DNA of 64,000 nucleotides. Source: Sediminispirochaeta sp. (GTDB lineage: Bacteria; Spirochaetota; Spirochaetia; B11-G9). The stretch covers positions 26,678-90,677 of the forward strand of contig JANTFL010000001.1 in NCBI GenBank assembly GCA_024763455.1, written 5' to 3'. How positions within the stretch are numbered: the stretch's first letter is position 1; each line of letters starts with the position of its first letter. The notes beneath the pieces are model-generated. The model was not told where the DNA came from, ran no database searches, and saw only the letters and a program-made list of their open reading frames with translations. This document shows positions 1 through 64,000 of the stretch, in pieces. The position numbers and the translations under genes are program-made.

Positions 1-27
1 CTTTAAAAGAGAGTAACGGAGGTACGT

Positions 28-876
28 ATGATTCGCGGTTTGTATACCGGTGCAAGCGGAATGGTAGCACAGATGCACCGTATGGATGCCCTTGCCAACA
101 ACATAGCCAATGTGGATGTAACGGGGTATAAAAAGGACACATCTGTAAGCAAGGCTTTCCCGCAGATGCTGTTACGTAGGATGAACGATGACGGGCTGTA
201 CAAGTTCCCCTTTGGAAGTATTGATGTTGCCCCTGTTATAGGAACCCTGGGAACAGGGGTAGAGTACAACGAATCCTACACTATCTTCAGCCAGGGGGCC
301 ATGAAACAGACTGAAAACCCCTTTGATGTTGCCCTTGACGGGAAAGGATTCTTCTCGGTAGATGTTGACGGTAAGGAAAAATACACCAGAAATGGTTCTT
401 TCCTGATTAACAGCAGCGGTGTTCTGGTAACTAAAGAGGGGCATCCCGTCCTTGGAGAAAAGGGAATTATACAGTTAAAGAAGAATAACTTCGTTATAGA
501 TGAAAAGGGAAATGTTTATCAAAACGCAGCTTTTGCAGATGATCCCGGAAGACTGGTTTCTATGAGGGAAAACGAATGGGATCAGTTGGAACTTGTGGAT
601 AAACTAAAAATTGTTGATTTTAAACGGCCACGGTATCTCAAAAAAGAAGGAAGCAGTTTCTGGAAGGATACTGAGGAATCAGGCAAGGCTGCCATAACAG
701 ATACAGGAAATGAAACGAAGGTTCTTCAGGGGTTTCTGGAAAGCAGCAATGTTAATCCGGTTACCGAGATGGTTGCAATGATTCAGGTGAACAGAGCTTA
801 TGAGGCAAATCAAAAGGTAATTCAGACCCAGGATTCATTAACCGGAAGAATACTGAATGACGTACTGAGAGTTTAA
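28..876 (+). CDS. flgF: flagellar basal-body rod protein (FlgF/FlgG family, likely FlgF)
   Basis: 282 aa. It has the N-terminal rod motif MIRGLYTGASGM..NNIANVDVTGYKK and the C-terminal rod helix NPVTEMVAMIQVNRAYEANQKVIQ. GGAGG lies 5 nt upstream of the ATG, and the gene sits immediately upstream of flgG. Confidence 0.8.
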   Translation: MIRGLYTGASGMVAQMHRMDALANNIANVDVTGYKKDTSVSKAFPQMLLRRMNDDGLYKFPFGSIDVAPVIGTLGTGVEYNESYTIFSQGAMKQTENPFDVALDGKGFFSVDVDGKEKYTRNGSFLINSSGVLVTKEGHPVLGEKGIIQLKKNNFVIDEKGNVYQNAAFADDPGRLVSMRENEWDQLELVDKLKIVDFKRPRYLKKEGSSFWKDTEESGKAAITDTGNETKVLQGFLESSNVNPVTEMVAMIQVNRAYEANQKVIQTQDSLTGRILNDVLRV

Positions 877-893
877 GAAGGAGAGTTAGTCGT

Positions 894-1688
894 ATGATGA
901 GATCACTATGGACTGCAGCATCGGGAATGACCGGACAGCAGTTTAACATAGATACAATTTCGAACAACCTGTCAAATGTAAACACAACCGGATTCAAAAA
1001 AATGAGAGCCGATTTCGAAGACCTTATTTACCAGACTTCCAGGATTGCGGGTACTCCTGCTACTGAATTGACAACGGTTCCCACAGGGATACAGGTTGGT
1101 CACGGTGTAAAGGTAGCTGCTACTCAAAAGGTGTTTACCCAGGGAGCGCTGCAGAGTACCGGAAACATTGCAGACCTTGCAATTCAGGGAGAAGGATTTT
1201 TTAGAGTACTGCTTCTTGACGGAAGTTACGGTTATACAAGGGACGGTTCTTTCAAAATTGATTCAAACGGACAGATTGTAAACTCCAATGGTTACCGGCT
1301 TATGCCGGAAGTCACTCTGCCGGAGAACTTTGTTAGAGAAAGCCTGGCAATTTCCCAGGACGGCAGGGTTACGGTTAAGGTTGCCGGTAATGATAACCCG
1401 ATTCAGGTAGCGCAGCTGGAACTTTACCGCTTTGTAAATCCTGCAGGGCTTCAGTCGATAGGCCAGAACAATTTTAAGGTAACCAATGGTTCAGGACCTG
1501 CAATCGGCGGGAGACCGGGATTTGACGGAATGGGTCTTGTAAACCAGAAATTCCTTGAGATGTCAAATGTTTCCGTTGTTTCAGAAATGGTAAACATGAT
1601 TGTAGCCCAACGGGCTTATGAGCTTAATTCCAAGGCTATTCAGACCTCTGATACAATGCTTGGAATAGCAAACAATCTAAAGCGGTAA
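894..1688 (+). CDS. flgG: flagellar basal-body distal rod protein FlgG
   Basis: 264 aa. MMRSLWTAASGMTGQQ..ISNNLSNVNTTGFKK at the N-terminus and SNVSVVSEMVNMIVAQRAYELNSKAIQT at the C-terminus are the canonical FlgG signatures. The length is typical. Confidence 0.9.
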   Translation: MMRSLWTAASGMTGQQFNIDTISNNLSNVNTTGFKKMRADFEDLIYQTSRIAGTPATELTTVPTGIQVGHGVKVAATQKVFTQGALQSTGNIADLAIQGEGFFRVLLLDGSYGYTRDGSFKIDSNGQIVNSNGYRLMPEVTLPENFVRESLAISQDGRVTVKVAGNDNPIQVAQLELYRFVNPAGLQSIGQNNFKVTNGSGPAIGGRPGFDGMGLVNQKFLEMSNVSVVSEMVNMIVAQRAYELNSKAIQTSDTMLGIANNLKR

Positions 1689-1700
1689 AGGAAGTGATGG

Positions 1701-2018
1701 ATGAACAGTATTGATTCACTTTACAGTCTTAATATTCAAAACAGCAGTATCGGAAAGACACAAGATATGAAAAACAGCCTCCGGAGCAGCAATGACCGGA
1801 GGCTGAAGGATGCATGCAGCGACTTCGAAGCACTGTTTATCAAACAAATGCTTGATTCCATGCGAAAAACAGTAGATAAAAGCGGATTACTGGACGGTGG
1901 AATGGCTGAAAATATCTTTCAGGATATGCTTTATGATAAATATGCAGAAAAAATGAGTAAAACTGGAAATTTTGGAATAAAAGATATACTTTATAAACAG
2001 TTAAAAAGTGTCTATTAA
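1701..2018 (+). CDS. flagellar rod-binding protein (FlgJ N-terminal-domain-like, no muramidase domain)
   Basis: 105 aa. DACSDFEALFIKQMLDSMRKT..FQDMLYDKYAEKMS fits the rod-binding domain pattern. The gene follows flgG. Confidence 0.7.
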   Translation: MNSIDSLYSLNIQNSSIGKTQDMKNSLRSSNDRRLKDACSDFEALFIKQMLDSMRKTVDKSGLLDGGMAENIFQDMLYDKYAEKMSKTGNFGIKDILYKQLKSVY

Positions 2019-2108
2019 ACTATACAAAATTCTGATCCAATCTCTTATGAATTATATAATTACTTACAATGTAAATAAATAGATATTTAATTGGTAAAAT
2101 GATGTTTT

Positions 2109-2125
2109 TGGCATGAAACTTGCAT
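2109..2125 (+). promoter_or_regulatory. candidate sigma54 (RpoN) -24/-12 promoter
   Basis: TGGCAT-gaaac-TTGCAT has one mismatch to TGGCAC-N5-TTGCA, with GG and GC exactly 10 nt apart. It ends 20 nt before the ATG at 2146 of the sigma factor gene. Confidence 0.5.
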
Positions 2126-2145
2126 GTTATTATGCAGGAGCTGTT

Positions 2146-2982
2146 ATGAAAAGAAATATAGAGAACGAAGAAAGTGCACTGAAAACATATTTTAACCAGA
2201 TTCAGAATACGCCCCTGCTAAGTTTTGAAGAAGAGCTTGAGCTTTCACGTAAGATCCAGAAGGGTGATGAGACTGCCAGGCAGCAGCTTGTCAAGGCTAA
2301 TTTAAGACTTGTTGTCAAGATTGCAAAAGCCTATACAACGGCAGATTACAGTTTTCTTGATATCATTCAGGAAGGTAATCTGGGGCTTATAAAAGCCGCA
2401 TCCCGGTATGATTATAAAAAAAATGTGCGGTTTTCAACCTATGCAGCATGGTGGATAAAACAATCAATAGTCCGGGCTTTATCAAAAAAGAAACGACCTA
2501 TACGCCTTCCGCACCGAAAAGAAGAGCTTTTAAAAAGGATTCAAAGAACATATTACGTTCTGAATCAAGAGCTTTCTAGAAAACCATCAGTTGAAGAGAT
2601 TGCAGAAGAGTTACAAGAAAAACCGGAGGATGTTGCGGCCCTCTTAAACTCCTCGACCCCCCTTTATTCTTTGGACAGTACCTTAAATGAGGATTCTTCA
2701 ACTCTCATGGATATGTACGAAGATACTACCTTCGATCCGGATGAGATGCTTATGAAGAAATGTTTTAAGGAAGAAACCATGCATTTCCTTGAACATCTCC
2801 TGGAAAAAGAGAAACAGATACTTATGTACCGGTTTTCCTTTTACGGAGGTAAGAAGTACACTCTTAAAGTAATTGGAGAGGAGATGGGCATCTCACCGGA
2901 AACAGTCAGGCAGATTGAGATGCGGGCTATCAGGAAGCTGAAAGACCATGCCAATGAGCTTAAAGATTTCATTTACAACTGA
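2146..2982 (+). CDS. RNA polymerase sigma factor, sigma70 family (group-2, RpoS/RpoD-like)
   Basis: Regions 2 to 4 are recognisable: ANLRLVVKIAKAY, DIIQEGNLGLIKAASRYD, FSTYAAWWIKQSIVRAL, and the C-terminal HTH LKVIGEEMGISPETVRQIEMRAIRKLK. I moved the start from the track ATG at 2113 to the ATG at 2146, which has AGGAG 5 nt upstream. Confidence 0.85.
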   Translation: MKRNIENEESALKTYFNQIQNTPLLSFEEELELSRKIQKGDETARQQLVKANLRLVVKIAKAYTTADYSFLDIIQEGNLGLIKAASRYDYKKNVRFSTYAAWWIKQSIVRALSKKKRPIRLPHRKEELLKRIQRTYYVLNQELSRKPSVEEIAEELQEKPEDVAALLNSSTPLYSLDSTLNEDSSTLMDMYEDTTFDPDEMLMKKCFKEETMHFLEHLLEKEKQILMYRFSFYGGKKYTLKVIGEEMGISPETVRQIEMRAIRKLKDHANELKDFIYN

Positions 2983-3026
2983 TAGAGTGTTGACCAAGAG
3001 TATAAATAATACTATTTTCTACTTCA

Positions 3027-3935
3027 GTGAAGAAAGGTAACGGAAAACTACTACTTGTATATATTCTTCTTGGGGTAATCGCAGCTGCCCTCTTGCTGAC
3101 CCTTGTTATACTACCGCCGGGGGCAATACAGGGAACGGCAGAAAGGGAAACAGAAAAAAGAGAGATAGAGAACGCGGAAGTAAAACCTCCGGAGCATCTG
3201 CCTGAGAGTCAGCCCGGGAAAGAGATCGTTAAAAAACCGCCGGCAAAAGGGCATCTTATCTTTGTAATCGATGATGTCGGAAACAATCTTTTTCAGTTGA
3301 AACCCTTTCTTGATCTCCCTTTTAAAATAACTTTTGCTATTTTACCCGGGCTGCCCTATACTGAAGAAGCTGCTGCGATGATCCATAAGGCAGGGAAGGA
3401 ATATATTCTTCACCAGCCTATGGATGCTGTCAATGGAGGTGATACAGGACCCGGAGCCATTCATACAGGGATGTCATTAGACGAGGTAAGGCATAGTGTT
3501 ACCGTAAATCTTGCACCCCTCCCTTATGCTCAGGGAATTAACAATCACATGGGTTCGGCCGGGACGGCAGACAAGGATTTAATGGTTTCGTTGTTTACAG
3601 TTTTAAAGGAAAAGGGTATGTTCTTTCTTGACAGCCGAACAACATCAAATAGTGTCGGGGCAGAGGTTGCCGCCCAGATAGGGCTTCCGTTTGCTGAAAG
3701 GAGTGTTTTTCTGGACAACAATAAAGAGAAAAAAGCGATAGAAGAATCCATTGAGAAGGGTGTTGATATTTCTGAAAAGAAAGGACATGCGGTTATGATA
3801 GGTCATATCTGGTCTGCAGAACTTGCAGAGGTTCTTCTTGAAATGTATCCAGCACTACTGGAGGATAATTACACTTTGAATAATCTTACTGAGCTTTTTA
3901 TGGGATATAAGGACGATGAAGATACTTGGTATTGA
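3027..3935 (+). CDS. divergent polysaccharide deacetylase family protein (YibQ-like), N-terminal membrane anchor
   Basis: 302 aa with a GTG start. It has an N-terminal TM helix followed by LIFVIDDVGNN..FAILPGLPYTEEAA..HQPMD..NNHMGS, the pattern of the YibQ/DUF610 family. Confidence 0.7.
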   Translation: MKKGNGKLLLVYILLGVIAAALLLTLVILPPGAIQGTAERETEKREIENAEVKPPEHLPESQPGKEIVKKPPAKGHLIFVIDDVGNNLFQLKPFLDLPFKITFAILPGLPYTEEAAAMIHKAGKEYILHQPMDAVNGGDTGPGAIHTGMSLDEVRHSVTVNLAPLPYAQGINNHMGSAGTADKDLMVSLFTVLKEKGMFFLDSRTTSNSVGAEVAAQIGLPFAERSVFLDNNKEKKAIEESIEKGVDISEKKGHAVMIGHIWSAELAEVLLEMYPALLEDNYTLNNLTELFMGYKDDEDTWY

Positions 3936-4929
3936 AAGCTCTTGTGATGAGTGTTCCGCCTCTGTTGTAGAAGATGGAAAAAAAATTTTAAGCAATGTAA
4001 TTGCTACTCAGATAGACTTTCACCGGGAGTACAATGGTGTCGTTCCTGAAATAGCATCGCGGCTGCATACTGAATGGATACTGTCTGTCGTGCGAGAAGC
4101 ACTTGAGAAAAGCCATTTGGCCCTTGGGGATATAGACGGTATTGCAGTAACTGCCAGACCGGGATTAGTCGGTTCACTTCTTGTCGGGGTTAGTTTCGCA
4201 AAAGGGATTGCTCTCTCTCTGGACAAACCATTAATTGGCGTTGACCATATAAGGGCTCATCTATACGCTCCTCATCTGGAGTATGATATTGAATATCCCT
4301 ATCTGGGGCTGCTTGTGTCAGGGGGACATACCGTGATAAGCAGAGTTGATGGGTTTGATACTATAGCTGTAATGGGGACCACCATCGACGATGCCTGTGG
4401 AGAAGCTTTCGATAAGGTTGCAAAGTTTTATAAGCTTGGGTATCCCGGAGGGGTGGCAATTGATAATCTATCCTCCAGGGGTGATCCGGAGGCCTTCGCC
4501 TTCCCGGACCCTTCGTTGCACAAAGGTGATCACCGGTATGACGTATCATATTCAGGTTTAAAAACAGCTGTAATCAATCAACTGGATCAATTCTGGAACG
4601 GCAAAAGTGAAAAGAGTAATGAGAACATTGCTGCGAGTTTTCAGAAAGCTGCAGTCGGCATGCTTATAAAAAGAGTTAAACGGGCTGTAGAAGACACGGG
4701 GATTACAACTGTTGTTGCCGGAGGCGGAGTTGTTGCCAATTCGTTACTACGGTCTGAGCTTAAAAATATCAAAGACGTCAAGGTGATTGTTCCTTCAATC
4801 AGCTTGTGTACCGATAACGGAGCCATGATTGCCGGGCTTGGTTATCATTACCTGAGTACAGGGATTACATCAGACCTTTCGTTAAACGCTTCTGCCAGGG
4901 TTCAGGCCTTCAGAAAGAAATATCCTTAA
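3916..4929 (+). CDS. tsaD: tRNA N6-adenosine threonylcarbamoyltransferase TsaD
   Basis: 337 aa. MKILGIESSCDECSASVV, the HIRAHLYAP metal-site region and GGGVVANSLLR are characteristic of Kae1/TsaD. Confidence 0.9.
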   Translation: MKILGIESSCDECSASVVEDGKKILSNVIATQIDFHREYNGVVPEIASRLHTEWILSVVREALEKSHLALGDIDGIAVTARPGLVGSLLVGVSFAKGIALSLDKPLIGVDHIRAHLYAPHLEYDIEYPYLGLLVSGGHTVISRVDGFDTIAVMGTTIDDACGEAFDKVAKFYKLGYPGGVAIDNLSSRGDPEAFAFPDPSLHKGDHRYDVSYSGLKTAVINQLDQFWNGKSEKSNENIAASFQKAAVGMLIKRVKRAVEDTGITTVVAGGGVVANSLLRSELKNIKDVKVIVPSISLCTDNGAMIAGLGYHYLSTGITSDLSLNASARVQAFRKKYP

Positions 4930-4937
4930 TAACTCTA

Positions 4938-4966
4938 TTGACAAAATGATAGGGTTTTTGTACATT
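4938..4966 (+). promoter_or_regulatory. sigma70-type promoter of the tRNA-Gln/tRNA-Glu pair
   Basis: TTGACA (4938-4943), a 17 nt spacer and TACATT (4961-4966). The tRNA 5' end lies 17 nt downstream. Confidence 0.5.
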
Positions 4967-4983
4967 ACCACGGTAACATTCTC

Positions 4984-5055
4984 TGGCCTATTGTGTAATT
5001 GGTAGCACAGCGGATTCTGGTTCCGTCAGTGAGGGTTCAAGTCCTTCTAGGCCAG
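4984..5055 (+). tRNA. tRNA-Gln (anticodon CUG)
   Basis: Hand-folded cloverleaf: acceptor TGGCCTA/TAGGCCA, anticodon arm GCGGA-TTCTGGT-TCCGT, T arm GAGGG-TTCAAGT-CCTTC. It resembles the E. coli tRNA-Gln2 layout. No CCA is encoded. Confidence 0.85.
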
Positions 5056-5061
5056 CTGCTT

Positions 5062-5133
5062 GGTCCCTTCGTCTATCGGCTAGGATGGAAGATTCTCAGT
5101 CTTCAGAGAGGGGTTCGATTCCCCTAGGGACTA
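5062..5133 (+). tRNA. tRNA-Glu (anticodon CUC)
   Basis: Acceptor GGTCCCT/AGGGACT (G1:U72 wobble), anticodon arm GAAGA-TTCTCAG-TCTTC, T arm AGGGG-TTCGATT-CCCCT. No CCA is encoded. Confidence 0.85.
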
Positions 5134-5134
5134 G

Positions 5135-5170
5135 AACGGCCTTTCTTGTGATTGGCCGTTTTTCTTTTTT
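5135..5170 (+). terminator. candidate intrinsic terminator after the tRNA pair
   Basis: 7 bp stem AACGGCC/GGCCGTT with a 12 nt loop, followed by the T-rich run TTTCTTTTTT. Confidence 0.45.
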
Positions 5171-5180
5171 ATGATATACT
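5152..5180 (+). promoter_or_regulatory. sigma70-type promoter positioned for a leaderless transcript of the 5189 gene
   Basis: TTGGCC (5152-5157), a 17 nt spacer and TATACT (5175-5180), then 8 nt to the ATG at 5189. No Shine-Dalgarno sequence lies in between. Confidence 0.45.
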
Positions 5181-5188
5181 CTTAAATA

Positions 5189-6892
5189 ATGAACAATTCC
5201 GTATTTGACAAACTAATTTCCGGTCTCACAGTGGAAGAGCGGATGAAAATGGCGGAGAAGATGAAAATCTCTTCCGTAATAACCAGTGAACCGCTTGTTG
5301 TAGAAGACGAAACAGCAGCTTTAGATTATTCAACCTATGTTCATAATCTGTCTATTATTGAAAGGCTGATAATTTTTCTAAAATCCCTCTTTTCCTCAAA
5401 CGAGTATGAAAAAGTTCTGGGTGATCATTTAATCAGTAAACTTGGTAAGAATGTGGAACGGAAAAGCCCCGGCATCATGCATTACCATGAAAGAGAGTTT
5501 ACCCAGGGGTTTTATGTCGAAATAGTAAATTTCAGAGATTCACTTTTAGATCTGAAGGAATATATCTGTACTACCCTTGAAATAAACAAGATGGATTTTC
5601 TTGCATTCCTTGGTGGATGGTTTCTTCCGCAAATTCATCAGCGGTTTATCAGTGAAACTGATCCCTGGGCGCTCAGTAAGGAAAATGATGAGCTTCTAAA
5701 TTTCGAGATCCGCAGGGAACTGGAATTCCGTCTGGAAGATATTCTGAGCTCTGTTTCAGAAGATGAGCGGAGGATGATGTACCGTTACTCCCGTTCTCTT
5801 CATATACTCAATACGCTCTTAAAGTTCGACTTTAATCATATCCTGGATGCTTTTGGACCTTCCGGGACAAAACAGGGAAAGGTCTGCAGATTTTCAGATA
5901 TCAGGAACAGTTTGAAAGAACTGGACAATATACTGTACAGCTTCAGGTTCCCACCGGAGCAGGATCTATTCAGGGCAGTATACTATTACTACAGGATTAA
6001 AGAAAACCAGGATCCTGAGGATGTTGATAAAGTGAGAGAGTTTCTCGAAACAGCTGAACAGACCATGAAAAGCATACGGTTATTCAACAAAAAGATACCT
6101 ATGGACACTATTCTTAAAATTGTTTACAGAAACATCAGTTATAATCCCACTGAAATAAGCGGGGGAGAAGACTGGTTTGCTCTGTATAAAAAGTTTTGGT
6201 ATAAAAAATTTGAAGTCTCCATGCTTACATTTACCTTGGAGAATAAAAAGAAAGAGCTGCTGGCCGAAAACAAAGAACGACTGAAGGTAGATAAGATTCA
6301 GTACCTTACCTATTACCGAAACAGGATCTGGGGGAATGACCTTTCGATACGGTATGAAGAATCAACTGCAATTCTTTATACTTTTTTGTTAACCATGTAC
6401 ACTCGTGAGATCCTTCCAACTTTGAAACTTATTCTTGAGGATGGCAAGTTTTATAAGAAACAGAACCAGCAGGAATTCACTTCATCATACACATCAATTA
6501 TACAAACTCTGGAAAGATTAAAGTTTCTTGACTCCTCACTTGCACCGGGAGGCGAGTATGCTCTGGAGATTGAGTCAATCAAGGAGGGTGAAGAGGGTGA
6601 TCTGGAGAAGATCGACAGAATACGGAAATTGTTTCTGAGAATAGATGAAAAGGTGGAATCGATAATAATGGACTTTGTCTCATCCTTAAATCTTATGAGC
6701 AGACTCCTTAAAGGGATAACTCATGGAGATGTGGGCGGACCCTACGATACCCTTTCAAACCTCGGGTATATAGGCAAAGGTAAAAATAATGATCTACTGT
6801 CCCTTCTGATTCAGATCTGCTACACCCTGGACGGGTTCCTTGAAAATTTTACTGCCTTGTACGATGTCGAGAAGAGCAGTGCTGCAGAATAG
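5189..6892 (+). CDS. hypothetical protein, paralogue of the 52619-54367 product
   Basis: 567 aa long ORF. It shares collinear motifs with the 582 aa protein at 52619: VFDKLISGLTVEER vs VFHDLSKGLTQNER, FNKKIPMDTILKIVYRN vs FSDKIPLSDLIRYFKKN, and LDSSLAPGGE vs FDDSLSPDSE. I recognise no catalytic motif. Confidence 0.6.
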   Translation: MNNSVFDKLISGLTVEERMKMAEKMKISSVITSEPLVVEDETAALDYSTYVHNLSIIERLIIFLKSLFSSNEYEKVLGDHLISKLGKNVERKSPGIMHYHEREFTQGFYVEIVNFRDSLLDLKEYICTTLEINKMDFLAFLGGWFLPQIHQRFISETDPWALSKENDELLNFEIRRELEFRLEDILSSVSEDERRMMYRYSRSLHILNTLLKFDFNHILDAFGPSGTKQGKVCRFSDIRNSLKELDNILYSFRFPPEQDLFRAVYYYYRIKENQDPEDVDKVREFLETAEQTMKSIRLFNKKIPMDTILKIVYRNISYNPTEISGGEDWFALYKKFWYKKFEVSMLTFTLENKKKELLAENKERLKVDKIQYLTYYRNRIWGNDLSIRYEESTAILYTFLLTMYTREILPTLKLILEDGKFYKKQNQQEFTSSYTSIIQTLERLKFLDSSLAPGGEYALEIESIKEGEEGDLEKIDRIRKLFLRIDEKVESIIMDFVSSLNLMSRLLKGITHGDVGGPYDTLSNLGYIGKGKNNDLLSLLIQICYTLDGFLENFTALYDVEKSSAAE

Positions 6893-6899
6893 AGAGGAT

Positions 6900-7589
6900 A
6901 TGCTCATCTTTAGCCCCCCCATCGACGGTCCAGACATCCTGATCAGTTTAAAAAAAGCAGGGAATATGGCCTATCGGGAGAATGGGATAACTCCTGAACG
7001 GCTAAATTTCTATGCTTCAATCGGGATAGATTCTGAAAGAGTTGTCAGTTGCCGTCAGATCCATTCCCGGAATATATTTCTGGTGGATAATCATCCGGAA
7101 GAAGAGCTACAGGGGGATGGCCTGATTACAGGAAATAAAAACCTTATACTCTGCGCTACTGCTGCTGATTGTATGCCGGTTTATTTATTTGACAGAAATA
7201 GCGGAAGTTTTGGAATTGTTCATTCTGGTTGGAAGGGGACCGGGATTGCAGCCGATGCGGTAAAAATATTCACGGAAAAAATGAATTCCCATAGAGATGA
7301 TCTGGTGGCGGTCATGGGTCCTTCTGCCGGGGTATGCTGCTACGAGGTGGATGAAGAACGATACCATATTTTTCGGAGAAAATGGGGAGCTGAAAGCGTT
7401 GATAAGAGGGATGGATCCTACTATATTGATTTGCCTTCGGCGAACAGGCATATTCTGGAGAGTACAGGATGTAAAAACATTTACAGTTTTCACGAGTGTA
7501 CAATCTGTAATGACATATACGGTTCATTCCGGAGGGAGGGGCCCGGCAGTTTTACCCTGATGCTTGCAATGATCGGTTATTTTAGATAA
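6900..7589 (+). CDS. pgeF: peptidoglycan editing factor PgeF / YfiH-family (laccase-domain) protein
   Basis: It carries CRQIHS, AADCMPVYLFD, GIVHSGWKGT and ECTICN..YGSFRREG motifs. I moved the start to the ATG at 6900, the first ATG after the upstream stop; the track start at 6840 overlaps the previous gene by 53 nt. Confidence 0.8.
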   Translation: MLIFSPPIDGPDILISLKKAGNMAYRENGITPERLNFYASIGIDSERVVSCRQIHSRNIFLVDNHPEEELQGDGLITGNKNLILCATAADCMPVYLFDRNSGSFGIVHSGWKGTGIAADAVKIFTEKMNSHRDDLVAVMGPSAGVCCYEVDEERYHIFRRKWGAESVDKRDGSYYIDLPSANRHILESTGCKNIYSFHECTICNDIYGSFRREGPGSFTLMLAMIGYFR

Positions 7590-7613
7590 TCTTGGACTTC
7601 CGAGGAGAATGTA

Positions 7614-9374
7614 ATGGAAGCTTTAAAAAATATTTGGAAAGACAGGATAAAAAAGGCTCTTATTGATTCAGCAGAAAAGTACGGGCTTGATGCCGGATCT
7701 GTTGATGGTATCCCCCTCATTCTTGAGACACCACCGAAAGCGGAGCTTGGCGATATAGCCTTTCCTCTTTTCCCCTTTGCAAGGGTATTTAAGCGAAATC
7801 CTGCCCAGATTGCTGCAGAAGTGGCTGAGATTTTAAACAGAGATTCTTCGTTCGGGTCTGCCGAAGCGGCGGGACCCTATATAAATATTAAACTCGATCT
7901 CTCAGGGCAGATTGAGAAAACCATTCTTGCAGTGAACAGTGAAGGGAATGACTACGGGAGAACCTCTCTTTACAAAGACGAAAAAATAATGGTTGAGTTT
8001 TCCTGTCCCAACACGAACAAACCTCTCCATTTGGGGCATCTGAGAAATGACTCCATCGGCGAGAGTGTTTCCAGAATTTTGGCAATGAACAGTGCTGATG
8101 TCAGGAAAGTTAATCTGATTAACGACCGGGGTATACACATCTGTAAATCAATGCTGGCTTATAAAAAATTCGGAGGAGATACTACTCCTGAAAGCGAAGG
8201 GATAAAAAGTGATCACTTTGTGGGAAAGTACTATGTCAAATACAACGAGTGGTCAAAGGAGTATCCCGGAGCTGAGGAGGAGGCACGAGCAATGCTCAGG
8301 GCGTGGGAAGCAGGCGACCCGGAGGTTACGGCATTGTGGAAAAAGATGAACAACTGGACAATAAGCGGTATTCAGGAAACCTACCGCAAAACCGGAATCA
8401 GTTTTGATACCTTCTACTATGAAAGTGAGACGTATAAAGCCGGGAAAGAAGAAATTTTAACTGGTCTGGATAAAGGTGTATTCTATGCTGAAGAGGACGG
8501 TTCAGTGTGGGCAGATCTTTCAGAGATAGATCTCGATAAGAAGGTCCTCTTGAGGAGCGACGGTACCTCACTGTATCTTACACAGGATATTGGAACTGCT
8601 ATTGCACGCCATAAAGACTGGCCCTTTGAAAGGTTACTATATGTTGTCGGGTCTGAACAGCAGTATCACTTCAAAGTGCTCTTTTACATTCTCAAAAAAC
8701 TGGGGTTTAAATGGGCTGAAAAGCTCTACCATCTCTCCTACGGTATGGTTAACCTTCCCGAGGGTAAGATGAAATCACGGGAAGGAACGGTTGTAGATGC
8801 AGACGATCTGTTTCAGGAACTGAAAAGGATTGCCTTCGAAGAGATCGAGTCAAAGGATAGAATCAGCGAAGTTGGAGATGTTGAGAAGACAACAGATGCC
8901 GTTGCCCTTGCTGCCCTCAATTACTATCTGCTACAGGTTTCACCGGGCAAGGATATGATATTTAATCCCAAGGATTCAATATCCTTTAATGGAAATACTG
9001 GTCCGTATCTGCAGTACATGGGAGCCAGGATTTCAAGTATGCTCAGAAAATTTGAAAAAAAAGAGAATCAGTATGCCGGAACAGCCCCGGATTTCAGTTC
9101 CCTGAATGAGGAATCTGAAAGGGAGCTTGTAAAACTTCTTTCCGCTTTCCCCGCAGTTGTGAAGGAAGCGGCAAAAGAGCTGAATCCGGCTGTTGTGGCA
9201 GGTTATTTATACAATCTTACAAAACTTTTTAGCAGGTTTTATCATGATGTGCCTGTTTTGAATGATGAGAACAAACAGCGTGTTTTGGCAAGAGTTGAGC
9301 TTGTAAAAGCTATTCGGCAGGTTCTCAAAAACGGTTTTTTCCTGATTGGGGTTCCCTTTCTGGACAGGATGTAA
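7614..9374 (+). CDS. argS: arginine--tRNA ligase
   Basis: 586 aa. It has the class I HLGHLRN (HIGH-type) motif, a DALR-type anticodon-binding C-terminus and ends in M, as is typical of ArgS. Confidence 0.95.
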   Translation: MEALKNIWKDRIKKALIDSAEKYGLDAGSVDGIPLILETPPKAELGDIAFPLFPFARVFKRNPAQIAAEVAEILNRDSSFGSAEAAGPYINIKLDLSGQIEKTILAVNSEGNDYGRTSLYKDEKIMVEFSCPNTNKPLHLGHLRNDSIGESVSRILAMNSADVRKVNLINDRGIHICKSMLAYKKFGGDTTPESEGIKSDHFVGKYYVKYNEWSKEYPGAEEEARAMLRAWEAGDPEVTALWKKMNNWTISGIQETYRKTGISFDTFYYESETYKAGKEEILTGLDKGVFYAEEDGSVWADLSEIDLDKKVLLRSDGTSLYLTQDIGTAIARHKDWPFERLLYVVGSEQQYHFKVLFYILKKLGFKWAEKLYHLSYGMVNLPEGKMKSREGTVVDADDLFQELKRIAFEEIESKDRISEVGDVEKTTDAVALAALNYYLLQVSPGKDMIFNPKDSISFNGNTGPYLQYMGARISSMLRKFEKKENQYAGTAPDFSSLNEESERELVKLLSAFPAVVKEAAKELNPAVVAGYLYNLTKLFSRFYHDVPVLNDENKQRVLARVELVKAIRQVLKNGFFLIGVPFLDRM

Positions 9375-9389
9375 AGGCTTTGGCGGTAT

Positions 9390-9419
9390 TGACCAGCTTT
9401 ACCCGATTATGCTATAAGG
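9390..9419 (+). promoter_or_regulatory. candidate sigma70 promoter of the rplU operon
   Basis: TTGACC (9390-9395), an 18 nt spacer and TATAAG (9414-9419), 38 nt upstream of the rplU ATG. Confidence 0.35.
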
Positions 9420-9457
9420 TATTCACTTAAGAATATAGATTTGTTGAGGTTGACTTC

Positions 9458-9772
9458 ATGTACGCAATGGTTGAAATTAAAGGTAAGCAGTATAAAGCTG
9501 AGAAAGGTGCTGTTCTAAAAGTAGATAAAATCGATGGAGAGAAGGGTGATGCAGTCGATTTTGACTCTGTTCTTCTTTTAAACGATGAAAAGAATGTAAA
9601 GGTTGGAACTCCGTATGTTGATGGAGTTACCATTAAAACCACTATAGAAGAGCATAAGAAGGACAAAAAAGTCGTTATCTTCAAGTTCAAGAGAAGGAAA
9701 GGGTACCGCAGAAAGCAGGGGCATAGAGAAACATACTCTTATTTGAAGGTAAATGAGATTACAGGAGCTTAA
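9458..9772 (+). CDS. rplU: 50S ribosomal protein L21
   Basis: 104 aa. MYAMVEIKGKQYKAEKG..FKFKRRKGYRRKQGHR is the canonical L21 sequence. Confidence 0.95.
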   Translation: MYAMVEIKGKQYKAEKGAVLKVDKIDGEKGDAVDFDSVLLLNDEKNVKVGTPYVDGVTIKTTIEEHKKDKKVVIFKFKRRKGYRRKQGHRETYSYLKVNEITGA

Positions 9773-9778
9773 TCTTTA

Positions 9779-10108
9779 TTGATTGAGGTCACCATACGGC
9801 TGAATGAATCCGGTGTCATATCCGGAATCAGAGCGGTCGGTCATTCGGGAGCTGCTGCGAAAGGACAGGATATTGTCTGTGCATCAGCTTCAGTTTTGTT
9901 CAGAACCCTTGGACGGTCGCTTGAAGGCAAAGAAGGTATTGTTATTGAGGGTTCTGCTGACAGCAGAGGAGAGTTCTTTCTGGAAGTTGTTTCCTATCCT
10001 CGTACTCTTTATGGATGGCTGGAAGGGATAACTTCCTACATCCTTACAGGGTTAAAGGATCTGGAAGTAGAAAATCCGGATGAATTGTCTGTCAGTATAA
10101 AAGTATAG
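9779..10108 (+). CDS. prp: ribosomal-processing cysteine protease Prp homologue (DUF464)
   Basis: 109 aa with a TTG start. It lies between rplU and rpmA. The His/Cys dyad context is conserved (AVGHSG ... [10 protein letters not shown]). Confidence 0.8.
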
Positions 10109-10122
10109 ATCAAGGAGAAGTT

Positions 10123-10377
10123 ATGGCACATAAGAAAGGTGGCGGTAGTTCTAAAAACGGAAGAGATTCAAACTCGCAGAGACTCGGTATTAAAAGATAC
10201 GGCGGACAGATTGTTAAAGCCGGAGAGATCATTGTAAGACAGCGGGGAACCAAATTCCATCCTGGAGCAAACGTTGGTAAAGGTAAAGATGATACGCTCT
10301 TTGCCAAAGAAGCAGGAACTGTTGTTTTTTCAAGACGGCTTGGAAGAAAGTACGTTACTATCGAAACTTCTCTCTAA
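10123..10377 (+). CDS. rpmA: 50S ribosomal protein L27 (no N-terminal propeptide)
   Basis: 84 aa starting [30 protein letters not shown] lies 5 nt upstream, and an in-frame TGA 14 codons upstream excludes an N-terminal extension. Confidence 0.95.
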
Positions 10378-10400
10378 ATTTAAACCCTTCAGAGGTAATT

Positions 10401-11378
10401 ATGCATGGGTTTGCTGATGAAACCTTTATCGATGTTACCTCTGGGAACGGGGGGCATGGCTGTGTCTCGTTCCGAAGGGAAAAATATGTTCCTAAAGGTG
10501 GTCCAGACGGCGGAGACGGCGGTAAAGGCGGCGATGTCATTTTTGTTGTCCGGGATAATTTAAAAACTCTTTCCCATTTAAAGACGAAACGTGTATACAG
10601 GGCCGAAAACGGCAGACCCGGCGAAGGGCGCAGAAAACACGGCAGGAATGGAAAAGATGCTGTTATCGCGGTACCTCCGGGAACCCTTATTAAGGACCCT
10701 GAAAACGGCGAGGTTATTAAAGATCTCACCGGTCTTGAGTCCTGGGTTTTCCTTAAAGGGGGACAGGGCGGCTTAGGGAACTGGCATTTTTCTACCTCTA
10801 GAAAACAAACTCCCCGGTATGCTCAGAGCGGGATGAGCGGAGAGGAGAGAAGGGTTCATGTAGAGCTTCAACTCATTGCGGATGTCGGGTTGGTCGGATT
10901 GCCGAATGCAGGGAAATCTTCCATGCTGAAAGCTCTTACCAATGCGCAGCCTAAAGTTGCTGCATATGCGTTTACAACAAAGATCCCCAATCTCGGGGTA
11001 ATGAAAGGTACATACAAAAGGATAGTCATTGCAGATATCCCCGGAATTATTGAAGGTGCCTCCAGCGGCGCCGGAATGGGGATCAAATTCCTTAAACATA
11101 TTAACAGGACAAAGGCTATTGCATTTGTTATAGATCTTACGGAAGAGGATCCATTTTCTGTCTACCAGACCCTTATTCAAGAACTCAAGGAATATGCTCC
11201 TGATCTTGCACAGAGGAAAAGAGTAATTATCGGCACAAAAAATGACCTCCCTGGAAGCGAAGCAGGGTATGATGCTCTTAAGGAAAGAATAAAGGACGGT
11301 TTTACTGTCTCCATATCATCCTTTACCCGGTCGGGGCTGGATGAACTCACGAAATACTTAGAGAAGATCACCGAATGA
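10401..11378 (+). CDS. obg: GTPase Obg/CgtA
   Basis: 325 aa. It has the glycine-rich Obg fold (GNGGHGCVSFRREKYVPKGGPDGGDGGKGGDV) and G motifs GLPNAGKSS, DIPG and NKND-like TKND. Confidence 0.95.
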   Translation: MHGFADETFIDVTSGNGGHGCVSFRREKYVPKGGPDGGDGGKGGDVIFVVRDNLKTLSHLKTKRVYRAENGRPGEGRRKHGRNGKDAVIAVPPGTLIKDPENGEVIKDLTGLESWVFLKGGQGGLGNWHFSTSRKQTPRYAQSGMSGEERRVHVELQLIADVGLVGLPNAGKSSMLKALTNAQPKVAAYAFTTKIPNLGVMKGTYKRIVIADIPGIIEGASSGAGMGIKFLKHINRTKAIAFVIDLTEEDPFSVYQTLIQELKEYAPDLAQRKRVIIGTKNDLPGSEAGYDALKERIKDGFTVSISSFTRSGLDELTKYLEKITE

Positions 11379-11379
11379 T

Positions 11380-11952
11380 ATGAAAACTGTTGTTTTCGGA
11401 GGAACATACAATCCTGTTCACAATGGACACCTTTATATCGGTGAAGAGATAAGGAAACAGCTTGGGTATGAGCGCATCCTGTTTATACCTTCAAACATTC
11501 CTCCCCATAAAGCAGCTGACCGGAAGACGAAAGCGGCACACAGGATACACATGCTGGAGTATGCATTGGAAAAAAGCCCTTTTTCTATTGAAAAGTGTGA
11601 GATTCACCGGGGAGGAACTTCCTATACTATCGATACAATCGATTTTCTCCGTGATAAATATCGTATATCAGATAAAATCGGTCTTGTTATCGGTGATGAC
11701 CTTGTTGATGGTTTTAAGAAGTGGCACCGTTGGGAAGAACTCATTGAAAAGGTTAACCTGATTATTGTGCACAGGAATTTTAAAAAGGAACAAACCATCG
11801 ATCTGCCGCACCGTTACCTGAACAATTTGTTGATCCCTGTTTCTTCACGGGAAATACGGAGAAGGATAAGAAAGGGAATGGCCTACCGGTATCTTGTCCC
11901 GGAAAAAGTCTATGCCTATATTGTAGAAAATCAACTGTACCTGGATACATAA
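11380..11952 (+). CDS. nadD: nicotinate-nucleotide adenylyltransferase
   Basis: 190 aa. GGTYNPVHNGHL (the HxGH motif) and ISSREIRRRI-like VSSREIRRRI are present. Confidence 0.9.
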   Translation: MKTVVFGGTYNPVHNGHLYIGEEIRKQLGYERILFIPSNIPPHKAADRKTKAAHRIHMLEYALEKSPFSIEKCEIHRGGTSYTIDTIDFLRDKYRISDKIGLVIGDDLVDGFKKWHRWEELIEKVNLIIVHRNFKKEQTIDLPHRYLNNLLIPVSSREIRRRIRKGMAYRYLVPEKVYAYIVENQLYLDT

Positions 11953-12536
11953 TGTACACTGAACTTAAAGATTATATAGAGAAAAATCTATCCCACCTGC
12001 GGTTTGAGCACCTCCTTTCAACTGCAAAGGAATGCGCCTATCTGTGCCAGATGTTCGGTCTGGACAGCAATGCAGGGAGGATCGCAGGCATATCCCATGA
12101 TATAGCGAGAGAACTCTCTGAAAAGGAGATTGTTACTCTTGTGGAAAAGGACGGAATGGATATTAGTGATTATGAATATACACATCCTGTTCTACTTCAT
12201 GGAAGAGCCGGAGCAGTGATTCTTCAGGAAGAGTTTGGAATAAACGAAGACGTCATCCTTAATGCAGTACGCTGGCATACCGTAGGACATCCGGATATGG
12301 GATCTATAGGAAAAGTTCTGTTTGTTGCCGATTATATTGAACCGGGGAGAGAACATATTACTGAAGACTTCCGGCGCAGGGTGCATGGTTTGAATCTGAA
12401 CGGAATGGTGATAGAGGTGCTTTCCCGTCAAATTGAATACCTGAGAAACAAGGGCAATATAATTGTCGAAAGTTCTATTTTATTGTATGATAAGCTGCTG
12501 TCGGAAAATGACAGGAAACATTTAAGTGTAGGTTGA
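11952..12536 (+). CDS. yqeK: HD-domain bis(5'-nucleosyl)-tetraphosphatase YqeK
   Basis: 194 aa. It has the HD motif (GISHDIAR) and WHTVG, and follows nadD as in Firmicutes. Confidence 0.8.
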   Translation: MYTELKDYIEKNLSHLRFEHLLSTAKECAYLCQMFGLDSNAGRIAGISHDIARELSEKEIVTLVEKDGMDISDYEYTHPVLLHGRAGAVILQEEFGINEDVILNAVRWHTVGHPDMGSIGKVLFVADYIEPGREHITEDFRRRVHGLNLNGMVIEVLSRQIEYLRNKGNIIVESSILLYDKLLSENDRKHLSVG

Positions 12537-12540
12537 TTGT

Positions 12541-13740
12541 TTGAATAGAAGAAAACAAATAGATAAAGCCGTGATTTTCATTATACTGATTTTTCTCGTT
12601 CTTTTTATGACGTCAATGTTCGTTTACACACGTTTGAAGAAGGATAAGATAACTGGAGCGGTGGAAAACGGTGAGACCTTAAAAACCCTTATTATGATAA
12701 CAAATGGTAATACACTTCTGTATACCGAGCTCTTTATGTACAACTCAGCAACCCACAAGGGAGCGCTATTTGATATTCCCGGAAACGTTGGTTCAATAAT
12801 CAGTCAGACAGATAAAATGGACCGAATCGATACTCTTTTTGTTGGTAACAAACCAGAACCATATATAGAAAAAGTGGAGGAAATCCTTAATACTTCAATA
12901 CCGTACTATCTAATTATTGAAAGAGAGAATTTTAAGGGATTAGTTGACCTCTTTGAAGGGATAAAGCTGTTCATTCCCAATCCTGTTGAACTTGTTACAC
13001 AAGAGAATATTCTTTTACTTCCTTCCGGAAATGTAGTTCTTGACGGAGAAAAAGCGGTTACTTTCATGATGTATCAGGAAGAGGGAGAAGAAAACATAGA
13101 GAGTATAAGCAGAAGGCAGAAAGTCGTTCAATCGCTTTTAGGTACAATTGGAGAGAGAAATCAGCTGCTGGAAAACAGAAAACTTTCATCTGTTCTGTAT
13201 TCGCTTATTGATTCAAATCTCTCAAAAACAGCTGTTACAGCCCTGTTCTCAGAGATGAAGTTCCTGGATTCAGACAGAATGGTTTTTCAGAGGGTTCTGG
13301 GGGCAAAGCGAATAACCGGCGATAAAACACTTTTATTCCCTCACTATGAGGGTAAACTTCTGAAGGAGACCCTGTCACAGACAATTGACTCACTTGCCGA
13401 TCAAGAGGGACAAAGTAACAAGGCACTACAGATGAGTATTGACATACTGAATGGTACAGGACAGAACGGTCTTGCTGCGAGAACATCCGAGGTTTTCAAG
13501 AGTTTTGGTTTTGATATAATCAAGGTCGGTAACTATAGTGAAGATGACTTGGAAAAAACTTTGGTAGTGAGCAGAAGCCTTGACACGAGTGCAGCTGAGA
13601 AAGCTGCTGAGTTAATAAAGTGCAAAAATATAAAGTTTTCTACTGCTGTAGAGATACCAACTGAAAGTGTATCAGGTGACAGTGCAGATGTCATTGTGAT
13701 TCTGGGGAAGGATTTTGATGGAAGATATTGCAAAGATTAA
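12541..13740 (+). CDS. LCP (LytR-CpsA-Psr) family protein with LytR_C-like C-terminal domain
   Basis: 399 aa with a TTG start and an N-terminal TM helix. A diverged LCP core (DRIDTLF..IPYYLIIERENFKGLVDLFEGI) is followed by a C-terminal ILNGTGQNGLAART..DVIVILGKDF module. Confidence 0.65.
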   Translation: MNRRKQIDKAVIFIILIFLVLFMTSMFVYTRLKKDKITGAVENGETLKTLIMITNGNTLLYTELFMYNSATHKGALFDIPGNVGSIISQTDKMDRIDTLFVGNKPEPYIEKVEEILNTSIPYYLIIERENFKGLVDLFEGIKLFIPNPVELVTQENILLLPSGNVVLDGEKAVTFMMYQEEGEENIESISRRQKVVQSLLGTIGERNQLLENRKLSSVLYSLIDSNLSKTAVTALFSEMKFLDSDRMVFQRVLGAKRITGDKTLLFPHYEGKLLKETLSQTIDSLADQEGQSNKALQMSIDILNGTGQNGLAARTSEVFKSFGFDIIKVGNYSEDDLEKTLVVSRSLDTSAAEKAAELIKCKNIKFSTAVEIPTESVSGDSADVIVILGKDFDGRYCKD

Positions 13741-14095
13741 GAATGAAAATGAAATAGCTGTAGAGATAGGTAAATTTATCGATGAGCACAAAGGGACCGG
13801 AACAGTCGTTCTGGATATTTCTGAATTCAGCAGCTGGACAAAATACTTCATTATCTCAACTATTTCGAGTATGGGACACCTGAAGGGTATTGTGAAACAG
13901 CTGAAACTATACCTTCTCGAAAGAAATATCGACATATATCATCGACATAAAAATATAGCAGAAGATGGGTGGGAACTTGTCGACTGCGGAGATTATGTTA
14001 TCCATCTTATGAGTAGTGAAGTAAGAAAATTTTACAATCTGGAGAAGCTCTGGTTTAACGGGGAGATTCTGTATCAGTCATCAAAATCCTCATAA
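13715..14095 (+). CDS. rsfS: ribosome silencing factor RsfS (iojap-like)
   Basis: 126 aa. TKYFIISTISSMGHLKGIV..WELVDCGDYVIHLMSSEVRKFYNLEKLW is the RsfS signature. Confidence 0.85.
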   Translation: MMEDIAKIKNENEIAVEIGKFIDEHKGTGTVVLDISEFSSWTKYFIISTISSMGHLKGIVKQLKLYLLERNIDIYHRHKNIAEDGWELVDCGDYVIHLMSSEVRKFYNLEKLWFNGEILYQSSKSS

Positions 14096-14298
14096 TCAAG
14101 ACCATCGTAGTAGTCTATTTCATCATCATCGTCATCAATAAAATCTTCATCCTCTTCAGGAACCGCTTCATCGTTCTCTAAACTCTCATCGTCAAAGGGA
14201 TCTTCGGCGAAACTGTCGTCAAATTCTGAGAAGTTATCATCATAGTCAGTTTCGTAATCATCAAAACTGTCATCGTAAAAATCATCTTCGTCAATCAT
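14074..14298 (-). CDS. hyper-acidic aromatic-rich microprotein (74 aa), function unknown
   Basis: MIDEDDFYDDSFDDYETDYDDNF...YEDFDD. By hand count it has 41 of 74 residues D/E, 14 F/Y and no K/R/H. It has its own near-consensus promoter ending 6 nt upstream of the ATG at 14298. The track start at 14334 is a TTG inside that promoter's -35 hexamer. Confidence 0.5.
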   Translation of the reverse strand: MIDEDDFYDDSFDDYETDYDDNFSEFDDSFAEDPFDDESLENDEAVPEEDEDFIDDDDDEIDYYDGLDYEDFDD

Positions 14299-14304
14299 TA
14301 CCAC

Positions 14305-14334
14305 ATTGTATGGTAATGAATAAATTATTGTCAA
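14305..14334 (-). promoter_or_regulatory. sigma70-type promoter (leaderless geometry) of the acidic microprotein gene
   Basis: On the minus strand: TTGACA (14334-14329), an 18 nt spacer and TACAAT (14310-14305), then gtggta (6 nt) and the ATG. No SD is present. Confidence 0.5.
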
Positions 14335-14351
14335 TAAACAACAGGGATAAA

Positions 14352-14816
14352 TTACTTGATTCCTACATATAGTGTAAATAAACCGTAACTTCCGGTAAGT
14401 GACTTGTGCAGTATATACCTGGTGTCAGCAGGTTCGGAAAAAATATTTTTCCCAATAATAAGAGTAGGTGGAGTTATGTCGCAGCAATAGCCTTTTTTTT
14501 CCAGGAGCATCATACTTCTGCCGGAAATTTGGTTGAGGAGCTCACCCATAGCCTCTTTATGAAACCGGCCGAAGCCCTTTTCCCCTTCCGGATTCATTCC
14601 GAGATTAGCCAGCATCTTCTTTATAAAATTGGAGGCACTGGAGATGTCTGATTTAAGACTAAGAAACCCCTTTAGATCGCCGGTAATTCCGATGTTAGCG
14701 ACGACTTCTGTGCTATTACATGTATTTATGGTATCAGTAGGAGTAATTTCAAAGCCTGCTTGCTCAAACACAATTTTGGTTGCTTCGGTGAATAGTTCAA
14801 GATCCTCAATTCTCAT
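14352..14816 (-). CDS. cheX: chemotaxis phosphatase CheX
   Basis: 154 aa. MRIEDLELFTEATKIVFEQ.. and GITGDLKGFLSL fit the CheX/CheC family, and the N-terminus resembles spirochaetal CheX. Confidence 0.85.
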   Translation of the reverse strand: MRIEDLELFTEATKIVFEQAGFEITPTDTINTCNSTEVVANIGITGDLKGFLSLKSDISSASNFIKKMLANLGMNPEGEKGFGRFHKEAMGELLNQISGRSMMLLEKKGYCCDITPPTLIIGKNIFSEPADTRYILHKSLTGSYGLFTLYVGIK

Positions 14817-14824
14817 AGGTGGTA

Positions 14825-14853
14825 AGTATAGGAAAAAGCAATTATGTTGTCAA
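14825..14853 (-). promoter_or_regulatory. sigma70 promoter (leaderless geometry) of cheX
   Basis: On the minus strand: TTGACA (14853-14848), a 17 nt spacer and TATACT (14830-14825), then 8 nt (taccacct) to the ATG at 14816. No SD is present. Confidence 0.5.
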
Positions 14854-14875
14854 ACCGGAGCAAATCTCCTATGAT
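14847..14875 (+). promoter_or_regulatory. sigma70 promoter (leaderless geometry) of ispE
   Basis: TTGTCA (14847-14852), a 17 nt spacer and TATGAT (14870-14875), then 6 nt to the ATG at 14882. Its -35 overlaps the cheX -35 on the opposite strand. Confidence 0.5.
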
Positions 14876-14881
14876 ACAGTG

Positions 14882-15763
14882 ATGGCAACAATTACACTTA
14901 CTGCTCAGGCTAAGATTAATCTGCATTTGGAAATAACCGGATTAAGGGATGACGGTTTCCATACGATAAACTCCATCTTTCAATTGGTTTCTCTCGCAGA
15001 CCTGATAAAAATATCAACGAAAAAAGATACCGGGTTCTATTCTCTTAAAGGTAACTTTAATTTTCCCCGGGAGCATAATCTTATTACCAAAGCTTTAAAA
15101 CTGTTTAGAGAGGTTACCGGTCTCCATGACGGGGTTGAGATCGAGTGTATAAAGAAAATCCCCGCTGGTGCAGGGCTTGGAGGAGGTTCAAGCGACGCTG
15201 CATCAGTTTTAAAAGGTTTGAACCTGCTTTTTAATGCCGGCCTTTCAAGTAAAGAGATGGCTGAGGCGGGGAGTACCCTCGGAAGTGATATCCCGTTTTT
15301 TTTTGGCACCGGAACAGCAGTTGTTATGGGTAGAGGTGAAGAAGTAAAGGGAATCGAAACGTTGTGGGATCTTCCTGTTGTGATTATTGACACCGGTATT
15401 CATGTGTCAACGCAGGAAGCATACAGGAAATTTGACGAGTACAGTAATCATTCTCCTGCAAAGATTGGAGCGTTGGAGGATGAATACCGCAAAAAGCCCT
15501 CTTTATGGCCCTTCTATAATGATTTTTTTACCGTTCTCGATTTGGAAGATCCTGTTTACAGAAACTGCATTAACCGTTTAAAAAGCTTTGGAGCTTTATA
15601 TTCTGCTATTTCAGGAAGCGGATCTGCAGTTTTCGGGATCTTCTCCGATGGGAAGGGAGCTGCTGCGGCTGCCGGGGCTTTGGAAAAAGAATTTAAAGGG
15701 GTTCATAAAGGAAAAATGCTTGCGATTCCTCCTAAGGCGGTTTACAATTCAGACAATAACTAG
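14882..15763 (+). CDS. ispE: 4-(cytidine 5'-diphospho)-2-C-methyl-D-erythritol kinase
   Basis: AKINLHLEITGLRDDGFH and the GHMP motif IPAGAGLGGGSSDAA are present. I moved the start from the track GTG at 14819 (2 nt from the cheX start) to the ATG at 14882, which gives the usual ~10 aa before AKINL. Confidence 0.9.
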   Translation: MATITLTAQAKINLHLEITGLRDDGFHTINSIFQLVSLADLIKISTKKDTGFYSLKGNFNFPREHNLITKALKLFREVTGLHDGVEIECIKKIPAGAGLGGGSSDAASVLKGLNLLFNAGLSSKEMAEAGSTLGSDIPFFFGTGTAVVMGRGEEVKGIETLWDLPVVIIDTGIHVSTQEAYRKFDEYSNHSPAKIGALEDEYRKKPSLWPFYNDFFTVLDLEDPVYRNCINRLKSFGALYSAISGSGSAVFGIFSDGKGAAAAAGALEKEFKGVHKGKMLAIPPKAVYNSDNN

Positions 15764-15785
15764 TGTGTAACGTCATGGAGGTCGT

Positions 15786-16082
15786 ATGGAGATTACTGAC
15801 ATTAGGATTCGAAGAGTTGGAGCAGAAGGGAAACTAAAAGCGTACGTAACGGTAACATTTGATGATTGCTTCGTTGTCCACAATGTAAAGGTAATTGAAG
15901 GGAAAAACGGTGCATTTATTGCCATGCCGAGTAGAAAAACAAAGGCTGGAGATTATAAAGATGTCGCACATCCTATAAATTCCGATTTTAGAAGCTTACT
16001 GCAGGCTAAAATACTAGAGGCTTATGAAAATGAACCTGCAGAAGAGTCCGGTTCTGAGCAAGAAGCGGCTGAAACCCTATAG
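15786..16082 (+). CDS. spoVG: SpoVG family nucleic-acid-binding protein
   Basis: 98 aa starting [53 protein letters not shown] lies upstream. Confidence 0.9.
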
Positions 16083-16127
16083 ACTTTTAATAGAAAAAAA
16101 GTATAATACTCAATTATTCTGATACTG

Positions 16128-16199
16128 TGGGGCGTTGGCAAGTGGTTAAGCCCCCGGTTTTTGGTGCCGGTATCGTAGGTTCGAATCCTACCGCCCCAG
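16128..16199 (+). tRNA. tRNA-Gln (anticodon UUG)
   Basis: Acceptor TGGGGCG/CGCCCCA, anticodon arm CCGGT-TTTTGGT-GCCGG, T arm GTAGG-TTCGAAT-CCTAC. It is collinear with E. coli tRNA-Gln1. No CCA is encoded. TATAAT lies at 16102-16107 upstream. Confidence 0.85.
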
Positions 16200-16230
16200 A
16201 AAACTAAAATGATGTTAAGGAGAATTTCCC

Positions 16231-16872
16231 ATGGAGCAGAAGACTCTCACAGGTTATGAGAGAAAGGAACTGAAAAAAGGTCCTTCACGGAGACTGAGAA
16301 AAGAAGGCAGAATACCAGCAATAATTTATGGTCATGATACTCCAAAACCAATATCCGTTGACCGGAAAGAGTTTCATACAAAATTCAAAAACAGTTCCGC
16401 GAGTACTATTCTCACCATTAAGGTGGGAAAGAAAGACTATGAGGTCCTTGTAAAAGGGTTTCAGGAAGATTATATCAAAGAAGTAATAACTCATATTGAT
16501 TTCTTTGAACTCGAAAGAGGAAAGCTTCTTAAAACCAAGATTCCTGTACGTGTAGAAGGTTCAGCTGTCGGAGTACGGGAAGGGGGACTTCTTGAGCAGA
16601 GGATACATGAACTGGAAGTGGAATGTCTTCCCAAAGACATCCCTGAGGTAATTGTTGTTGACGTTAGTGAGCTTGAAATAGGGGAATCTATTCACGTTGA
16701 GGATTTGAATGTTGCGGAAGAGGTAAAGGTTCTTAACCTTCCCAATCAGACAATTGTCAGTGTTACAAGCTTCAAGGAAGCTCCTGTTGAAGAAGAAGCA
16801 GAAGGAGAAGAGGAAGGACTTGAAGAAGAAGCAGCAGCTGAAGATTCCGGAGAAGAAGAAGAGGAAGCATAA
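16231..16872 (+). CDS. rplY: 50S ribosomal protein L25 / general stress protein Ctc (long form with acidic tail)
   Basis: 213 aa. It has LRKEGRIPAIIYG, both Ctc beta-barrel domains and a poly-E/A C-terminal tail. Confidence 0.9.
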   Translation: MEQKTLTGYERKELKKGPSRRLRKEGRIPAIIYGHDTPKPISVDRKEFHTKFKNSSASTILTIKVGKKDYEVLVKGFQEDYIKEVITHIDFFELERGKLLKTKIPVRVEGSAVGVREGGLLEQRIHELEVECLPKDIPEVIVVDVSELEIGESIHVEDLNVAEEVKVLNLPNQTIVSVTSFKEAPVEEEAEGEEEGLEEEAAAEDSGEEEEEA

Positions 16873-17445
16873 CTGTTTCTATTTATCGGTCTGGGCAATC
16901 CGGGAGAGAATTATTCGCAAACCCGGCACAACGCCGGGTTTCTTGTCTTGGACAGGATTGCTCAGAAATATTCAATTAATTTCAAGAAACCTTTCTTTAA
17001 AAAGTATCTCTACGGCAGAGGACAGTTACACGGCAAAGAGTTCATTATCGTAAAACCCCTTACTTATATGAATAATTCAGGGTTTGTTATCCCGGGATTA
17101 CTTAAAAAATTCCGCATCCCCTCTGAAAAAATGGTAGTTATCTGCGATAACATGGATCTGCCCTATGGTATGTGCAGAATAAAAAAGAAAGGGTCCGGTG
17201 GAGGGCACAATGGGCTCCGGTCCATTGATTCTTTTATGGAAGGCAGGGATTATACACGCCTCTTTGTAGGAGTTTCCAGACCGGATCGTAGTGTGAGTAT
17301 TATCGATCATGTCCTTTCTGTTCCCGATGGTTCCGACTTCCGGGATTTTATGAATGGGGTTGATAGAGCGTCGGGGGCCGTGGAAACGATAGTAGACAAA
17401 TCTGTAGAAGAAGCAATGCATGAATATAACAGAAGAATTACTTGA
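16873..17445 (+). CDS. pth: peptidyl-tRNA hydrolase (non-canonical start; 5' end uncertain)
   Basis: The conserved Pth N-terminus LFLFIGLGNPGENYSQTRHNAGF is encoded at 16873-16941, upstream of the track's TTG at 16948. There is no ATG/GTG/TTG between the rplY stop (16870-16872) and 16948. The candidate start is CTG at 16873, with GAGGA 7 nt upstream. Confidence 0.8.
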   Translation: MFLFIGLGNPGENYSQTRHNAGFLVLDRIAQKYSINFKKPFFKKYLYGRGQLHGKEFIIVKPLTYMNNSGFVIPGLLKKFRIPSEKMVVICDNMDLPYGMCRIKKKGSGGGHNGLRSIDSFMEGRDYTRLFVGVSRPDRSVSIIDHVLSVPDGSDFRDFMNGVDRASGAVETIVDKSVEEAMHEYNRRIT

Positions 17446-18814
17446 CAGGATATCCAGGTATCTGAGAGAAAACGGTGTAACTGCCGGGGATAGTGTTCAG
17501 ATTGGGTTTTCCGGCGGCCCCGATTCGACAGTGCTGTTGTTTCTGATGAACCAGCTTCAGCCTGAGTTTCGTTTTTCACTTCAGGCATTATACGTTGATC
17601 ACGGTATACGGCCCGGGAAAATAATAAGAAAAGAGATTGAAGGTGTCGAAAATAGTGCTTCAAGGATTGGATGTCCACTTGTTGTTGAACACATCCCGCC
17701 GGGTGAAATAGAACATAAAGCAAGGACAGAGGGAAGGAGCATAGAAGATCTTGCACGGGAATACCGCTACCGGATCTTTAGAAATAAAATGGGAGAATCC
17801 GCAGTGTCGTACACTGCCCTGGGGCATAATCTTGACGATAATGTCGAAACTTTGATTATGCGGGTTTTTCAGGGCTCTGGGATGGAAGGACTCAAGGGGA
17901 TCCCGTCAAGCCGTGATGGTTTTCTGCGACCGCTGCTGTCAGTTGAACGAAGTTTAATAGAACAATGTGCGGATGAAAACGGGCTCAAGCCCCTTCTGGA
18001 TGAAACAAATAATGAACTGATATATTTAAGAAACAGGATAAGAAAAGAACTAATCCCTGCAGTTGCTCAGATTTTCCCCGGTTACAGACGGTCAATGGTA
18101 ACTCTCGGCCGTAAGATGGAAGCAGCGAGTGACTATGCAAACCGGGAAATCAAGAAACGAATAAGCGGATTCACCGCTGATGGTGCTTTAAATGTGTCGG
18201 TTCAAGAGTTTAAAACGTTTCTCCCATTTGAAAGAATGAAGCTTCTCTATGAAAGCTGGGATATCTGGGGTGAAAAACCTTTTGAAACATTGCGTTACAG
18301 GACAATTGAGTCTCTATTGTACCATAAAGATCTTCCTTCAGGGAGAATTCTCCTGTCAGGAGGAGATTATATTCTGGAGCAAAGGGAAGGTATGATTTGG
18401 TGGAATAGGCTTGTCGTTTTATCCAAAAAAAGTTATCTTAGAGTGGTATCTCCTGGAGTTGTATCCATTCCCGGGAATCTCAGGCTGGAAGTGATAACTG
18501 GCGGGGGTAGCCCGGTCAAGAGTGATGTTTGGTTTGATAAGAGCAGGATACATGGACCGGTGGTGATCAGATCCAGAAAGCCCGGCGATTTTATTAATCT
18601 TTCCGGAGGAAGGAAGAAGATAAAAAAACTGTACAGCGAGTGGAAAATCCCTGAAAAGGACCGGTGGCAGATCCCTGTTGTTTGTGACAGGAAGGGCATT
18701 ATTGCTGTTCTGGGTGAACCGTTCGGATATAAAAACAGAGTTGCATCGGTACAGAGAGTGCAGAAGAGTAAAGCAGCAGATAATATATTGATTTTAAGAG
18801 CATACATGGAGTAA
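17420..18814 (+). CDS. tilS: tRNA(Ile)-lysidine synthetase
   Basis: 464 aa. It has the PP-loop GFSGGPDSTVLL, HNLDDNVETLIMR and a TilS C-terminal domain. Confidence 0.9.
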   Translation: MNITEELLDRISRYLRENGVTAGDSVQIGFSGGPDSTVLLFLMNQLQPEFRFSLQALYVDHGIRPGKIIRKEIEGVENSASRIGCPLVVEHIPPGEIEHKARTEGRSIEDLAREYRYRIFRNKMGESAVSYTALGHNLDDNVETLIMRVFQGSGMEGLKGIPSSRDGFLRPLLSVERSLIEQCADENGLKPLLDETNNELIYLRNRIRKELIPAVAQIFPGYRRSMVTLGRKMEAASDYANREIKKRISGFTADGALNVSVQEFKTFLPFERMKLLYESWDIWGEKPFETLRYRTIESLLYHKDLPSGRILLSGGDYILEQREGMIWWNRLVVLSKKSYLRVVSPGVVSIPGNLRLEVITGGGSPVKSDVWFDKSRIHGPVVIRSRKPGDFINLSGGRKKIKKLYSEWKIPEKDRWQIPVVCDRKGIIAVLGEPFGYKNRVASVQRVQKSKAADNILILRAYME

Positions 18815-18819
18815 TTACT

Positions 18820-20712
18820 GTGGGAACACAAAATGAGCAGCCTAATGATAACAGAAATAAAGAACCTAACAATTTAAAATTTGATTTTAACAAGAACAGG
18901 TTTGCGCTGTTTTTTCTGTTATCACTCATAGCAATGTTTTTTATCCTTTTTCTGGTTAATGGAGACACTCCATCAATGGAGATTCCCTATTCAACATTTC
19001 TTACGTATCTTGAACAGGATCAGATCACTTCGGTCAAGATTCTGGATGGGAACGAAATTTATGGTACATTGTCCGGTCAGGCGGATAACCTTTCTACCTT
19101 CAAGACCCGAATTCCGTACTATGATGAATTGCTGATGAAAGATCTTCGGGAGAAAGGAGTCAAGGTGACCGGTGCACCAAAGCCTGTTTCTTTTGGTGAA
19201 ATTCTCCTTCAGCTTCTGCCATGGGTACTTTTTCTGTTTTTCTTCTGGTTCATGTTCAGACAGGTTCAGGGAGGGGGCAGCAAGGCTTTTTCCTTCGGCA
19301 AGAGCAAAGCGAGACAGTATTCCGACGAAAAGGAAAAGGTTCGGTTTAACGATGTAGCAGGTCAGGAAGAAGCCAAATATGAATTGAGTGAAGTTGTTGA
19401 TTTCCTCAAAAATCCATCGAAGTACACCCAGATGGGTGCAAAAATTCCAAAGGGAGTTCTTCTCGTCGGCATGCCGGGTACAGGAAAAACTTTAATGGCA
19501 AAAGCTGTAGCAGGGGAAGCCGGGGTTGCTTTCTTTCATATGTCCGGATCAGATTTTGTCGAGATGTTTGTCGGGGTCGGTGCCAGCAGGGTTAGGGATT
19601 TGTTTGATAAGGGACGTAAAAATGCACCCTGTATCCTGTTTATTGATGAGCTTGACGCAGTCGGAAGGACCAGGGGAGCTGGTTACGGCGGAGGCAACGA
19701 CGAGCGGGAACAGACTTTGAATCAAATGCTTGTTGAAATGGATGGATTTAATACAAAGGATGGAGTAATTATTCTGGCTGCAACCAACAGACCTGATGTA
19801 TTAGACCCTGCATTGTTACGCCCAGGACGGTTTGACAGACAGGTAGTTGTCGATATGCCGGATGTCAGGGAACGGGAGCAGATTCTTAAGATACATGCAT
19901 CCAAAATACCCTTGGGGAAGAACGTGGATCTGAACAGAATCGCAAAGGCTACTCCGGGCAGTTCGGGGGCTGATCTTGCCAATCTGGTAAATGAAGCAGT
20001 TTTGTATGCTGCGCGGTACAACGCAAAGGAAGTTACCATCGAGCATTTTGAAGAAGCAAGGGACAAACTCCTCCTCGGTGTTGCGAGGAAATCAAAGCTT
20101 ATTACCGCCGAGGAAAAGCGGGCAACTGCATATCATGAAGCCGGACACGCACTGCTTCACTATCATCTCGAGAATTCCGATCCCCTTCACAAGGTTACCA
20201 TTATTCCCCGGGGGAGAGCTTTAGGTATGGCTATTTCTCTTCCAGAAAAAGACTCTTATTCAAGGAAAAAAGGATGGCTTCTTGACAGGATAAAAATTGC
20301 CATGGGCGGATACGTTGCAGAGGAGCTTATTTACTCGGAAACAACGACCGGAACCCAGAATGATATCAAGCAGGCTACCGAAATAGCCCACCGGATGGTT
20401 ACTGAATGGGGGATGAGTGAAGAACTTGGTTTTATCTCATTAGGAAAGGAAGATGAGCCGATATTCATAGGGAAAGAAATAGCCAGACATAAAGATTACT
20501 CCGAGGAAACAGCCAGGAAGGTAGATGAAGAGATCAAGAAAATTATGGAAAGTTGTCTTGCAGAAACAAGAAAGATCCTTTCTGATAATATCAACCAGCT
20601 TAAAACTCTTGCAGAAGAACTTATTGAAAAGGAAACCCTTGATGATGCGGATATCAAGAAACTCCTTGGAATCCCTGAAAAGGATACTGAGCAGGAAGAA
20701 GAGAAAGAATAA
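18820..20712 (+). CDS. ftsH: ATP-dependent zinc metalloprotease FtsH
   Basis: 630 aa with a GTG start. It has two TM segments, Walker A GMPGTGKT, Walker B ILFIDELD, the SRH and the zinc motif HEAGHAL. Confidence 0.95.
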
Positions 20713-20728
20713 AACCCCGGCACAGCTT

Positions 20729-22405
20729 TTGACAGCAAAACTGTCAGCAGCAGTGTTGTTACTATTTTCTCTCTCCTTTTATGTGTTCCCTGAAAATTTG
20801 GAAACCCGGCAGGACAAAGAACTTGCCGGGGTTTACTTCAATAATGCCCTTTCCGCCTTAAAGGCGGGCAATAGTACCGGTTCCCTTGAATTACTGAATG
20901 TTTCAATCCTGTTCAACAAAGATTCCTCCGACTCAAGATATTTGAAAGCTTTAATTCTTTCAGATATGGGCAAATACCGACTCTCGCAGAAAGAATTGAA
21001 GATTGCTTTCCTCCTTGGCTCCTGGGAACATTTCAGCAGTTTTGACGGAAAGAAACTCTTTGCGGATAATTTCCTGCGTCAGGGAGATTCCACATCTGCA
21101 TACGAGACACTTGCTCCCCTTGCAGATACCCTCGGTACAGATGCATCAGCAGCAAGGGTTTTTGCCCTTTCATCGGCAGCTTCGGGGCACGTAAACCAGG
21201 CTGTCCAAACAGCACGGCTGTTCCCTTCAAAGGATTTTTCCCAAAAAATACTTGCAAGATATGATACAGGATGGCGGAATAGTGCAATCGGAAAGATACT
21301 GCAGGGTGATCCCGCATTGTACTATACCAAGGAGGCTGTACAGGAGATCATCTTACTCGCTCCCGATGCGTACCTGCCGAAAATGCTTTCATATTATCAA
21401 AACAGGTGGGGGGATGACCGCTTTTTCCAGATTAACTCGCTTATTACCAATGATTCCAGCCTGGAAAAAAGAATAGAGTTGGTATTTGCCAAAGCAGAGT
21501 CTATAGACAGAGCAGATATAGTGAGAATCAAACAGATTCTTGACAGAAAAAATATTGTGTATGATGCCAAAGCATTTTTTAAAGATAAAAAGATTATAAT
21601 CAATGAGGATGACAACAAAGACGGTCTTATAGACGGCCGGACAATACTTGATTCAGGGTTTATTACGGAAACAGTTGCAGATGCAAACCATGATACCCTC
21701 AACGATTACAAAATAACCAGTCCCGGTGGGAAAATTACAACAGTAATGATAAGGACCAATGACAAAAAGATAGAAGCTGCATATAAACCATACCCATTTC
21801 TCTCTGAATATACCGTTACCCTGGAAGGCCGGCGGAGAGTGTACCATCTTTTGCCATACAAAGCTGTGTACCCTGTTGTGGTGATTCCTGAATCCATTAT
21901 AGATGATACCCTGAGGTTAAATGAATATACACAAGAGCTTTCTCCTCTGTATTTGGAGACTGTTTCAACGCAGATAGAGGAAACCTCTTTGACTGGAGAT
22001 GATGTTCTCATTGCAGAAAGAAAGAGTCTGCAGGATACAGAACTCAAACTATTACATGATAACGGATTGGTTTTCTCAGAACGTGAGTACAGCGGTGAAA
22101 AAGTTACGGCTGAAAAAAAGGATTTAGATGGAGACGGTATACCGGATCTTCTATATACGTACAAAAACGGCTCTCTACAATCCGCACGTGTTGACAGAAA
22201 CCATAATGGCTACCCTGAATACATGGAAGAATATATTCCTGTGCACATAACGAAGTGGGATTTTGATGATGACGGGACTTTCGATTACCGGGAGTACATG
22301 GAAAAGGATAATCTGATTAGGGAGTATTCTACTAACATGGATGGAAATTTCGATCTGCGTTTTGAAGGAAGAGCAGGTACAGAAAACAGTGGTTTAGTTC
22401 AATGA
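20729..22405 (+). CDS. secreted/periplasmic hypothetical protein with TPR-like N-region and repeated DxDxDG calcium-binding-like loops
   Basis: The ORF is open from 20525, but the first 188 nt overlap ftsH. The TTG at 20729 gives a signal-like N-terminus (TAKLSAAVLLLFSLSFYVF). Loops DDNKDGLID, DLDGDGIPD, DFDDDGTFD and NMDGNFD are present. The start is uncertain; an alternative ATG lies at 20645. Confidence 0.5.
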   Translation: MTAKLSAAVLLLFSLSFYVFPENLETRQDKELAGVYFNNALSALKAGNSTGSLELLNVSILFNKDSSDSRYLKALILSDMGKYRLSQKELKIAFLLGSWEHFSSFDGKKLFADNFLRQGDSTSAYETLAPLADTLGTDASAARVFALSSAASGHVNQAVQTARLFPSKDFSQKILARYDTGWRNSAIGKILQGDPALYYTKEAVQEIILLAPDAYLPKMLSYYQNRWGDDRFFQINSLITNDSSLEKRIELVFAKAESIDRADIVRIKQILDRKNIVYDAKAFFKDKKIIINEDDNKDGLIDGRTILDSGFITETVADANHDTLNDYKITSPGGKITTVMIRTNDKKIEAAYKPYPFLSEYTVTLEGRRRVYHLLPYKAVYPVVVIPESIIDDTLRLNEYTQELSPLYLETVSTQIEETSLTGDDVLIAERKSLQDTELKLLHDNGLVFSEREYSGEKVTAEKKDLDGDGIPDLLYTYKNGSLQSARVDRNHNGYPEYMEEYIPVHITKWDFDDDGTFDYREYMEKDNLIREYSTNMDGNFDLRFEGRAGTENSGLVQ

Positions 22406-24171
22406 AACGAGTAGTACTCCTTTTTCTCTCTTCCCTACTGATAATCTCCTGTGCAGGGCTCAGGGGTAATATCGGGAAAGATCCCCAACCTGTAGAGAAG
22501 GTTACGGTTGAGCGAATCAATTCGCTGATAGATGCAGGAGAGCTCGCAGAGGCATTTCAGGATCTTTCATGGCTGCCTGTTAACAGTAAAGCTGATAAAG
22601 CGGTCCTGGAGGAAAGATTAAAGAGCAAATTCCAATCCGAATATGATAAAGCTCTGGATAACAGTGGATATCTCGATGCCTACAGGATACTCATTTCAGT
22701 AAAAACCGCTGGGATTGAGATCAATAGCCGGGGTAGAACAGCAAACGATCTTATAAAGGAGCTGGTCTATTCACGGTCTGAAGAAAGCAGCCATGAATCA
22801 AGACTTTATGTTGCCAGAAAGTACTTTGACTTTGGCAGCCTGGGAAAAGAGGATCTGGGACGAATAACAGAAATGGCTGTGAAAGATGGGGATAAAGGGT
22901 TCCTTGAGTTTGTTGAGCCTTTTCTGAAGGAAAGAGGTCTTGACCCATCTCCTGACTTTAAAAAGGTACAAAAAAGCAGATATGCAAGTTCTCAGCTTAT
23001 TAAAGGAACCGTTACGATCTGGGTAAACCGGGGGATGAAAATTGAGAACGGTATGGGTATACCTGACCGGGTAATTGGCAGTGGTTTTTTTATTGACAGG
23101 AACGGATATATTCTCACCAACTACCATGTAATATCCAGTGAAGTAGATCCTGAGTATGAAGGATACTCCCGGTTGTATGTAAAGCTTTCAGATAATAGAA
23201 AGGAAAAGATTCCTGCGAAGGTTGTTGGTTGGGATTCTGTTTTTGATATTGCCTTGCTAAAAGTGGACAGTACTCCTGAAACGGTGTTCCGGTTCGGAAA
23301 AGAACAAGATTATGAACCGGGGACCCCTATTATTGCAATTGGCTCTCCAGGGGGGTTGGAAAATACAATTACATCAGGGATAATTTCAGCCTATGGGAGG
23401 AAGTTTCTTCAGCTTGGAACCGTTATCCAGGTTGATGCCCCGATAAATCATGGCAATAGCGGCGGACCGCTACTCGATATGGATAATAATCTTATCGGAG
23501 TCGTTTTCGCTGGTATTGAGCAGTTTGAAGGAATCAATTTTGCAATACCGAGCAGGTACATAGTAAGCCTTCTTCCTGATTTGTACCGGGGCGGAAAGGT
23601 AAAGCATCCTTTTCTCGGATTTTCCCTGACAGAAAAGAACAATACTGTATCGGTTACGTATGTAATGCCAGGGAGCAGCGCCGGCAGATCGGGAGTAGGA
23701 AAGGGCACGGTTATTAGAGAAATAAACGGTACCGGTATTGATTCTATTGAGAAGCTGCAGAGAGAGATGCTGAAGTATTCACCGGGCATGATCGTAAAAC
23801 TTGGAATGGAAAAAGATGGAAATCCCTTTAACGGATTCTTCGCTCTTTCGGCAAGACCTGAAATACCGGCGGAAGATGCTTATGACAACGATGCTACCGA
23901 AAATCTGTTTCTTCCTTTGTTTGGGATGGATGTGGATTCTGTTTCAACAGGAATAACAGGGAATAAATTTATAATCACTTCAATCCTTGAAGGATCAATT
24001 GCAGATGAATCAGGATTATCCGTCAACGATCCATTTACTGTGCAGAGGATCAAGATAGATAATGAAAATCATATCCTGTACATGGAGATTCGGATAAAAA
24101 GGAGAAAATCCGGTTTTCTAGAAAGCGGACTCATGCTGAGTACCTACCTGGAAACCGGTGATTTTATTTAA
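22402..24171 (+). CDS. S1C (HtrA/DegP-like) serine protease lipoprotein with PDZ-like C-terminal region
   Basis: 589 aa. It has a lipobox (LLIISC), the catalytic triad contexts TNYHVI, DIALLKV and GNSGGPLLD, and PDZ-like segments (LGFSLTE.., GSIADESGLSVND). Confidence 0.8.
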   Translation: MKRVVLLFLSSLLIISCAGLRGNIGKDPQPVEKVTVERINSLIDAGELAEAFQDLSWLPVNSKADKAVLEERLKSKFQSEYDKALDNSGYLDAYRILISVKTAGIEINSRGRTANDLIKELVYSRSEESSHESRLYVARKYFDFGSLGKEDLGRITEMAVKDGDKGFLEFVEPFLKERGLDPSPDFKKVQKSRYASSQLIKGTVTIWVNRGMKIENGMGIPDRVIGSGFFIDRNGYILTNYHVISSEVDPEYEGYSRLYVKLSDNRKEKIPAKVVGWDSVFDIALLKVDSTPETVFRFGKEQDYEPGTPIIAIGSPGGLENTITSGIISAYGRKFLQLGTVIQVDAPINHGNSGGPLLDMDNNLIGVVFAGIEQFEGINFAIPSRYIVSLLPDLYRGGKVKHPFLGFSLTEKNNTVSVTYVMPGSSAGRSGVGKGTVIREINGTGIDSIEKLQREMLKYSPGMIVKLGMEKDGNPFNGFFALSARPEIPAEDAYDNDATENLFLPLFGMDVDSVSTGITGNKFIITSILEGSIADESGLSVNDPFTVQRIKIDNENHILYMEIRIKRRKSGFLESGLMLSTYLETGDFI

Positions 24172-24175
24172 AAGA

Positions 24176-25588
24176 ATGCTTGATGACTTGATTGAAGACA
24201 AAGCTGTGAAAATTCTCGTTGTAGAGGATGAAGCGATCATTGCACATAATCTTATCAAGGAATTGAATACGAGTGGCTTTTCAGCCTCAGGGTTTGTAGA
24301 TACCGGAGAAAAGGCTTTGACGGAAATTGCAGAAAACCGTCCTGATCTTGTTATTCTGGATATTTCAATTAAGGGTAAAATAGATGGAATTAAGACGGCG
24401 GAGATAATCAAATCTCAATTTGGGATACCGTGTATATTCTATTCCGGTTGCGACGATCTTTCCTGTCTTAAGAGAGCCCGGCGTGCTGAACCCTATGGAT
24501 ATATCCCAAAGAATTCCACAAGAATCGATCTTTATACGACCGTCAGGATTGCTCTGCAGCGGTTCAGGATAGAGCAGGAATTTCGATCAAAAGATAGAAT
24601 GTTAAATGCAACGCTTAAAAGTATTTCCGATGCAGTTGTAGGGTTGAATCCCGAAGGAAAGATTATTGCATGGAACTGCGGAGCCGAAAAAATCTTCGGG
24701 TGGGTTGCTGATGATATTCTTGGTGATAATGTTGCTATCCTTGTCCCATCATACATACCGAACGAATTTCCGGGAATAATGGACGATCTCATTAAGACCG
24801 GCGATTTTAGACAATACGATACCCTTTTTCAACGGAAGGATAAAAAGATCTTCAATGCTGCAGTGACAATTTCACCGGTTGATGAACTTGGGGGTGGTAT
24901 CACAGGGTTTTCCCTGGTGGTCAAGGATATAAGTGATCGAAAAGAACTGGAAAAACAGATAATTGATATTCTGGAAGATGAACGGTTCAGAATCGGCAGG
25001 GATCTTCATGACAACCTCGGTCAATACCTGACAGGGATACTTTTAAAACTGAAGGTGCTTGAAACTTCCCTGGGGAAAAAGGGTATAGATGATGACAAGG
25101 CTATTGTTGTCAGAATTTCAAATCATGTGAAGATGGTCCTCGACAGGATGAGGGAGCTTTCAAGAGGGCTGATATCTCTGGGACTTCAGAAGATGAGTCT
25201 TAGGGAGGCAATTCATGAGCTCACCCTTTTCTATTCCAGAGTTAATGAGATAGAGGTTCTGTTCAATTCCGAGATGGAGTATAAAATCGTGAACTACCGG
25301 GTCGTTGTGCAGCTCTACCATATAACCCAGGAAGCTATAACAAATGCATTAAAACATGCATCATGCAGCCGTATCGAAATAGTCCTGAAAACCGATGAGA
25401 CCGATATAGTTCTTTCCATAAAGGATAATGGAAAGGGGTTCACCCTCAACGGCAGCTCCGGGATAGGACTGAAGATTATGAAGTATAGAGCTGGAATAAT
25501 AAATGGTCAACTTCAGATTTACAGTAACAGCTCCGGTTCCACCGTACAGTGCAGCATACCGAGGAAACTCATAAAGGAAGAGGTATGA
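24176..25588 (+). CDS. cytoplasmic hybrid sensor: N-terminal receiver + PAS + HisKA_3/HATPase histidine kinase
   Basis: REC (KILVVEDEAIIAHN..DLVILDISI), PAS (LNATLKSISDAVVGLNPEGKIIAWNCGAEKIFGW), the H-box ERFRIGRDLHDNLGQ, and N/G boxes (EAITNALKHA, DNGKGF, GIGLKIM). No TM segment is present. I chose the ATG at 24176; the track GTG at 24158 is also possible. Confidence 0.8.
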   Translation: MLDDLIEDKAVKILVVEDEAIIAHNLIKELNTSGFSASGFVDTGEKALTEIAENRPDLVILDISIKGKIDGIKTAEIIKSQFGIPCIFYSGCDDLSCLKRARRAEPYGYIPKNSTRIDLYTTVRIALQRFRIEQEFRSKDRMLNATLKSISDAVVGLNPEGKIIAWNCGAEKIFGWVADDILGDNVAILVPSYIPNEFPGIMDDLIKTGDFRQYDTLFQRKDKKIFNAAVTISPVDELGGGITGFSLVVKDISDRKELEKQIIDILEDERFRIGRDLHDNLGQYLTGILLKLKVLETSLGKKGIDDDKAIVVRISNHVKMVLDRMRELSRGLISLGLQKMSLREAIHELTLFYSRVNEIEVLFNSEMEYKIVNYRVVVQLYHITQEAITNALKHASCSRIEIVLKTDETDIVLSIKDNGKGFTLNGSSGIGLKIMKYRAGIINGQLQIYSNSSGSTVQCSIPRKLIKEEV

Positions 25589-26232
25589 ACGAAAAGAAAA
25601 TCCTGATTATAGAGGATCATCCTATTGTCAGAAAGGGTTTCAGTATGCTGATAAATCAGGATGATGAATTACAAACCATAGGGGAAGCAGGGGATTATCA
25701 CAGTGCTCTTGAAATGGTGCGGAATACAGAGGCAGACCTGATTTTGCTGGATTTATCACTGGGTGACGGAAACGGGATAGAGCTTATCAAAGAGATTAAA
25801 GTTATTAACCCGGCACTTCCGGTTTTGGTTGTATCACTCCATGATGAGAATCTATACGCCGAGCGGGCTCTTAAAGCAGGTGCTAAAGGGTACGTTATGA
25901 AAAGTGAAGCAACCGATAATATTCTGACTGCCATAAAAAAAATCATGAACGGCGAGGTGTATCTCAGCGAAGGGATGAAAGATAAATTCATAAACAGAAT
26001 GGCGGGAATGGGTAAGGAGGGTTCTTCTCCCATGGATATCCTGAGTGACCGGGAATTTGAAGTCTTTCAGTTTATCGGTGACGGCCGTACAACAAAGGAG
26101 ATAGCCCAGTTTTTAAACCTGAGTATCAAAACTGTAGAAACATATAAATCACATATAAAAACCAAACTTGAAATCAAAGATTCAACAGACCTTATCAGGA
26201 GAGCTGTTGAATGGAAAGTTGCTGACAGCTGA
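25585..26232 (+). CDS. NarL/LuxR-family response regulator
   Basis: REC ([28 protein letters not shown]) plus a LuxR HTH ([39 protein letters not shown]). The ATG at 25585 overlaps the kinase stop (ATGA). Confidence 0.85.
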
Positions 26233-26278
26233 AACCCCTCTTATTGAAGTCCTTACTCCTTTCAGGTATAGTGGGCTT

Positions 26279-28081
26279 ATGAAAGTACCGAGAGAACGAA
26301 TTAGAAATTTCTGTATTATTGCGCATATAGACCACGGCAAATCGACCCTGGCAGACAGGTTTATCGAAAAAGCCATGATTATAGATAAACGTAAATTCCA
26401 GAATCAGCTTCTGGACAGTATGGATATCGAGCGGGAACGAGGTATTACTATTAAATCCCAGGCGGTAACAATTCCCTATATCGGGAAGGAGGGGGAGATG
26501 TACACTCTGAATCTTGTTGATACCCCTGGACATGTGGATTTCTCCTATGAGGTTTCAAGAGCAATTTCCTCCTGTGAAGGCGCTCTTCTTCTTATTGATG
26601 CAAGTCAAGGAGTGGAAGCACAGACCCTGGCAAATATGTATATGGCTCTTGAACACGATCTGGAAATAATCCCGGTAATTAACAAGATAGACCTGCCCAG
26701 TGCTGATATAGATTTTGTCAAGCACCAGATCGATCATGATCTTGGTCTCGATTCCGATACCGCAGTGCTTGTATCAGCAAAGACGGGGGAGGGGGTAGAT
26801 GACCTTCTTGAGGCTCTGGTTGAATATGTTCCAGCTCCCAGAGGTGATGAAAACATTCCTCTAAAGGCCCTTATCTTCGATTCTCACTACGATCCATACA
26901 GAGGGGTGATTATACACGTAAGAGTCTTCGAAGGCACCCTGAAAAGCGGTGATACCATAAAACTCTTCTTTTCAGAGAATAGCTATAAAGTTGAGGAAAC
27001 CGGTATTTTCAGAATAGATTTGGAAAAAAAGGATAGACTGACATCCGGCGAGGTAGGATACATTATTGCAGGTATCAAGACCATTTCCGACATCAGAATC
27101 GGAGATACGATAACTGTAGTGGATAACCCCTGCAGTGAACCTTTGGATGGATTCAAAGAGGTACAGCCTGTTGTTTTTTCGTCGATTTATCCCGTCGATT
27201 CCGAGGATTACGAGGAACTGCATACAGCAATAGACAGGCTGAAACTGAATGATGCTTCCTTGGTATATGAAAAGGATTCTTCAGCCGCCCTTGGCTTCGG
27301 TTTCAGGTGCGGGTTTCTCGGTCTGCTTCATCTGGAAGTTGTACAGGAGCGGTTGGAGCGGGAATTCGGCCTCTCCATAGTGTTTACTTCCCCTTCGGTT
27401 CAGTATCATCTGTTTTTGAAAAACGGGGAGGATCATTTTATAGATAACCCTCTTGAGTTCCCTGATCCGATGCAGATAGAGTATGTTGAGGAGCCTTATA
27501 TCAAAGCAACCCTTATTACCCCCTCCGAATTTGTCGGGGGTATTATAAAGCTGTGCCTTGAAAAGCGGGGGGTTCAGGAATCAATGCATTATCTCGATGA
27601 GAAACGGGTGGAGCTTGTCTATGATATGCCTCTTGCAGAAGTTATTTTTGATTTTTATGATAGACTTAAATCAATCAGTCGGGGATATGCATCCTTTGAC
27701 TACGAGATCGATGACTTCAGGAGAACAGATCTTGTCAGACTTGATATCATGGTTAACGGGCAGGTAGTGGATGCTCTCTCCCAACTTGTATTCAGGGAGA
27801 ACGCTGTTCCAAGAGCAAGAGTAGTCTGTAAGAAGCTCAGAGAAGAGATCCCCCGTCAACAATTCAAGATACCCATACAGGGTGCAATTGGAAGCACAAT
27901 CATTGCCAGGGAGACAATATCCGCTCTACGAAAGGATGTCACTGCTAAATGTTACGGTGGAGATATATCTCGGAAGAGAAAACTTCTCGAGAAACAGAAA
28001 GAGGGAAAGAAGCGGATGAAAATGGTGGGGAATGTCGAAGTACCCCAGTCAGCTTTTCTTTCTGTCCTCAAGAGTGATTGA
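26279..28081 (+). CDS. lepA: translation elongation factor 4 (LepA)
   Basis: [32 protein letters not shown] and the LepA-specific C-terminal domain are present. I moved the start to the ATG at 26279, giving ~600 aa; the track start at 26168 overlaps the regulator gene. Confidence 0.95.
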
Positions 28082-29707
28082 CAGTGATTTTGTAAGAATG
28101 CCCCTGAAATATTCAGCCGAGAGCAGTACTCTTTTTATGTAATCTGGTGAAGCTTCATCTTTTGGAGGGAAGTCGGGGAAGTGTTTAAACAGGTAGTCCA
28201 TGGAGGAAAGGAGTTTTTTGACAGCTTCCCTGTCGGAAACTTCTCCCGCCAAAAATCTGTAGAGACCTGAATGCAGTTCCTCGATTTTTTTAAGCTCCTC
28301 TTCAAGAAATGAGATGTTTTTTACTAATCCCGGTTCAGTAACACTCCGTTTCGCTGAAGCATCTTCCCCTGCTGCAGGAATACTGCCCTCCTCACCAATA
28401 GCTTCGTCAATTTCTTGAATTATTCTTCCAGCGGATCTAAGTCCCAAAGTACCCAAATCGTACAATCTTTTTTCTTTTCCAAAATAAGCATTCATTAGGA
28501 GTGCGTATGAATAAAGAATTGTGTTTGAAAGCCTCATTGCTCCTCTTTTATCCTCTGTTTTCCTATACGGACGTGTAAGGAAAATATCGATGTTTTCGAC
28601 CGGAATAAGGCGTGTTGTATCAAAAAGTATAGAGGACTGAAAAGGGGTCCCCCTGGCATGAGACTTTCCGAGAATATATGAAAAATCAAGCCCCGTGTGA
28701 ATAACCGGTCCGCTGCTCATCATAAGGGCTATATAGACAGCGGTTATCCCGACCGATCCAAGGGGAGGGAGCATTGCAAGGTCCTTGAATTGGCTTCTGA
28801 CCCGTGTTATCAGGGTATTGTCATTGAATACCGAAAGGAAGGGATAAAGTGGGCCATTGAAGTTTCTGACTATGGAGGGGTAACAGGTTAAGTCGAAGAA
28901 CAAGGGGATGGAACTTTTTGTAAGTCCGATAAAATCAAAAAGATTGTAAACTTGCGCATCAACAGCAACTATGTAATCAGGGGTAATACCACTCTTCAAA
29001 AGGGCTGAAACCGCTGTATCAACAGCAACTAGTGCGATTTCATGCTGGTGGCGTTTTATCTGCGGTATCGATTCTTCCAGGGACTCACCGGCTCCCGTGA
29101 CAAGAACAGGACGGGAGTGTTCTATTCCGGTAAAATTCCCATTAATTATCCTGTCTTGATGTTCTTCGGTTAACGAAGCCATATTTAAAAATATATTTCT
29201 GATCCAGAGCGGCGCCATGTGTATTTCAGTCATCCTGTTCTGCCAGAACTCTTTGACTGCTGCTTCCAGAACCCCGAGTATCCTTTGATACTCATCTTTG
29301 TTCAGAAGATATCCCCCGGTAAGGGTAATCATTGATACTCTTCTGAAATGGTGAATACCGGCTTGCCGGAGTATTTGTAGGGCTTCCTGGATGTCGTTTC
29401 CGATATAATGAAAGCGGCTGTCCCGGGGGACAGAGGTACCAGTTTTTTCATAAAGATTAAAAAGTTTTTGATCAGTTTCGATAGCCAGGACCAGGCAGTC
29501 ATCCGGTAGATTTTGCAGCAGGGGTTCAATACCGTAAAAAAGGAGCGGAGAGGGAATAAAAAGGACAGTTTTCGGCAGAATCTTTATATGCCGAACTTTC
29601 CTTTCAACGGATTCTACAGGTGTTAGTGTATTGTAAAGATGTCTTTTCCGGTAAAAAACAGAAAACCCTCTGCCTGTATCAACAAGAAGAGGGTTTTGAG
29701 GCTTCAT
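28049..29707 (-). CDS. Maf-like (motility accessory factor) DUF115/MptE-like domain protein, putative glycosyltransferase
   Basis: 552 aa. The core [46 protein letters not shown] matches the GAGPSL...D...PD..v..D pattern of DUF115/Maf. It is co-directional with, and 13 nt downstream of, the PpiD-like gene. Confidence 0.7.
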
Positions 29708-29720
29708 ACCTTTACTGCCC

Positions 29721-31223
29721 TTAGTTGGTTCTTAACACTTGCTGTGAGAAAACTGACAGGAAGTTATTCTTGAGTTTATCGGAACTCAGAAATTTCCTGT
29801 ATAACGACTCCTGTCTGAACTGATCAACAAGATATGCATAATATGCATCCAGATAGGCAAGTTCATCTGCACCAACGTTTCGTTCTTCAATGAGCTGTGC
29901 CACAATCACTGAATTGTCCAGAATCAAAGGCTCGGTTGTTTCATTTTTCTTTAATGAAAAGAGAGCTTTCAGGGCTCTTTCGTCGGTTGCAGCAGCGTTG
30001 AGTTCTTTGTCGTCATCCAAGGCTCTGATCTGCTTCATAAAATAGCTGTTACCATAGTTAATTGGAAAGTAGTCAGTCACATGAGAGGTAAGGTTCATTC
30101 CACTGCCTGCCGTATCGAATCCTGAAGTGGAAGCATTTTTTCTGAAATTTTCAGCTTTTGATACAAAGAAATCTTCGACTTTACCTTTTTCATTAGTAAG
30201 GAGATAATTTCTGATGTCAGCAATATCTTCTTCCGCAGCAAAGTCGGGATCGGTCCTTTCGTTATTTACCCGGTAAATACTGTAGCCGTAAGGTGTTTTG
30301 ATCAGGGAACTTAACTCTCCTGATTTAAGCGTGAAAACGGTATCAAGGTCTTTACTGTCAGAGAAATCCCCGGTAAGTGAGTGGTATCTGACCCAGCCCA
30401 TATCTCCGCCTTTATCAGCGTATATATCAGTTGACTGATTCTGGGCAATTTCTTCAAAGCGTGCAGGGTTTTCTTTAAGCTGTGTATAGAGAGTATCAGC
30501 TGTTTTTTTATCATCCTTAAGTGAAATGCGGCTTAGATTTACCTTTGCAAAAAGAGCTGAGTTATCCCTGCCGTAGGATATCACTTCCGAATCAGGATAT
30601 GCATCAAAGCTGAATGCCACGTATTTAAAACTCCGTTCAGGAGAAGACATTCCCTTTACAAAATCTTTTTCCTTTTCAGATGAGAGGGTACTGCTTACAT
30701 CACTTAAATACTGCTGCTGCGTAAGCTCTTCACGGTAGAGCTGCCGGGTTGCGTATTTCTCCGAATTAGGGGTGGAATTATAGATTTCAGGGCTGAATTT
30801 CCCGTTATCCATATATGGACCGTACTGGGTAAGAGCTTTGTCTATCCGGTGGTCGGAAATATACAGACCGCTCTCTTTTGCACTGTCAAGGATTGCCATA
30901 TGGAAGACTGTACTGTCAAAGGCACCCTTCCAGATCTGATACGTCTGGTACTGGTAGTTTGAACTGGTGGTATCTGTATTCTGATATTTTTGAACAAAGG
31001 AGTCCAACTGACGTGCGAAATAGCTATTTTGAGTGTATTTTATATCCTTACCGGCGTATTGACCGAAAGTCATATCCTGCCCGCCGCCTAATAGTCCTCT
31101 GAAAAAGGGCGCTCCTACAAAACTGACAACAACCAGTACAAGGATTGCAATACTGAAAACCCATAGAAACGGGTGTTTATGTTGTTTTTCTGCTACAATA
31201 TTTTCTTTGTTTTTTGAAGGCAT
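29721..31223 (-). CDS. membrane-anchored peptidyl-prolyl isomerase/chaperone (PpiD/SurA-like, parvulin domain)
   Basis: It has an N-terminal TM helix (FLWVFSIAILVLVVVSFVGAPFF), a parvulin-like segment (DKGGDMGWVRYHSL..LKSGELSSLIKTPYGYSIYRV) and long chaperone-like flanks. I moved the start to the ATG at 31223, which is preceded by GAGGA. Confidence 0.7.
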   Translation of the reverse strand: MPSKNKENIVAEKQHKHPFLWVFSIAILVLVVVSFVGAPFFRGLLGGGQDMTFGQYAGKDIKYTQNSYFARQLDSFVQKYQNTDTTSSNYQYQTYQIWKGAFDSTVFHMAILDSAKESGLYISDHRIDKALTQYGPYMDNGKFSPEIYNSTPNSEKYATRQLYREELTQQQYLSDVSSTLSSEKEKDFVKGMSSPERSFKYVAFSFDAYPDSEVISYGRDNSALFAKVNLSRISLKDDKKTADTLYTQLKENPARFEEIAQNQSTDIYADKGGDMGWVRYHSLTGDFSDSKDLDTVFTLKSGELSSLIKTPYGYSIYRVNNERTDPDFAAEEDIADIRNYLLTNEKGKVEDFFVSKAENFRKNASTSGFDTAGSGMNLTSHVTDYFPINYGNSYFMKQIRALDDDKELNAAATDERALKALFSLKKNETTEPLILDNSVIVAQLIEERNVGADELAYLDAYYAYLVDQFRQESLYRKFLSSDKLKNNFLSVFSQQVLRTN

Positions 31224-31258
31224 ATGTTCCTCATATTTCTCATAAAATGGCGTTCCAA

Positions 31259-31287
31259 ACCATACCACGTGCTTTTAGATGTGTCAA
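31259..31287 (-). promoter_or_regulatory. candidate sigma70 promoter of the PpiD-like/Maf-like operon
   Basis: On the minus strand: TTGACA (31287-31282), a 17 nt spacer and TATGGT (31264-31259). It gives a ~35 nt leader carrying GAGGA. Confidence 0.4.
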
Positions 31288-31302
31288 TTCTCTTAATAGT
31301 AA

Positions 31303-31331
31303 TTGTATTTTCTCACTATTGTTTGTATATT
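31303..31331 (+). promoter_or_regulatory. candidate promoter (leaderless geometry) of mcsA-mcsB-clpC
   Basis: TTGTAT (31303-31308), a 17 nt spacer and TATATT (31326-31331), then aaaaat (6 nt) to the ATG at 31338. No SD is present and the -35 is weak. Confidence 0.35.
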
Positions 31332-31337
31332 AAAAAT

Positions 31338-31853
31338 ATGTTATGCGATGTTTGCGGAAAAAGAGAAGCGGCGATACATATTCAGCAGATCATAGGAAAG
31401 AAAGTGATTGATCTGCACTTGTGCCGGCAGTGTGCCAGGGAGAAGAATGTCTCGGAAACAGAGGGGTCTGTAAACAATTCAATTATAAATTTGGTAAAGA
31501 ATCTCCTGGATGGAACTCGTTTGACACAGTTCATTGATCAAAAAACTACGTATTGCCCGACTTGTAATACAAAACTGCATGAAATCAGAGAAACCGGAAA
31601 GACGGGTTGCCCCGACTGTTACAGAGAGTTTAGAACAGTTATCCGTGAATCTCTGGGTGTGGGAAACACACCTCTTCTGCATAACGGCAACATCCCTGAA
31701 AAGCTGAAGAGCTATAAAACAATTCTGGTTGACAGAGAAAAGCTGAAAAAAGAGCTTGAAGAGGCAGTGTTTAAAGAGGATTACGAAACTGCCGTTGTAC
31801 TGCGGGATAAGCTGAAGGAACTTGAGATTGAGCTGGGAAGGGGTAATGAGTAG
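31338..31853 (+). CDS. mcsA: protein arginine kinase activator McsA-like (zinc-ribbon repeats + UVR motif)
   Basis: 171 aa from the ATG at 31338. It has CDVCGKREA..CRQCA and CPTCNT..CPDCY cysteine pairs and the UvrB/C motif AVFKEDYETAVVLRDKLKELE. It lies directly upstream of mcsB. Confidence 0.75.
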   Translation: MLCDVCGKREAAIHIQQIIGKKVIDLHLCRQCAREKNVSETEGSVNNSIINLVKNLLDGTRLTQFIDQKTTYCPTCNTKLHEIRETGKTGCPDCYREFRTVIRESLGVGNTPLLHNGNIPEKLKSYKTILVDREKLKKELEEAVFKEDYETAVVLRDKLKELEIELGRGNE

Positions 31854-32901
31854 TTTTTCAGGATTTGAAACTGCTCCTCTTTGGTGCAGGAAGGAAGGAG
31901 AAGCGCGTGATGTAGTCCTATCCAGCAGGGTAAGACTGTCGAGAAACCTGGCGGGATTTACTTTTCCTGAAAAATTGACCCTAAAGGATGAGGAAGAGGT
32001 AAAGAATATTGTCCTTTCAGCGGTAGAAACAAGCAACCAGTACAAGGATATGGAAGTTCTGTACATGAACGATGTTATTCCTGTTGAAAGAATGATGCTG
32101 TTCGAGAAAAGGCTTGTTTCCAGGGATTTTTCTGAAGGCAGGAATAAAGCGGTCGTTATACGGAGTGATAAGAGTCTTTCCTGCATGGTTAATGAAACCG
32201 ACCACCTTAAGATAGCTGCGTATACCGGTGGGCTTGATCTTGAAGAGGCATTTAATGAAGCCCGGGAGTTTGACGTAGCATTGGAAAAAAATCTGGATTA
32301 TGCAGTTTCTCTGGAGTTTGGATATCTCACCAGTCAGATAAAGAATGCCGGGACCGGTATGAAAGCTTCAGTTATGCTTCACCTGCCGTTTCTTGTAAGA
32401 ACAGGGCTGTTGGATAGAGCGATTAAATCCTCACTGACGGAGGAATTCTCAGTAAAAGGCTTTTTAAGTGATGAAGAAAACTCTCTGGGAGACCTGTATC
32501 AGGTTTCAAACGAAGTATCGATAGGAATAAGCGAAGAGGCATATTTGAAAAAACTGCAGACAGTGGCATCTTCACTCATGGGGTATGAACGACGGGCACG
32601 GGACCAGTTCTACAAGAGTAAAAGCATGGAGCTGGAAGATATATTTTACCGGGCTTATGGAATCCTTAAAAACTGCAGACTTCTGTCTTTGAAGGAAGCG
32701 GTACGGTATCTTATGGATTTTAGAATTGGAATAATAATGGGTTGGTCCGATGTCCCTTTGGAACGGATTGACTATCTGATAATTCTGGTGCAGAAAGCGC
32801 ATATCCAGTCTACTCTTGACTTTGATGAGGAATCAAACTCAAAAATTATTAATTATACCCGTTCAAAGCTTGTCAAAAGATATCTTGAGTTACTACAATA
32901 G
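31846..32901 (+). CDS. mcsB: protein arginine kinase McsB (ATP:guanido phosphotransferase family)
   Basis: VVLSSRVRLSRNLAGFTFP, NETDHLKI and the TSQIKNAGTGMKASVMLHLP phosphagen-kinase signatures are present. The start is the ATG at 31846. Confidence 0.85.
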   Translation: MSSFSGFETAPLWCRKEGEARDVVLSSRVRLSRNLAGFTFPEKLTLKDEEEVKNIVLSAVETSNQYKDMEVLYMNDVIPVERMMLFEKRLVSRDFSEGRNKAVVIRSDKSLSCMVNETDHLKIAAYTGGLDLEEAFNEAREFDVALEKNLDYAVSLEFGYLTSQIKNAGTGMKASVMLHLPFLVRTGLLDRAIKSSLTEEFSVKGFLSDEENSLGDLYQVSNEVSIGISEEAYLKKLQTVASSLMGYERRARDQFYKSKSMELEDIFYRAYGILKNCRLLSLKEAVRYLMDFRIGIIMGWSDVPLERIDYLIILVQKAHIQSTLDFDEESNSKIINYTRSKLVKRYLELLQ

Positions 32902-32916
32902 GAGTAGGGGGATCAT

Positions 32917-35409
32917 ATGTATAAGGGGCTAACACAACGGGCTAAATTAATAGTAACCGTATACTCACAGGAAGAGGCAAAGCGGTTCAGATCAGACCAG
33001 CTTTTACCGGAACATATACTCCTGGCAATAATAAAAGAGGGCGAAGGGACAGGTTTAAAGGTTTTGAAATCCTTAAAAATAAATCCTGTTGAACTTCAGC
33101 TGGAGATTGAGAAGGGAATTCCCAGAAAACACTCAGGATATATCCTGGGAGACGTATCACTATCCAGAAGAGGGACGCGAATTATTGAAGACTCTGCCGA
33201 AGAAGCAAAAGCTCTTGGCCATGAGTATATTGGTACAGAACATTTTATTCTTGCAGCTATTAAAGAGCAGGGGAGTATTCTTCAGCGTTTCCTCGGAAAA
33301 AACGGAGTTTCATACAGTGATTTTCGGAAGGCAGTCATTGCCATGCGGGGCGCCGGTTCAAATTCGGCAAGTAGAAATACCCGGTTTCAGGCACAAAAGA
33401 AGAATCAGCCGGTGAGCAGCAAGAAGGGAACACCTACCCTGAACGACTTCTCCAGGGATCTTACAGAGTATGCCCGCAAAGGAGCCCTTGACCCTGTCAT
33501 AGGTCGGGAACAGGAGATTAAAAGGGTTATCCAGATTCTTGCCCGGCGCACAAAAAACAATCCGGTTCTTGTAGGTGAGCCGGGAGTAGGGAAGACGGCA
33601 ATAGTCGAAGGACTGGCCCAGCGGATCGTGGACGGGACGGCACCCGATTTACTTCTTGGTAAACGGGTTTTGACCCTGGATATTGCTTCTCTCATTGCGG
33701 GAACAAAATACAGGGGAGAGTTTGAGGAACGTCTAAAGCGTGTAATGAAAGAGATCCGTAATGATGGAAACGTGATTCTTTTTATTGATGAACTGCACAC
33801 AATAATAGGAGCCGGCGGTGCTGAGGGGGCAATTGATGCGTCTAATATGTTAAAACCTGCCCTTTCCAGAGGTGAGATTCAGTGCATCGGTGCAACTACA
33901 TTAAATGAATACAGGAAATATATTGAAAAAGATTCAGCTTTGGAGAGAAGATTTCAGAGTATTTTTGTGGATGAACCTACGGTGGAGGATACAATAAAAA
34001 TACTTAACGGAATTAAAAAGCAATATGAGAATCATCATAATGTAGAATATGAAGATAAGGCAGTTACCGCAGCTGCAATGCTCTCGCACAGGTATATCTC
34101 AGACAGGTTCCTTCCTGACAAAGCAATTGATCTGCTGGATGAAGCAGGTGCAGTAAAAAGAATTAACAATACTGTACGGCCGGGCAGTATACGGAAGATG
34201 GAGGAAGAGATTGAAGAACTCACTTCAAAAAAGATTGAACTGGTCAATAATCAGGACTACGAGAGGGCAGCAGCTGTCAGAGATCAGGTTCGCCAGCTTA
34301 AGCTCGAAATGGATAAAAAACTCAATGACTGGAATAGTTCCATGAAGGTGGAAAAGGTAACAGTCTATGAAACCGATATAGATGAGATAATATCCAGTAT
34401 CACCGGGATACCAGCAGCCAGGATTGCTGAGAGTGAATCGGAAAAGCTCCTTCAGATTGAGAGTGAACTGCATAAAACAGTAATAGGACAGAATGAAGCA
34501 ATAACCGCTATTGCATCAAGTATAAGACGGTCAAGAACAGGACTTTCTTCTCCTGGAAGACCTTTGGGGTCCTTTATTTTCCTGGGACCCACAGGGGTGG
34601 GAAAGACTCTCCTTGCAAAAACCCTTGCACAGTATCTTTTTGGAAAAGAAGATGCACTTGTAAGGATAGATATGTCCGATTTTATGGAAAAACACAACAT
34701 TAGCCGGCTGGTTGGAGCACCCCCCGGGTATGTAGGATATGAAGAGGGAGGACTTCTCACCGAGAAAATTCGGAGACGACCTTACAGTGTTATCCTTCTT
34801 GATGAGATTGAAAAAGCACATCCTGACGTTTTTAATCTTCTGCTTCAGCTTCTTGAGGAAGGGGAGCTTCAGGATAATCTGGGACATAAGGTTTCTTTTA
34901 AGAATACTGTTCTTATTATGACATCCAACGCAGGAGCCAGAGAAATCTCACAGGAAAATTCTCTGGGGTTTAAATCCAACGATGGAATACTGAGTTACTC
35001 AGAGATACGGGCTTCTGCTTTAAATGAACTCCGGCTTCAATTCCGACCTGAGTTTATAAACAGAGTGGACGAGATTGTAGTCTTCAACAGCCTCACAAGA
35101 GAAGAGATAAGAAATATTGTGGATATTCTCCTTGATGAGATTAAGTTACGGCTGCTTGAGATGAATATAATCCTGGAATTGAAGAAAAGTGCCAGAGAGT
35201 ATCTGGTTGATAACGGTTATGATCCGAAGTTCGGCGCACGGCCATTACGAAGAGTCCTTCAAAAAGAGATAGAAGACCCCCTTTCCGTTCAAATACTTGA
35301 GGGGAAATGTCCTGCCGGTAGCAGGGTTACCGCAGGAGTACGTAAAGGGCATCTCTCTTTTGCGATAGATAAACCAAAACTTATAGAAGCTAAAACACCG
35401 GTTGTATAA
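32917..35409 (+). CDS. clpC: ATP-dependent Clp protease ATP-binding subunit ClpC
   Basis: 830 aa. It has a Clp_N repeat, two AAA+ modules (GEPGVGKT, GPTGVGKT), a UVR-like linker (QDYERAAAVRDQVRQLK), and follows mcsAB. Confidence 0.9.
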   Translation: MYKGLTQRAKLIVTVYSQEEAKRFRSDQLLPEHILLAIIKEGEGTGLKVLKSLKINPVELQLEIEKGIPRKHSGYILGDVSLSRRGTRIIEDSAEEAKALGHEYIGTEHFILAAIKEQGSILQRFLGKNGVSYSDFRKAVIAMRGAGSNSASRNTRFQAQKKNQPVSSKKGTPTLNDFSRDLTEYARKGALDPVIGREQEIKRVIQILARRTKNNPVLVGEPGVGKTAIVEGLAQRIVDGTAPDLLLGKRVLTLDIASLIAGTKYRGEFEERLKRVMKEIRNDGNVILFIDELHTIIGAGGAEGAIDASNMLKPALSRGEIQCIGATTLNEYRKYIEKDSALERRFQSIFVDEPTVEDTIKILNGIKKQYENHHNVEYEDKAVTAAAMLSHRYISDRFLPDKAIDLLDEAGAVKRINNTVRPGSIRKMEEEIEELTSKKIELVNNQDYERAAAVRDQVRQLKLEMDKKLNDWNSSMKVEKVTVYETDIDEIISSITGIPAARIAESESEKLLQIESELHKTVIGQNEAITAIASSIRRSRTGLSSPGRPLGSFIFLGPTGVGKTLLAKTLAQYLFGKEDALVRIDMSDFMEKHNISRLVGAPPGYVGYEEGGLLTEKIRRRPYSVILLDEIEKAHPDVFNLLLQLLEEGELQDNLGHKVSFKNTVLIMTSNAGAREISQENSLGFKSNDGILSYSEIRASALNELRLQFRPEFINRVDEIVVFNSLTREEIRNIVDILLDEIKLRLLEMNIILELKKSAREYLVDNGYDPKFGARPLRRVLQKEIEDPLSVQILEGKCPAGSRVTAGVRKGHLSFAIDKPKLIEAKTPVV

Positions 35410-35411
35410 TT

Positions 35412-36341
35412 ATGAATTTAGAATTATTTATTCTCGGTACAGGGGGTATGATGCCCCTGCCCGGGAGATTTCTCACGTCAGCACTCCTCAGGAGAGAGGG
35501 AGAACTTTTCCTTTTTGACTGTGGTGAAGGGACCCAGGTATCTTTACGAAAGCTTAATTTAAAATGGAAAAAGATATCAGTAATCTTTATCAGCCACACC
35601 CATGCAGATCATGTTACCGGCCTTCCCGGGATACTTATGCTCTCCAGTCAAGTTGAGCGGGACGAGCCGTTATACATAATAGGACCTCCGAATATAAAGG
35701 AGTACGTCGAATCCAGCAGAAAAGCTTTGGATATGTACATAAACTATGAGATTATAGTCAAGGAGATTAATGAACCGGGAATTGTATACGAAGGAGACGG
35801 CTATTCGGTCAAAGCTTTTTCCCTTCAGCATACAAAACCCTGCTTTGGCTATACGCTGGTGGAGGATCCCCGTCCCGGTGTCTTTAATCCGGATGCTGCC
35901 CGGAATCTTCAAGTCCCCATGGGACCTTTATGGGCACGGCTGCAGTCAGGTGAAAATGTTACTCTGGAAAACGGAATTGTCATAACACCGGAGATGGTGC
36001 TTGGGGAGCAGCGAAAGGGGAGAAAATTTTCCTTTGTTACAGATACAAAATATTTTAGTGGTATAAAGGATAATGTGAAAAATTCTGATGTTCTTATCTG
36101 TGAGGGGATGTTCAGGGATGAGCTGAAGGAAAGTGCCGCAGAAAAAAAACATATGACTGCCACCCAGGCGGCTACCATAGCAAAAGAAGCAGGAGGTGTT
36201 AAAAAAATGGGACTGATTCATTACAGCCCACGGTACACCGAATATGACTTGAGGTTTCTCTTAAAAGAAGCAAAAACGATTTTTCCAAATACCTTTCTTT
36301 CCAGGGATGGTCAATCCGTGAATATCCCTTTCGAGGATTAA
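35412..36341 (+). CDS. rnz: ribonuclease Z
   Basis: 309 aa. It has an MBL fold with ISHTHADHVTG, the exosite region and the IHYSPRY C-terminal motif. Confidence 0.85.
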   Translation: MNLELFILGTGGMMPLPGRFLTSALLRREGELFLFDCGEGTQVSLRKLNLKWKKISVIFISHTHADHVTGLPGILMLSSQVERDEPLYIIGPPNIKEYVESSRKALDMYINYEIIVKEINEPGIVYEGDGYSVKAFSLQHTKPCFGYTLVEDPRPGVFNPDAARNLQVPMGPLWARLQSGENVTLENGIVITPEMVLGEQRKGRKFSFVTDTKYFSGIKDNVKNSDVLICEGMFRDELKESAAEKKHMTATQAATIAKEAGGVKKMGLIHYSPRYTEYDLRFLLKEAKTIFPNTFLSRDGQSVNIPFED

Positions 36342-36343
36342 CT

Positions 36344-37012
36344 GTGGTATCTGTTCATAATATTTCCCGAAGGTACGGCTCAAAAAAAGTTTTGGATAAT
36401 ATAAGTTTTACCCTCGAAAACAACGGTGTTTATGGCTTTTTAGGACCGAACGGTGCCGGAAAATCAACACTTTTAAAAATTATTTCCGGTTTTAAATTCC
36501 CGGATGAGGGAATGGTACGTACCGATTCATCTATCGGGTACCTGCCTGAGAATTCACCCCTGGATGGAAATCTTACTGTTTATGAATTTCTTTTTCTTTT
36601 TGCATCGTTGAAAGGTCTCAAAGGAACTGAAAGAACTGAGGAGCTTAGGAGGGTTATTGAGCTCTGTTCTATACAGGATGTAGCTGGATTCAGAACGGAT
36701 ACGCTCTCCAAGGGGTATAAACAGCGGACAGGGCTAGCCCAGGCTCTTTTAAACCGCCCAGGGATACTTCTTTTGGACGAACCTCTTTCGGGACTGGACC
36801 CGGAACAGGTGGTCAGTGTCCGTAAAATAATTGAAAATGCTGCAGAAGAGAGTATTGTTATCGTATCTTCCCATAATTTGAAGGAAATGGAGCAGATAAG
36901 CAGCCGGATATTTATACTGAATAAAGGAAGCATTGAAGCACAAGCAAACTTTTCCGATGACATCAACCTTGAAGAGTTTTATTTGAAAACAATTGGCAGC
37001 ATTTTATTATGA
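36344..37012 (+). CDS. ABC transporter ATP-binding protein (GldA-like)
   Basis: 222 aa with a GTG start. It has Walker A GPNGAGKST, the signature LSKGYKQR and Walker B ILLLDEP. Confidence 0.85.
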   Translation: MVSVHNISRRYGSKKVLDNISFTLENNGVYGFLGPNGAGKSTLLKIISGFKFPDEGMVRTDSSIGYLPENSPLDGNLTVYEFLFLFASLKGLKGTERTEELRRVIELCSIQDVAGFRTDTLSKGYKQRTGLAQALLNRPGILLLDEPLSGLDPEQVVSVRKIIENAAEESIVIVSSHNLKEMEQISSRIFILNKGSIEAQANFSDDINLEEFYLKTIGSILL

Positions 37013-37731
37013 GAAACGCGTACTACGTATTTACAAGAGATATAAAAAAATTTTATAGATCCCGGGGAGCCTCTTTTCTTTATTTCACCTTTTTGATAAT
37101 TACTTCGCTTTGGCTCTATAAAATAGATAATTTTCTCATACGGGGCAGAGCTGATTTCACCAGCTATTTTACTTTATTTCCCTATATTCTTACTATTATT
37201 ATCCCTGCACTCACCATGGGTAGTATCGCCGGGGAAAAAAATAGAGGTACCTACGAATTGCTTCTTGCTCAGGGGGTTAGTGTACTTTCCTTAACAGTAG
37301 GAAAGTATGCTGCTGTCCTTGTTCAAATCGCTAGTATGATACTCCTTACCGTCCCGGTCCCCGTATCTCTCAGCAGCCTCGGCGATTTTGACGGTGGTAG
37401 AATAGTTGCCAACTATATCGGTGTACTGCTTTTTTCTTCTACCCTGGCTGGATTGGGTCTTTACATTTCAGCTTTATCCCGAAAACAGATTCAGGCATTT
37501 ATTCTCTCTGTACTGTTTATCCTGATTCTGGTATTACCCTGGACGGTTGTCAGTGTATCAGCTGGCGGGGGGATTTTTGCAGAAATCTTGAAAAATAGTT
37601 CTCCCTGGTATCACCTTGCTTCTTTCTCCAGAGGACTGTTGGACAGCAGGGATCTGATATACTTCGTTGCAACAGCACTATTTTTTATCTTTTTAACTAT
37701 ACGGAAGATTAACCTGGAGCGATGGTCATGA
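37009..37731 (+). CDS. ABC-2 type permease (GldF-like)
   Basis: 240 aa with about 6 hydrophobic segments. It includes the GEKNRGTYELLL motif typical of ABC-2/GldF permeases. Confidence 0.7.
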   Translation: MRNAYYVFTRDIKKFYRSRGASFLYFTFLIITSLWLYKIDNFLIRGRADFTSYFTLFPYILTIIIPALTMGSIAGEKNRGTYELLLAQGVSVLSLTVGKYAAVLVQIASMILLTVPVPVSLSSLGDFDGGRIVANYIGVLLFSSTLAGLGLYISALSRKQIQAFILSVLFILILVLPWTVVSVSAGGGIFAEILKNSSPWYHLASFSRGLLDSRDLIYFVATALFFIFLTIRKINLERWS

Positions 37732-39221
37732 AGAGACGGGAAATACTCTTTACAATTGCAGGTGGAGCGGTTTTTATCATTATACTGTTCTACAGTAACC
37801 TGTTTAATTTCCGGATAGATATTACCGACACAAAGGCATACTCCCTTACCCGGATTTCCAGATCCATAGGTAAGGAACTTCCCCAGCCGGTGAGGATAAC
37901 CTATTATAAAACAAAGGGTATTGAGGGAATATTCCCCGGTACGGCGGATATAATACCTCTTCTGGATGAATTTGCAAGGACATCAGGAGGAAAGATCAGT
38001 CTTAAAATTGTTGATCCTGATTCTATCGTAGATGAAAAAGTTTTTGAGGCCGAAGGAATAGCTTCCCGGCAGGTGAGAATTGTCCGGGATAACAAGAAGT
38101 TTGATTTAAAGGTATATTCTTCGATAACAATCAATTTCCTTGACAGGACAAAGGTTCTCAATTTTGTATACGACATCTCCAGCCTGGAGTATCAGGTTGT
38201 AAGTGCTATCAGGGAGTTAGTTCAAAACAGGAGACGGGTAGTCGGTCTTCTTTTAGGTGACCAAACCCGAAGTTTAAATAAAGATTACACCATGCTGACC
38301 GGCACATTAAGCAGAGATTTTGATTTGGTACCGGTAGATTCCACCAGTTCCTCTACTGTCGGAATGAACGTTCTTCTGGTCCTGGGAAGCAGGGATATAA
38401 CCCTGTTGGACACACAAAAAATAAAGAGTTTTATTGAAAACGGCGGGAATGTATTTTTTGCTGCGGAGGGAGTATTCGTTAATGTGAAAAACAGCTTTTC
38501 TGCTGAGCCGGTTAAGAATAATCCGCTTTTTCAACTGCTTGCAGACTACGGGGTATCTGTTAAAAATACACTGGTTATTGATCCTCTTAACCCGAAGGAT
38601 TTTCGAATACCGAAATCTTTTTATGGCGATGTTGCGTGGAAAACCATCGGACCCTATCCCCAATGGATAACAGTGAGTCATGCTGTTTCAGTAGACAATC
38701 CGATAACTGCTCATTTTGCCGGAGTGGACCTTTTATGGGCAAGCCCCCTCATTCTGGATAGAGATAAAAATGACGGAAGCAGTGTCCTTTTTACAAGTTC
38801 AACTCTCGCTTGGGAAATGAGTGCTCCCTTTGCAACGGATCCATTCAGTACCGAACAGTATAATGAGGGTAGAGCAGCAACTCGTTCAGTACACGTTCTG
38901 GGTGTTTCGATTATCAAAGGTAACTCTCGGATGATTGTGGTGGGTGATTCTGATTTTTTATCTGATCTGATAACCTGGAGCGAAAGCTACCGGAACATGA
39001 ATTTTATTCTTGATTCAGTTGACTGGTTATCACAAAATGAGGATTTTATGGAGATCAGAACCAAAAGAAATGTTAACAGGAGCCTTGATATCCTTGATGA
39101 GGGGCGAACCCAGGCCGTGTACAGCCTTTCTGAATTTTTAAATGTTATTTTAATACCGGTACTTATTCTGGTTGCAGGATTTATTAAAAAGAGTAGAAAA
39201 CGAAAGAGAAATGAAGATTAA
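37722..39221 (+). CDS. GldG-like ABC-transporter auxiliary protein
   Basis: 499 aa with N- and C-terminal TM anchors. The pattern YSLTRISRSIGKELPQPVRITYY fits the GldG/ABC_transp_aux family. It follows the ATPase and permease genes. Confidence 0.65.
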   Translation: MVMKRREILFTIAGGAVFIIILFYSNLFNFRIDITDTKAYSLTRISRSIGKELPQPVRITYYKTKGIEGIFPGTADIIPLLDEFARTSGGKISLKIVDPDSIVDEKVFEAEGIASRQVRIVRDNKKFDLKVYSSITINFLDRTKVLNFVYDISSLEYQVVSAIRELVQNRRRVVGLLLGDQTRSLNKDYTMLTGTLSRDFDLVPVDSTSSSTVGMNVLLVLGSRDITLLDTQKIKSFIENGGNVFFAAEGVFVNVKNSFSAEPVKNNPLFQLLADYGVSVKNTLVIDPLNPKDFRIPKSFYGDVAWKTIGPYPQWITVSHAVSVDNPITAHFAGVDLLWASPLILDRDKNDGSSVLFTSSTLAWEMSAPFATDPFSTEQYNEGRAATRSVHVLGVSIIKGNSRMIVVGDSDFLSDLITWSESYRNMNFILDSVDWLSQNEDFMEIRTKRNVNRSLDILDEGRTQAVYSLSEFLNVILIPVLILVAGFIKKSRKRKRNED

Positions 39222-40104
39222 AACCATAATTATCTTTTCCATCATTGTAGTAATCCTGCCTGGAATATTTGTTTTTAAAAAGTCTCACACCCGTTCTCTG
39301 CTTTCTGCATCGTTTATCAGTACGGTTAACACTATGACGATGGAAAATGGGAGCGGGAGTTATACCTTGATAAAGCAGGGCAGAGACTGGTTCCTCGACG
39401 AAGGAGCTACGCATTTTATCTGCAGAAACGGAACGGTTAATGCTTATCTCCAAAAACTTGCTGGTTTAAAAATAATTGAAACGGCTGGTACTTCCAAAGC
39501 TGTCTGGGGAGATCTCGGAGTTGCTGATAACGATCATCATTCAACCACGCTGAAAAACGGTAAGGAAACAGTAAAGCTTTTCTGGGGAAAAAAGAGTGCT
39601 GGCGGAGAAGAGGTTTTTGTCCGGAAAAACCGGGAAGAGTCAGTCTATGTTACAACCTTTCCGGGGGCCGCCATTTATGCAGATAAATGGGGTTGGGTCA
39701 ATGTAAAAATTTTGCCAGTTGCTATTGATACTACTGAAATTATCTCCCTGGACTTTAAGAAAGAGGGGCAGGACTACTCGATAATACGGAAGAATTACTG
39801 GGAGTTGCACTCTGCACGAGGAACCGCCAGGATGGATACCAGGAAGATGAATCTATTACTGGAGAGGATAAAGAACCTGAAGGGAGAAGCTGTGGTCTTG
39901 AAAACGAAGAAGGCTGAGATGATGTCCGCAGGTACACTTATAGTACACCTTGCCGGAGACACCGCTTTGATACTGAATTTCTTAAAAGACAAAAAAGGCA
40001 GTTATTTTGCTGCAGAAGAAAGCAGTGGCTACCTCTACAGGATAAACACAGCAGAAAGAAACGGCGTGTTACCGGATGTAAAATACCTTCTGGATCACTT
40101 TTGA
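39211..40104 (+). CDS. DUF4340-like membrane-anchored protein
   Basis: It has an N-terminal TM helix and a beta-rich body, and occupies the usual position after gldG-like genes. I moved the start to the ATG at 39211. The assignment is by context and weak pattern only. Confidence 0.5.
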   Translation: MKIKTIIIFSIIVVILPGIFVFKKSHTRSLLSASFISTVNTMTMENGSGSYTLIKQGRDWFLDEGATHFICRNGTVNAYLQKLAGLKIIETAGTSKAVWGDLGVADNDHHSTTLKNGKETVKLFWGKKSAGGEEVFVRKNREESVYVTTFPGAAIYADKWGWVNVKILPVAIDTTEIISLDFKKEGQDYSIIRKNYWELHSARGTARMDTRKMNLLLERIKNLKGEAVVLKTKKAEMMSAGTLIVHLAGDTALILNFLKDKKGSYFAAEESSGYLYRINTAERNGVLPDVKYLLDHF

Positions 40105-41154
40105 CTAACCGTTTTTAGTTAAGAACTCCCGGTATTTTGCCGGGTCAGGTCTAAATCCAATTATATTTGCATCTTGTTCTTTTCCAGCCCTTTTAAGTGC
40201 AGCCGAAGCTTCTGAAAACAGAACATCTCCGTCTACAAGCCGCCCGTTTCTTGAACTGATACCGTACAGGATTGTATACCGTGTAAGAATATCAATCTTT
40301 GTTGAGGTGTTTTGATCAAAATCACGAATCAGTGCTATTCCCTTTTCAATATCAGCGTTTGGAATGATTACAGCATACAAATCAGAGGCACATCTGCATA
40401 TAAGGTCGGAATAGGTAAAGGTTTCCTGCAAAAGCCTTTCAAAAGAATTCATGGCTGAAGCAGAGGTCTCGTTTGGAATGTTTACCAAAGCCAGGACCAT
40501 ATCCTGATCGAATGATGCCGAACGTTTCAGTTCATTAGAAATCTTTGAGATAAATTCATATCTCATCCCTGATCTGTCTTTCTCAGCTTTTCGATCTTTT
40601 GAGTAGTGAGCTGCTTTAGAGATATCTTTCGAGTCCCTGCTGGATATAAGAATAATAAATGCGATAATGATAAATACCAGGGATGCTGCAATTGCATATT
40701 TTAGAAGAGATGCAAACTGATTAATCTGAAGTACCGTAAATACGGTTTTTATTTGATAAATCCTGCCTCGGTAGGGTTTGAACGTTGAAAGAGACGTATC
40801 CCTGATAGTGTCAACCACCTGCGTAAACGTCTCTGCTGTAGTGGATACCGCAGTTGCATTCCTGGCAAATACATAGAGGGATGATCCCTTATCATCAGAG
40901 ATTATCAGGGATTTTAACGAAGGGGAAGAAAGTGCCAGGTTTGAAAGTTTGACAAAGTTAGAAGTTTTTGATGAAGCACTGGTTTTGCTAAAGAGATCAT
41001 CAATAACAGTTTCCGAGATTGAATCAAACATAGTCTTTGCCTTCAAAGTATTCAGATGAAGATTAAAACCCATACTCAAAACAAGGTACAGAACGAGAAT
41101 TGTTATAAAAACAACACCGAAAACGTTAAAATATAATAATTTATTATCCTTCAT
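40105..41154 (-). CDS. membrane protein with C-terminal degenerate GGDEF-like domain (signature replaced)
   Basis: 349 aa with two TM helices flanking a periplasmic-looking segment. The C-terminal layout (VLALVNI...DLICRCASDLYAVIIPNADIEKGIALIRDF...YGISSR..LFSEASAALKRAGKE) resembles a GGDEF fold with ASDLY in place of GGDEF. TATAAT lies 6 nt upstream of the ATG. Confidence 0.4.
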   Translation of the reverse strand: MKDNKLLYFNVFGVVFITILVLYLVLSMGFNLHLNTLKAKTMFDSISETVIDDLFSKTSASSKTSNFVKLSNLALSSPSLKSLIISDDKGSSLYVFARNATAVSTTAETFTQVVDTIRDTSLSTFKPYRGRIYQIKTVFTVLQINQFASLLKYAIAASLVFIIIAFIILISSRDSKDISKAAHYSKDRKAEKDRSGMRYEFISKISNELKRSASFDQDMVLALVNIPNETSASAMNSFERLLQETFTYSDLICRCASDLYAVIIPNADIEKGIALIRDFDQNTSTKIDILTRYTILYGISSRNGRLVDGDVLFSEASAALKRAGKEQDANIIGFRPDPAKYREFLTKNG

Positions 41155-41233
41155 TCGACTATTATAAGCATGAATCTCTGATTTTAAAACCTTTTTTCTT
41201 TTCTTTTTAAGTATAAAATACTATCCTAATGAT

Positions 41234-42067
41234 ATGAAACTTTACGAAAAAAGAGACAGGTCACTACCTTCAGGCTGGTATCCTGATACAGAAGAAGGGG
41301 TGCGGAAAATTTTAATAAACTGGGAGGAGCGCTACGGGAAAAGAGAAGAGGGCTGTATCTCGGGAATAGTCCCCCATGCTGGATGGTTTTTTTCAGGGTA
41401 TATTGCTTTCTCTGTAATGAGTAACCTCTCTCCAGATGCGGATACGATTGTGATTGCAGGCGGTCATTTGCCTGGCGGAGTATCACCAATGCTCTTCAAC
41501 TATAAGGTAATGGAAACACCTATCGGTCCTTTGGAGACAGATTTAACCTTCCTTGAGGAGCTTTCAGGGCGAATTACATTTTACGAAGGTACAGAAGCAG
41601 ACAACACTGTTGAAATCCAGCTGCCTATTGTCAAGTATCTTTTCCCTGGGAGTAAGGTCGTAGCTTTAAGGGTTGGTGCAGGCAGCGATGCAATTGAACT
41701 AGGCGGGGAAATTGCAGCCGTTTCAAGAAAGCTGGGTAAAAAGACTGTTGTTGTTGGATCAACTGATCTCACCCATTACGGACCTTCATACGGATTTACC
41801 CCCCATGGGACCGGTAATTCAGCCCTCCGCTGGGTTAAAGAAGTAAATGACAAGAAAATAGTAAATGCTTTTTTATCAATGGAAGAAGAAAAAGTTCTGG
41901 AGTACGGGAACAGGAACAAGGCGGCATGCTCATCCGGCGCTGCTGCGAGTGCTATAGCATTTGCCCGTCACTTTGGCAGGTCACAAGGGGAGCTTATTTC
42001 ATACATGACCAGTAATGATGTCTATCCATCAGACTCCTTTGTCGGTTATGCCGGAGTAGTGTACTAA
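41234..42067 (+). CDS. MEMO1-family protein (AmmeMemoRadiSam system protein B-like)
   Basis: 277 aa. GWYPD, IVPHAGWFFSG, AGGHLPG, VEIQLP, STDLTHYG, AACSSG and the terminal FVGYAGVVY match the Memo family layout. Confidence 0.8.
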   Translation: MKLYEKRDRSLPSGWYPDTEEGVRKILINWEERYGKREEGCISGIVPHAGWFFSGYIAFSVMSNLSPDADTIVIAGGHLPGGVSPMLFNYKVMETPIGPLETDLTFLEELSGRITFYEGTEADNTVEIQLPIVKYLFPGSKVVALRVGAGSDAIELGGEIAAVSRKLGKKTVVVGSTDLTHYGPSYGFTPHGTGNSALRWVKEVNDKKIVNAFLSMEEEKVLEYGNRNKAACSSGAAASAIAFARHFGRSQGELISYMTSNDVYPSDSFVGYAGVVY

Positions 42068-43746
42068 GATGCAATTACCTTCGCTACTGTTTCAATTGTC
42101 CAGTCAAGAGTTTTTCTAAGAATCTCCATCCCTCCTGTATCAGGGGAACACACTCTCCTGATTGCAGCTGCTGCGGGGAAAAGAGTGATGCAAACCTCTT
42201 TTTGTCTTGAGGTAAGAGAGTGCATATATCCGGATAAAGACTCTGCCGGTACTGGAAGAGATTTAAGATCCTGGTAGTACGAGTAAAGAAAATGATTCCA
42301 TGAGAGATCAGCTGGCCCTGCGGAAAATATACTTGATATTCCGTATGATTCGGGTATTTTTTGATATGCAGGGATTTCTATCATTTCACCTTCCCCTTCA
42401 GGAATGATTACTTCGGATTTGAGACTGCTGATCAGTTTTTCAAGTCTTTTTTTATAACTAATCATTGGTTTCGTCACATACCGTGAGCTTCTCGTATCAG
42501 TTACATGGTTAGTCTCATCGTTGTGAAAAATAAAATCAATAAAAAAATCTTCAAGAGGTTGTGTTCTGTGTGTCAGAGCGCTGAAATATGGATATAAATA
42601 GGTACCTCTGGCATAACTCTTGCCGTAGGGATAAGAGAAGTCAACCCCGAAAAGCAAAATTTTTTTTGCCCCCAGAGAGTAGGCAAGGGATACTGCGGCA
42701 TGGCTGACATTTCCGCCTGAAGTATCAATAAAAGGGAATTCCCTCCATCTTTTTTTTACATACAATGAGAACGGGTGACCGCTGGTAAAAAAAAGAACAT
42801 TGTCTGTAAGCCGGGTTATGAGCTGAGGCGATGCAAGATCAAGAACAAGAGGGATATCATTGGGGATTCCAGTCATAAAGTGATGAAACGTAATATGCTG
42901 GCAGTCGATAGATAATATCAGGTCAGGTTTAATCCCATTTTGTATAAGAGCGGGATAAGCGGTGTCTGTTGTAATCAGAAATCCATCTTTTGAATGCTCC
43001 TTTAATTGTGGCAGCTGCTTTTCTAACGACGGACCGGCTCCGGCTATGAGTGCTTTATTAACAGGAGAAATAACAGTAGTAGTTTTTTCTGCCGCCTTCA
43101 GGTTAAGAAGTGTGTTCACAAACCACCTTTTGCCGAAGTAAGATTGTACTGAAAAATCCTCTGAAAGCGGTGTTATTACATCATTGATTGTTTTTGTAAC
43201 ACTGGAAAAAAATTCGTTTTCCATTTCAACTCTTGCTCTGAGTTTAAGAATATCAAGGTTTCCTGATATGGCAGGGATATAGTTTTCAAGAATATGACTG
43301 GATATATCCTCTGGTGAGGGATCAATAAGTATGCGTACTCTTTTATCAAGAAAAAGTGAGGTGAGATTAAAATGAGTGAGTATTTTCTTGAAAAAGCCAT
43401 AATCCTTGTCAATTACAAGAATCTCAGATATTTGTTTATCTTCAGTAAAGGGTAGTATATGATAACCGGCACCAAAACCGAGGATAATTATGTAACCACT
43501 TGCTTTAAACGTAGAATAAAACCTCTTCCCTTCTTTCTCCGGATCAAAGGTTGAATGAAGAGGGACTTCTCTATCGTTTTTTTTCAAAAACGGAACCCGC
43601 ATTCCTGTTCTGCTTTCTTTTATCAGGTACTGATCAGATTCATCAACATAGCTTATCTTGGAGGCAAGACTGGAATTCGTCGCCGAAAGTGCAAGAAGAT
43701 TGGATTCAAGAAACGACTGATTACTCTGTTTCTGCATTATGTTCAA
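42064..43746 (-). CDS. Maf-like DUF115/MptE-like domain protein, putative (flagellin) glycosyltransferase
   Basis: 560 aa. The core ALIAGAGPSLEKQLPQLKEH..ITTDTAYPALIQNGIKPDLILSIDCQ is present, with a Maf-type N-terminus (..PLHSTFDPEKEGKRF..ILGFGAGYH). It is the last gene of the 48395-42064 operon. Confidence 0.75.
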   Translation of the reverse strand: MNIMQKQSNQSFLESNLLALSATNSSLASKISYVDESDQYLIKESRTGMRVPFLKKNDREVPLHSTFDPEKEGKRFYSTFKASGYIIILGFGAGYHILPFTEDKQISEILVIDKDYGFFKKILTHFNLTSLFLDKRVRILIDPSPEDISSHILENYIPAISGNLDILKLRARVEMENEFFSSVTKTINDVITPLSEDFSVQSYFGKRWFVNTLLNLKAAEKTTTVISPVNKALIAGAGPSLEKQLPQLKEHSKDGFLITTDTAYPALIQNGIKPDLILSIDCQHITFHHFMTGIPNDIPLVLDLASPQLITRLTDNVLFFTSGHPFSLYVKKRWREFPFIDTSGGNVSHAAVSLAYSLGAKKILLFGVDFSYPYGKSYARGTYLYPYFSALTHRTQPLEDFFIDFIFHNDETNHVTDTRSSRYVTKPMISYKKRLEKLISSLKSEVIIPEGEGEMIEIPAYQKIPESYGISSIFSAGPADLSWNHFLYSYYQDLKSLPVPAESLSGYMHSLTSRQKEVCITLFPAAAAIRRVCSPDTGGMEILRKTLDWTIETVAKVIAS

Positions 43747-45253
43747 AAGTTCCCCTTACTATTTCTTCGGCTGTTGTAATTATCGGATAAAGATCATCTA
43801 CAGTGCAGCTTTCGCCTGAAGAAAGTTTTTTTACACAGATAATAATTTCCTGGAGTGAAAATAGATAGAATAAACCGGTTAAAGATTCATCTCTGGTAAG
43901 AAAGCGGACTAAGTCCTGAAAACCAGTTATCTCAGGGATCTCCCTCTTTACGATTTGAAGTTTTTTTATGATTGCATGAAGGGAAGAATCAATGAGATCA
44001 AAAGATTTCGGTTTTGCTACTGAAGAAAAAAAGAATTCAGTGGAATCGGCACGTATATTCCCGGTTACTAATTGAATGATTTCACTACCCTTTACTGAGT
44101 GGAAAAAATTTAATGTGGAAGACGATGGATTAACCCTGTAAATATTGTTACTGATACGGACATTATTAAACCAGTTAGCATAGGTTTGGTAAGCTCTATT
44201 GCTCCCCTGATGCTGTGAATCAATCTTGTGTGAATACAATATGTCAAGATATGGGTGAACCCTGGATTCTCGGCATTTAAAATAATTATCAAAAGTATGG
44301 GGGCTTACATGGCTGTGGACATCATTGAATGCAAGATCCAGTCCAGCTACAAATACTGAGGGACTGCCAAGTTTTAACGAGAGTACTAGAGCTGTAGCTG
44401 CAACAGTGCCGGTTTCAAAGAGTTTTACTGAGGGGATCGAAATAAATGAAGACACCCATTTTTCCAATTCAGAGTTCTGGTTAATCAGGAGAACAGGTCC
44501 ATCAACTTTGAGGTGGGTTGCAGTCAAAGGCATGGCAAATGGAATTCCCCGAATAAAATCCTGCCTGAAATGAAATCGATTCCAGAAACCGGGATCAGTA
44601 TTTACAATTAAATCAGGATAAATCGAATAGTATTCAAGTGCATGAAGCGATGAAGGAAGTGCTGTTATAAAAAAAAGTTCCCGATGCTCTTTTATCAGCG
44701 GTAACATCTTGGAAAGAGACGGTCCTGCGGCAGTAATAAGAACAGGCTTTGAAATTTTAAATGAATCCGGGTTTATAAACGTATTGATGTATTTTAGATT
44801 TAGGTATAAATTTCGAATCCATTTTCTACTGAAGTTAACTGTTGTAACTACAGAGCCGTTTCTTTCTTCCATGAATGAAAAAATAGTATCAGCTACCAAT
44901 TGATGGATCTCTGGGAAAGCTTTTGAACACGGTTTCCAAACAATCAACCGGAGAACCGGAATCATGAAATCGGGTATTGAAGAGCCCAAAAAACTTTTCA
45001 ATGAAGTATTTGAACCGACGTACCATGAAAGTTTTTTATCCTTGGCTTTGTCATAAAAAATCTTGTTGTAATATACAGAAACAACTAAGGAACCAGGATA
45101 CCTATCCATCAGATACTTTTTCAGATATTCCCCTCCCGGCCCGGTCAGGAGAAATAGATAACATCCCTTTTTAATATTTAAAGAATCCACATACCGTGAG
45201 GCTGCACGCTCAGGCGCATAAGGTGAATGAATGGTAATACCGTTGTATTTCAA
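43721..45253 (-). CDS. Maf-like DUF115/MptE-like domain protein (second tandem paralogue)
   Basis: 510 aa. The core VLITAAGPSLSKMLPLIKEH..ALPSSLHALEYYSIYPDLIVNTDPG is present. Its 3' end overlaps the next Maf-like gene by 26 nt. Confidence 0.7.
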   Translation of the reverse strand: MKYNGITIHSPYAPERAASRYVDSLNIKKGCYLFLLTGPGGEYLKKYLMDRYPGSLVVSVYYNKIFYDKAKDKKLSWYVGSNTSLKSFLGSSIPDFMIPVLRLIVWKPCSKAFPEIHQLVADTIFSFMEERNGSVVTTVNFSRKWIRNLYLNLKYINTFINPDSFKISKPVLITAAGPSLSKMLPLIKEHRELFFITALPSSLHALEYYSIYPDLIVNTDPGFWNRFHFRQDFIRGIPFAMPLTATHLKVDGPVLLINQNSELEKWVSSFISIPSVKLFETGTVAATALVLSLKLGSPSVFVAGLDLAFNDVHSHVSPHTFDNYFKCRESRVHPYLDILYSHKIDSQHQGSNRAYQTYANWFNNVRISNNIYRVNPSSSTLNFFHSVKGSEIIQLVTGNIRADSTEFFFSSVAKPKSFDLIDSSLHAIIKKLQIVKREIPEITGFQDLVRFLTRDESLTGLFYLFSLQEIIICVKKLSSGESCTVDDLYPIITTAEEIVRGTFEHNAETE

Positions 45254-45265
45254 AGAGGTATTCCT

Positions 45266-46186
45266 CTAAAGGATATCCAGCTTGGAAAGAAGCAAATCCA
45301 CATCTCTGCCCTGTTCAGGATACAAGATATAGGAATGTTTTATAACCGGAAGATCAGTCTGAATATTAAAATAATTTTTTAAGGTTAATTCAATTTGAGT
45401 TGTTAGAATCTGCGGTTTTTTCATAGTATGTGATGAAAAGAGCAGCAAGGATGTATAAAGATCAATCTGTAATAATCTGCCGGATATATTAACCATAGAG
45501 TAGATTGTGTCAAAAATATCCTGGGATATCTGTTTATCTTCCTGGCTTTCAGATCCGGACTCAGAAATAATGGAAATAAGCTCTTCAAAGTTGAGTTTAA
45601 TAAGGAAAATAACAGAATCCCTATGTTTTGAAAGGTACCGTGATACGAAAGGAATTATTGATGAATCAGCGGACACTGCAGTTTTTTTACTGCTTTCAAT
45701 TTTGGATAGCTTTTCAAGAATAAGTCTTAGAGTTTTTATTGCTTCATCAACAGCTCGTGGTTTTTGAATCATCGGTGAATTGATACCCAGAAATGCAGTA
45801 TCTTGATGCTTCATAAAAGTGATGTTCTTCAGTCCTGTGAATTCGCGTATTGAAAGCAGCGGTTTAAAATTCTGCAGATCCTCAGGTGAAGTAAGTATGT
45901 TAAACCCTTCTGTTTTGAAGATGGAACTTAAAAATTTATTGTTAAATCTAACTCTTCGGCTGGAGGTTATATCAATACCGGTTTGGGCTGCCGGTAACCA
46001 AAGATCTTCTTTGGGGTTATAAGAAAGAAACAAAGCTTTTTTAAGACCAACAAAATCACAAAAAAGGTTTAATGACTTTAAAGGATATGATTCATCAGTG
46101 GATAAATCTCTTTCACTACGAACAAAATCTTCGTAGCTTTTTTTTTTAGAATCTTTTGTATCTAAAACAGTGTTTAGTAAACCCAT
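45266..46186 (-). CDS. hypothetical protein (306 aa), operon partner of the acidic repeat protein and Maf paralogues
   Basis: Long ORF lying 4 nt after the upstream stop and 12 nt before the next start. I recognise no diagnostic motif. A possible small-ligand-sensor-like two-domain layout is only a guess. Confidence 0.5.
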   Translation of the reverse strand: MGLLNTVLDTKDSKKKSYEDFVRSERDLSTDESYPLKSLNLFCDFVGLKKALFLSYNPKEDLWLPAAQTGIDITSSRRVRFNNKFLSSIFKTEGFNILTSPEDLQNFKPLLSIREFTGLKNITFMKHQDTAFLGINSPMIQKPRAVDEAIKTLRLILEKLSKIESSKKTAVSADSSIIPFVSRYLSKHRDSVIFLIKLNFEELISIISESGSESQEDKQISQDIFDTIYSMVNISGRLLQIDLYTSLLLFSSHTMKKPQILTTQIELTLKNYFNIQTDLPVIKHSYILYPEQGRDVDLLLSKLDIL

Positions 46187-46190
46187 CTAC

Positions 46191-48395
46191 CTAATGAAGC
46201 CCCAACTCATCAAAAAGTTTTTTATAAACTGAAAAGTACTCGGAGTTTGCAAACTCTTCTATCTTCTCCTCTGGGAGGGACTCGAGCAGCTGATCCATAT
46301 ACGATAGAACTGAAATAACCTCAGATTGCAGATGAGATGGAATCGGTTCTTCTCCAGGAGCATTGTCTGCTATTTCAGTATCCTCTGTTATTTCTTCAGG
46401 AATTTCGATTTCCTCAGGTGCCTCAACAGAATCAGACAATAAATCATCATCCTGGAGTTCCGGTATCTCGATATCAATAGCAGTACTTTCCATAGGTTCA
46501 GAAGGTTCTTTAGGGGGAAGAATATCAAATTCCTCATCAAGATCATTAAGCTCCGGCAGGTCTTCTACAAACTGTTCTTCACTTACTTCTGGAACTTCTT
46601 CAACACGTGCTGCCTCTTCCGGAATCTCAAGATCGGTAAGGTCGGAATCCAGAGAAAGTTCTTCTTCCTCCGGCATCTCCAGGTCGGTAAGGTCAGAATC
46701 CAGAGAAAGTTCTTCTTCCTCCGGCATCTCCAGGTCGGTAAGGTCGGAATCGAGAGAAAGTTCTTCTTCTGGGATCTCAAGATCAGTAAGGTCGGAATCA
46801 AGAGAAAGTTCTTCTTCCGGGATTTCAAGATTCGGCAGATCTGAATCCAGGGATAACTCAGCCGGTTCTTCCTCTTCCTCGATATCAATAAGTTCCGGAG
46901 TTTCGTCGGCTGCCTCATCAAGTACTTCCAGATCGATCAGATCTTCATCTTCAGCGTCCAAATTTAGTTCCGAAACGTCATCAAGCTCAAGGTTTTCGAG
47001 TTCCAGGTCAGGTTCGTCTGTAAAATCTACATCTTCGGAAACTACAGCTTCCGGTATCTCCTCTGCTTCATCGAGTTCGAGTTCTTCAACTTCCGGAATT
47101 TCTTCTTCCATGGAAAGTTCATCCAGTATATCTGGCTGATCAATTAAATCCAGATCTTCTGCTTTGGTTAGTTCCTCGTCCATGGAAAGTTCTTCAGAAT
47201 CTTCAAGAGATTCAGTTTCTACAGCCAGTTCCTCTGTTATATCAGCCGTATTAAGGATATTATCGAGTTCATCCCCTGTTAGAGCAATAGTTTCGTCATC
47301 ATCCTCATTAAAGAAATCACTCGTCTCCTCAGCTGTTTCATCCGTTTGAGAAGCGGTAACCGGAACTGTTTCAGTTGTTTTTAGAGTAGATAACTCCTCT
47401 TTCATTGTAAGAATTTCATTCTTTATGGTAAGGAGTTCGTTTTCAATCTTTTTTAATACTTCAGAAGCCGATTCAACGGATACTTCAGATGCCGTATAAG
47501 AGGGGATGTCACTTTCAACGATATCCTCCTCCTCACCAGTTGTAAGATCTTCAATGATACTTTCAGTTTCATCGAAGTCAACAGAGAAGTCATCAGGGGC
47601 TCCATCACCGGCTTCTTCATCTTCGGAGATTTCAAGGTCAGGGAGTTCTTCAATAGCAAGTTCTTCAGCTCCAGAGATCTCTTCGGCGTTGCCGGGAAGA
47701 GCAGCCTCTTCTTCTCCTTCTTCGTTAAGGAGGATATCATCATCTTCAAGAAAGCTGTCAACATCAAGGTCTTCAAAATCTTCATCGAGGCCGGAACTGA
47801 GTAGATCATCTTCATCAAGATCAAGATCAAGATCATCAACTGAATCTGTCTCAGGGTTAACGGAACTTATACTCTCAGTTTCACGTTCCGGTTCTGTGAC
47901 AGCCTCGATATCTTCTATATCCTCAAGCTCAAGGTCTTCCAGTTCACTGTCCAGGTCATCAAGATCAGCCAATTCTACATCTTCAAGTTCCAGATCATCC
48001 TCTTCCATAGTCTCCATTTCCGGTTCATCTCCTATGCCAGCAGTTTCAGTCTCTTTGGTATTTTCAGGAGACTCATCAAAAGTCTCTGAAGATTCTATAT
48101 CAAGAGGCATGTCAAAAGATTCGTCTTCTTCAAGATCGAAGTCAAGATCATCCAGTTCGTCAATCTCGTCATCGATTTCTTCTGTAACAAGTTCCTTTTC
48201 AAGTTCTCCCAGAAGATTTTCTTCTTCCTCTGTAATTGCACTCTCAGTAGTATCCTGAATATCATGAAGAGAGAAATCTTCTCCTGTATTTAAAGTGTCT
48301 TCGGTTTCAATCTCTTCCGGACCTGCTTTTACCCATACTCCGTACTGTTCAAGCTCTTTTTCTTTTTTTATGTCATCATTCCCGTTTGACACCAT
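46191..48395 (-). CDS. hyper-acidic repeat protein (~734 aa), function unknown
   Basis: Long ORF. 39 of the first 100 residues are D/E by hand count and the composition is similar throughout. There is no TM helix or signal peptide. Three non-acidic islands are present: N-terminal KELEQYGVWVKAGPEE, a central coiled-coil-like VLKKIENELLTIKNEILTMKEELSTLK, and C-terminal VISVLSYMDQLLESLPEEKIEEFANSEYFSVYKKLFDELGL. AGGAG lies 6 nt upstream of the second ATG (48395); the first ATG at 48401 abuts the SD. Confidence 0.6.
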   Translation of the reverse strand: MVSNGNDDIKKEKELEQYGVWVKAGPEEIETEDTLNTGEDFSLHDIQDTTESAITEEEENLLGELEKELVTEEIDDEIDELDDLDFDLEEDESFDMPLDIESSETFDESPENTKETETAGIGDEPEMETMEEDDLELEDVELADLDDLDSELEDLELEDIEDIEAVTEPERETESISSVNPETDSVDDLDLDLDEDDLLSSGLDEDFEDLDVDSFLEDDDILLNEEGEEEAALPGNAEEISGAEELAIEELPDLEISEDEEAGDGAPDDFSVDFDETESIIEDLTTGEEEDIVESDIPSYTASEVSVESASEVLKKIENELLTIKNEILTMKEELSTLKTTETVPVTASQTDETAEETSDFFNEDDDETIALTGDELDNILNTADITEELAVETESLEDSEELSMDEELTKAEDLDLIDQPDILDELSMEEEIPEVEELELDEAEEIPEAVVSEDVDFTDEPDLELENLELDDVSELNLDAEDEDLIDLEVLDEAADETPELIDIEEEEEPAELSLDSDLPNLEIPEEELSLDSDLTDLEIPEEELSLDSDLTDLEMPEEEELSLDSDLTDLEMPEEEELSLDSDLTDLEIPEEAARVEEVPEVSEEQFVEDLPELNDLDEEFDILPPKEPSEPMESTAIDIEIPELQDDDLLSDSVEAPEEIEIPEEITEDTEIADNAPGEEPIPSHLQSEVISVLSYMDQLLESLPEEKIEEFANSEYFSVYKKLFDELGLH
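46614..46862 (-). repeat. in-frame tandem repeat, 5 units of 48 or 51 nt (ELSLDSDLTDLE[I/M]PEE[E])
   Basis: Five consecutive near-identical DNA units are visible, e.g. ccggcatctccaggtcggtaaggtc[a/g]gaatccagagaaagttcttcttcct occurs twice. They encode 17+16+17+17+16 aa. Confidence 0.9.
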
Positions 48396-48593
48396 TTCCA
48401 TCTCCTGATATTTAGTTCACTTTTACAAATATCGGCAAATAAATTTAAAGTATGACTTATTTATCAGTTTCAATACTATTAATTACAAGTTATCAGAATT
48501 ATAGAGAAATAACAATCAAAATCTAAAAAATATTGAGCCCTTTTCTCTTTCCCGGCTCAAGATTAAGACCTGAATTTCCGTAAAAAAGAACAT

Positions 48594-49067
48594 ATGAAGC
48601 TCATTCACCGTTTACTGATAAGTTTATACACCGCATTTATAGTATTTACCTGGTTATCCTTCTTTGTGGGTCCAAATGGACTGGCAGAAAGCCGCCAGCT
48701 GGAACAATACAAGGAGAAGCTTGTAAAAGGGAATCTCGAAATGGAGAAGATAAACCAGAAGCTTGACAATGAATTTAGAAGACTTGAAAGTGACCCTGAT
48801 AGAATTGCCCTGGAAGCAAGAAGCCTTGGATACTATCGTGATAATGAGGGGATATTCCTTTTGGAAGGATATCATGTAAACCGTAAGGGCTATTCGGTAG
48901 GATCACTTTTCAGAGAATATTCGGGTAAAACTTCAAGTATAGCGGCAATCAGGCTGACAGCAGTATCGCTGGGTGTTGTTGTGTTCTTTTTTCTGACCAT
49001 ATTTTCGAGGAACAAAAATGATTATACTATCCGCAGAAGACGATATTCGGAAGCACGTTATAATTAA
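48594..49067 (+). CDS. FtsB/DivIC-like septum formation initiator family protein
   Basis: 157 aa. It has an N-terminal TM helix, a coiled coil (QLEQYKEKLVKGNLEMEKINQKLDNEFRRLESDPDRIALEARSLGYYRDNEGIFL, matching the family pattern ending ..AR.LG....E) and an extra C-terminal TM helix. Confidence 0.6.
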   Translation: MKLIHRLLISLYTAFIVFTWLSFFVGPNGLAESRQLEQYKEKLVKGNLEMEKINQKLDNEFRRLESDPDRIALEARSLGYYRDNEGIFLLEGYHVNRKGYSVGSLFREYSGKTSSIAAIRLTAVSLGVVVFFFLTIFSRNKNDYTIRRRRYSEARYN

Positions 49068-49584
49068 AACACTGAAAGAAAACGGAATTGTTATTATGCC
49101 CTGCGATACCATATACGGTTTTGTTGGTGCTGTCCCTGATACGGGAGAAAAAATCGCATCAATCAAGGGGAGGGAAGAGGGGAAAAAGTTTCTTCAGCTT
49201 ATTCTTCCATCATGGCTCGGCAACTTTACCGATATGAAAATAGAAGAGGAGCTTCTTAAGGTGAGTCCCGGCTGTATTACCTTTATTATTAAAAACCGGA
49301 CAGGAGATACTACAGCAGTCAGGTTCCCTGAAGATCCCTTCCTTGCTGATATTATTGATGGTGTTGGCAGACCGTTGTACTCAACCAGTGTAAACAGGAG
49401 CGGAGCACAGATCCTGTTCCGCCCCGTTGAAATGATTGAGGAATTCGGCAACGAAATAGATGTTCTGCTTGATGCCGGTGAAATTCCCGGTAAAAAACCA
49501 TCCACCATACTCGATGTTACTGCGAGACCTTACAGAATACTAAGACAGGGTGCAGGTGCTGTTCCGGAAAAGTACCTTACCTGA
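49018..49584 (+). CDS. tsaC: L-threonylcarbamoyladenylate synthase (TsaC/YrdC family)
   Basis: 188 aa. VIMPCDTIYGFVG, KGREEGKKF, PLYSTSVNRSG and STILDVT are YrdC-domain motifs. GAGGA lies 6 nt upstream of the ATG. Confidence 0.8.
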   Translation: MIILSAEDDIRKHVIIKTLKENGIVIMPCDTIYGFVGAVPDTGEKIASIKGREEGKKFLQLILPSWLGNFTDMKIEEELLKVSPGCITFIIKNRTGDTTAVRFPEDPFLADIIDGVGRPLYSTSVNRSGAQILFRPVEMIEEFGNEIDVLLDAGEIPGKKPSTILDVTARPYRILRQGAGAVPEKYLT

Positions 49585-50917
49585 CTATTTTTCGGCACTC
49601 GATATAGTATCTTTTCTCATCTGCCTCCCCCATGGAGAATGTTTTCCTTGGAAATGTTTTATCTTTGACTATTGTCTGAAAGAACGAGTGCTTATCGATA
49701 GCCGGAAGAAAGATTCCAATAGTACCTTTCTTCCGTCCCAGTTTCTCTGTTTCTTCTTTGCCGTGAATGTAGTCAACAGATGCATCTTTATTCTCTGCAA
49801 GAATCGAATCTATGACCCTTTGTATTGAACCTGCAGTAATTGTAGCAGCAGGAGCTTCGATATCAATGGTTCCCAGAACAGATTCGTCACAGTATCCTAT
49901 TCTCTGGTGTGGTTTTTGATTCTCAAGAGAAGCCATAACCTCTTGTAAAGATGATTTTTCACTGATCCTGCAGGAGCTGTATTTTTTTAGTTCTTTAAAG
50001 AAGGTTTCTCTGGAACAGTTAAAAACAACTCTGTGAATCGGTTCGAAAACAATCCCCTCGTCGTGAATGTTCTCAAGCTCAACCAAAGCCCATCTGGCTG
50101 GATGATTCATAAGATCAGGATCAGATGAGTTGTTTTTTTTGATCTCTTCCCAGACTGATTTCGCAGTGGCAAGTGAGTGGTTCCCGTCGCCCATTGCGTA
50201 TAGCAGCAGATCAGAGGAGCCGTATTTGTTTTTAAAGGTATCAATATCCGCAAGTTTTTCAAGTGCGGCTGCAATAGATGAAACAGTTTCTGGGTCATCA
50301 ATCCTATATCCCTCGATATGCCCGCCATTTTTCATCAGATCAAAGTTGTATATCTCCTGAAGTTCAGATGTTTTTGCAGCTAAGGGTTCGATAACGGTTT
50401 TATCCGGATCATCGATAAGAACGAGAATATGAGGCAGCTCCAGTGATGCATCGATCCTGATTTTTTTTCTCGGGGGTATTCTCTCTTCGATTGTTCCTTC
50501 AGTCGCTCTGATCAGGCTTTTAGAGTCTTTTGAATAGTCATACTTTTCAAGATCAAGAGCGGCAACCAGCCCCCATCTATAGGATCCCTCTTTCCCGTTT
50601 TGTCTTTTTACAAGATAGAAAGCAGGGTCATATCTTTTTAAGATTCCATTTTTAAGGTAGTTTTCCATTGTTGTATTGATCTGTTTAATCCTGCGTTCGG
50701 GATTATCCTCTCCAAGATAACATTCTGGGTATATCAAGTTCAGGGTTGAAGGAGAATCCCCGACTGTTTTTTGTACATCTTCCCAATAGCCGGTATCTGA
50801 AGTGTATTGATCACAGGCTACAACCGCCCATTCTTTCATCTTTCCGGTATCTGCAGGTAGGTACACCTCTGGCATTCTGATACCTAATTTAGCAAGTCTT
50901 TTTTCTAAATTGGTCAT
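49577..50917 (-). CDS. DUF1015-like protein
   Basis: 446 aa. The overall layout and the LLYAMGDGNHSLATAK segment (family motif ..ADGHHR..) suggest DUF1015. AAGGGGG lies 6 nt upstream of the ATG. Confidence 0.6.
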   Translation of the reverse strand: MTNLEKRLAKLGIRMPEVYLPADTGKMKEWAVVACDQYTSDTGYWEDVQKTVGDSPSTLNLIYPECYLGEDNPERRIKQINTTMENYLKNGILKRYDPAFYLVKRQNGKEGSYRWGLVAALDLEKYDYSKDSKSLIRATEGTIEERIPPRKKIRIDASLELPHILVLIDDPDKTVIEPLAAKTSELQEIYNFDLMKNGGHIEGYRIDDPETVSSIAAALEKLADIDTFKNKYGSSDLLLYAMGDGNHSLATAKSVWEEIKKNNSSDPDLMNHPARWALVELENIHDEGIVFEPIHRVVFNCSRETFFKELKKYSSCRISEKSSLQEVMASLENQKPHQRIGYCDESVLGTIDIEAPAATITAGSIQRVIDSILAENKDASVDYIHGKEETEKLGRKKGTIGIFLPAIDKHSFFQTIVKDKTFPRKTFSMGEADEKRYYIECRKIVR

Positions 50918-50970
50918 AAATTACCCCCTTAAGTGTCGAATAATATTAGGAAAATAAATAAAATACAAGT

Positions 50971-51993
50971 ATGCATGGTATTTATCTTGATTGTCAGGAC
51001 GCACCCTACAAAACAAACCTGTTGTTCAAGTTCCTTGAAGGAATGAGCTCTGCCGGATTCCGGTATTTGTTTTTTAATCCCGGAAGATTCTTCCCCTGGT
51101 CGGAGGATTTCCATTTCTCTTCCTTCTATACTTATCCGGAAGAATTTATGCAGAAATTCGCAGAGAAGGCAGCACAAAAAGGGATCGTTTTAATCCCTGT
51201 CCTTGATGCTGGAAGCGGAAGCGGTTTTATTGTGGAAAAATTGTTTTACAGATTCATGGCGCCGGAATATCCTGAAAAGGCAGCAATAGATCCCGACACC
51301 GCAGGAACTGTGCTCTTTTTTGAAGAATTAATGGAAGACCTTTTTTCAGTTATTCCGGAAGCCGGGTATCTTCTTGTCCTCACAAGCAGGAGCCTCCCCG
51401 CAGAATCAGAGATCCGGTTTCTTTCCCGGATCATAAAAACTGCTGAAGCACTTGGTAAAAAAATTATATTCACTGAGGGGGGAGGCGGGTGTCTCAACGA
51501 TATTCCGGGGGCTGCAGGGTCTCTGTGTGAGGGGATACAAGAACCTGGCAGAAGTATTCTGAAGTTAGAGAATAGTGAGATAATTATCCGGAGGATACCT
51601 GGGGTAGATCCGTTTACACCTTTCAGTGGCTGGAAATCTCTCTGGGATAAAAGTTCAGAAAGGGAATTTGTAACAGACCGGGAACTGCTGGAATCATTCA
51701 TAAACAATAAAAAGAACTGTTGGGAACTATACAGTACATTGGAAGCTGAAATTTCACTTCTTATCTACGGTAGTGCACGGGGGTCTGTACTAAAAGCTTT
51801 TGACATATACCGGAGGCTTGAAGAATGCTATGGTAAAACTTCAGCTATTCGAAATAGGATTGAATCAGTGTTCTCATCAAGTTTTGAAGGACAATACGTT
51901 GAAAACCTGTGTCTTTCCATTATGGAACCACTTGAGAGTATTGCAAACAGAGCCAAGGAAAAAATCAGAATTCTGGAAAGAAGGAGCTTATGA
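50971..51993 (+). CDS. hypothetical protein (340 aa)
   Basis: Long ORF translationally coupled to thiN (overlapping ATGA). The N-terminal GIYLDCQD..GFRYLFFNP.. is faintly reminiscent of a TIM-barrel glycosidase start, but no catalytic motif is recognised. Confidence 0.45.
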   Translation: MHGIYLDCQDAPYKTNLLFKFLEGMSSAGFRYLFFNPGRFFPWSEDFHFSSFYTYPEEFMQKFAEKAAQKGIVLIPVLDAGSGSGFIVEKLFYRFMAPEYPEKAAIDPDTAGTVLFFEELMEDLFSVIPEAGYLLVLTSRSLPAESEIRFLSRIIKTAEALGKKIIFTEGGGGCLNDIPGAAGSLCEGIQEPGRSILKLENSEIIIRRIPGVDPFTPFSGWKSLWDKSSEREFVTDRELLESFINNKKNCWELYSTLEAEISLLIYGSARGSVLKAFDIYRRLEECYGKTSAIRNRIESVFSSSFEGQYVENLCLSIMEPLESIANRAKEKIRILERRSL

Positions 51994-52622
51994 CGGGGAT
52001 AATCTTTACAGGAGGGGAAGGTCCGGAAAAGAGATTTATTGAAAACGAGATAAAGGCAGGAGACTACATAATAGCAGCCGATTCCGGACTGGATAGAGCC
52101 CTTTTATGCGGATATTCACCGGATCTTGTCGTAGGGGATCTGGATTCTGTAAAAAACAAAACTTTTTTAGATGACATTCCTGCTGACTGTGTTAAGATAT
52201 TCCCTGAAGATAAAGATGAAACGGATACAGAAATCGCCTTGAGAATTATGAAAGAGATAAAGGTTGATCGGGTAATCCTCGCAGGCGGGGGAGGGGGACG
52301 TCTCGACCATCTTCTGGGCATTGTATCCATCTTCGACCGTTCATATTATCCTGATGTTTGGTATACCGCAATGGAGAAGATTGTACCTGTCAGCAGCAGG
52401 GATGAGTTTTACGGAATGCTGGGTAAAACGGTTTCACTGTTTCCCGCCGGTAAGGAACCCTGCAGGATAAAAAGCACCGGTTTGAAGTGGAATCTTGATA
52501 CAGTGCAATGGAGTAAAGGTGATGCAGGGATCAGTAACATTGTTGTTGAAGATCCTTTTACAATAACCATGGTAACCGGAAAAGTACTGCTGATAAGTTT
52601 TTTGAAGGAGTTTGGCGAATGA
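51990..52622 (+). CDS. thiN: thiamine diphosphokinase
   Basis: 210 aa. IIAADSGLD, PDLVVGDLDS, DKDETDTEIAL and AGGGGGRLDHLL are the TPK signatures. Confidence 0.8.
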   Translation: MTGIIFTGGEGPEKRFIENEIKAGDYIIAADSGLDRALLCGYSPDLVVGDLDSVKNKTFLDDIPADCVKIFPEDKDETDTEIALRIMKEIKVDRVILAGGGGGRLDHLLGIVSIFDRSYYPDVWYTAMEKIVPVSSRDEFYGMLGKTVSLFPAGKEPCRIKSTGLKWNLDTVQWSKGDAGISNIVVEDPFTITMVTGKVLLISFLKEFGE

Positions 52623-54367
52623 CGAAAAAAGATGTGGTATTCCACGATCTTTCAAAGGGGCTTACGCAAAATGAAAGGGATGAATTTCTTAAAAAAATAA
52701 AATACAGTCTCAGTTTAGATAATGAAGAAAGTGGGCTTCATCAGGAGGAAATGGACAAGGATGAACGGCTTGCTCTGATTAAAAAAGAGAAGAATGAAAT
52801 ATCCATGTTATGGAGGTTTTTTCTCTGGATACAGTCAAAATTTACCGGGAAGAGTGTTGAAGAGCTGCTCCTTGCTGGAAAACTCCTTCGAATAAAAAAG
52901 AAAATAAAGAAAAAGCACTCCGGGCTTACAGGGTTTGAGACCAGAAATCTTACTCCTCATTTTGCAGAAATGGTGTACGATCTCTATAAATCCACGGTAC
53001 CGGTAAGGACCCTTTTTAAAAGGATTTGGCTGGACGAAAAAGCTCTTAATACATTTTTTATGGATATAGTAGAGGAAGCGGTCGGGGAAAGAATTCTCGA
53101 TCTTGAGGATGTAGCAAGTTTTGATTCCATAATTGGTGCTTTCGGAGAAGCGGGAAAAAAAGATGATGTTAAGAGACTGATCATAGAAAAACTTGATGCT
53201 TACCTTGAATCGCTTAACAGTAATATCTTTAAACAGCTGGAAATCGATCTGCTTCCCATATACAGGCTGAGAGATCTTGTTCTATTCCCCTATGTTCAGT
53301 TTTTTCAGCAATTTGGCTATACCCTCCTTGATACTCCCTATACGGAAAATCCCCAATTTAAAAATGCCTCCGCCATACTCTGTCTGAATGATCTCGAAAA
53401 ACTGAATTTTGCTGTGTATTCTGCTACAAAACTGGAAAGAAGAGTCAATTTTAACTCCAGAATGCTGGACCGCCTTGGAGTTGTCGCGGGGAATGAACCT
53501 GATGAAAATGTTGAGCATTTTTCTTCTGATATGGAATTAGTCATTCAAAAAGCAAAATGGTTTTCTGATAAGATTCCTCTTTCTGATCTCATACGGTACT
53601 TTAAGAAGAATCCTTTTATAAAAATGATCTTTTATATTCCTGAAGTTAATCTAAGAACCTTTTACAGGACCAGCTTGACTGTAAGGATGATAACCCGGAT
53701 TGATGAACGACTTGCAGAAATACAGGAAAAGTATATCGCCCATGAAATAGAGTCGCTTTTTGCCGGAAAGCATTATGTGAAATTTCAAAACTACCGGGAA
53801 TATTCATCAATAGATTACGAGAAACTTGGAGTTTCCTCCTTCAGGAATATGGAGCCATTGTCCCTGATATATAACTTTATCGAGTGCTACTACAGAGGTA
53901 ATGTAATACAATCGATAGTCAGGGTCCTTGAAAAAGGTGTACTGGCGCAGAACAGACTTATGAGGGATAATATGCTGCAGTACGCTTCTGTTATCGAAGA
54001 TGTAGCAGAAAGGATTCGGGTTTTTGATGATTCCCTTTCCCCTGATTCTGAGGAAGGTAAGGTTTTTCACAAACTCAGATTTTCCATGACCAAGGATATT
54101 TCTCAGCAAAAGGTTTTTAGAAAAATTGTTATCCAAAAAGACCGGGAAGCAAGAAATTTATGCGAAGCAGGTATGGATGCTCTGACAGGGTTAAAAAGAG
54201 TGTTGGGTGAGATAAACCGGAGTACGAATGATGCCGTTACCGAGCAGTTAAAACAACACTATCTTATTAACAACAAACCTGTTGTGCTGCAGGATCTGCT
54301 CACTGGTTCTCTGGAGAATCTGAATAAGGTTGAACACCTCTATCATCACATGCTTACAACCGTATAG
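52619..54367 (+). CDS. hypothetical protein, paralogue of the 5189-6892 product
   Basis: 582 aa. It shows collinear motif similarity to the 567 aa protein at 5189 (see that entry) and is coupled to thiN (ATGA overlap). Confidence 0.6.
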   Translation: MTKKDVVFHDLSKGLTQNERDEFLKKIKYSLSLDNEESGLHQEEMDKDERLALIKKEKNEISMLWRFFLWIQSKFTGKSVEELLLAGKLLRIKKKIKKKHSGLTGFETRNLTPHFAEMVYDLYKSTVPVRTLFKRIWLDEKALNTFFMDIVEEAVGERILDLEDVASFDSIIGAFGEAGKKDDVKRLIIEKLDAYLESLNSNIFKQLEIDLLPIYRLRDLVLFPYVQFFQQFGYTLLDTPYTENPQFKNASAILCLNDLEKLNFAVYSATKLERRVNFNSRMLDRLGVVAGNEPDENVEHFSSDMELVIQKAKWFSDKIPLSDLIRYFKKNPFIKMIFYIPEVNLRTFYRTSLTVRMITRIDERLAEIQEKYIAHEIESLFAGKHYVKFQNYREYSSIDYEKLGVSSFRNMEPLSLIYNFIECYYRGNVIQSIVRVLEKGVLAQNRLMRDNMLQYASVIEDVAERIRVFDDSLSPDSEEGKVFHKLRFSMTKDISQQKVFRKIVIQKDREARNLCEAGMDALTGLKRVLGEINRSTNDAVTEQLKQHYLINNKPVVLQDLLTGSLENLNKVEHLYHHMLTTV

Positions 54368-54848
54368 GTGACTTTTCAAGGGCTTTTTTAATCCTTTTAC
54401 AGGTAACCCGGGGATCTTCAACAAGTACTTTTTTACCAGCGATAAGATCAGAGATGCCTATCTCCCGTGGATAACGGGGAATAATATGTCGATGAAGATG
54501 GTTTATGGAAGCCCCTGCGACTGGACCCATATTATACCCCAGGTTATAAGCTGAAGGTTTGTGTGTTTTGTCAATAATATTCAGCAGACTTTTAGTAATA
54601 ACGATCATCTGTCTTTCTTCTTCTTCGGTAAAATCTCTTATGTCGGTTATGTGCCGACGGGGAAATATAATCAAATGCCCAGGGTTGTATGGATAGAGAT
54701 TGACGGATACGATAAAAAGTTCGTTCTCCCAAACCTTAAGTTTTTTAACCGCTGATGAATTTTCAGCAATCATGCATAGAATACAGCCATCAGGCTTCTC
54801 CCCTGTAAGATACTCCATCTTGCTGAAGCTGAAAAAATAGTTACTCAT
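54354..54848 (-). CDS. HIT-family nucleotide hydrolase/transferase
   Basis: It has the histidine triad HLHRHIIPR and the CILC..NLYPYNPGHLIIFPRRH pattern. I moved the start to the ATG at 54848, preceded by GAGAGGA; the track start at 54926 lies inside the upstream gene. Confidence 0.8.
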   Translation of the reverse strand: MSNYFFSFSKMEYLTGEKPDGCILCMIAENSSAVKKLKVWENELFIVSVNLYPYNPGHLIIFPRRHITDIRDFTEEEERQMIVITKSLLNIIDKTHKPSAYNLGYNMGPVAGASINHLHRHIIPRYPREIGISDLIAGKKVLVEDPRVTCKRIKKALEKSPIRL

Positions 54849-55698
54849 TTTTTTCCTCTCCGGGAAGTGAAATTGAGGGAATAACATTGCTGCGCAGGGA
54901 GCTGTCGGTTGAAAGTACTTGAACAAGTTCAGGATATTTTTTTAAAAGATCGCCATATTTCTTTAAAAGCTCAATCTTTGAAGCTTCTCGTATTTCATCC
55001 TCCGCTGCTCTCTGTTTTGCTTCTGCGTCTATGGCTGTCCGGGAACTCAAGTAGTTAAAATAATTTTCTTTTGCCTTCCTGTACAGTGCAATATCTGGGA
55101 ATTCAATGCTTGTTATGGTAAGATTTATTAAAGAGATATACGGGATAGTTTCTTTCAGCGCATCGCTTGCTGCATTGGTAAAATCAATGGAAAGCAGGTC
55201 TTTATAATCACTTTTTGACGTTTCATCAAGTTTATTAAAAACAGCTGTTTGAATCAGGTTGGTAAGTTTGTCTTTAGTGTCTCCGTAAAACTGCTCCATG
55301 GATCCGGGGTCAATGAGATTTTTCTGCAACAGTCCGGGAAGTGATTCCTCTTTCAGCAGGTATGAAACAGAAAATGAGAGGGAGTAGGAAAAATCCGGTT
55401 CACCGGTCATAAATTTACCGTACACTCTCCCCGACGGAAGTATCCCGTTTTTAGAAAACGAAAATGAACGGGGGAGAATTTTTACTTTGATGAGCTTTAA
55501 ATTTCCGGGAATGATTTTTTGTAAACTCCAGGAAAAAGCTCCCGGCTTGTATACCCGCTCTCCGTATCCTGCTGATTTGGTAAAGGCTACAGCGTAAGTA
55601 TTTTCATCAAGATGAATCTGGATCCATCCCAGATAAAATATCACTGCTGCCATAAGGAGTAATATAATCAGTACAAATATATTTCTAATTTTTTTCAT
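54841..55698 (-). CDS. membrane-anchored hypothetical protein (possible SPFH/band-7-like)
   Basis: 285 aa. An N-terminal TM helix is followed by ..YAVAFTKSAGYGERVYKPGAFSW.., which resembles the start of SPFH domains. This is a weak call. Confidence 0.4.
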   Translation of the reverse strand: MKKIRNIFVLIILLLMAAVIFYLGWIQIHLDENTYAVAFTKSAGYGERVYKPGAFSWSLQKIIPGNLKLIKVKILPRSFSFSKNGILPSGRVYGKFMTGEPDFSYSLSFSVSYLLKEESLPGLLQKNLIDPGSMEQFYGDTKDKLTNLIQTAVFNKLDETSKSDYKDLLSIDFTNAASDALKETIPYISLINLTITSIEFPDIALYRKAKENYFNYLSSRTAIDAEAKQRAAEDEIREASKIELLKKYGDLLKKYPELVQVLSTDSSLRSNVIPSISLPGEEKNE

Positions 55699-56600
55699 AC
55701 TATCCTCTCATACAGTTGATTGAGACTCGTAATAATTGCATCTGGAACACTATCCGGGCATACATCTTCCCGAATACGGAGCGATCTCTGGTCTCCTGCA
55801 AAAAGTACGGTCTTTAATCCGGCAGAAGAGGCTGTCTTTACATCGTTGAGCATATCATTCCCAATATAAACAGTTTCATCAGCAGTTATTCCGTAGATAT
55901 TATACAGTCGATCTTTGAGTTTTTCAAACATAATCGGAGAAGGTTTTGCCTGACCGTATTCATAGGAGTAAAATGTCAGATCCTTTTTAAACCCATTTCC
56001 CGCCACGTCTTCTCCTGTCAGAGCTTTAAAAAGCAGGGGGGTATAAAACTGGGCATTGGATACAATACCAGTGACAAATCCCCGTTGTCCAAGAGCTTTT
56101 AGGGTTTCTTCCAAGCCGGGCATTGGCCATACCGGGTTGGAAAGAATTTCATAGTAAACAGCAAACGTACGAATTTCTGTCTCTGACGGCAGAGTGAGAA
56201 CCAGATTATCTTCTTTCAGTTTGGAAAAAAAATCGGTCCAGATTGAAATAATATCAACCTCAGGATGGGGGATCCCCTTTGCCCTGGAATCTGAATGACT
56301 TTTGGAAATAAGAGAGGAGAAAAGATTTCCCAAGATTTCACATGGTGTATCATAATGTATAACAATACTGCTCTTCTCTGCAGCTTTAAGATAAAGGCAA
56401 TCCCTTTCCCGTTTGTGAATCGTTCCGATATCACCGGAACCTGAAATAAAAAGTGTCCCGTATACATCAAAAATAACACTCCTGATATGATCTATTGTAT
56501 TGAAAGAGGGTGTTATCTCTGTCTTAATAGGCACCAGAGGGGATGAATTGGCTCTTATAATTTCAATCAAAGAATCCCTGAACGCCGGTATTAGTGTCAT
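55695..56600 (-). CDS. HAD-superfamily hydrolase
   Basis: HAD motifs I (VIFDVYGTLF), II (GIVSNAQ) and IV (YIGNDMLNDV) are present. I chose the ATG at 56600, supported by TTGCAA-N17-TTTAAT-N6-ATG on the minus strand. The track start at 56798 would overlap the divergent gene at 56689. Confidence 0.7.
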   Translation of the reverse strand: MTLIPAFRDSLIEIIRANSSPLVPIKTEITPSFNTIDHIRSVIFDVYGTLFISGSGDIGTIHKRERDCLYLKAAEKSSIVIHYDTPCEILGNLFSSLISKSHSDSRAKGIPHPEVDIISIWTDFFSKLKEDNLVLTLPSETEIRTFAVYYEILSNPVWPMPGLEETLKALGQRGFVTGIVSNAQFYTPLLFKALTGEDVAGNGFKKDLTFYSYEYGQAKPSPIMFEKLKDRLYNIYGITADETVYIGNDMLNDVKTASSAGLKTVLFAGDQRSLRIREDVCPDSVPDAIITSLNQLYERIV

Positions 56601-56606
56601 ACACTG

Positions 56607-56635
56607 ATTAAAGAACAAAAAAGGATAACTTGCAA
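56607..56635 (-). promoter_or_regulatory. candidate promoter (leaderless geometry) of the HAD-SPFH-HIT operon
   Basis: On the minus strand: TTGCAA (56635-56630), a 17 nt spacer and TTTAAT (56612-56607), then 6 nt to the ATG at 56600. Confidence 0.35.
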
Positions 56636-56652
56636 TATAAAAAATACCTGTA

Positions 56653-56681
56653 CTGACTTTTTCAATCCAAACCGATACAAT
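56653..56681 (+). promoter_or_regulatory. candidate promoter (leaderless geometry) of the 56689 membrane-protein/aroH/map operon
   Basis: CTGACT (56653-56658), a 17 nt spacer and TACAAT (56676-56681), then 7 nt to the ATG at 56689. No SD is present. Confidence 0.4.
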
Positions 56682-56688
56682 AGGCAGA

Positions 56689-57024
56689 ATGAGAAAGGAA
56701 AAAAATATCATTTGGCTTCCGGATATAATTAATAAAATCACCCTTTTTACGTTTATGCTGTCGATACTGATAGTATTTACCTTTCTTGCCGGTAACAAAC
56801 AAGGGTTTATTGATTCTACTCAAAACCTGCTGCTCAGGCTGTTCAGAACAACAGCCCTGGTTTTCATCGTTACCGGAGTATATAACATTTTAATCAGTCT
56901 TGCAGTTCTCATAAGAAAACGGCGGTTATACTCTTCCCGGTTAATAATGACAATATTGGCGGAGGGCTTGATGATCTCTTTTTTTCTGGGAACGAGCGGT
57001 ATACTTGCAATCATTAAGGGATAG
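56689..57024 (+). CDS. small integral membrane protein (3 predicted TM helices), unknown function
   Basis: 111 aa with three hydrophobic stretches. The start is supported by the promoter geometry above, and the gene abuts aroH. Confidence 0.45.
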   Translation: MRKEKNIIWLPDIINKITLFTFMLSILIVFTFLAGNKQGFIDSTQNLLLRLFRTTALVFIVTGVYNILISLAVLIRKRRLYSSRLIMTILAEGLMISFFLGTSGILAIIKG

Positions 57025-57039
57025 GTGAGGATTATGGTC

Positions 57040-57399
57040 ATGAGGACTCGTGCAGTAAGGGGCGCAGTGCAGATAAGCAAAGACTCTGTAGAGTTGATTG
57101 AGAGAAATGTCGGCGAATTGGTTAAAACTATTATTAAAGTGAACGGAATAAATGAGGAAGATATAATTTCAATACAATTCACCATTACTGGAGACTTGCG
57201 ATCTAAAAACCCTGCAGCAGCGTTAAGAAAATACGGCTTTGAAACTGTTCCGCTGTTCTGCAGCCTGGAACCGGATATTGAAGGAGCAATGGAAAGGGTA
57301 ATCCGGGTTCTTGTTACCTTTGACCAGGCAGCTGGTGATCCGATTGTTCCTGTATACTTGTATGGTGCTGAAAAGTTACGACCGGACCTGGCAAAATGA
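57040..57399 (+). CDS. aroH: chorismate mutase, AroH class
   Basis: MRTRAVRGAVQI.. aligns with the B. subtilis AroH start MMIRGIRGATTV. ISIQFTITGDL, PLFC and RVIRVLVTF motifs are present. GAGGA lies 8 nt upstream of the ATG at 57040. Confidence 0.8.
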   Translation: MRTRAVRGAVQISKDSVELIERNVGELVKTIIKVNGINEEDIISIQFTITGDLRSKNPAAALRKYGFETVPLFCSLEPDIEGAMERVIRVLVTFDQAAGDPIVPVYLYGAEKLRPDLAK

Positions 57400-58172
57400 G
57401 AGATGATACGATACTGCTAAAGACATCTGTAGAGGTAAACAGAATTCGGCGTTCATGCAGTCTGGTAGAAAGGATCCTGGATGCACTTGAAACAGTTATT
57501 GCCCCGGGGATTTCTACTCTGGAGATAGAAGAAATTTGTAAATCCGCACTTAAATCTGCCATGGCAAATTCCTCCGCTCTTAACTTTAAGGGTTTTCCCT
57601 CAACGATCTGTACCTCGGTTAACAGTGTTGCTGTACATGGTATTCCTGACCACACTGTTCTTGAGAACGGTGATATTCTCACCGTTGATATATCGCTAAA
57701 CCTTGACGGGTGGCATGGGGACAGTGCCAGAACCTATGTTGCAGGGACAGGAAGTAACGATGTCCTCCGCCTTCAGAAAGCAGCCTATGCAGCGACTGTT
57801 GCCGGAATAAATGCTGCTGTTTCAGGGAAACGTTTGGGAGATGTTGGGTGGGCAATAGAAACAGCAGTGAAAAAATGGGGGTGTTCGGTGGTAAGAAAAT
57901 TTGCCGGACATGGGATAGGCCGGGATCTCCATGAAGATCCTGTTATCCTCCCATACGGTGAAAAAAATACCGGTTTAAGGATAATACCGGGGATGGTTTT
58001 TACCATAGAACCCGTTGTTGTCCTGGGCAGAGGTGACGTGAAGCAGATGGATGACGGGTGGTCATTCGTAACCAGTGACGGATCTCTTTCTGCCCAGTAT
58101 GAGCACACTCTTGCCGTTTTCAGTGACAGGACAGAAGTACTTACAGACGATAACCTGTCCATTCATTTATAA
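57396..58172 (+). CDS. map: type I methionine aminopeptidase
   Basis: 258 aa. Metal-ligand contexts VAVHGIP, DISLNLDGWHGD, GHGIGRDLHE, FTIEP and QYEHT are present. Confidence 0.9.
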   Translation: MRDDTILLKTSVEVNRIRRSCSLVERILDALETVIAPGISTLEIEEICKSALKSAMANSSALNFKGFPSTICTSVNSVAVHGIPDHTVLENGDILTVDISLNLDGWHGDSARTYVAGTGSNDVLRLQKAAYAATVAGINAAVSGKRLGDVGWAIETAVKKWGCSVVRKFAGHGIGRDLHEDPVILPYGEKNTGLRIIPGMVFTIEPVVVLGRGDVKQMDDGWSFVTSDGSLSAQYEHTLAVFSDRTEVLTDDNLSIHL

Positions 58173-58196
58173 GATTAAATCATTCTTAGTGGTGTC

Positions 58197-58225
58197 TTGA
58201 CATAATTCATAAAAACAATTATGTT
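58197..58225 (+). promoter_or_regulatory. sigma70-type promoter of the tRNA-Thr/tRNA-Tyr pair
   Basis: TTGACA (58197-58202), a 17 nt spacer and TATGTT (58220-58225), 12 nt upstream of the tRNA 5' end. Confidence 0.5.
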
Positions 58226-58237
58226 CTCTTTCAAGAC

Positions 58238-58311
58238 GCCACCTTAGCTCAGCTGGCCAGAGCACGTGACTTGTAATCTCGGGGTCGTCAGTTCGAATCT
58301 GACAGGTGGCT
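58238..58311 (+). tRNA. tRNA-Thr (anticodon UGU)
   Basis: Acceptor GCCACCT/AGGTGGC, D arm GCTC-AGCTGGCCA-GAGC, anticodon loop CTTGTAA, T arm GTCAG-TTCGAAT-CTGAC. It is 74 nt long and no CCA is encoded. Confidence 0.85.
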
Positions 58312-58356
58312 TGACCATATTGGACAACTTATGATAGTGTCTTTTCAAGGTTTTAT

Positions 58357-58438
58357 GGGGAGGTTCCCGAGTGGTCAAAGGGGGCAGACTGTAAATCTGT
58401 TGGCTACGCCTTCGAAGGTTCAAATCCTTCTCTCCCCA
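58357..58438 (+). tRNA. tRNA-Tyr (anticodon GUA), long variable arm
   Basis: Acceptor GGGGAGG/TCTCCCC, anticodon arm GCAGA-CTGTAAA-TCTGT, a long variable arm, T arm GAAGG-TTCAAAT-CCTTC. It is collinear with E. coli tRNA-Tyr. No CCA is encoded. Confidence 0.85.
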
Positions 58439-58440
58439 TA

Positions 58441-58471
58441 GGTCTTCTCGAAAGAGAAGGCCTTTTTTTTT
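58441..58471 (+). terminator. intrinsic terminator after the tRNA-Thr/Tyr pair
   Basis: 9 bp stem GGTCTTCTC/GAGAAGGCC with a GAAA tetraloop, followed by nine T residues. Confidence 0.7.
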
Positions 58472-58482
58472 AGGGAAAAATT

Positions 58483-58929
58483 ATGAATAAACCGTTCTAC
58501 AAAAAAGGCTTGAATTTTGAGTGCGTCCAGTGTTCGGCGTGCTGCAGGTTTGATCCGGGATATGTATTTCTTTCTGCTTCAGATATGGATAGACTCGTTC
58601 TATACTTCAAGATGGAGAAGAAGGATATCGTGGAAAAGTATTGCCGGATTGTCGATATGGGAGACAGCAGACGTCTAAGTTTTAATGAAAAAAGGAATTT
58701 TGACTGCATCTTCTGGAAAGATGGAGGATGTTCTATTTATGAAGCAAGACCGCTTCAATGCCGCAGTTATCCATTCTGGCGCCCCTTTCTTGTAAATGAA
58801 GAAGCATGGAATAAAGAAGCTGAGAACTGTCCCGGGATGAACAGGGGGAAAAAACATTCTTTAAAAACTATTGAAAATTGGCTTGAAAAAAGAGATAATG
58901 AAACGTACAGACTTGAGGATATACTATGA
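58483..58929 (+). CDS. YkgJ-family cysteine-cluster protein (CxxCxxCC)
   Basis: 148 aa. FECVQCSACCRF and the second cluster CIFWKDGGCSIYEARPLQCRSYPFW fit the YkgJ/UPF0153 family. Confidence 0.7.
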   Translation: MNKPFYKKGLNFECVQCSACCRFDPGYVFLSASDMDRLVLYFKMEKKDIVEKYCRIVDMGDSRRLSFNEKRNFDCIFWKDGGCSIYEARPLQCRSYPFWRPFLVNEEAWNKEAENCPGMNRGKKHSLKTIENWLEKRDNETYRLEDIL

Positions 58930-59870
58930 AGGTACGGTTCTGGGGGGTGCGCGGCTCAATCCCCACTCCATTGACTTCGTCTCAGATACAGGGAAAGATT
59001 TCAGCGGCTGTCCAGCGTATACAGCCCAAGGATATAGTTGATCAAAAATCCAGAGAGTTGTTCATTGCATCTTTGCCGGAAAACCTGTTTGGAACGGTCG
59101 GTGGAAATACTACCAGCGTTGAGGTTCGTCTTGATGACGATACCGTTATAATTTTCGATGCAGGTTCAGGAATTTGCCGTCTTGGCGCGGATTTGGTACG
59201 GAAAAACGAGCATTTAAGGGATTATCATATCTTCTTTACCCATTTTCACTGGGACCATATACAAGGCTTGCCGTTTTTTTCTCCCCAGATGTATGATCCC
59301 CGATGTACCGTAAACTTTTATACACCCGAAGAGGGACTCAGGGATATCTTGAGCGGTCAGATGAGAAAACCCTACTTCCCTATAACGATGGATGTTTTCC
59401 ACGAGAATATAACCTATAACCAATTGAAAGGAAATTCTTTACGAATAGGCAATGCTGTAATTTCCTGGAAAAGAATGAAACATCCCGGTGGAGTTTTTTC
59501 ATATAAGATAGAAGAGAATGGCAAAACATTGATATTCTCCACCGATACGGAGCTTTCGGACAAAGATTTCGAAAAGAGCAGCAGGAATAGTGATTACTTC
59601 AAGGATGCTGATGTTTTGATTATCGACAGCCAGTATACCCTTGATGAGGCGATAGAAAAGTATGATTGGGGACACTCCTCCTACAGTTTATGCGTAGATT
59701 TTGCCTCAGTCTGGAATATAAAAAAACTTGTCCTCTTCCATCATGAACCTTCCTATGATGATAACAAAATGTATTCCATCCTCCAATCGGCGCGATGGTA
59801 TAGACAGTATCAGCAAAACTCAAATATATCCGTTTCTCTGGCGAAAGAGGGTATGGAGATTGTGCTTTGA
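58926..59870 (+). CDS. MBL-fold metallo-hydrolase
   Basis: 314 aa. It has the FTHFHWDHIQG (HxHxDH) motif and downstream D/H ligands (STDTE, WGHSS, LFHHEP). Confidence 0.75.
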   Translation: MKVRFWGVRGSIPTPLTSSQIQGKISAAVQRIQPKDIVDQKSRELFIASLPENLFGTVGGNTTSVEVRLDDDTVIIFDAGSGICRLGADLVRKNEHLRDYHIFFTHFHWDHIQGLPFFSPQMYDPRCTVNFYTPEEGLRDILSGQMRKPYFPITMDVFHENITYNQLKGNSLRIGNAVISWKRMKHPGGVFSYKIEENGKTLIFSTDTELSDKDFEKSSRNSDYFKDADVLIIDSQYTLDEAIEKYDWGHSSYSLCVDFASVWNIKKLVLFHHEPSYDDNKMYSILQSARWYRQYQQNSNISVSLAKEGMEIVL

Positions 59871-60064
59871 TAATTCTTCAGGGGAAAGAACTGGTTGCAG
59901 TGTATTTGCTGCTGAAAAAAGATGATAGTGATCTTGATCCTGCACAACTCAGTGTAAAGAACAGGATAGAAAAAGTCCTGTTTGAATCTCTTTCCATAGA
60001 AGAAATTGAATCTATAGAAGAACTATACAAAAAGAATGTTGATGTTCTGGGAAAAAAGCTATAA
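59867..60064 (+). CDS. small hypothetical protein (65 aa)
   Basis: The TTG start overlaps the MBL stop, and the ORF fills the gap before the giant ORF. There is no motif support, so coding status is uncertain. Confidence 0.3.
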   Translation: MIILQGKELVAVYLLLKKDDSDLDPAQLSVKNRIEKVLFESLSIEEIESIEELYKKNVDVLGKKL

Positions 60065-60073
60065 ATTCATAAC

Positions 60074-63000
60074 ATGAAAAAATATAAATTTATCAGTATT
60101 GCAGTAGTTTTTTTGGGTTTAACCACACTAGGCTCGTTCGGGCAGGAAAATGCCCGGGTAAAGGAATTTTATTCGCCGCTTTTCCTTTCTGGAACATGGA
60201 ATGAGACTGAACAGGCTGCTCCGCAGTCAGATGCCGTCAATCCTGCATCGTCTGCTCTTTACCAACGGACGACCCTTGATCTAAGCTATATGGGAATTGT
60301 CGGTGATGAAGGTACGCTTACGGGACAGAACGGATTCGCTTTTAATCTGGGGAATACCATTCCGACGAGAGCCGGGGTTTTTTCCTGGTCCGCACATATG
60401 CTGAAGTCAGATTATCTGAACTTTAATGTACCTTTTTATTTTGCAGTTTCGGGGTCTTTTTCAAAGGATCTCTATCCGAATCTTCTTGCTGGTCTAGGGG
60501 TGAAGGCTGCATATTCTTCCTTGCCCGGGTACAGTGCTGCAGTTGATCTGGGGATAATCTATCTTTCCGGAAATTTCTGGAAATTCACCGATACTGCCGT
60601 TGGCCTCACCCTTGCTGATTTGGGTTACAGCACAATTACAAAGGGATATCAACAGCCCTTTACTCCCTCTGCAGGAGTAAGCGGAACCCTGTTCAAGACT
60701 GATATTTTTTCCATGAAGCTCAACAGTAATATTAGTTCACCCGGTTTAAGTTCTGTTTTTATGAGCCTTGGGGGAAGTGTTGACTTTAAAAACATTATCT
60801 CTCTTACCTTTGGCAGCAGAATGGATTTAAGGTCCCTTCTAAACGGCAACAGCGCGGGGTTGATCCCTTCTGTAGGGCTTAATTTCAGATTTAATCCATC
60901 ACTAGGAGAAAACTCAACGTTTCTCGGGCTATCCGAAAAGGGCTGGAACAAGGGGCAGGTTGAGCTGCAATCATCTTTTGCACCCATTGCAGACGGGATT
61001 TGGTCATACGGCGCAGGGGCTAACGTGCAACTTGGAGTTTTAGATAAAGATCCACCGGAAATAGAGATCGATATTTCCGGTTTTGAATCGCAATCCATGA
61101 ACGTTCCGGCAAAGGGGCATAGTGAAAAGTACTCTTCCCACAGTAAACAAAGTAAAAAAATTGTTTATGTGGATTCAGGTAAAGACTCGATAAAAAAGAA
61201 TGCTCTGAAAAGTGACGGAGCAGTGCTTACCTATCTTTCTCCAAACAATGATGGAATTAAAGATGATTTGAAACTACCCATTAAAATAAAGGATTCAAGG
61301 TACATAAAAGGGTACTCTCTCGTCGTTACTGATTCTGAAGGAAATTTAGTCAGAGAGATAAAAAATAAAGAGAAAAGATCCGAAAATCAGGGATTTATGG
61401 GCTTTTTTGACCGTCTTACTGCAGTGAAGAGCGGTATAGATGTGCCGGAGGAACTGCGGTGGGATGGGTACAACGATTCGGGGAAGGTTGTTCCGGACGG
61501 AACCTACTATTTCCATGTCGAAGCCTGGGATGATAATGGTAACGTGAGTAAAACAAAAGAGTATGCGGTCGTTATCGATACTACTCCGCCGGAGGTAACC
61601 ATTAAGGAACCGCCGGAGGAAGAAAAAATATTCTCCCCGAATAACGACGGCAGCAAGGACACAGTATCGTTTGAACAGAATGGTTCCGTTGAGGATACAT
61701 GGACCGGAACAATACTGGATTCAAATGGAACAGTTGTAAAAACTTTTACCTGGTTAAATTCCGAACCGGAAAAAGTTGTCTGGAATGGTCTTGATAATAA
61801 CGGGAATATGGCTCCCGACGGAGTATATTCGTATGCAGTTACTAGTACTGACAGAGCCGGGAACAGCGTAGAGAAGGATTTTCAGAATATTATAAAGAAC
61901 ACAGAAGAGACACCCATTGCACTTAAAATTGATAAACAATTTTTCAGCCCAAACAACGACAAGATCATGGACACAATAATTCTTACTCCGGAAGTAAGTG
62001 TTAAAACAGGTCTGAGGAGCTGGAGCCTTTCTGTTTTTAATGCAAAGGGTGACGTTGAAAAGATCTTTTCAGGAACAGACAGTATACCTGAGAATCTGAT
62101 ATACGATGGCAGAGATAATTCCGGAATTATTCTTAAGGAAGGTACGTATTACGCCCTGCTGGACGTACAGTATGTAAACGGAAATAATCCTTCTGCGAAA
62201 TCTCCTGAATTTACAGTGGATGTTACTCCTCCCTCTGCAACAGTGAGGGTAAGTACAAAAGTTTTTTCACCCAATGGGGATGGACAGAAAGATACGGTAA
62301 AATTCTTTCAGGAAACATCCTTGGAAGAGGTGTGGACCGCTTCCATTTATTCCGCAGAGGGTGAGGTGGAGTATGACTACAACTGGATAGGTACTGCCGA
62401 ACCAGAGATTGAATGGAATGGGATCAGTAAAGACGGCAGACTTGGTTCTGACGGTGTTTATACCTACCAGCTTAGTGCTATTGACAGGGCTGGAAATCTG
62501 GGTAAATCAAATATCGTTTCGTTTAAGCTTGATACAGAAAAGACTGCAGTCATTCTTACAACCGAATACAATGTTTTTTCTCCTAACAACGATGGATCGA
62601 AGGATGAGATTAAGATAATACCTCAGTTGTCAGTAAAAGAGGGTATAGCGGCCTATACAATGAATATCTATGACAGCAGTAACACATCGGTGAGGGTATA
62701 TAGGGGCACAAAAAGTATTCCCGAGTATTTCCTCTGGGATGGGTCGGATGGTAAAGGAGTGAGAGTCCCTGATGGAGTCTACTATGCAAAACTGGATATG
62801 GAATATGACAAGGGGGATAAACCATCGGCTGTTTCGAGAAACATTGAGGTCGATACTGCATATCCTCAGATTACCCTGGCAACAGAGTATGTTTTGTTCT
62901 CGCCTGATGGTGACGGGAAAAAAGATTCGGTTATAATCAGCCAGCGATCTGAGGGAAGCGAGCAGTGGAGAGGAGAGATTCTAGATGCTGAAGGGAATAC

Positions 63001-64000
63001 GGTAAAGACCGTTTTTTGGAAAAATAGCGTAACCGACTTTTTGTGGGACGGGAGCGATACTGCAGGAAATATTGTAAAAGACGGGGTCTATACCTACAGA
63101 GTGAGTGCCGAGGATCAGGCAGGGAACCTCACCAAGAAAGAGATCAAAGGAATTACCGTTGATACCTCTATAACCAAAGTTTTTATTACTGCCAGTGATT
63201 CTTACCTGTCACCCACCGGGAACGGAAAGTATGAGAATTTAACGTTTAGGACCATCGTAACAAATAAAAAAGGGATAGCTTCCTGGTCGTTAATGCTTGT
63301 CAGAGAAGATTCAGGAAAGGTCGAAAAACTTTTCACTGGTGAAAACAGAATCCCCTCTAAGGTTATCTGGGATGGTGTGAACGATGATGGCCGATATTCC
63401 GAGGGTGAATATACTGCCGTATTTAAAGTTGTTTATCTGAAGGGAAATGAACCTGAGGCGCGTTCTTCAAAATTCATTCTCGATATATCTCCTCCCCGTG
63501 CGGATCTAAAACTGTCTCCCATCCCTTTCTCTCCGGATAATGACGGATTGAATGATGAGCTGACACTATCACTGAATGTGAGTGATCTGAGCGGAGTAGA
63601 AGATTGGGAACTGAATATCTACGATCCAGAGAAGAAACCTTTTATAAGTTTTAGTGGAAAGGGGACTCCTGCAGATTCCATTATATGGAACGGTAAGTCG
63701 TCCACCGGAGAACTTGTTTATGCGGCAATGGACTATCCCGTAATCTTTAAGGTAAAAGATATTCTCGGTAACGTTACGGTAAAACAGGATAAAATACCAA
63801 TTGATGTTCTTGTGGTCAAAGAGGGAAACGTACTCAAGATAAAGATCGCAAACATTGTTTTCAAGCGGGACAGTGCTGAACTTGTTGATGACGATCCTGA
63901 AAAAGCCAGGACGAATGAATATGTTCTGAACAGAATCAGTGAAATTCTGAGGAAATACAAGTCTTACCAGATAGTTATTGAAGGACACGCGGTTGTGACA
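60074..64000 (+). CDS. giant OmpA-family envelope protein, partial (3' end beyond window): signal peptide + beta-rich N-domain + 8 FlgD-Ig-like modules + OmpA-like C-terminal domain
   Basis: This ORF is not in the supplied ORF track because it has no stop in the window. Hand translation from the ATG at 60074 gives 1309 sense codons to 64000 in one frame. It has a signal peptide (MKKYKFISIAVVFLGLTTLGSFG/QEN) and eight modules each starting [FL]SPN(N/G)DG.KD and containing W(D/N)G.D..G....DG.Y.Y...A.D.AGN. From ~63830 it reads KIANIVFKRDSAELV...NRISEILRKYKSYQIVIEGHA, the start of an OmpA C-terminal-like domain. Confidence 0.85.
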   Translation, partial: MKKYKFISIAVVFLGLTTLGSFGQENARVKEFYSPLFLSGTWNETEQAAPQSDAVNPASSALYQRTTLDLSYMGIVGDEGTLTGQNGFAFNLGNTIPTRAGVFSWSAHMLKSDYLNFNVPFYFAVSGSFSKDLYPNLLAGLGVKAAYSSLPGYSAAVDLGIIYLSGNFWKFTDTAVGLTLADLGYSTITKGYQQPFTPSAGVSGTLFKTDIFSMKLNSNISSPGLSSVFMSLGGSVDFKNIISLTFGSRMDLRSLLNGNSAGLIPSVGLNFRFNPSLGENSTFLGLSEKGWNKGQVELQSSFAPIADGIWSYGAGANVQLGVLDKDPPEIEIDISGFESQSMNVPAKGHSEKYSSHSKQSKKIVYVDSGKDSIKKNALKSDGAVLTYLSPNNDGIKDDLKLPIKIKDSRYIKGYSLVVTDSEGNLVREIKNKEKRSENQGFMGFFDRLTAVKSGIDVPEELRWDGYNDSGKVVPDGTYYFHVEAWDDNGNVSKTKEYAVVIDTTPPEVTIKEPPEEEKIFSPNNDGSKDTVSFEQNGSVEDTWTGTILDSNGTVVKTFTWLNSEPEKVVWNGLDNNGNMAPDGVYSYAVTSTDRAGNSVEKDFQNIIKNTEETPIALKIDKQFFSPNNDKIMDTIILTPEVSVKTGLRSWSLSVFNAKGDVEKIFSGTDSIPENLIYDGRDNSGIILKEGTYYALLDVQYVNGNNPSAKSPEFTVDVTPPSATVRVSTKVFSPNGDGQKDTVKFFQETSLEEVWTASIYSAEGEVEYDYNWIGTAEPEIEWNGISKDGRLGSDGVYTYQLSAIDRAGNLGKSNIVSFKLDTEKTAVILTTEYNVFSPNNDGSKDEIKIIPQLSVKEGIAAYTMNIYDSSNTSVRVYRGTKSIPEYFLWDGSDGKGVRVPDGVYYAKLDMEYDKGDKPSAVSRNIEVDTAYPQITLATEYVLFSPDGDGKKDSVIISQRSEGSEQWRGEILDAEGNTVKTVFWKNSVTDFLWDGSDTAGNIVKDGVYTYRVSAEDQAGNLTKKEIKGITVDTSITKVFITASDSYLSPTGNGKYENLTFRTIVTNKKGIASWSLMLVREDSGKVEKLFTGENRIPSKVIWDGVNDDGRYSEGEYTAVFKVVYLKGNEPEARSSKFILDISPPRADLKLSPIPFSPDNDGLNDELTLSLNVSDLSGVEDWELNIYDPEKKPFISFSGKGTPADSIIWNGKSSTGELVYAAMDYPVIFKVKDILGNVTVKQDKIPIDVLVVKEGNVLKIKIANIVFKRDSAELVDDDPEKARTNEYVLNRISEILRKYKSYQIVIEGHAVVT
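61235..63850 (+). repeat. eight tandem FlgD-Ig-like coding modules with alternating A/B subtypes (~633 nt super-period)
   Basis: The [FL]SP motif codons start at 61235, 61631, 61943, 62264, 62576, 62897, 63206 and 63527. From the second module the spacings alternate 312/321/312/321/309/321 nt. Conservation is at the protein-motif level, not the DNA level. Confidence 0.75.

Follow-up and report, generated by a model that had tools for sequence, protein, structure and literature searches.

In E. coli and many other bacteria infC, the gene for IF3, keeps a conserved AUU start codon which, being weak, serves as sensor in an established autoregulatory loop. IF3 proofreading disfavours initiation by 30S subunits at near-cognate codons, and conserved CUG starts on essential bacterial genes, peptidyl-tRNA hydrolase (Pth) being one essential enzyme, are rarely documented. 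In a first set of E. coli reporters, initiation at CUG amounted to 1-2% of that at AUG (bioRxiv 10.1101/063800). Also closely comparable are the termination-reinitiation pairs of the trpB-trpA type (Huber et al. 2019, 2023; PMC10666635), and a gene spacing of -8 to +10 nt has been treated as predictive of termination-reinitiation (Huber et al. 2023; PMC10666635). In classical coupled pairs the genes overlap as ATGA or TAATG and the start codon is canonical; their products are often subunits of one complex, made in equal amounts.

The rplY-pth pair of a spirochaete shares features with both systems. As in the trpB-trpA-type pairs, the two genes are same-strand neighbours that abut or overlap, the Shine-Dalgarno (SD)-like motif falls within the 3' end of the first gene, and the junction leaves no space for a promoter or terminator; the restart codon, however, is near-cognate, and L25 and Pth are presumably needed in very different amounts. 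Like infC, pth is a translation-related housekeeping gene whose orthologues keep a near-cognate start (for pth, judged by sequence only), with low, IF3-sensitive initiation (for pth, as proposed here) and a start often missed by gene finders. The two differ in that the pth codon is CUG, with a first-position mismatch, whereas that of infC is AUU, in that infC has an autoregulatory loop and none is known for pth, and in that the CTG start of pth occurs in part of one phylum, whose sister lineages have ATG, GTG or TTG or upstream overlapping starts. The sequence features of the infC type are found at pth as well: the near-cognate codon is conserved while synonymous sites vary, and the SD-like motif stands at a functional spacing within a Glu-rich coding tail. 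We consider it quite probable that pth is a normal Pth1 gene started at an SD-positioned CUG, which would mostly be supplied by ribosomes terminating on rplY.

The features of the junction are listed in Table 1, with positions counted in the window, that is, the whole 64-kb stretch of DNA that was analysed. The rplY ORF matches Pfam Ribosomal_L25p and Ribosomal_TL5_C. Directly after its stop codon the same frame reads CTG (16873), TTT, CTA, TTT, ATC (16885), GGT, CTG, GGC, AAT, CCG and GGA, and translation from the CTG gives LFLFIGLGNPGENYSQTRHNAGF. No canonical start could give the whole conserved Pth, as an in-frame TAA lies directly upstream and the TTG lies 25 codons into the domain. The spacer between GAGGA and the CTG is 7 nt (16866-16872). 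On the junction the first-pass annotation agrees with the sequence and the ORF list: it had placed the end of rplY at the TAA and the opening of the pth frame at the CTG, had noted GAGGA 7 nt before it, and had seen no in-frame ATG, GTG or TTG before 16948.

Table 1. Features of the rplY-pth junction and of the pth gene
Feature	Position	Strand	Details
rplY/ctc (L25, long Ctc form, acidic C-terminal tail)	16231..16872	+	213 aa + TAA; ORF list
GAGGA, Shine-Dalgarno-like	16861..16865	+	in final rplY codons GAG GAA (both Glu)
Weak predicted hairpin	16863..16880	+	GGAAGCA (16863-16869) pairs with UGUUUCU (16874-16880), loop UAAC; MFE and centroid
rplY stop codon TAA	16870..16872	+	adjoins pth start; intergenic distance 0
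CTG, putative pth initiation codon	16873..16875	+	would be decoded as fMet; codon conservation in relatives
pth, peptidyl-tRNA hydrolase, Pth1 family	16873..17445	+	190 aa + TGA; PF01195
ATC, near-cognate alternative	16885..16887	+	first-pass proposal; rejected
9-bp GC-rich hairpin	16919..16941	+	AAACCCGGC-ACAAC-GCCGGGTTT, pth codons Q-T-R-H-N-A-G-F, then CTTGTCTTGG
CAC, His19 of Pth	16927..16929	+	aligns with E. coli Pth His20; upstream of first canonical start
TTG, earliest canonical in-frame start of pth	16948..16950	+	gene callers' choice; rejected

The CTG-started Pth matches PF01195 with an E-value of 1.2e-55 and 188.7 bits, above the curated threshold (cut-off 27), and residues 3-186 cover profile positions 1-183 of 183. 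Because the match begins at residue 3, the region upstream of the TTG belongs to the Pth domain. Pth chains in the PDB also align from residue 3 (E = 1e-24 to 6e-36); in the alignment with E. coli Pth (PDB 2PTH), residues 3-172 of the window protein correspond to residues 4-174 of the chain, and with an offset of +1 at the N-terminus the window Asn, His and Asp align near E. coli Asn10, His20 and Asp93. His20 is the catalytic residue according to published work on E. coli Pth, from which the catalytic roles are taken. In a 13-sequence Pth alignment, G6-L7-G8-N9-P10, H19, D92 and N113 are invariant. Homology with E. coli Pth and other solved Pth1 enzymes is full-length and includes the GLGNPG and TRHN motifs. 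No peculiarity was noticed in the protein, and the difference is confined to the start codon and the gene junction.

Gene calling places the start elsewhere. Public calls of 165-176 aa (P0001-P0004) begin Pth in the window and its close relatives further downstream, in the window at TTG 16948 (P0001, 165 aa), as does the ORF list, and if they were correct, either a 165-aa Pth would begin at TTG 16948 or the locus would be a decaying pseudogene with another enzyme covering its function. We regard this as extremely unlikely. A start at the TTG removes residues 1-25, including the GLGNPG loop and the invariant His19, as the first-pass annotation had argued for the conserved N-terminus, yet the protein sequence that these codons encode is conserved and most changes are silent: the synonymous to non-synonymous differences within them are 6:1 against L001, 9:3 against L171 and 9:4 against L003 (L-numbers denote contigs or assemblies with an rplY-pth locus). 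The first canonical codon also varies in position: the window has a TTG, L003 an ATG (at METRHN) and L002 a TTG two codons earlier, and the codon equivalent to TTG 16948 is ATA in L003 and ATT in L002. The whole pth ORF is intact in all lineages. As far as sequence goes, comparison establishes that the 25 N-terminal codons are coding and required; TTG 16948 was rejected as the true start.

Close-relative contigs were found through truncated Pth gene calls. Broad scans of genome and metagenome contigs with Pth alignments gave, among the matches listed, 124 control loci from other phyla and more distant spirochaete loci; the closest clade of the window was not among the matches listed in these scans. 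The first-pass annotation had proposed comparing the junction in related genomes, and there the same layout recurs with the CTG conserved, in spirochaete contigs whose Pth identity ranges from 85% down to about 45%. The stop codon and CTG adjoin as TAA-CTG in L001, L171/L172, L003/L004, L002 and L008/L169/L170, are arranged as TAG-NNN-CTG in L010 and L017 and as TAA-g-CTG in L006, and stand at other spacings in L092, L016 and L013. Among the matches listed, 123 of the 124 loci from other phyla have ATG, GTG or TTG 3-15 codons before GLGNPG, whereas 14 of the 30 spirochaete-like loci listed have no canonical start there; an in-frame CTG stands at -5 or -6 in 11 of these 14. CTG is the sole near-cognate codon common to all relatives without a canonical start, and in L001, L002, L008 and L010 no other codon between the stop codon and GLGNPG differs from ATG by a single base. 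Codon 1 is CTG in 7 of 7 clade members, where only 4 of 36 conserved columns of at least fourfold degeneracy are codon-invariant, and of all Leu codons in the window 24% are CTG. The same triplet thus serves as an ordinary Leu codon as well. A second codon-invariant Leu in the seven clade members is the L of GLGNPG, and for this reason invariance of the CTG, taken alone, is weak evidence.

These comparisons bear on the quality of the window sequence. The window is apparently MAG-derived, and single-base errors occur in such assemblies, so that an ATG, GTG or TTG might have been removed by a sequencing or assembly error. The chance of this appears practically negligible: more than 10 related lineages, obtained from different samples and with different assemblers, share this CTG, and a Logan assembly (L168, SRR19843167), which may share the reads of the window, has 100% identity to it along 2453 nt that span the junction.

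About 14 of the 17 CTG-type lineages, as counted by eye in the junction table, have a GAGGA/GGAG-type core (GGAG, GAGG or AGGA) 5-9 nt ahead of the CTG; no SD-like motif was found near the CTG of one of these lineages, L016. Other genes of the window have the same SD cores at spacings of mostly 5-8 nt. GAGGA before pth could also simply result from the GAA/GAG repeats that encode the Glu-rich tail of L25. Taken together, comparison of the related contigs establishes conservation of the CTG, its SD spacing and the tight junction. It is also evident that the CTG solution is not universal, since the sister lineages L007, L009, L088 and L090 have TTA or CTT at the equivalent position and must start within rplY, at an ATG or GTG that precedes this position. 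In a neighbour-joining tree of Pth, a weak tree built on one short protein, the CTG lineages are interspersed with canonical ones, which is compatible with an ancestral CTG as well as with repeated gains.

The comparative data favour the CTG, which was the first of three options among which the first-pass annotation made no choice, over ATC 16885, which it had offered as an alternative. A start at the ATC, giving MGLGNPG..., would use an in-frame near-cognate codon that is allowed in translation table 11 and lies before GLGNPG, and the position is ATC, ATT or ATA in the window, L003, L171 and L006. The equivalent codon is, however, GTC in L001 and L008, GTT in L002 and CTT in L010, contigs that leave the CTG as their sole near-cognate codon, and its variation in close relatives without a canonical start (L001, L002 and L008) contradicts this option. 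Moreover, the ATC has no SD-like motif at a distance of 5-10 nt on its 5' side, GAGGA being 19 nt away, and initiation there would leave 0 residues before the Gly, where canonical homologues have almost always 3-5. Initiation at the ATC is thus very unlikely, and the codon was rejected as the pth start because it is not conserved and lies 19 nt from the SD.

The third option raised for this junction was low-level readthrough of the rplY stop codon, yielding an L25-Pth fusion that would supply Pth activity. In the window and its closest relatives pth is indeed in frame with rplY and separated from it by the TAA alone. Across the CTG lineages, though, the pth frame relative to rplY may be 0, +1 or +2 (+1 in L006, L016 and L013; +2 in L014, L025 and L092), and with related clades counted once, in-frame and out-of-frame junctions are about equally frequent. 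As the frame is variable, readthrough of the TAA is not the conserved mechanism, and the proposal is contradicted by a CTG that is kept when the frame shifts or the genes overlap. TAA is normally the tightest stop codon, and no structure that might promote readthrough was predicted immediately 3' of it, the strong hairpin beginning 47 nt downstream. We hold it to be extremely improbable that readthrough supplies the Pth activity.

For the favoured start at CUG 16873, we suggest the following course of events. Initiator fMet-tRNA would read the CUG to give MFLFIGLGNPG... (190 aa), and the start site would be set by the GAGGA that spans the two final Glu codons of rplY and ends 7 nt short of the CUG. 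Because the CUG adjoins the rplY stop, most of the ribosomes that initiate there have probably finished translating rplY, a heavily translated message, immediately before; once released, they would have to move 6 nt forward for the CUG to enter the P site, where its distance from the SD is optimal. Since a near-cognate start reaches no more than a few per cent of the efficiency of AUG in E. coli, the result is likely a large step down from L25 at ribosomal-protein level to Pth at enzyme level on one mRNA, without an intervening terminator or promoter. We infer fMet initiation at the CUG, its dependence on rplY termination and the step-down in expression.

Termination-reinitiation, the second option of the first-pass annotation, is compatible with the data and is the likely way in which ribosomes would be delivered to the CTG, given the very short stop-to-CTG spacing in all relatives. 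The distance is -8, 0, 1, 2, 3, 7, 9 or 11 nt in the CTG lineages (0 in the window), a range nearly equal to that of PMC10666635, and the window genes are same-strand neighbours whose 0-nt spacing falls within the published limits. A possible but decidedly less favoured version of the CUG start, to which we allot a minor share of its probability, is de novo initiation, in which a free 30S subunit binds GAGGA and starts at the CUG independently of rplY translation, the abutting stop codon reflecting genome compaction. This would fit an SD-like core at typical spacing, and also the observation that the SD-to-CTG spacing is better conserved than the stop-to-CTG spacing, being 7 nt in the window, L010 and L017 even though the stop codon has moved in the latter two; L092 (+11 nt) and L020 (+9 nt) are at the edge of the reinitiation range. 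On the other hand, all spirochaete-like junctions are tight (-8 to +11 nt) compared with rplY-pth gaps of up to about 190 nt in other phyla, a near-cognate codon is generally a poor 30S substrate under IF3 proofreading, and a small predicted hairpin would hide both SD and CUG except when a ribosome terminates at this site.

This weak hairpin (16863-16880) would partly mask the SD and the CUG, and a terminating rplY ribosome would open it. Similar pairings between the purine-rich tail and the pyrimidine-rich N-terminal codons are predicted in L001, L171, L002, L010 and L025. In a comparison of start-region accessibility, no clear difference was found between CTG-type and canonical-type relatives (mean unpaired probability 0.34-0.81 versus 0.32-0.66). 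As the stretch from SD to start is at least as accessible as in relatives with canonical starts, the predicted hairpin is only suggestive.

The GC-rich hairpin inside pth (16919-16941) was flagged as terminator-like, and the region has a fold z-score of -2.97. Its wobble choices have a joint probability of 6.5×10−4 under the codon usage of the window, and its register outscores slid registers. At least 8 of the 9 pairs can form in 14 of the 30 spirochaete loci compared with 10 of 127 others, among the loci listed. A covariation analysis of this hairpin found nothing beyond column composition (68.8% paired cells versus 68.5% in shuffled alignments). We offer as a tentative and rather doubtful extension that Pth synthesis is wired to ribosomal-protein translation, the CUG being reached only via rplY termination with SD capture and this hairpin acting as a second step-down. 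If so, Pth would be made as a small fixed fraction of L25, and hence of ribosomes, and its synthesis would follow the growth rate; through the hairpin, 47 nt inside pth, expression after rplY would be lowered once more, by transcription or mRNA stability; and the locus would be a natural case of near-cognate reinitiation setting the stoichiometry between a ribosomal protein and a ribosome-rescue enzyme.

A start at the CTG is already present in a public entry. TVR33167.1 ('MAG: aminoacyl-tRNA hydrolase [Spirochaetaceae bacterium]', NCBI nr; 195 aa), on contig REDW01000068.1 (L017), is a Pth orthologue whose first residue corresponds precisely to the CTG located 3 nt past the rplY TAG, and it equals the CTG-started L017 Pth; since it begins at the CTG, at least one public annotation already uses this start. 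It is a database entry only, for which no description in the literature was found, and a literature search on CTG starts of pth or rplY and in spirochaetes found nothing relevant. A collection of 15 billion proteins lacks the full-length Pth of the window and of L003, L008 and L010; for the first three of these it contains truncated calls. Gene calls in the spirochaete group give Pth 125-176 or 203-222 aa instead of about 190, as finders limited to ATG, GTG and TTG truncate or mis-extend the protein across the group. Because truncated calls lack the catalytic His, an essential enzyme can look defective in reconstructions of metabolism or essential genes. Such calls could be corrected by a conserved rule, namely to look behind the rplY stop for a CTG that precedes GLGNPG by 5-6 codons and is itself preceded by GAGGA at about 7 nt. 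Moreover, a CUG at a 0-nt junction with a highly translated ribosomal-protein gene makes a clean natural test system for two questions: to what degree near-cognate initiation depends on termination-reinitiation, and by what means operons reach very unequal protein outputs with no additional promoters or terminators.

In the rest of the window, a search of Rfam at gathering thresholds returned five tRNAs only and no known leader or cis-element at the rplY-pth junction; neither an initiator tRNA nor rRNA was found within the 64 kb. Two other genes considered as candidates for non-canonical starts, Obg (10401) and a Memo-like gene (41234), were rejected, as their Pfam domains begin after their canonical starts. 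Two further suspicious ORFs match no Pfam family and thus offer no domain boundary for comparison. Among the ORFs of the window with at least 110 codons between stops, pth alone is without a plausible canonical start.

The reading frame that continues past the rplY stop encodes the N-terminus of Pth, and the junction as described in the first-pass annotation (the TAA, the CTG next to it, the GAGGA motif and the downstream TTG) was borne out in every detail by reading of the sequence and by the ORF listing. The Glu-rich C-terminal tail of rplY closes with GAA GAG GAA GCA TAA, and CTG TTT CTA TTT ATC GGT CTG GGC AAT CCG GGA (LFLFIGLGNPGENYSQTRHNAGF) follows in the same frame. The genes here lie in the order ispE, spoVG, tRNA-Gln, rplY, pth, tilS, ftsH. 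The tilS–pth overlap of 26 nt is also found in the gene calls of the related loci L001, L002, L003 and L005, so the rplY-pth-tilS-ftsH string is tightly packed throughout. The L25 tail comprises ~35 Glu/Ala-rich residues, and an acidic tail is kept in all spirochaete-like relatives examined.

Features at and around the rplY–pth junction (window coordinates)
Feature	Position	Strand	Remark
tRNA-Gln(UUG)	16128-16199		between spoVG and rplY, 31 nt ahead of rplY start
rplY, ribosomal protein L25, long Ctc form	16231-16872	+	Pfam Ribosomal_L25p and Ribosomal_TL5_C
GAGGA	16861-16865		7 nt ahead of CTG
Weak predicted hairpin	16863-16880		GGAAGCA (16863-16869) with UGUUUCU (16874-16880), loop UAAC
rplY stop TAA	16870-16872		
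Proposed pth start CTG	16873		
ATC	16885		
9-bp GC-rich hairpin	16919-16941	+	pth codons 16-23, CAA ACC CGG CAC AAC GCC GGG TTT (TRHNAGF motif)
TTG	16948		earliest in-frame ATG/GTG/TTG of pth frame
tilS ATG	17420		overlaps pth end
pth stop	17443-17445		

To the Pfam profile Pept_tRNA_hydro, the ORF opened at the CTG aligns over residues 3-186 (profile positions 1-183 of 183, 1.2e-55), and the alignment to solved Pth structures likewise begins at residue 3 (E. coli 2PTH chain 4-174 pairs with query 3-172). Residues G6, L7, G8, N9, P10, T17, R18, H19, N20, D92 and N113 are invariant in a 13-sequence alignment; H19 is the counterpart of E. coli His20, the catalytic base. Across the 25 codons before the TTG, synonymous to non-synonymous differences are 6:1 (L001), 9:3 (L171) and 9:4 (L003), and these codons are evidently under coding constraint. 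The claim that a start at the TTG would delete the conserved Pth N-terminus thus holds, and a truncated Pth of this kind is unlikely, as it would lose both N9 and H19 and skip the constrained codons.

Truncated gene calls account for all of the closest database proteins (P0001, 165 aa; P0002, 165 aa, 85% identity; P0003, 176 aa, 70%; P0004, 167 aa, 64%; P0013, 125 aa, 69%; P0030, 155 aa, 53%), and we read the close-relative junctions on the contigs encoding them. In L006 the CTG is retained though the pth frame is +1 relative to rplY.

Junctions of close relatives
Locus	Junction
L001	TAA CTG TTT CTC TTT GTC GGT
L171/L172	TAA CTG TTT CTT TTT ATC GGT
L003/L004	TAA CTG TAT CTT TTT ATT GGT
L002	TAA CTG GAT TTT CTC TTT GTT GGT
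L008/L169/L170	TAA CTG GCT GTT TTA CTT GTC GGA
L006 (53%)	TAA g CTG GAC TTT ATA TTT ATC GGG

Two broad scans added at least 160 further Pth loci, and the segment from the stop to GLGNPG, the conserved N-terminal Pth loop, was tabulated by script for all 70 loci with rplY upstream. Among the matches listed, ATG, GTG or TTG precedes the initial Gly of GLGNPG by 3-15 codons in 123 of 124 loci of other phyla. In 30 spirochaete-like loci, a set we defined by L25 identity to the window (~41% or more) and record titles, a canonical start is absent from 14, found solely at -1/-2 in 2 and present in 14, again among the matches listed. Within the same listing, 11 of the 14 loci without a canonical start (the window, L001, L171, L003, L002, L006, L008, L010, L017, L092 and L013) have an in-frame CTG at -5/-6, which supports the option of initiation at CTG; six further lineages (L041, L104, L014, L016, L020 and L025) combine CTG with a possible canonical alternative. 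In L001, L002, L008 and L010, CTG is the sole codon one base from ATG within the open segment. The counterpart of the ATC, also put forward as an initiation codon, is GTC, GTT or CTT in these four loci, and therefore it cannot be a shared start; initiation at ATC is unlikely. Comparison with related genomes, as the first-pass annotation had proposed, shows that the CTG layout recurs across samples and assemblies, which makes a sequencing error unlikely as the cause of the missing start; the window and L168, the Logan assembly built from run SRR19843167, agree with 100% identity across a 2453-nt stretch that takes in the junction, although L168 may derive from the same reads.

In four loci of a sister group (L007, L009, L088 and L090), the segment from the rplY stop to GLGNPG contains neither CTG nor any canonical start (...GAA TAA t ACT/TCT/CCT TTA/CTT ...). 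Their pth presumably starts at an ATG inside rplY 8-13 codons upstream, which is present in L007, L088 and L090 and unconfirmed in L009. In L007, TTA stands exactly 7 nt after GAGGA, at the place expected for CTG. The sole exception among the 124 non-spirochaete loci listed is L058 (uncultured Lachnospiraceae RUG11870), which reads GTC TAT ATC ATT TTC 17 codons before GLGNPG, whereas its relatives read ATG TAT ATT ATC; this may be a base error in the MAG (GTG to GTC) or another non-canonical start.

All 7 clade members of a codon alignment have CTG as codon 1; of the 36 columns in this alignment whose conserved amino acid has at least 4-fold degeneracy, only 4 keep a single codon. Leu codon 3 is variable (CTA, CTC, CTT; L006 has ATA (Ile) and L008 has TTA), and CTG accounts for 24% of the window's Leu codons, CTT being commoner. 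Because the Leu of GLGNPG is likewise invariantly CTG in this alignment, the invariance of codon 1 appears supportive but is not strong alone. In the junction table, read by eye, a GAGGA/GGAG/GAGG core lies 5-9 nt ahead of CTG in ~14 of the 17 CTG lineages (spirochaete-like loci with in-frame CTG at the proposed start), GAGGA being situated in a GAA/GAG-rich tail where the motif easily arises by chance. Where the stop is shifted by one codon, in L010 (TAG GGA CTG) and L017 (TAG CGT CTG CTG), the 7-nt spacing is kept (GAGGA-ATAGGGA-CTG and GAGGA-ATAGCGT-CTG), and therefore the Shine-Dalgarno (SD) signal tracks the CTG, not the stop. Of 48 gene starts placed approximately in the window, ~15 are preceded by such a core, in most cases by 5-8 nt, and rplY has GGAG at 8 nt. 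Of the window's ORFs that span at least 110 codons from stop to stop, pth alone is without a plausible canonical start; in the suspicious cases of Obg and a Memo-like protein the Pfam domains begin after the canonical starts, and the two remaining ORFs checked gave no Pfam match. The proposed CTG start is gene-specific, at least within the 64-kb window. Taken from sequence comparison, Pth translation probably initiates at CUG 16873.

Initiation of pth is likely, with modest confidence, to be coupled to rplY termination. CTG follows the rplY stop directly (0 nt) in six lineages, at 3 nt in four and at 2 nt in two, the remainder having distances of 1, 7, 9, 11 and -8 nt. Spirochaete-like loci with canonical starts are equally tight (TAA GTG, TAA TAT ATG, TAA GCT ATG), and the gap reaches about 190 nt in other phyla among the matches listed. 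Work in E. coli and Haloferax showed that termination-reinitiation declines sharply as the distance grows, and took -8 to +10 nt as predictive of coupling (Huber et al. 2023, PMC10666635). Low-level TAA readthrough yielding an L25-Pth fusion had also been suggested; the pth frame relative to rplY is 0, +1 or +2 among CTG lineages, so selection cannot be maintaining such a fusion, and readthrough is unlikely.

In the proposed coupled initiation, fMet-tRNA, which is established to decode near-cognate starts (restated in bioRxiv 10.1101/520783), would initiate at the CUG with GAGGA setting the position. When UAA is in the A site, GCA (16867-16869) occupies the P site and is separated from the SD by only 1 nt; if the post-termination ribosome moved forward by 6 nt, CUG would enter the P site at the optimal 7-nt distance from the SD, and the SD would capture such ribosomes in the correct register. 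CUG initiation reaches ~1-2% of AUG in E. coli reporters (bioRxiv 10.1101/063800), and because of this weakness Pth output would lie roughly two orders of magnitude below the ribosomal-protein-level translation on the same mRNA. In the weak hairpin predicted at the junction, some of the SD is base-paired to the opening Phe/Leu codons, the SD and CUG are partly masked, and the loop contains the rplY stop together with the C of CUG; a terminating ribosome would melt this hairpin. Similar purine-tail/pyrimidine-codon pairings are predicted in L001, L171, L002, L010 and L025. We give this hairpin little weight since predicted start-region accessibility in CTG-type loci is no different from that in canonical-start relatives, and the pairing may simply reflect a purine-rich acidic tail against pyrimidine-rich hydrophobic codons.

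The GC-rich hairpin inside pth is followed by T-rich CTTGTCTTGG and was flagged as terminator-like. Given the codon usage of the window, the six wobble choices that it needs would occur together with a probability of 6.5e-4. At least 8 of 9 pairs are formed in 14 of 30 spirochaete-like loci versus 10 of 127 others among the matches listed (P = 2.6e-6, Fisher's exact test, phylogeny-uncorrected). It is also present in L001, L002, L003, L171, L008, L011, L015, L021 and L089, and a sister group (L005, L007, L009, L026, L088 and L090) bears an 11-bp hairpin in a shifted register, CATGAAACCAG...CTGGTTTCATG. The hairpin is found with every start-codon type, and a formal pair count shows covariation no greater than column composition gives (68.8% vs 68.5%). 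The hairpin may act as a partial terminator downstream of rplY or stabilise an mRNA end, or it may have arisen as a by-product of codon choice specific to the clade.

Full-text searches found no literature on a pth CTG start or the rplY-pth junction. CTG is a permitted but rare bacterial start (bioRxiv 10.1101/063800; bioRxiv 10.1101/520783). The pth case resembles in kind the conserved AUU start of infC, and in layout the abutting gene pairs coupled by termination-reinitiation; we regard it as neither a new mechanism nor a new kind of system. It is a natural setting in which near-cognate reinitiation can be examined cleanly, and it has clear annotation value for pth. Exact look-up in a 15-billion-protein collection did not find the CTG-started full-length Pth of the window, L003, L008 or L010, and truncated calls are held there for the first three. 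The CTG start has already been adopted in at least one public annotation, as the NCBI nr entry TVR33167.1 ('MAG: aminoacyl-tRNA hydrolase [Spirochaetaceae bacterium]', exact-sequence look-up) is the L017 Pth from its CTG (195 aa). Public Pth gene calls in this spirochaete group consistently misplace the 5' end (P0001-P0005, P0010, P0012, P0013, P0030, P0051; L001-L007): some are cut to 125-176 aa and begun at any available downstream ATG/TTG, and others reach 203-222 aa by an extension, rich in Lys/Gln/Arg, that reads the acidic tail of L25 out of frame. In L005 a plain TTG start (TTG CTG TTT ATT GGT) was also missed by the gene caller.

Follow-up and report, generated by a model that had tools for sequence, protein, structure and literature searches.

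The window analysed here, that is, the whole 64-kb stretch of DNA, carries three Maf-like genes at two places on its minus strand: D1 (28049..29707, 552 aa), which lies behind a gene for a PpiD/SurA-like chaperone, and D3 (43721..45253, 510 aa) with its paralogue D2 (42064..43737, 557 aa), which lie behind two further genes. All three open reading frames were confirmed at these positions; the mechanical ORF start of D2 is TTG 43746, and ATG 43737, as called in L164, is more probably the true one. Each product matches the Pfam family PF01973 (MptE-like/DUF115) far above the cut-off of 34.6 bits (D1, 105 bits, E 4.6e-30; D2, 119 bits, E 2.5e-34; D3, 80 bits, E 3e-22), and the pairwise BLASTP matches among them are significant (core identity 23-30%, E 2e-22 to 6e-15). 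The DUF115/Maf-type paralogy proposed in the initial annotation is thus true. The core motif quoted there was found in D1 (GAGESL...PDYIVAVD) and D2 (GAGPSL...PDLILSID), but D3 departs from it in having Ala in place of the first Gly (AAGPSL...PDLIVNTD).

The proteins share the three-domain fold of the solved Maf structure (PDB 5MU5), which is the top PDB match of all three family profiles, above archaeal MptE. D2 is the most conserved and the most Maf-like of the paralogues: it scores 22.5 bits against Maf_flag10_N (PF20157), just below the cut-off of 23.5, this domain is present in many of its orthologues, and some of these are named 'motility associated factor glycosyltransferase family protein' by NCBI. 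A direct match to PF20157 is absent in D1 and D3; the N-terminal regions of both align with that of D2 (hhalign, probability 99.9). The three families are homologous over the N-terminal and central domains, with the D3-D2 alignment (hhalign, probability 99.9, E 4.6e-33) spanning both and the D1-D2 alignment running into the C-terminal region. Inspection of D1 revealed neither a signal peptide nor a membrane segment. In the family alignments, the positions equivalent to E324 and D415 of the Magnetospirillum magneticum Maf, which are functionally important in that protein (10.1101/2020.06.03.131540), are conserved in D1 (D/E250 and D341) and invariant in both D2 (D281 and D369) and D3 (D220 and D306). 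Because DUF115 motifs also occur in pyrophosphokinases (MptE), the conserved acidic residues alone are no proof of transferase chemistry.

For comparison, we used a related set of 80 metagenome loci, which are not phylogenetically independent and, as far as their records bear names, belong to the class Spirochaetia; the scan of the genome collection for synteny used a 9-sequence alignment as the query. D1, D2 and D3 form three separate monophyletic orthogroups that coexist in the same genomes. Therefore, the triplication is old, and the separately conserved orthogroups occur throughout the related spirochaete DNA that was retrieved.

D3 and D2 are the last two genes of a four-gene operon in the order acidic protein, GAF/degenerate-GGDEF protein, D3 and D2. 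The stop of D3 overlaps the start of D2 (ATG 43737) by 17 nt, D3 immediately precedes D2 in 66 of 66 loci, and the four-gene arrangement is kept in the 80 related loci wherever the contig extends far enough. The second gene (45266..46186, minus strand) encodes a fast-evolving protein of 306 aa with 'QIDLYT' in place of GGDEF, whose GAF-like and degenerate GGDEF-like domains were resolved by structure prediction only. The first (46191..48401, minus strand) encodes an acidic, low-complexity and probably disordered protein of 736 aa. Its conserved parts are an N-terminal motif, LE(Q/K)YGVWVKxGPE, and a domain of ~55 aa at the C-terminal end (..VLSYMDQLLESLPEEKIxEFAxSExFxVYKKLFEELGL). The C-terminal motif was found in 51 of 51 ORFs at the upstream-upstream position. 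The domain itself occurs in 1,671 cluster representatives and is at the extreme C-terminus in all of the 150 that were listed. Sequence searches of Pfam, NCBIfam and the PDB gave no match for either partner protein. A divergently transcribed DivIC gene adjoins the operon.

A sigma-28 (FliA)-type promoter candidate, TCAT-N15-GCCGATAT, was recognized by direct reading of the sequence at 48429..48455 on the minus strand, ~28-35 nt 5' of the start codon of the acidic protein. An equivalent element of the form TAAA/TTAA/TCAA-N15/16-xCCGATAA is present at the same place, exactly, in 25 of 36 related loci, and each of the 7 loci inspected among the other 11 has one mismatch in the -10 element. Strict scoring finds the element in 19 of the 36 loci versus ~1.4 expected, in a sample of loci that are not phylogenetically independent. 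Within the window, the -35 element is weak (TCAT), GCCGATA alone occurs at chance frequency, and the strict pattern TAAA-N14-16-GCCGATA has no match. The mapped P_flaB2 promoter of T. denticola has a -35 TTAA and a -10 CCGATAA (PMC9481697), and the element at the operon is of the same form. This promoter is the only direct tie to the flagellar regulon that we found for the paralogues, and it was overlooked in the earlier reading of this DNA, as were the two conserved genes that precede D3 in the operon. Elsewhere in the window, a sigma factor gene (2113-2982) was considered as FliA and rejected, since it is RpoS/RpoD-like.

D1 is transcribed separately. The gene directly upstream of it (29721..31268, minus strand, with ATG 31223 as the probable true start) encodes a chaperone with SurA_N (SurA_N_2/3) and parvulin (Rotamase) domains in Pfam and a hydrophobic N-terminal stretch, FLWVFSIAILVLVVVSFVGAPFF, which we read as a membrane anchor. 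Only 13 nt, including AAAGG, separate its stop from the start of D1, and no terminator-like site is present in this gap. The grouping of D1 with the chaperone gene, apart from D2 and D3, thus holds as proposed in the initial annotation, and the paralogues fall into two separate transcription units. The same annotation regarded the pairing as unusual; on the contrary, it is normal within the lineage, as 78 of the 80 related spirochaete loci have the PpiD-like gene immediately before D1 and in the same orientation, with a median gap of ~18 nt. Therefore, the pairing is a trait of these spirochaetes rather than of a single genome. The whole HtrA-LepA-D1-PpiD region is syntenic in related loci. 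D1 is surrounded by housekeeping genes and shows no flagellar regulatory signal. Upstream of the unit, a consensus scan alone gave a sigma-70-like promoter match, TTGACA-17-TATGGT with TG (31259..31287, minus strand, 10/12), and none of 70 related loci has a CCGATA sigma-28 element ahead of the PpiD-like gene. A sigma-28-like site at 29776-29803, in the 3' end of the PpiD-like gene and upstream of D1, was rejected as a chance match that spans Ser-Asp-Lys codons; upstream of D1, CCGATA occurs in 6 of 79 related loci only, at scattered positions, and is absent from the 78%-identical relative L002.

The statement in the initial annotation that no donor-sugar or flagellin gene lies nearby is borne out. 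Pfam scans of the ~60 ORFs of the whole window revealed no genes of the Flagellin_N/C, FlaA, NeuB, DegT, Polysacc_synt_2 or CTP_transf_3 types, and no flagellin or Pse/Leg/Neu-type genes were found in the 64 kb or in the 6-10 kb past each end, as covered by the short flanks of near-identical contigs. The single CTP_transf_like match (11380-11952) is flanked by Obg and an HD-domain gene, and by this context we take it to be NadD. The window does contain the flagellar rod genes flgF and flgG with a rod-binding gene (28-2018), and cheX (14352-14816). The related spirochaete loci retrieved normally have no Pse island beside them. A flagellar association of the paralogues may be read not from adjacency to flagellin or Pse genes but from the sigma-28-type promoter, which is present at the D3-D2 operon and absent at the D1 operon.

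FlaA, which is exported via the Sec pathway, is an unlikely substrate. The cryo-EM papers considered here describe glycans on FlaB only (PMC13439194, PMC13518957). The FlaB proteins of Treponema and Leptospira carry 4-7 O-linked glycans on conserved Ser/Thr sites, the glycan of T. denticola FlaB being a nonulosonic-acid derivative (PMC13439194, PMC13518957). These O-glycans are required for filament assembly in T. denticola, and in Leptospira they account for most of the contact between core and sheath, which determines the curvature of the flagellum (PMC13439194, PMC13518957). The initial annotation had suggested distinct substrates for the paralogues, with several FlaB and FlaA proteins as examples. 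Different jobs are indeed plausible, given three ancient orthogroups and different promoters, but the FlaA part of the suggestion is unlikely; by analogy with Maf-1 and Maf-2 of Shewanella (10.1101/2023.12.03.569772), a split by FlaB site or isoform fits better.

Because their neighbourhoods are fixed in the related spirochaete DNA retrieved and two of them lie behind a sigma-28 promoter, the paralogues are leading candidates for flagellin glycosylation. We infer that the three most likely act as FlaB O-glycosyltransferases and split sites or isoforms among themselves. They would be ancient paralogous DUF115, GT-A/GT42-like protein O-glycosyltransferases, most likely cytoplasmic, which may use a nucleotide-activated sugar of the nonulosonic-acid type supplied by genes elsewhere in the genome and would modify several Ser/Thr sites on the FlaB core flagellins before flagellar export. 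D3 and D2 would be translationally coupled and co-transcribed with the two partner genes from the sigma-28 late-flagellar promoter, the acidic and GAF/degenerate-GGDEF proteins being candidate specificity or regulatory factors analogous to GlfM, and D1 would be expressed apart, together with the housekeeping PpiD-like chaperone. The fold, the family, the conserved catalytic acids, the three orthogroups, the operon structures and the promoter motif come from the sequences themselves, whereas FlaB as substrate, the donor sugar, the division of labour and the roles of the partners are inferred. Several observations speak against the model: flagellin and Pse/Leg/Neu genes are absent from the window and its flanks, D1 has no flagellar regulatory signal, D3 is so divergent that it may not be catalytic, and the -35 of the promoter in the window is weak. 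Taken as a whole, this model of three Maf-type enzymes, two under sigma-28 with partners and one separate, appears to us probable, with moderate confidence.

The fixed neighbourhood of D1 can also be read differently. Its substrate or role might be non-flagellar and tied to envelope protein biogenesis, with a functional coupling to PpiD, which would leave D2 and D3 as the only flagellin enzymes; D1 might, for example, modify a Sec-bound protein or coordinate sheath folding with glycosylation of the core. The PpiD-like gene has stayed upstream of D1 in nearly all of the loci despite D1 identities that drop to 27% among them, D1 forms its own orthogroup, and its operon has no sigma-28 element; moreover, with FlaB glycans at core-sheath contacts (PMC13518957), it is conceivable that a folding factor of the periplasm is involved in such coordination. 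However, D1 matches D2 in its three-domain Maf architecture and has no export signal by inspection, and the HtrA-LepA-D1-PpiD synteny implies that the adjacency may be a frozen housekeeping neighbourhood rather than a sign of shared function. Chaperones of the PpiD type are general factors associated with Sec. We consider a non-flagellar D1 unlikely.

A more elaborate version of the three-enzyme model can be envisaged. The three Mafs might constitute a dedicated machine in which each serves a subset of the conserved FlaB Ser/Thr sites, whose glycans hold the sheath to the filament core. The sigma-28-controlled pair D3-D2 might be targeted or regulated by two lineage-specific proteins, the acidic, probably disordered protein as a scaffold with a C-terminal docking domain and the GAF/pseudo-GGDEF protein as a ligand sensor, and the co-expression of D1 and PpiD might be deliberate, matching core glycosylation to the folding of periplasmic sheath proteins. 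We put this forward as a doubtful extension only.

It is also improbable, in our view, that D3 is a non-catalytic pseudo-enzyme in an obligate complex with D2, serving in acceptor recognition or as a scaffold and leaving two active transferases. D3 is the fastest-evolving of the paralogues, with a mean within-family identity of 29% versus 53% for D2, it is tied to D2 by the overlap in the window and by its invariant upstream position, and the first Gly of GAGxS and the DTA motif are replaced (AAGPS and LPSS). Nevertheless, the D3 family keeps D220, D306, the GP in the nucleotide loop and a His/Arg cluster without exception, which argues for a preserved active site, and the M. magneticum Maf also lacks the DTA aspartate (CGTA). 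That the three proteins are not glycosyltransferases but MptE-like pyrophosphokinases or, as the divergent DivIC gene beside the operon could suggest, SteA-like cell-division factors is very improbable. At 510-560 aa, they carry additional domains on both sides of the core instead of the single domain of ~216-241 aa that marks MptE, and they do not combine a score above the curated 150-bit cut-off for SteA with a fold like that of SteA.

Apart from Kurniyati et al. 2017 on flagellin glycosylation in T. denticola, which may already name the enzymes, the spirochaete literature that we covered names no transferase for flagellin. The cryo-EM papers on the essential FlaB glycans name no transferases, and D1, D2 and D3 are candidates for them (PMC13439194, PMC13518957). 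As the state without Pse neighbours is normal in related loci, a search for a glycosylation island beside a transferase would miss these genes. Our analysis provides testable candidates, namely three Maf-like orthogroups, two partner proteins and a predicted sigma-28 promoter. Should genetically tractable spirochaetes such as T. denticola have orthologues, knockout combined with site-resolved glycoproteomics would be possible there.

Among known systems, the Maf of M. magneticum AMB-1 (PDB 5MU5) is the closest solved relative of the three proteins. The archaeal 6-hydroxymethylpterin pyrophosphokinase MptE (8SD5), the second-best match, has the DUF115 core for nucleotide binding in common with them, down to the GxGPS loop and the acidic motifs, but 5MU5 ranks above it in every search. 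All three also match the model of the Campylobacter PseD-type Maf (NF050051, FlagModPseD) through the DUF115 core, with weak similarity in the region around it; however, with 27 (D1), 70.5 (D2) and 33.2 bits (D3) versus a cut-off of 670, they are not PseD orthologues. The chaperone encoded upstream of D1 resembles Escherichia coli PpiD in its hydrophobic N-terminal anchor and its SurA_N-like and parvulin domains, and PRK10788 is its top NCBIfam match. In contrast, its score of 54.5 bits versus a cut-off of 493 misses the equivalog level, and the orthologue in L001 has a spirochaete-specific third domain (PF27392, TP_0929_3rd). We know of no other lineage in which a PpiD-like gene is fixed beside a Maf-like gene.

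The presence of several Maf paralogues in one organism recalls Shewanella oneidensis, in which flagellin O-sialylation is carried out by a bipartite Maf-1 system and a tripartite Maf-2/GlfM system (10.1101/2023.12.03.569772). There, the Mafs target different serines of the same flagellins, and one of them needs a small specificity factor encoded adjacent to it (10.1101/2023.12.03.569772). The two cases differ in several respects. No GlfM-like four-helix protein of ~89 aa is encoded beside D1, D2 or D3, where the partners are instead a GAF/degenerate-GGDEF protein and an acidic protein that is 600-1000 aa long, and no TPR domain was detected here; furthermore, the genes of Shewanella are part of a flagellar/Pse island, whereas D1, D2 and D3 lie outside such an island. 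Maf-1, Maf-2 and GlfM of Shewanella are the closest model for how the three paralogues and their operon partners may work.

On the best-supported reading, D1, D2 and D3, the three minus-strand Maf-like paralogues, are probably cytoplasmic Maf-type O-glycosyltransferases that would glycosylate FlaB, dividing the work by site or isoform; D3, D2 and their two partner genes would be expressed alongside the late flagellar genes, and D1 constitutively together with its PpiD-like neighbour. As the initial annotation had proposed, all three exist as open reading frames with a match to PF01973 (MptE-like/DUF115): D1 at 28049-29707 (552 aa; E 4.6e-30), D2 at 42064-43746 (560 aa; E 2.5e-34) and D3 at 43721-45253 (510 aa; E 3e-22). 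The core motif that it quoted is also present, although D3 has AAGPSL where GAGPSL was expected. With 23-30% pairwise identity over the core, these are distant paralogues. Profile comparison aligned residues 27-491 of the D1 family with 55-510 of the D2 family (probability 99.9, E 1e-31), and D3 with the D2 family across the N-terminal and central domains (E 4.6e-33); therefore, the likeness of all three exceeds the DUF115 core. In a neighbour-joining tree of 55 sequences, D1, D2 and D3 form three monophyletic groups, with mean identities of 36%, 53% and 29% inside the groups and 18-19% across them. D2 is the most conserved of the three; the Maf N-terminal Pfam domain occurs in many D2 orthologues, and some orthologues are already named Maf-family glycosyltransferases by NCBI. 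Because all three co-occur on single related contigs (L002/L084; L145), the triplication is older than the radiation of the sampled lineages.

D3 and D2 belong to one tight minus-strand operon, in which an acidic-protein gene (46191-48401; 736 aa, low-complexity), a gene for a 306-aa protein (45266-46186), D3 and D2 follow one another in the window, separated by 4 nt and 12 nt and, at the last junction, overlapping by 17 nt, the D2 start most likely being the ATG at 43737, inside the end of D3. Across two complete genomes and 80 metagenomic loci, every informative case (66/66) has D3 directly before D2, and the two partner genes invariably precede D3 in related loci, the acidic-protein gene always first. 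Memo is convergent downstream of D2 in 49 of 66 loci, and DivIC is divergent upstream of the operon. Two short stretches are conserved in the uncharacterised acidic-protein family: the N-terminal motif LE(Q/K)YGVWVKxGPE, and a C-terminal domain of ~55 aa whose conservation is strong (51/51 ORFs); Asp and Glu make up 27-45% of the homologues. No Pfam model matches the C-terminal domain, whose family comprises 1,671 cluster representatives; in all of the best 150 of these it stands at the extreme C-terminus. The 306-aa protein evolves very fast, with no family detectable by sequence and only 14 homologues found; its predicted structure (pLDDT 78) comprises a GAF-like domain followed by a degenerate GGDEF-like domain with QIDLYT replacing GGDEF. 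A second pseudo-GGDEF protein is encoded near the operon at 40105-41154 (-), a membrane protein with a weakly GGDEF-like, degenerate C-terminus (Pfam E 0.053; TIGR00254 E 6e-4). This gene and a Memo/AmmeMemoRadiSam-B family gene at 41234-42067 (+) are neighbours conserved downstream of D2 in the majority of related loci. An ABC-2 transporter (ATPase, permease, ABC_transp_aux/DUF7088) and a DUF4340 gene occupy 36344-40104 (+); several related genomes are without this block, and there a metallo-beta-lactamase-fold gene adjoins the pseudo-GGDEF membrane gene.

A candidate sigma-28 element, TCAT-N15-GCCGATAT, lies ~30 nt before the acidic-protein start codon in the window and, taken alone, is at chance level. 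At the equivalent place related loci carry TAAA/TTAA/TCAA-N15/16-xCCGATAA, and of the 36 loci whose upstream sequence was usable, 25 have an exact CCGATA there (background, 0.15 per 500 nt). Seven of the 11 remaining loci were checked, the other four being close relatives of these, and all seven have, at the same position as the exact elements, a version with a single -10 mismatch (GTCGATAT, TCCGACAA, GCCGAAAA, TTTCGATAA). Strict 10-of-12 scoring retained 19/36 loci versus ~1.4 expected. The element has the same form as the experimentally mapped sigma-28 promoter of Treponema denticola flaB2 (-35 TTAA, -10 CCGATAA; PMC9481697). As controls, CCGATA was found upstream of the PpiD-like gene in 0/70 loci and upstream of D1 in just 6/79, at scattered positions. 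Given the conserved element and these negative controls, the D3-D2 operon, and not the D1 unit, seems to be part of the late flagellar regulon. A match within the 3' end of the PpiD-like gene, TATA-N16-TTCCGATAA at 29776-29803 (-), ~70 nt upstream of D1, was rejected as a sigma-28 promoter and attributed to chance because it is unconserved in related loci and sits on Ser-Asp-Lys codons.

D1 starts 13 nt past the stop of the PpiD/SurA-like gene (29721-31268 (-); 515 aa), with AAAGG inside the spacer and no terminator-like site between the two genes in the window, where a sigma-70-like promoter match for the unit lies at 31287-31259. The PpiD-like protein has SurA_N and parvulin domains and a hydrophobic N-terminal stretch, read from its sequence as a putative membrane anchor. 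The pairing had initially been regarded as unusual. Instead, the PpiD-like gene adjoins the D1 orthologue upstream on the same strand in 78 of 80 species-representative genomes (named Treponema, Spirochaetaceae, Oceanispirochaeta, Sediminispirochaeta and others; median gap ~18 nt), and the D1/PpiD-like/lepA layout recurs, at 34% identity, in a complete genome of 3.86 Mb, which makes the pairing a fixed lineage trait. lepA is convergent on the D1 3' end in 63/67 loci of sufficient length, usually with htrA next. In the window, lepA (+) and D1 (-) share 33 nt at their 3' ends (28049-28081), and similar small overlaps occur in many related loci. Divergent from the PpiD-like gene, an operon at 31224-35409 (+) encodes McsA-like (UVR motif), McsB protein-arginine-kinase-like and ClpC proteins; many related genomes share the synteny of this block, and of the metallo-beta-lactamase-fold gene after it, with the D1 and D2 loci. 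The pairing and the negative promoter controls would suit a non-flagellar, envelope-linked role for D1, which we consider unlikely beside its extensive alignment with the D2 family.

In Magnetospirillum magneticum Maf, E324 and D415 are reported to be essential (bioRxiv 10.1101/2020.06.03.131540); E324 aligns with the acidic residue of a PD-x5-D/E motif and D415 with the Asp of G(L/V)D(F/L), and each of these positions is conserved in all three family alignments (D1, D2 and D3). The altered motif of D3 and its place beside D2 would accommodate D3 as a non-catalytic partner of D2, a doubtful proposal next to the conservation of both residues. That the three are pyrophosphokinases or SteA-like division factors is highly improbable. 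Archaeal pterin pyrophosphokinase MptE was the runner-up for every family profile in sequence searches, behind the Magnetospirillum Maf structure 5MU5 as the top solved-structure match (E 3.5e-10, 6e-12 and 4.5e-7).

Pfam scans of essentially every ORF found no flagellin, FlaA or Pse/Leg/Neu-type enzyme in the window, nor for 10 kb past its left end and ~6 kb past its right end in near-identical contigs, in agreement with the initial annotation that neither a sugar-nucleotide pathway nor a flagellin gene is nearby. Flagellar and chemotaxis genes inside the window include flgF, flgG, a rod-binding gene and cheX; the first three are followed, within 28-2982 (+), by a group-2 sigma factor, whose identification as FliA was rejected, the top scores going to RpoS/RpoD models. 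The same 64 kb holds two paralogues from the uncharacterised family DUF5312 (5189-6892 (+) and 52619-54367 (+)). A gene at 60074-64000 (+) that runs past the window end encodes a very large product, 1,383 aa long in the near-identical contig L168, in which FlgD_ig and Big domains are repeated; it also has CHU_C-like segments and ends in an OmpA domain.

For the proposed Maf-type enzymes, the analysis demonstrates fold, family, conservation of active-site residues, orthogroups, operon structure and promoter motif, whereas FlaB as substrate, the donor and what the partners do are inferred. In T. denticola, four or five Ser/Thr sites of FlaB1 and FlaB3 bear a nonulosonic-acid derivative, and filament assembly requires flagellin glycosylation (PMC13439194); in Leptospira, up to seven FlaB sites are O-glycosylated and dominate core-sheath contacts (PMC13518957). 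Neither report names a transferase. The question of which enzymes glycosylate spirochaete flagellin is reduced here to a short list of candidates for knockout. Two Maf paralogues of Shewanella act on different serines, and one depends on an adjacently encoded partner, GlfM (10.1101/2023.12.03.569772). None of the D1, D2 and D3 proteins is an orthologue of PseD, whose NCBIfam model they match weakly (27-70 bits versus a cut-off of 670). We found no description in the reachable literature of the spirochaete arrangement, in which three orthogroups and a PpiD pairing are fixed, a glycosylation island is absent and a sigma-28 operon includes two uncharacterised partners; the kind of protein around which it is built, Maf, is already known.

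Follow-up and report, generated by a model that had tools for sequence, protein, structure and literature searches.

A highly acidic TP_0179-family protein encoded ahead of Maf-like genes in Sediminispirochaeta: a candidate flexible scaffold for docking in the flagellar system

Conserved protein modules, a flagellar-type promoter element and a fixed place before Maf-like genes suggest that the extremely acidic protein encoded in the window, i.e., the whole 64-kb stretch of Sediminispirochaeta DNA analyzed here, serves the flagellar system as a flexible scaffold for docking. Sequence comparisons identify its gene as a real, intact and widely conserved spirochaete gene rather than an orphan. They also assign the product to PF27359 (TP_0179), an uncharacterized family already in Pfam. 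The assignment rests on the precomputed labels of homologues: all of the best 120 carry PF27359 (E values from 2.6e-266 to 1.3e-27), as do the gene calls at two orthologous loci, L001 and L002. The named homologues among these 120 are Spirochaetota without exception. The family takes its name from TP_0179 of Treponema pallidum, and in the literature consulted on this species TP0179 appears just as a recombinant segment of a "hypothetical protein" (PMC8789261); searches for publications on TP0178 and TP0180-TP0182 found nothing useful.

The coding sequence lies on the minus strand at positions 46191 to 48401, with its stop codon at 46191-46193, and runs uninterrupted for 736 codons from the first ATG. 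A Shine-Dalgarno sequence, AGGAG, at 48402..48406 (minus strand) directly abuts this ATG (0 nt) and lies 6 nt from a second ATG at 48395. Because of the latter spacing, and because the closest orthologues begin MVSNG, the second ATG is the likely start, and the true product is probably 734 aa long, which is the length given by an earlier sequence-only reading of this DNA. That reading had also counted 39 Asp/Glu among the first 100 residues, a number that an exact recount reproduced, and had followed the acidic bias to about residue 690. Indeed, each 30-residue window contains 11-16 D/E up to that point, residues 301-360 excepted. The protein contains 183 E and 110 D, so that D+E accounts for 39.8% of residues, K+R for 2.4%, and the net charge is -275. 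Across the remaining 33 long ORFs of the window, D+E content is 12.9 +/- 2.0% (maximum 16.1%), which leaves the acidic ORF 13.8 standard deviations out. Its maximum 19-residue Kyte-Doolittle hydropathy is just 0.62; therefore, neither a transmembrane (TM) helix nor a signal peptide is predicted, in agreement with the cytoplasmic location proposed at first sight.

Within the acidic spacer, a tandem 51-bp (17-aa) repeat, EE(E)LSLDSDLTDLE[IM]P, spans 46615..46850 on the minus strand. Tandem Repeats Finder (TRF) returned 4.0-4.8 copies at 85-90% match, a stricter protein pattern returned four full units with a variant copy bearing P and N before them, and a 72%-identical orthologue holds about two copies only. 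The low complexity of the gene breaks metagenome assemblies and draws a misleading "FimV" label, and the Ser-rich ORFs on the opposite (plus) strand are mirror artefacts of its GAA/GAT-rich coding strand.

The acidic background is interrupted by conserved islands. Three of them had been recognized earlier, and all three proved real and conserved, but two more exist, at aa 43-68 and aa 362-391. The latter is the strongest of all and was overlooked, as were PF27359, the Maf-like operon and the sigma-28-type element. Island 1 (aa 17-29; 48315..48353, minus strand) is an N-terminal linear motif, LEQYGVWVKAGPE, with near-invariant columns L17, E18, Y20, G21, V22, W23, V24, K25 and P28. The core pattern [YFW]G[VIL]W[VIL]K occurs in 118/120 homologues, and AlphaFold2 (AF2) models the island without secondary structure (pLDDT ~50). 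Island 2 (aa 43-68; 48198..48275, minus strand), FxLxD...LTxEEExLLGELE, is moderately conserved. Its region overlaps an AF2 helix at aa 58-76, in which a 10-residue block (61-70) reaches a mean pLDDT of 82. Island 3 (aa 309-342; 47376..47477, minus strand) is a leucine-zipper-like helix of four heptads whose hydrophobic residues (316/319/323/326/330/333/337/340) follow 3-4 spacing in perfect heptad register. L323 and I326 are invariant, AF2 gives the helix a pLDDT of 80-94, and the island is a probable oligomerization element.

Island 4 (aa 362-391; 47229..47318, minus strand), GFFxEDEDETIALTGDELDNILNTADITEE, is a short, near-invariant amphipathic helix. It is the best conserved part of the protein, with ~100% identity across 20 residues: identities over aa 371-390 are 1.00 and 0.93 (118 homologues), and the columns from I372 to I382 are invariant. 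AF2 models a helix at 376-389 with low confidence (pLDDT 57-59). A second copy of the motif is present in 30/120 homologues, near the N terminus in those listed, and the island is a putative docking motif. Island 5 (aa 688-736; 46194..46340, minus strand) is a C-terminal three-helix domain, LPxxKIxEFAxSxYF...LFxxLGL, with 16 invariant columns (alignment A1) and motifs retained in 114-116 of the 120 homologues. As a 58-aa construct, it was modeled with a pLDDT of 84 and helices at 11-30, 33-40 and 43-54. Among the best 150 of 2,278 homologous clusters, the match to this domain ends within 2-3 residues of the C terminus in nearly all.

In the full-length AF2 model, 561 of the 736 residues have a pLDDT <50, and the confident helices of this and the 58-aa model lie at aa 58-76, 309-342 and 689-733; the protein is thus predicted to be ~75% disordered. 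Packing of the islands into a single globular domain was also considered, and the full-length model, read from its summary without contact data, gave no sign of it (pTM 0.24, isolated helices only). Searches of Pfam, NCBIfam and PDB sequences returned nothing significant, whether the query was the full-length protein or, as the sequence-only reading had advised, a single island. The best match (E 0.035), to a MICAL C-terminal-like helix, was judged to be due to chance, and no informative structural relative of the C-terminal domain was found.

The C-terminal domain is encoded in at least 554 species genomes and forms 2,278 clusters at 50% identity. The PF27359 label tracks this domain, since P0135, a protein that shares nothing else with the family, is still labeled PF27359. 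P0135 is the single odd architecture among the best 150 clusters, with two copies of the domain in an uninformative neighborhood away from any maf gene. Within the same best 150 of 2,278 clusters, no fusion of the C-terminal domain to a known domain was found, and the long members scanned (974-1,312 aa) lack Pfam domains; viral contigs hold no relative. Full-length homologues have a median D+E fraction of 0.32-0.34 (range, 0.27-0.41). The protein therefore sits at the acidic end of its family (39.8% versus a median of ~33%) and has expanded the 17-aa repeat. Island 4, the acidic spacer, the three-helix domain at the C terminus and the YGVWVK motif at the N terminus are common to it and the other members, and nothing sets it apart from them.

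Comparison with the L002 orthologue (dS 0.70) yielded an overall dN/dS of 0.17, with values of 0.037 for the islands and 0.21 for the spacers, and every indel is in frame. The gene is under purifying selection, strong in the five islands. The contrast between conserved islands and variable acidic spacer, which had been proposed as a check, is borne out across relatives: homologues keep the composition of the spacers, whose sequences are unalignable.

At nearly every locus examined, the acidic gene opens a compact operon that also contains two Maf-like genes. In the window, all on the minus strand, it is followed after 4 nt by a 306-aa gene of no family (45266..46186), after a further 12 nt by a Maf-like (MptE-like) gene of 510 aa (maf510; 43721..45253), and then by a second Maf-like gene of 560 aa (maf560; 42064..43746) that overlaps maf510 by 26 nt; no minus-strand terminator is predicted between these genes. 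Maf proteins are a family of flagellin nonulosonic-acid glycosyltransferases. The maf510 product matches Pfam MptE-like (3e-22) and the NCBIfam FlagModPseD domain (2.2e-08), and that of maf560 matches the FlagModPseD domain (1.1e-19), while the L001 homologue of maf560 is MptE-like with a faint Maf_flag10_N match. A maf510 homologue lies directly downstream in 78/82 loci and a maf560 homologue in 76/82, an order conserved from Treponema to Sediminispirochaeta and Breznakiella. The 306-aa gene is fast-evolving and not core to the operon, since it has just 14 homologues, no credible Pfam or NCBIfam match beyond a far-below-cutoff MobA, and no equivalent at some loci (L069). Because a much longer syntenic block is conserved around the operon (DUF1015, Sua5, FtsB/DivIC, Memo and an ABC transporter), adjacency to Maf may be in part inherited synteny, not functional coupling. 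Genes for nonulosonic-acid biosynthesis are not apparent in the 64-kb window. A CheX gene is present there.

Upstream of the acidic gene, GCCGATAT at 48429..48436 (minus strand) is a sigma-28 (FliA)-type -10 element, its CCGATA core 34 nt ahead of the first ATG. CCGATA[AT] occurs within 300 nt upstream in 42/60 orthologous loci (70%) versus 4.8% of random same-strand windows, loci being counted without phylogeny correction. The mapped sigma-28 promoter PflaB2 of Treponema denticola has the -10 sequence CCGATAA (PMC9481697). The -35 of the putative promoter is poorly defined, and a sigma-70-like site likewise lies upstream of the gene. The window's own sigma factor resembles RpoS/RpoD and is not FliA.

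We tentatively favor, at somewhat less than even probability, a reading of the protein as a late-flagellar-class, spirochaete-specific cytoplasmic polyanionic scaffold of the PopZ/ChePep style that serves the Maf enzymes. It would be a long, self-associating polyanionic tether along which sit a few short docking modules that are strongly conserved. Oligomerization would be mediated by the heptad helix at aa 309-342 and possibly by the three C-terminal helices as well. Clients would be bound by the YGVWVK motif at the N terminus and by the invariant aa 371-390 helix, both of which would fold upon binding. Candidate clients include the co-transcribed Maf enzymes, the flagellins that these modify, or both, in which case flagellin modification could be organized near the export apparatus prior to secretion. 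The acidic region would act as a repulsive, solubilizing spacer, as in PopZ and ChePep.

Such a scaffold would be a spirochaete addition to the few bacterial acidic disordered hubs (PopZ, ChePep and HubP), and it might also provide a missing accessory factor for spirochaetal flagellin glycosylation. The TP_0179 family, present in many treponemes and, by its Pfam name, including T. pallidum TP_0179, moves with this analysis from "conserved hypothetical" to a testable flagellar candidate. Five mutable modules are defined, one with a 20-residue invariant motif, FliA dependence is predicted, and likely partners can be named, i.e., the two Maf-like enzymes, FlaB flagellins, CheY and FlhG.

Parallels with PopZ and ChePep make the scaffold or hub part of the earlier analogy reasonable. 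In PopZ, a client-binding helix at the N terminus is combined with an acidic region that is disordered and with a three-helix oligomerization domain at the C terminus (PMC9512792). The acidic protein repeats this design, with a short motif at the N terminus, acidic disorder and, in the AF2 model, a three-helix unit at the very end. The likeness is one of design, not descent. The two proteins are unrelated in sequence, and Pfam returns no match for the C-terminal domain. Unlike PopZ, the acidic protein is four times longer, has a leucine- and acid-rich rather than proline-rich spacer, and has, in addition, a heptad helix in mid-chain and an internal motif that is invariant. ChePep, the "poly-E-rich protein" of Helicobacter and Campylobacter, is a lineage-specific polar regulator of motility with ~30% D/E, and its orthologues show mutual complementation even though their sequences have diverged (PMC3143842). 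Both proteins are lineage-restricted, motility-associated and very acidic, and both join a short conserved terminal region to a divergent acidic body in which charge, not sequence, matters. However, they are not homologous. The response-regulator-like motif at the N terminus of ChePep is absent here (no Response_reg match), this end carrying LEQYGVWVKxGPE instead, and the neighbors are Maf-like rather than chemotaxis genes.

A further precedent comes from Maf-2 enzymes, which depend for flagellin binding on GlfM, a helical adaptor encoded in cis (bioRxiv 10.1101/2023.12.03.569772). Like GlfM, the acidic gene provides a small helical module beside maf genes, here upstream of them (78/82 loci). 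GlfM is an 89-aa four-helix bundle with remote homology to FliS/FliT, encoded downstream of maf, whereas the present module is a 45-aa three-helix unit that ends a 734-aa acidic protein, is encoded upstream and shows no match to GlfM in sequence or fold.

The alternative that fares best, although we hold it to be unlikely, is a chemotaxis or switch regulator in which island 4 mimics the N-terminal "EIDAL" segment of FliM/FliY and docks CheY-P or FlhG, a MinD-like ATPase, with adjacency to Maf being secondary. The protein would then act close to the motors as a tether or sink in the manner of ChePep or CheZ. Island 4 shares L-[ST]-x-x-E-[IL]-D-x-[LI]-L-N with Salmonella and treponemal FliM: its IALTGDELDNILN fits L[ST]xxE[ILV]Dx[ILV][LI], and Salmonella FliM starts with MGDSILSQAEIDALLNG (8umd_C). 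A scan of 780,000 residues from six-frame ORFs with this pattern retrieved only the family (64 hits) and one true FliM N terminus, LSQEEIDQLL. Both FlhG and CheY use the FliM N terminus (PMC12826062), and, in the homologues listed, the near-N-terminal second copies of the island 4 motif occupy the position of the FliM motif. The low-confidence helix is typical of motifs that fold on binding, ChePep provides the precedent of an acidic chemotaxis regulator, and the sigma-28-type promoter would suit a chemotaxis gene too. A CheX gene lies in the window. However, the pattern was written after both sequences had been seen, and the likeness is marginal under unbiased scoring. FliM is not among the top non-family matches of an island 4 HMM, and the ungapped BLOSUM62 score between island 4 and FliM, 23, is reached at 47/779,447 background positions, a chance of ~5e-4 for one comparison, uncorrected for the several motifs considered. 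Island 4 has no profile or PDB sequence match and, unlike the FliM motif, is internal in most members. Moreover, FliM adjoins the acidic gene in just 1/82 loci and, unlike ChePep, the protein has no REC domain. Despite the striking pattern match, the HMM and BLOSUM62 controls thus make FliM mimicry a lead only.

Both ideas might be merged, with the TP_0179 family as a sigma-28-controlled, self-assembling, PopZ/ChePep-like hub near the subpolar motors in which a FliM-N-mimic helix docks CheY-P/FlhG and other modules hold Maf. This combination appears improbable. Were it true, flagellin modification and assembly would be coupled to switch signaling, and this could have a bearing on a long-standing question, namely how motors are coordinated between the two ends of the spirochaete cell.

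The late-class sigma-28-type element and the conserved extreme N-terminal region are also what would be expected of a substrate or regulator exported by flagellar type III secretion, either secreted to the periplasm or sensed in the manner of FlgM, and an almost wholly disordered protein would require no unfolding. Nonetheless, we deem export quite improbable: no similarity to FlgM (no FlgM domain in Pfam or NCBIfam) or to known substrates is apparent, and the coiled coil and folded C-terminal domain better suit a cytoplasmic assembly. T. denticola, in addition, is reported to have a separate FlgM (PMC9481697).

The net charge, together with spacers that conserve composition instead of sequence, would fit a bulk polyanion with no specific partners, acting as a Mg/Ca or polyamine buffer or as an electrostatic mimic. 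The sequence-only reading had offered these roles from composition, the one argument for them, and they leave the 20-residue invariant motif unexplained. Buffering needs neither this motif nor a folded C-terminal domain nor islands under such constraint, and the conserved operon and promoter point to a specific pathway, all of which makes a bulk role very improbable.

The hub analogy had been drawn specifically with HubP and FimV, and this part of it is not supported. An envelope-anchored acidic polar landmark of this type would account for the acidic composition with imperfect tandem repeats (39.8% D/E; 17-aa repeat in 4-5 copies), and JGI names many homologues "pilus assembly protein FimV", a label that most likely reflects composition alone. 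Unlike FimV/HubP, however, the acidic protein is cytoplasmic, without TM segment or signal peptide. LysM is absent (Pfam, E<=0.1), as is the FimV C-terminal motif (NCBIfam/Pfam; whole protein and C-terminal 58 aa), and its conserved modules are unrelated to theirs, so that we regard such a landmark as highly improbable.

Finally, unalignable spacers and a variable repeat copy number could be taken to indicate a non-functional, fast-evolving low-complexity ORF, the outcome that the sequence-only reading had tied to loss of the islands in homologues; with the islands kept, the frame intact across hundreds of species and 2,278 clusters, position and promoter element conserved, and dN/dS low overall and lowest in the islands, that explanation is already refuted.

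Judged by its sequence, the acidic protein encoded at 46191-48401 (-) is a typical though unusually acidic member of PF27359, a known but functionally blank family. Of 5.8 billion proteins searched, 1,069 matched significantly, and all of the best 120, which were listed, carry the precomputed Pfam label PF27359, named 'TP_0179' in gene tables. Among the matches listed, every named homologue comes from Spirochaetia; JGI annotates many of them as 'pilus assembly protein FimV' and NCBI as 'hypothetical protein'. The C-terminal domain is encoded in at least 554 genomes (scan with one genome per species), the best 80 of which all belong to Treponema, Sediminispirochaeta, Spirochaeta, Breznakiella or unclassified spirochaetes. 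A profile built from the last 58 residues matched 2,278 clusters (50% identity), 1,569 of them at E<=1e-10, and almost all of the best 150 carry the match at their extreme C-terminus. The T. pallidum literature examined mentions TP0179 only under the name 'hypothetical protein', one segment of which is recombinant (PMC8789261, PMC6602244).

The ORF is intact and spans 736 codons from its first ATG. A Shine-Dalgarno AGGAG abuts that codon, 6 nt ahead of another ATG (48395), and the closest orthologues start with MVSNG. The second ATG is therefore the likely start and the true product is probably 734 aa long, as the sequence-only reading had estimated. Its figure of 39 acidic residues in the first 100 is exact, and the bias indeed persists to about residue 690, with 11 to 16 acidic residues per 30-residue window except at residues 301-360. 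Overall, 183 Glu and 110 Asp make up 39.8% of the protein against 18 Lys plus Arg (net charge -275), whereas D/E averages 12.9 +/- 2.0% over the 33 other long ORFs in the window, which places the acidic ORF 13.8 sd out. A maximum 19-residue hydropathy of 0.62 excludes a transmembrane helix or signal peptide, again as first read. Two Ser-rich antisense ORFs at 46363-47139 (+; 258 aa) and 47506-48258 (+; 250 aa) are not genes but mirror artefacts of the GAA/GAT-rich codons of the acidic gene.

Conservation of the gene rules out a non-functional ORF. Relative to the 72%-identical orthologue in locus L002 (dS 0.70), every indel is in frame, and dN/dS reaches 0.21 for the spacers but 0.037 for the islands. 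The islands are present in homologues, where their absence had been named as the mark of a fast-evolving, non-functional frame. The three islands first recognized are real, but an alignment of 121 sequences revealed five, including a missed fourth: island 1 (aa 17-29, LEQYGVWVKxGPE, conserved); island 2 (aa 43-68, moderately conserved); island 3 (aa 309-342), whose hydrophobic positions (316/319/323/326/330/333/337/340) form a perfect 3-4 heptad; island 4 (aa 362-391, GFFxEDEDETIALTGDELDNILNTADITEE), 20 residues of which are essentially invariant across all homologues; and island 5 (aa 688-736), the C-terminal domain. The island-4 motif is duplicated in 30 of 120 homologues, with the second copy near the N-terminus in those listed. 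The intervening spacers cannot be aligned between homologues and keep only their composition (median D+E 0.32-0.34, range 0.27-0.41). Within them, a tandem repeat of 51 bp (17 aa) at 46615-46850 (-) numbers four to five copies here and about two in L002, the nearest relative; this varying copy number recalls the recombinant, variable segment reported for T. pallidum tp0179 (PMC8789261).

Full-length AlphaFold2 modeling with a 95-sequence alignment assigned pLDDT <50 to 561 of the 736 residues. The helices predicted with confidence span aa 58-76, 309-342 and 689-733; the third of these regions comprises three helices, which were recovered when the C-terminal 58 residues were modeled alone (pLDDT 84). 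The helix at aa 376-389 is of low confidence (pLDDT 57-59), and the YGVWVK motif shows no secondary structure. Searched one by one, none of the islands matched Pfam (a copy that appears to lack the PF27359 model), NCBIfam or PDB sequences, and structural neighbors of the C-terminal model were generic helical proteins.

The acidic gene is followed after 4 nt by a gene for a 306-aa protein of no family, then after 12 nt by a Maf-like gene (43721-45253 (-), 510 aa, MptE-like), which overlaps a second Maf-like gene (42064-43746 (-), 560 aa) by 26 nt. Both Maf-like proteins partially match the flagellin-modification PseD model, and no minus-strand terminator is predicted between the operon genes. 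Across 82 loci (80 from the genome scan and two obtained by protein look-up), a homologue of the 510-aa gene is directly downstream in 78 and one of the 560-aa gene in 76, and a divergent FtsB/DivIC gene lies upstream in 47. Since the 306-aa gene evolves fast (14 homologues) and is missing from some loci, the core unit is the TP_0179 gene with the maf pair. This unit sits in a longer conserved block (36344-56000 of the window, and in the 82 loci), where DUF1015, Sua5/YrdC and FtsB/DivIC come before it and Memo and a GldG-like ABC transporter with DUF4340 after it, which weakens guilt-by-association arguments based on adjacency. Past the convergent Memo gene, synteny is kept in 47 of 82 loci for a 349-aa protein (40105-41154 (-)) that has no Pfam or NCBIfam match and is probably membrane-bound, given an N-terminus that looks hydrophobic by eye.

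Upstream of the acidic gene lies the -10 element of sigma-28 promoters, GCCGATAT (48429-48436 (-), 34 nt before the start); the RLM-RACE-mapped sigma-28 promoter of T. denticola flaB2 has CCGATAA as its -10 (PMC9481697). In 42 of 60 loci CCGATA[AT] stands no more than 300 nt ahead of the N-terminal motif codon, usually by 100-160 nt, versus 4.8% of random same-strand windows (binomial p ~1e-41, counting loci as independent despite their kinship). The -35 element is weak: canonical TAAA-N15 appears in no more than 7 of 41 loci, Treponema has a different shared element, AAACTAC, and a sigma-70-like site also precedes the gene. A second CCGATAA at 43780-43786 (-), in the 3' end of the 510-aa Maf-like gene and ~35 nt upstream of the start of the 560-aa one, may act as an internal promoter of the sigma-28 type or may have arisen by chance. 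The window also carries the rod genes flgF (28-876 (+), above the NCBIfam cut-off) and flgG (894-1688 (+), 4e-144) and a gene for a 154-aa CheX-type CheY-P phosphatase (14352-14816 (-), Pfam CheX, 7e-11). A 289-aa sigma factor with regions 1.2, 2, 3 and 4 (2113-2982 (+)) best matches RpoS and RpoD, all below cut-offs, and was rejected as FliA; the sigma-28 gene implied by the promoter element thus lies outside the window. Borrelia is reported to lack sigma-28.

In its layout the TP_0179 protein matches PopZ, with which it has in common short motifs that are conserved, a terminal three-helix unit and a very long spacer that is acidic and disordered; a leucine-zipper-like helix is its own addition. 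PopZ self-assembles through its terminal helices and binds clients with an N-terminal helix, and its acidic region serves for repulsion and spacing (PMC9512792). ChePep of Epsilonproteobacteria is likewise lineage-specific, ~30% D/E and polar; it controls flagellar switching, and its orthologues are interchangeable although their sequences diverge (PMC3143842). Flagellin binding by Maf-2 glycosyltransferases requires a cis-encoded helical adaptor, GlfM (bioRxiv 10.1101/2023.12.03.569772). From this layout and these precedents we tentatively propose that the TP_0179 protein may be a late-flagellar polyanionic scaffold that self-associates and, through its motifs, would bind the Maf-like enzymes transcribed with it, their flagellin substrates or both. 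New here are the invariant fourth island, the operon formed with two Maf-like genes in nearly every locus, conservation of the sigma-28-type element and a design like that of PopZ and ChePep. The protein is a good, testable candidate for spirochaete motility research, and its mechanism is a proposal.

The most interesting rival, which we consider unlikely but retain as a lead, is that island 4 mimics the FliM/FliY N-terminal peptide that docks CheY-P/FlhG (MGDSILSQAEIDALLNG in Salmonella FliM, 8umd_C). In 780,000 residues of six-frame ORFs, L[ST]xxE[ILV]Dx[ILV][LI] found only the TP_0179 family and one true FliM N-terminus, in the Treponema MAG locus L069, but this pattern was defined post hoc. 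Moreover, an island-4 HMM did not retrieve FliM, 47 of 779,447 background positions equaled the BLOSUM62 score of island 4 against FliM, and FliM adjoins the operon in L069 and in none of the other 81 loci. There, a bona fide fliM (11175-12203 (+), Pfam FliM, 6e-81) follows the second Maf-like gene by 72 nt on the same strand. Ranked lower, a partner-less cation buffer, as once suggested, would leave the invariant modules unexplained, and export as a type III substrate is possible but unsupported. The HubP/FimV-type landmark analogy was rejected, as the transmembrane segment, LysM and FimV motif are all absent.

Low complexity of the acidic gene fragments metagenome assemblies. A contig of the Logan assembly of SRR19843167 (L083, 2-484), apparently from the same organism as the window (its 306-aa neighbor protein is 100% identical), breaks inside the gene, and the N-terminal motif is missing in 73 of 132 newly retrieved representative C-terminal-domain matches, many resembling such fragments. 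The 317-aa protein P0135 (locus L084, 8001-8954) joins a non-acidic N-terminal domain to two tandem TP_0179 C-terminal domains; its gene is not beside maf, and among its neighbors are MazG, a UvrD helicase, a GmrSD/HNH protein and large unknown proteins.
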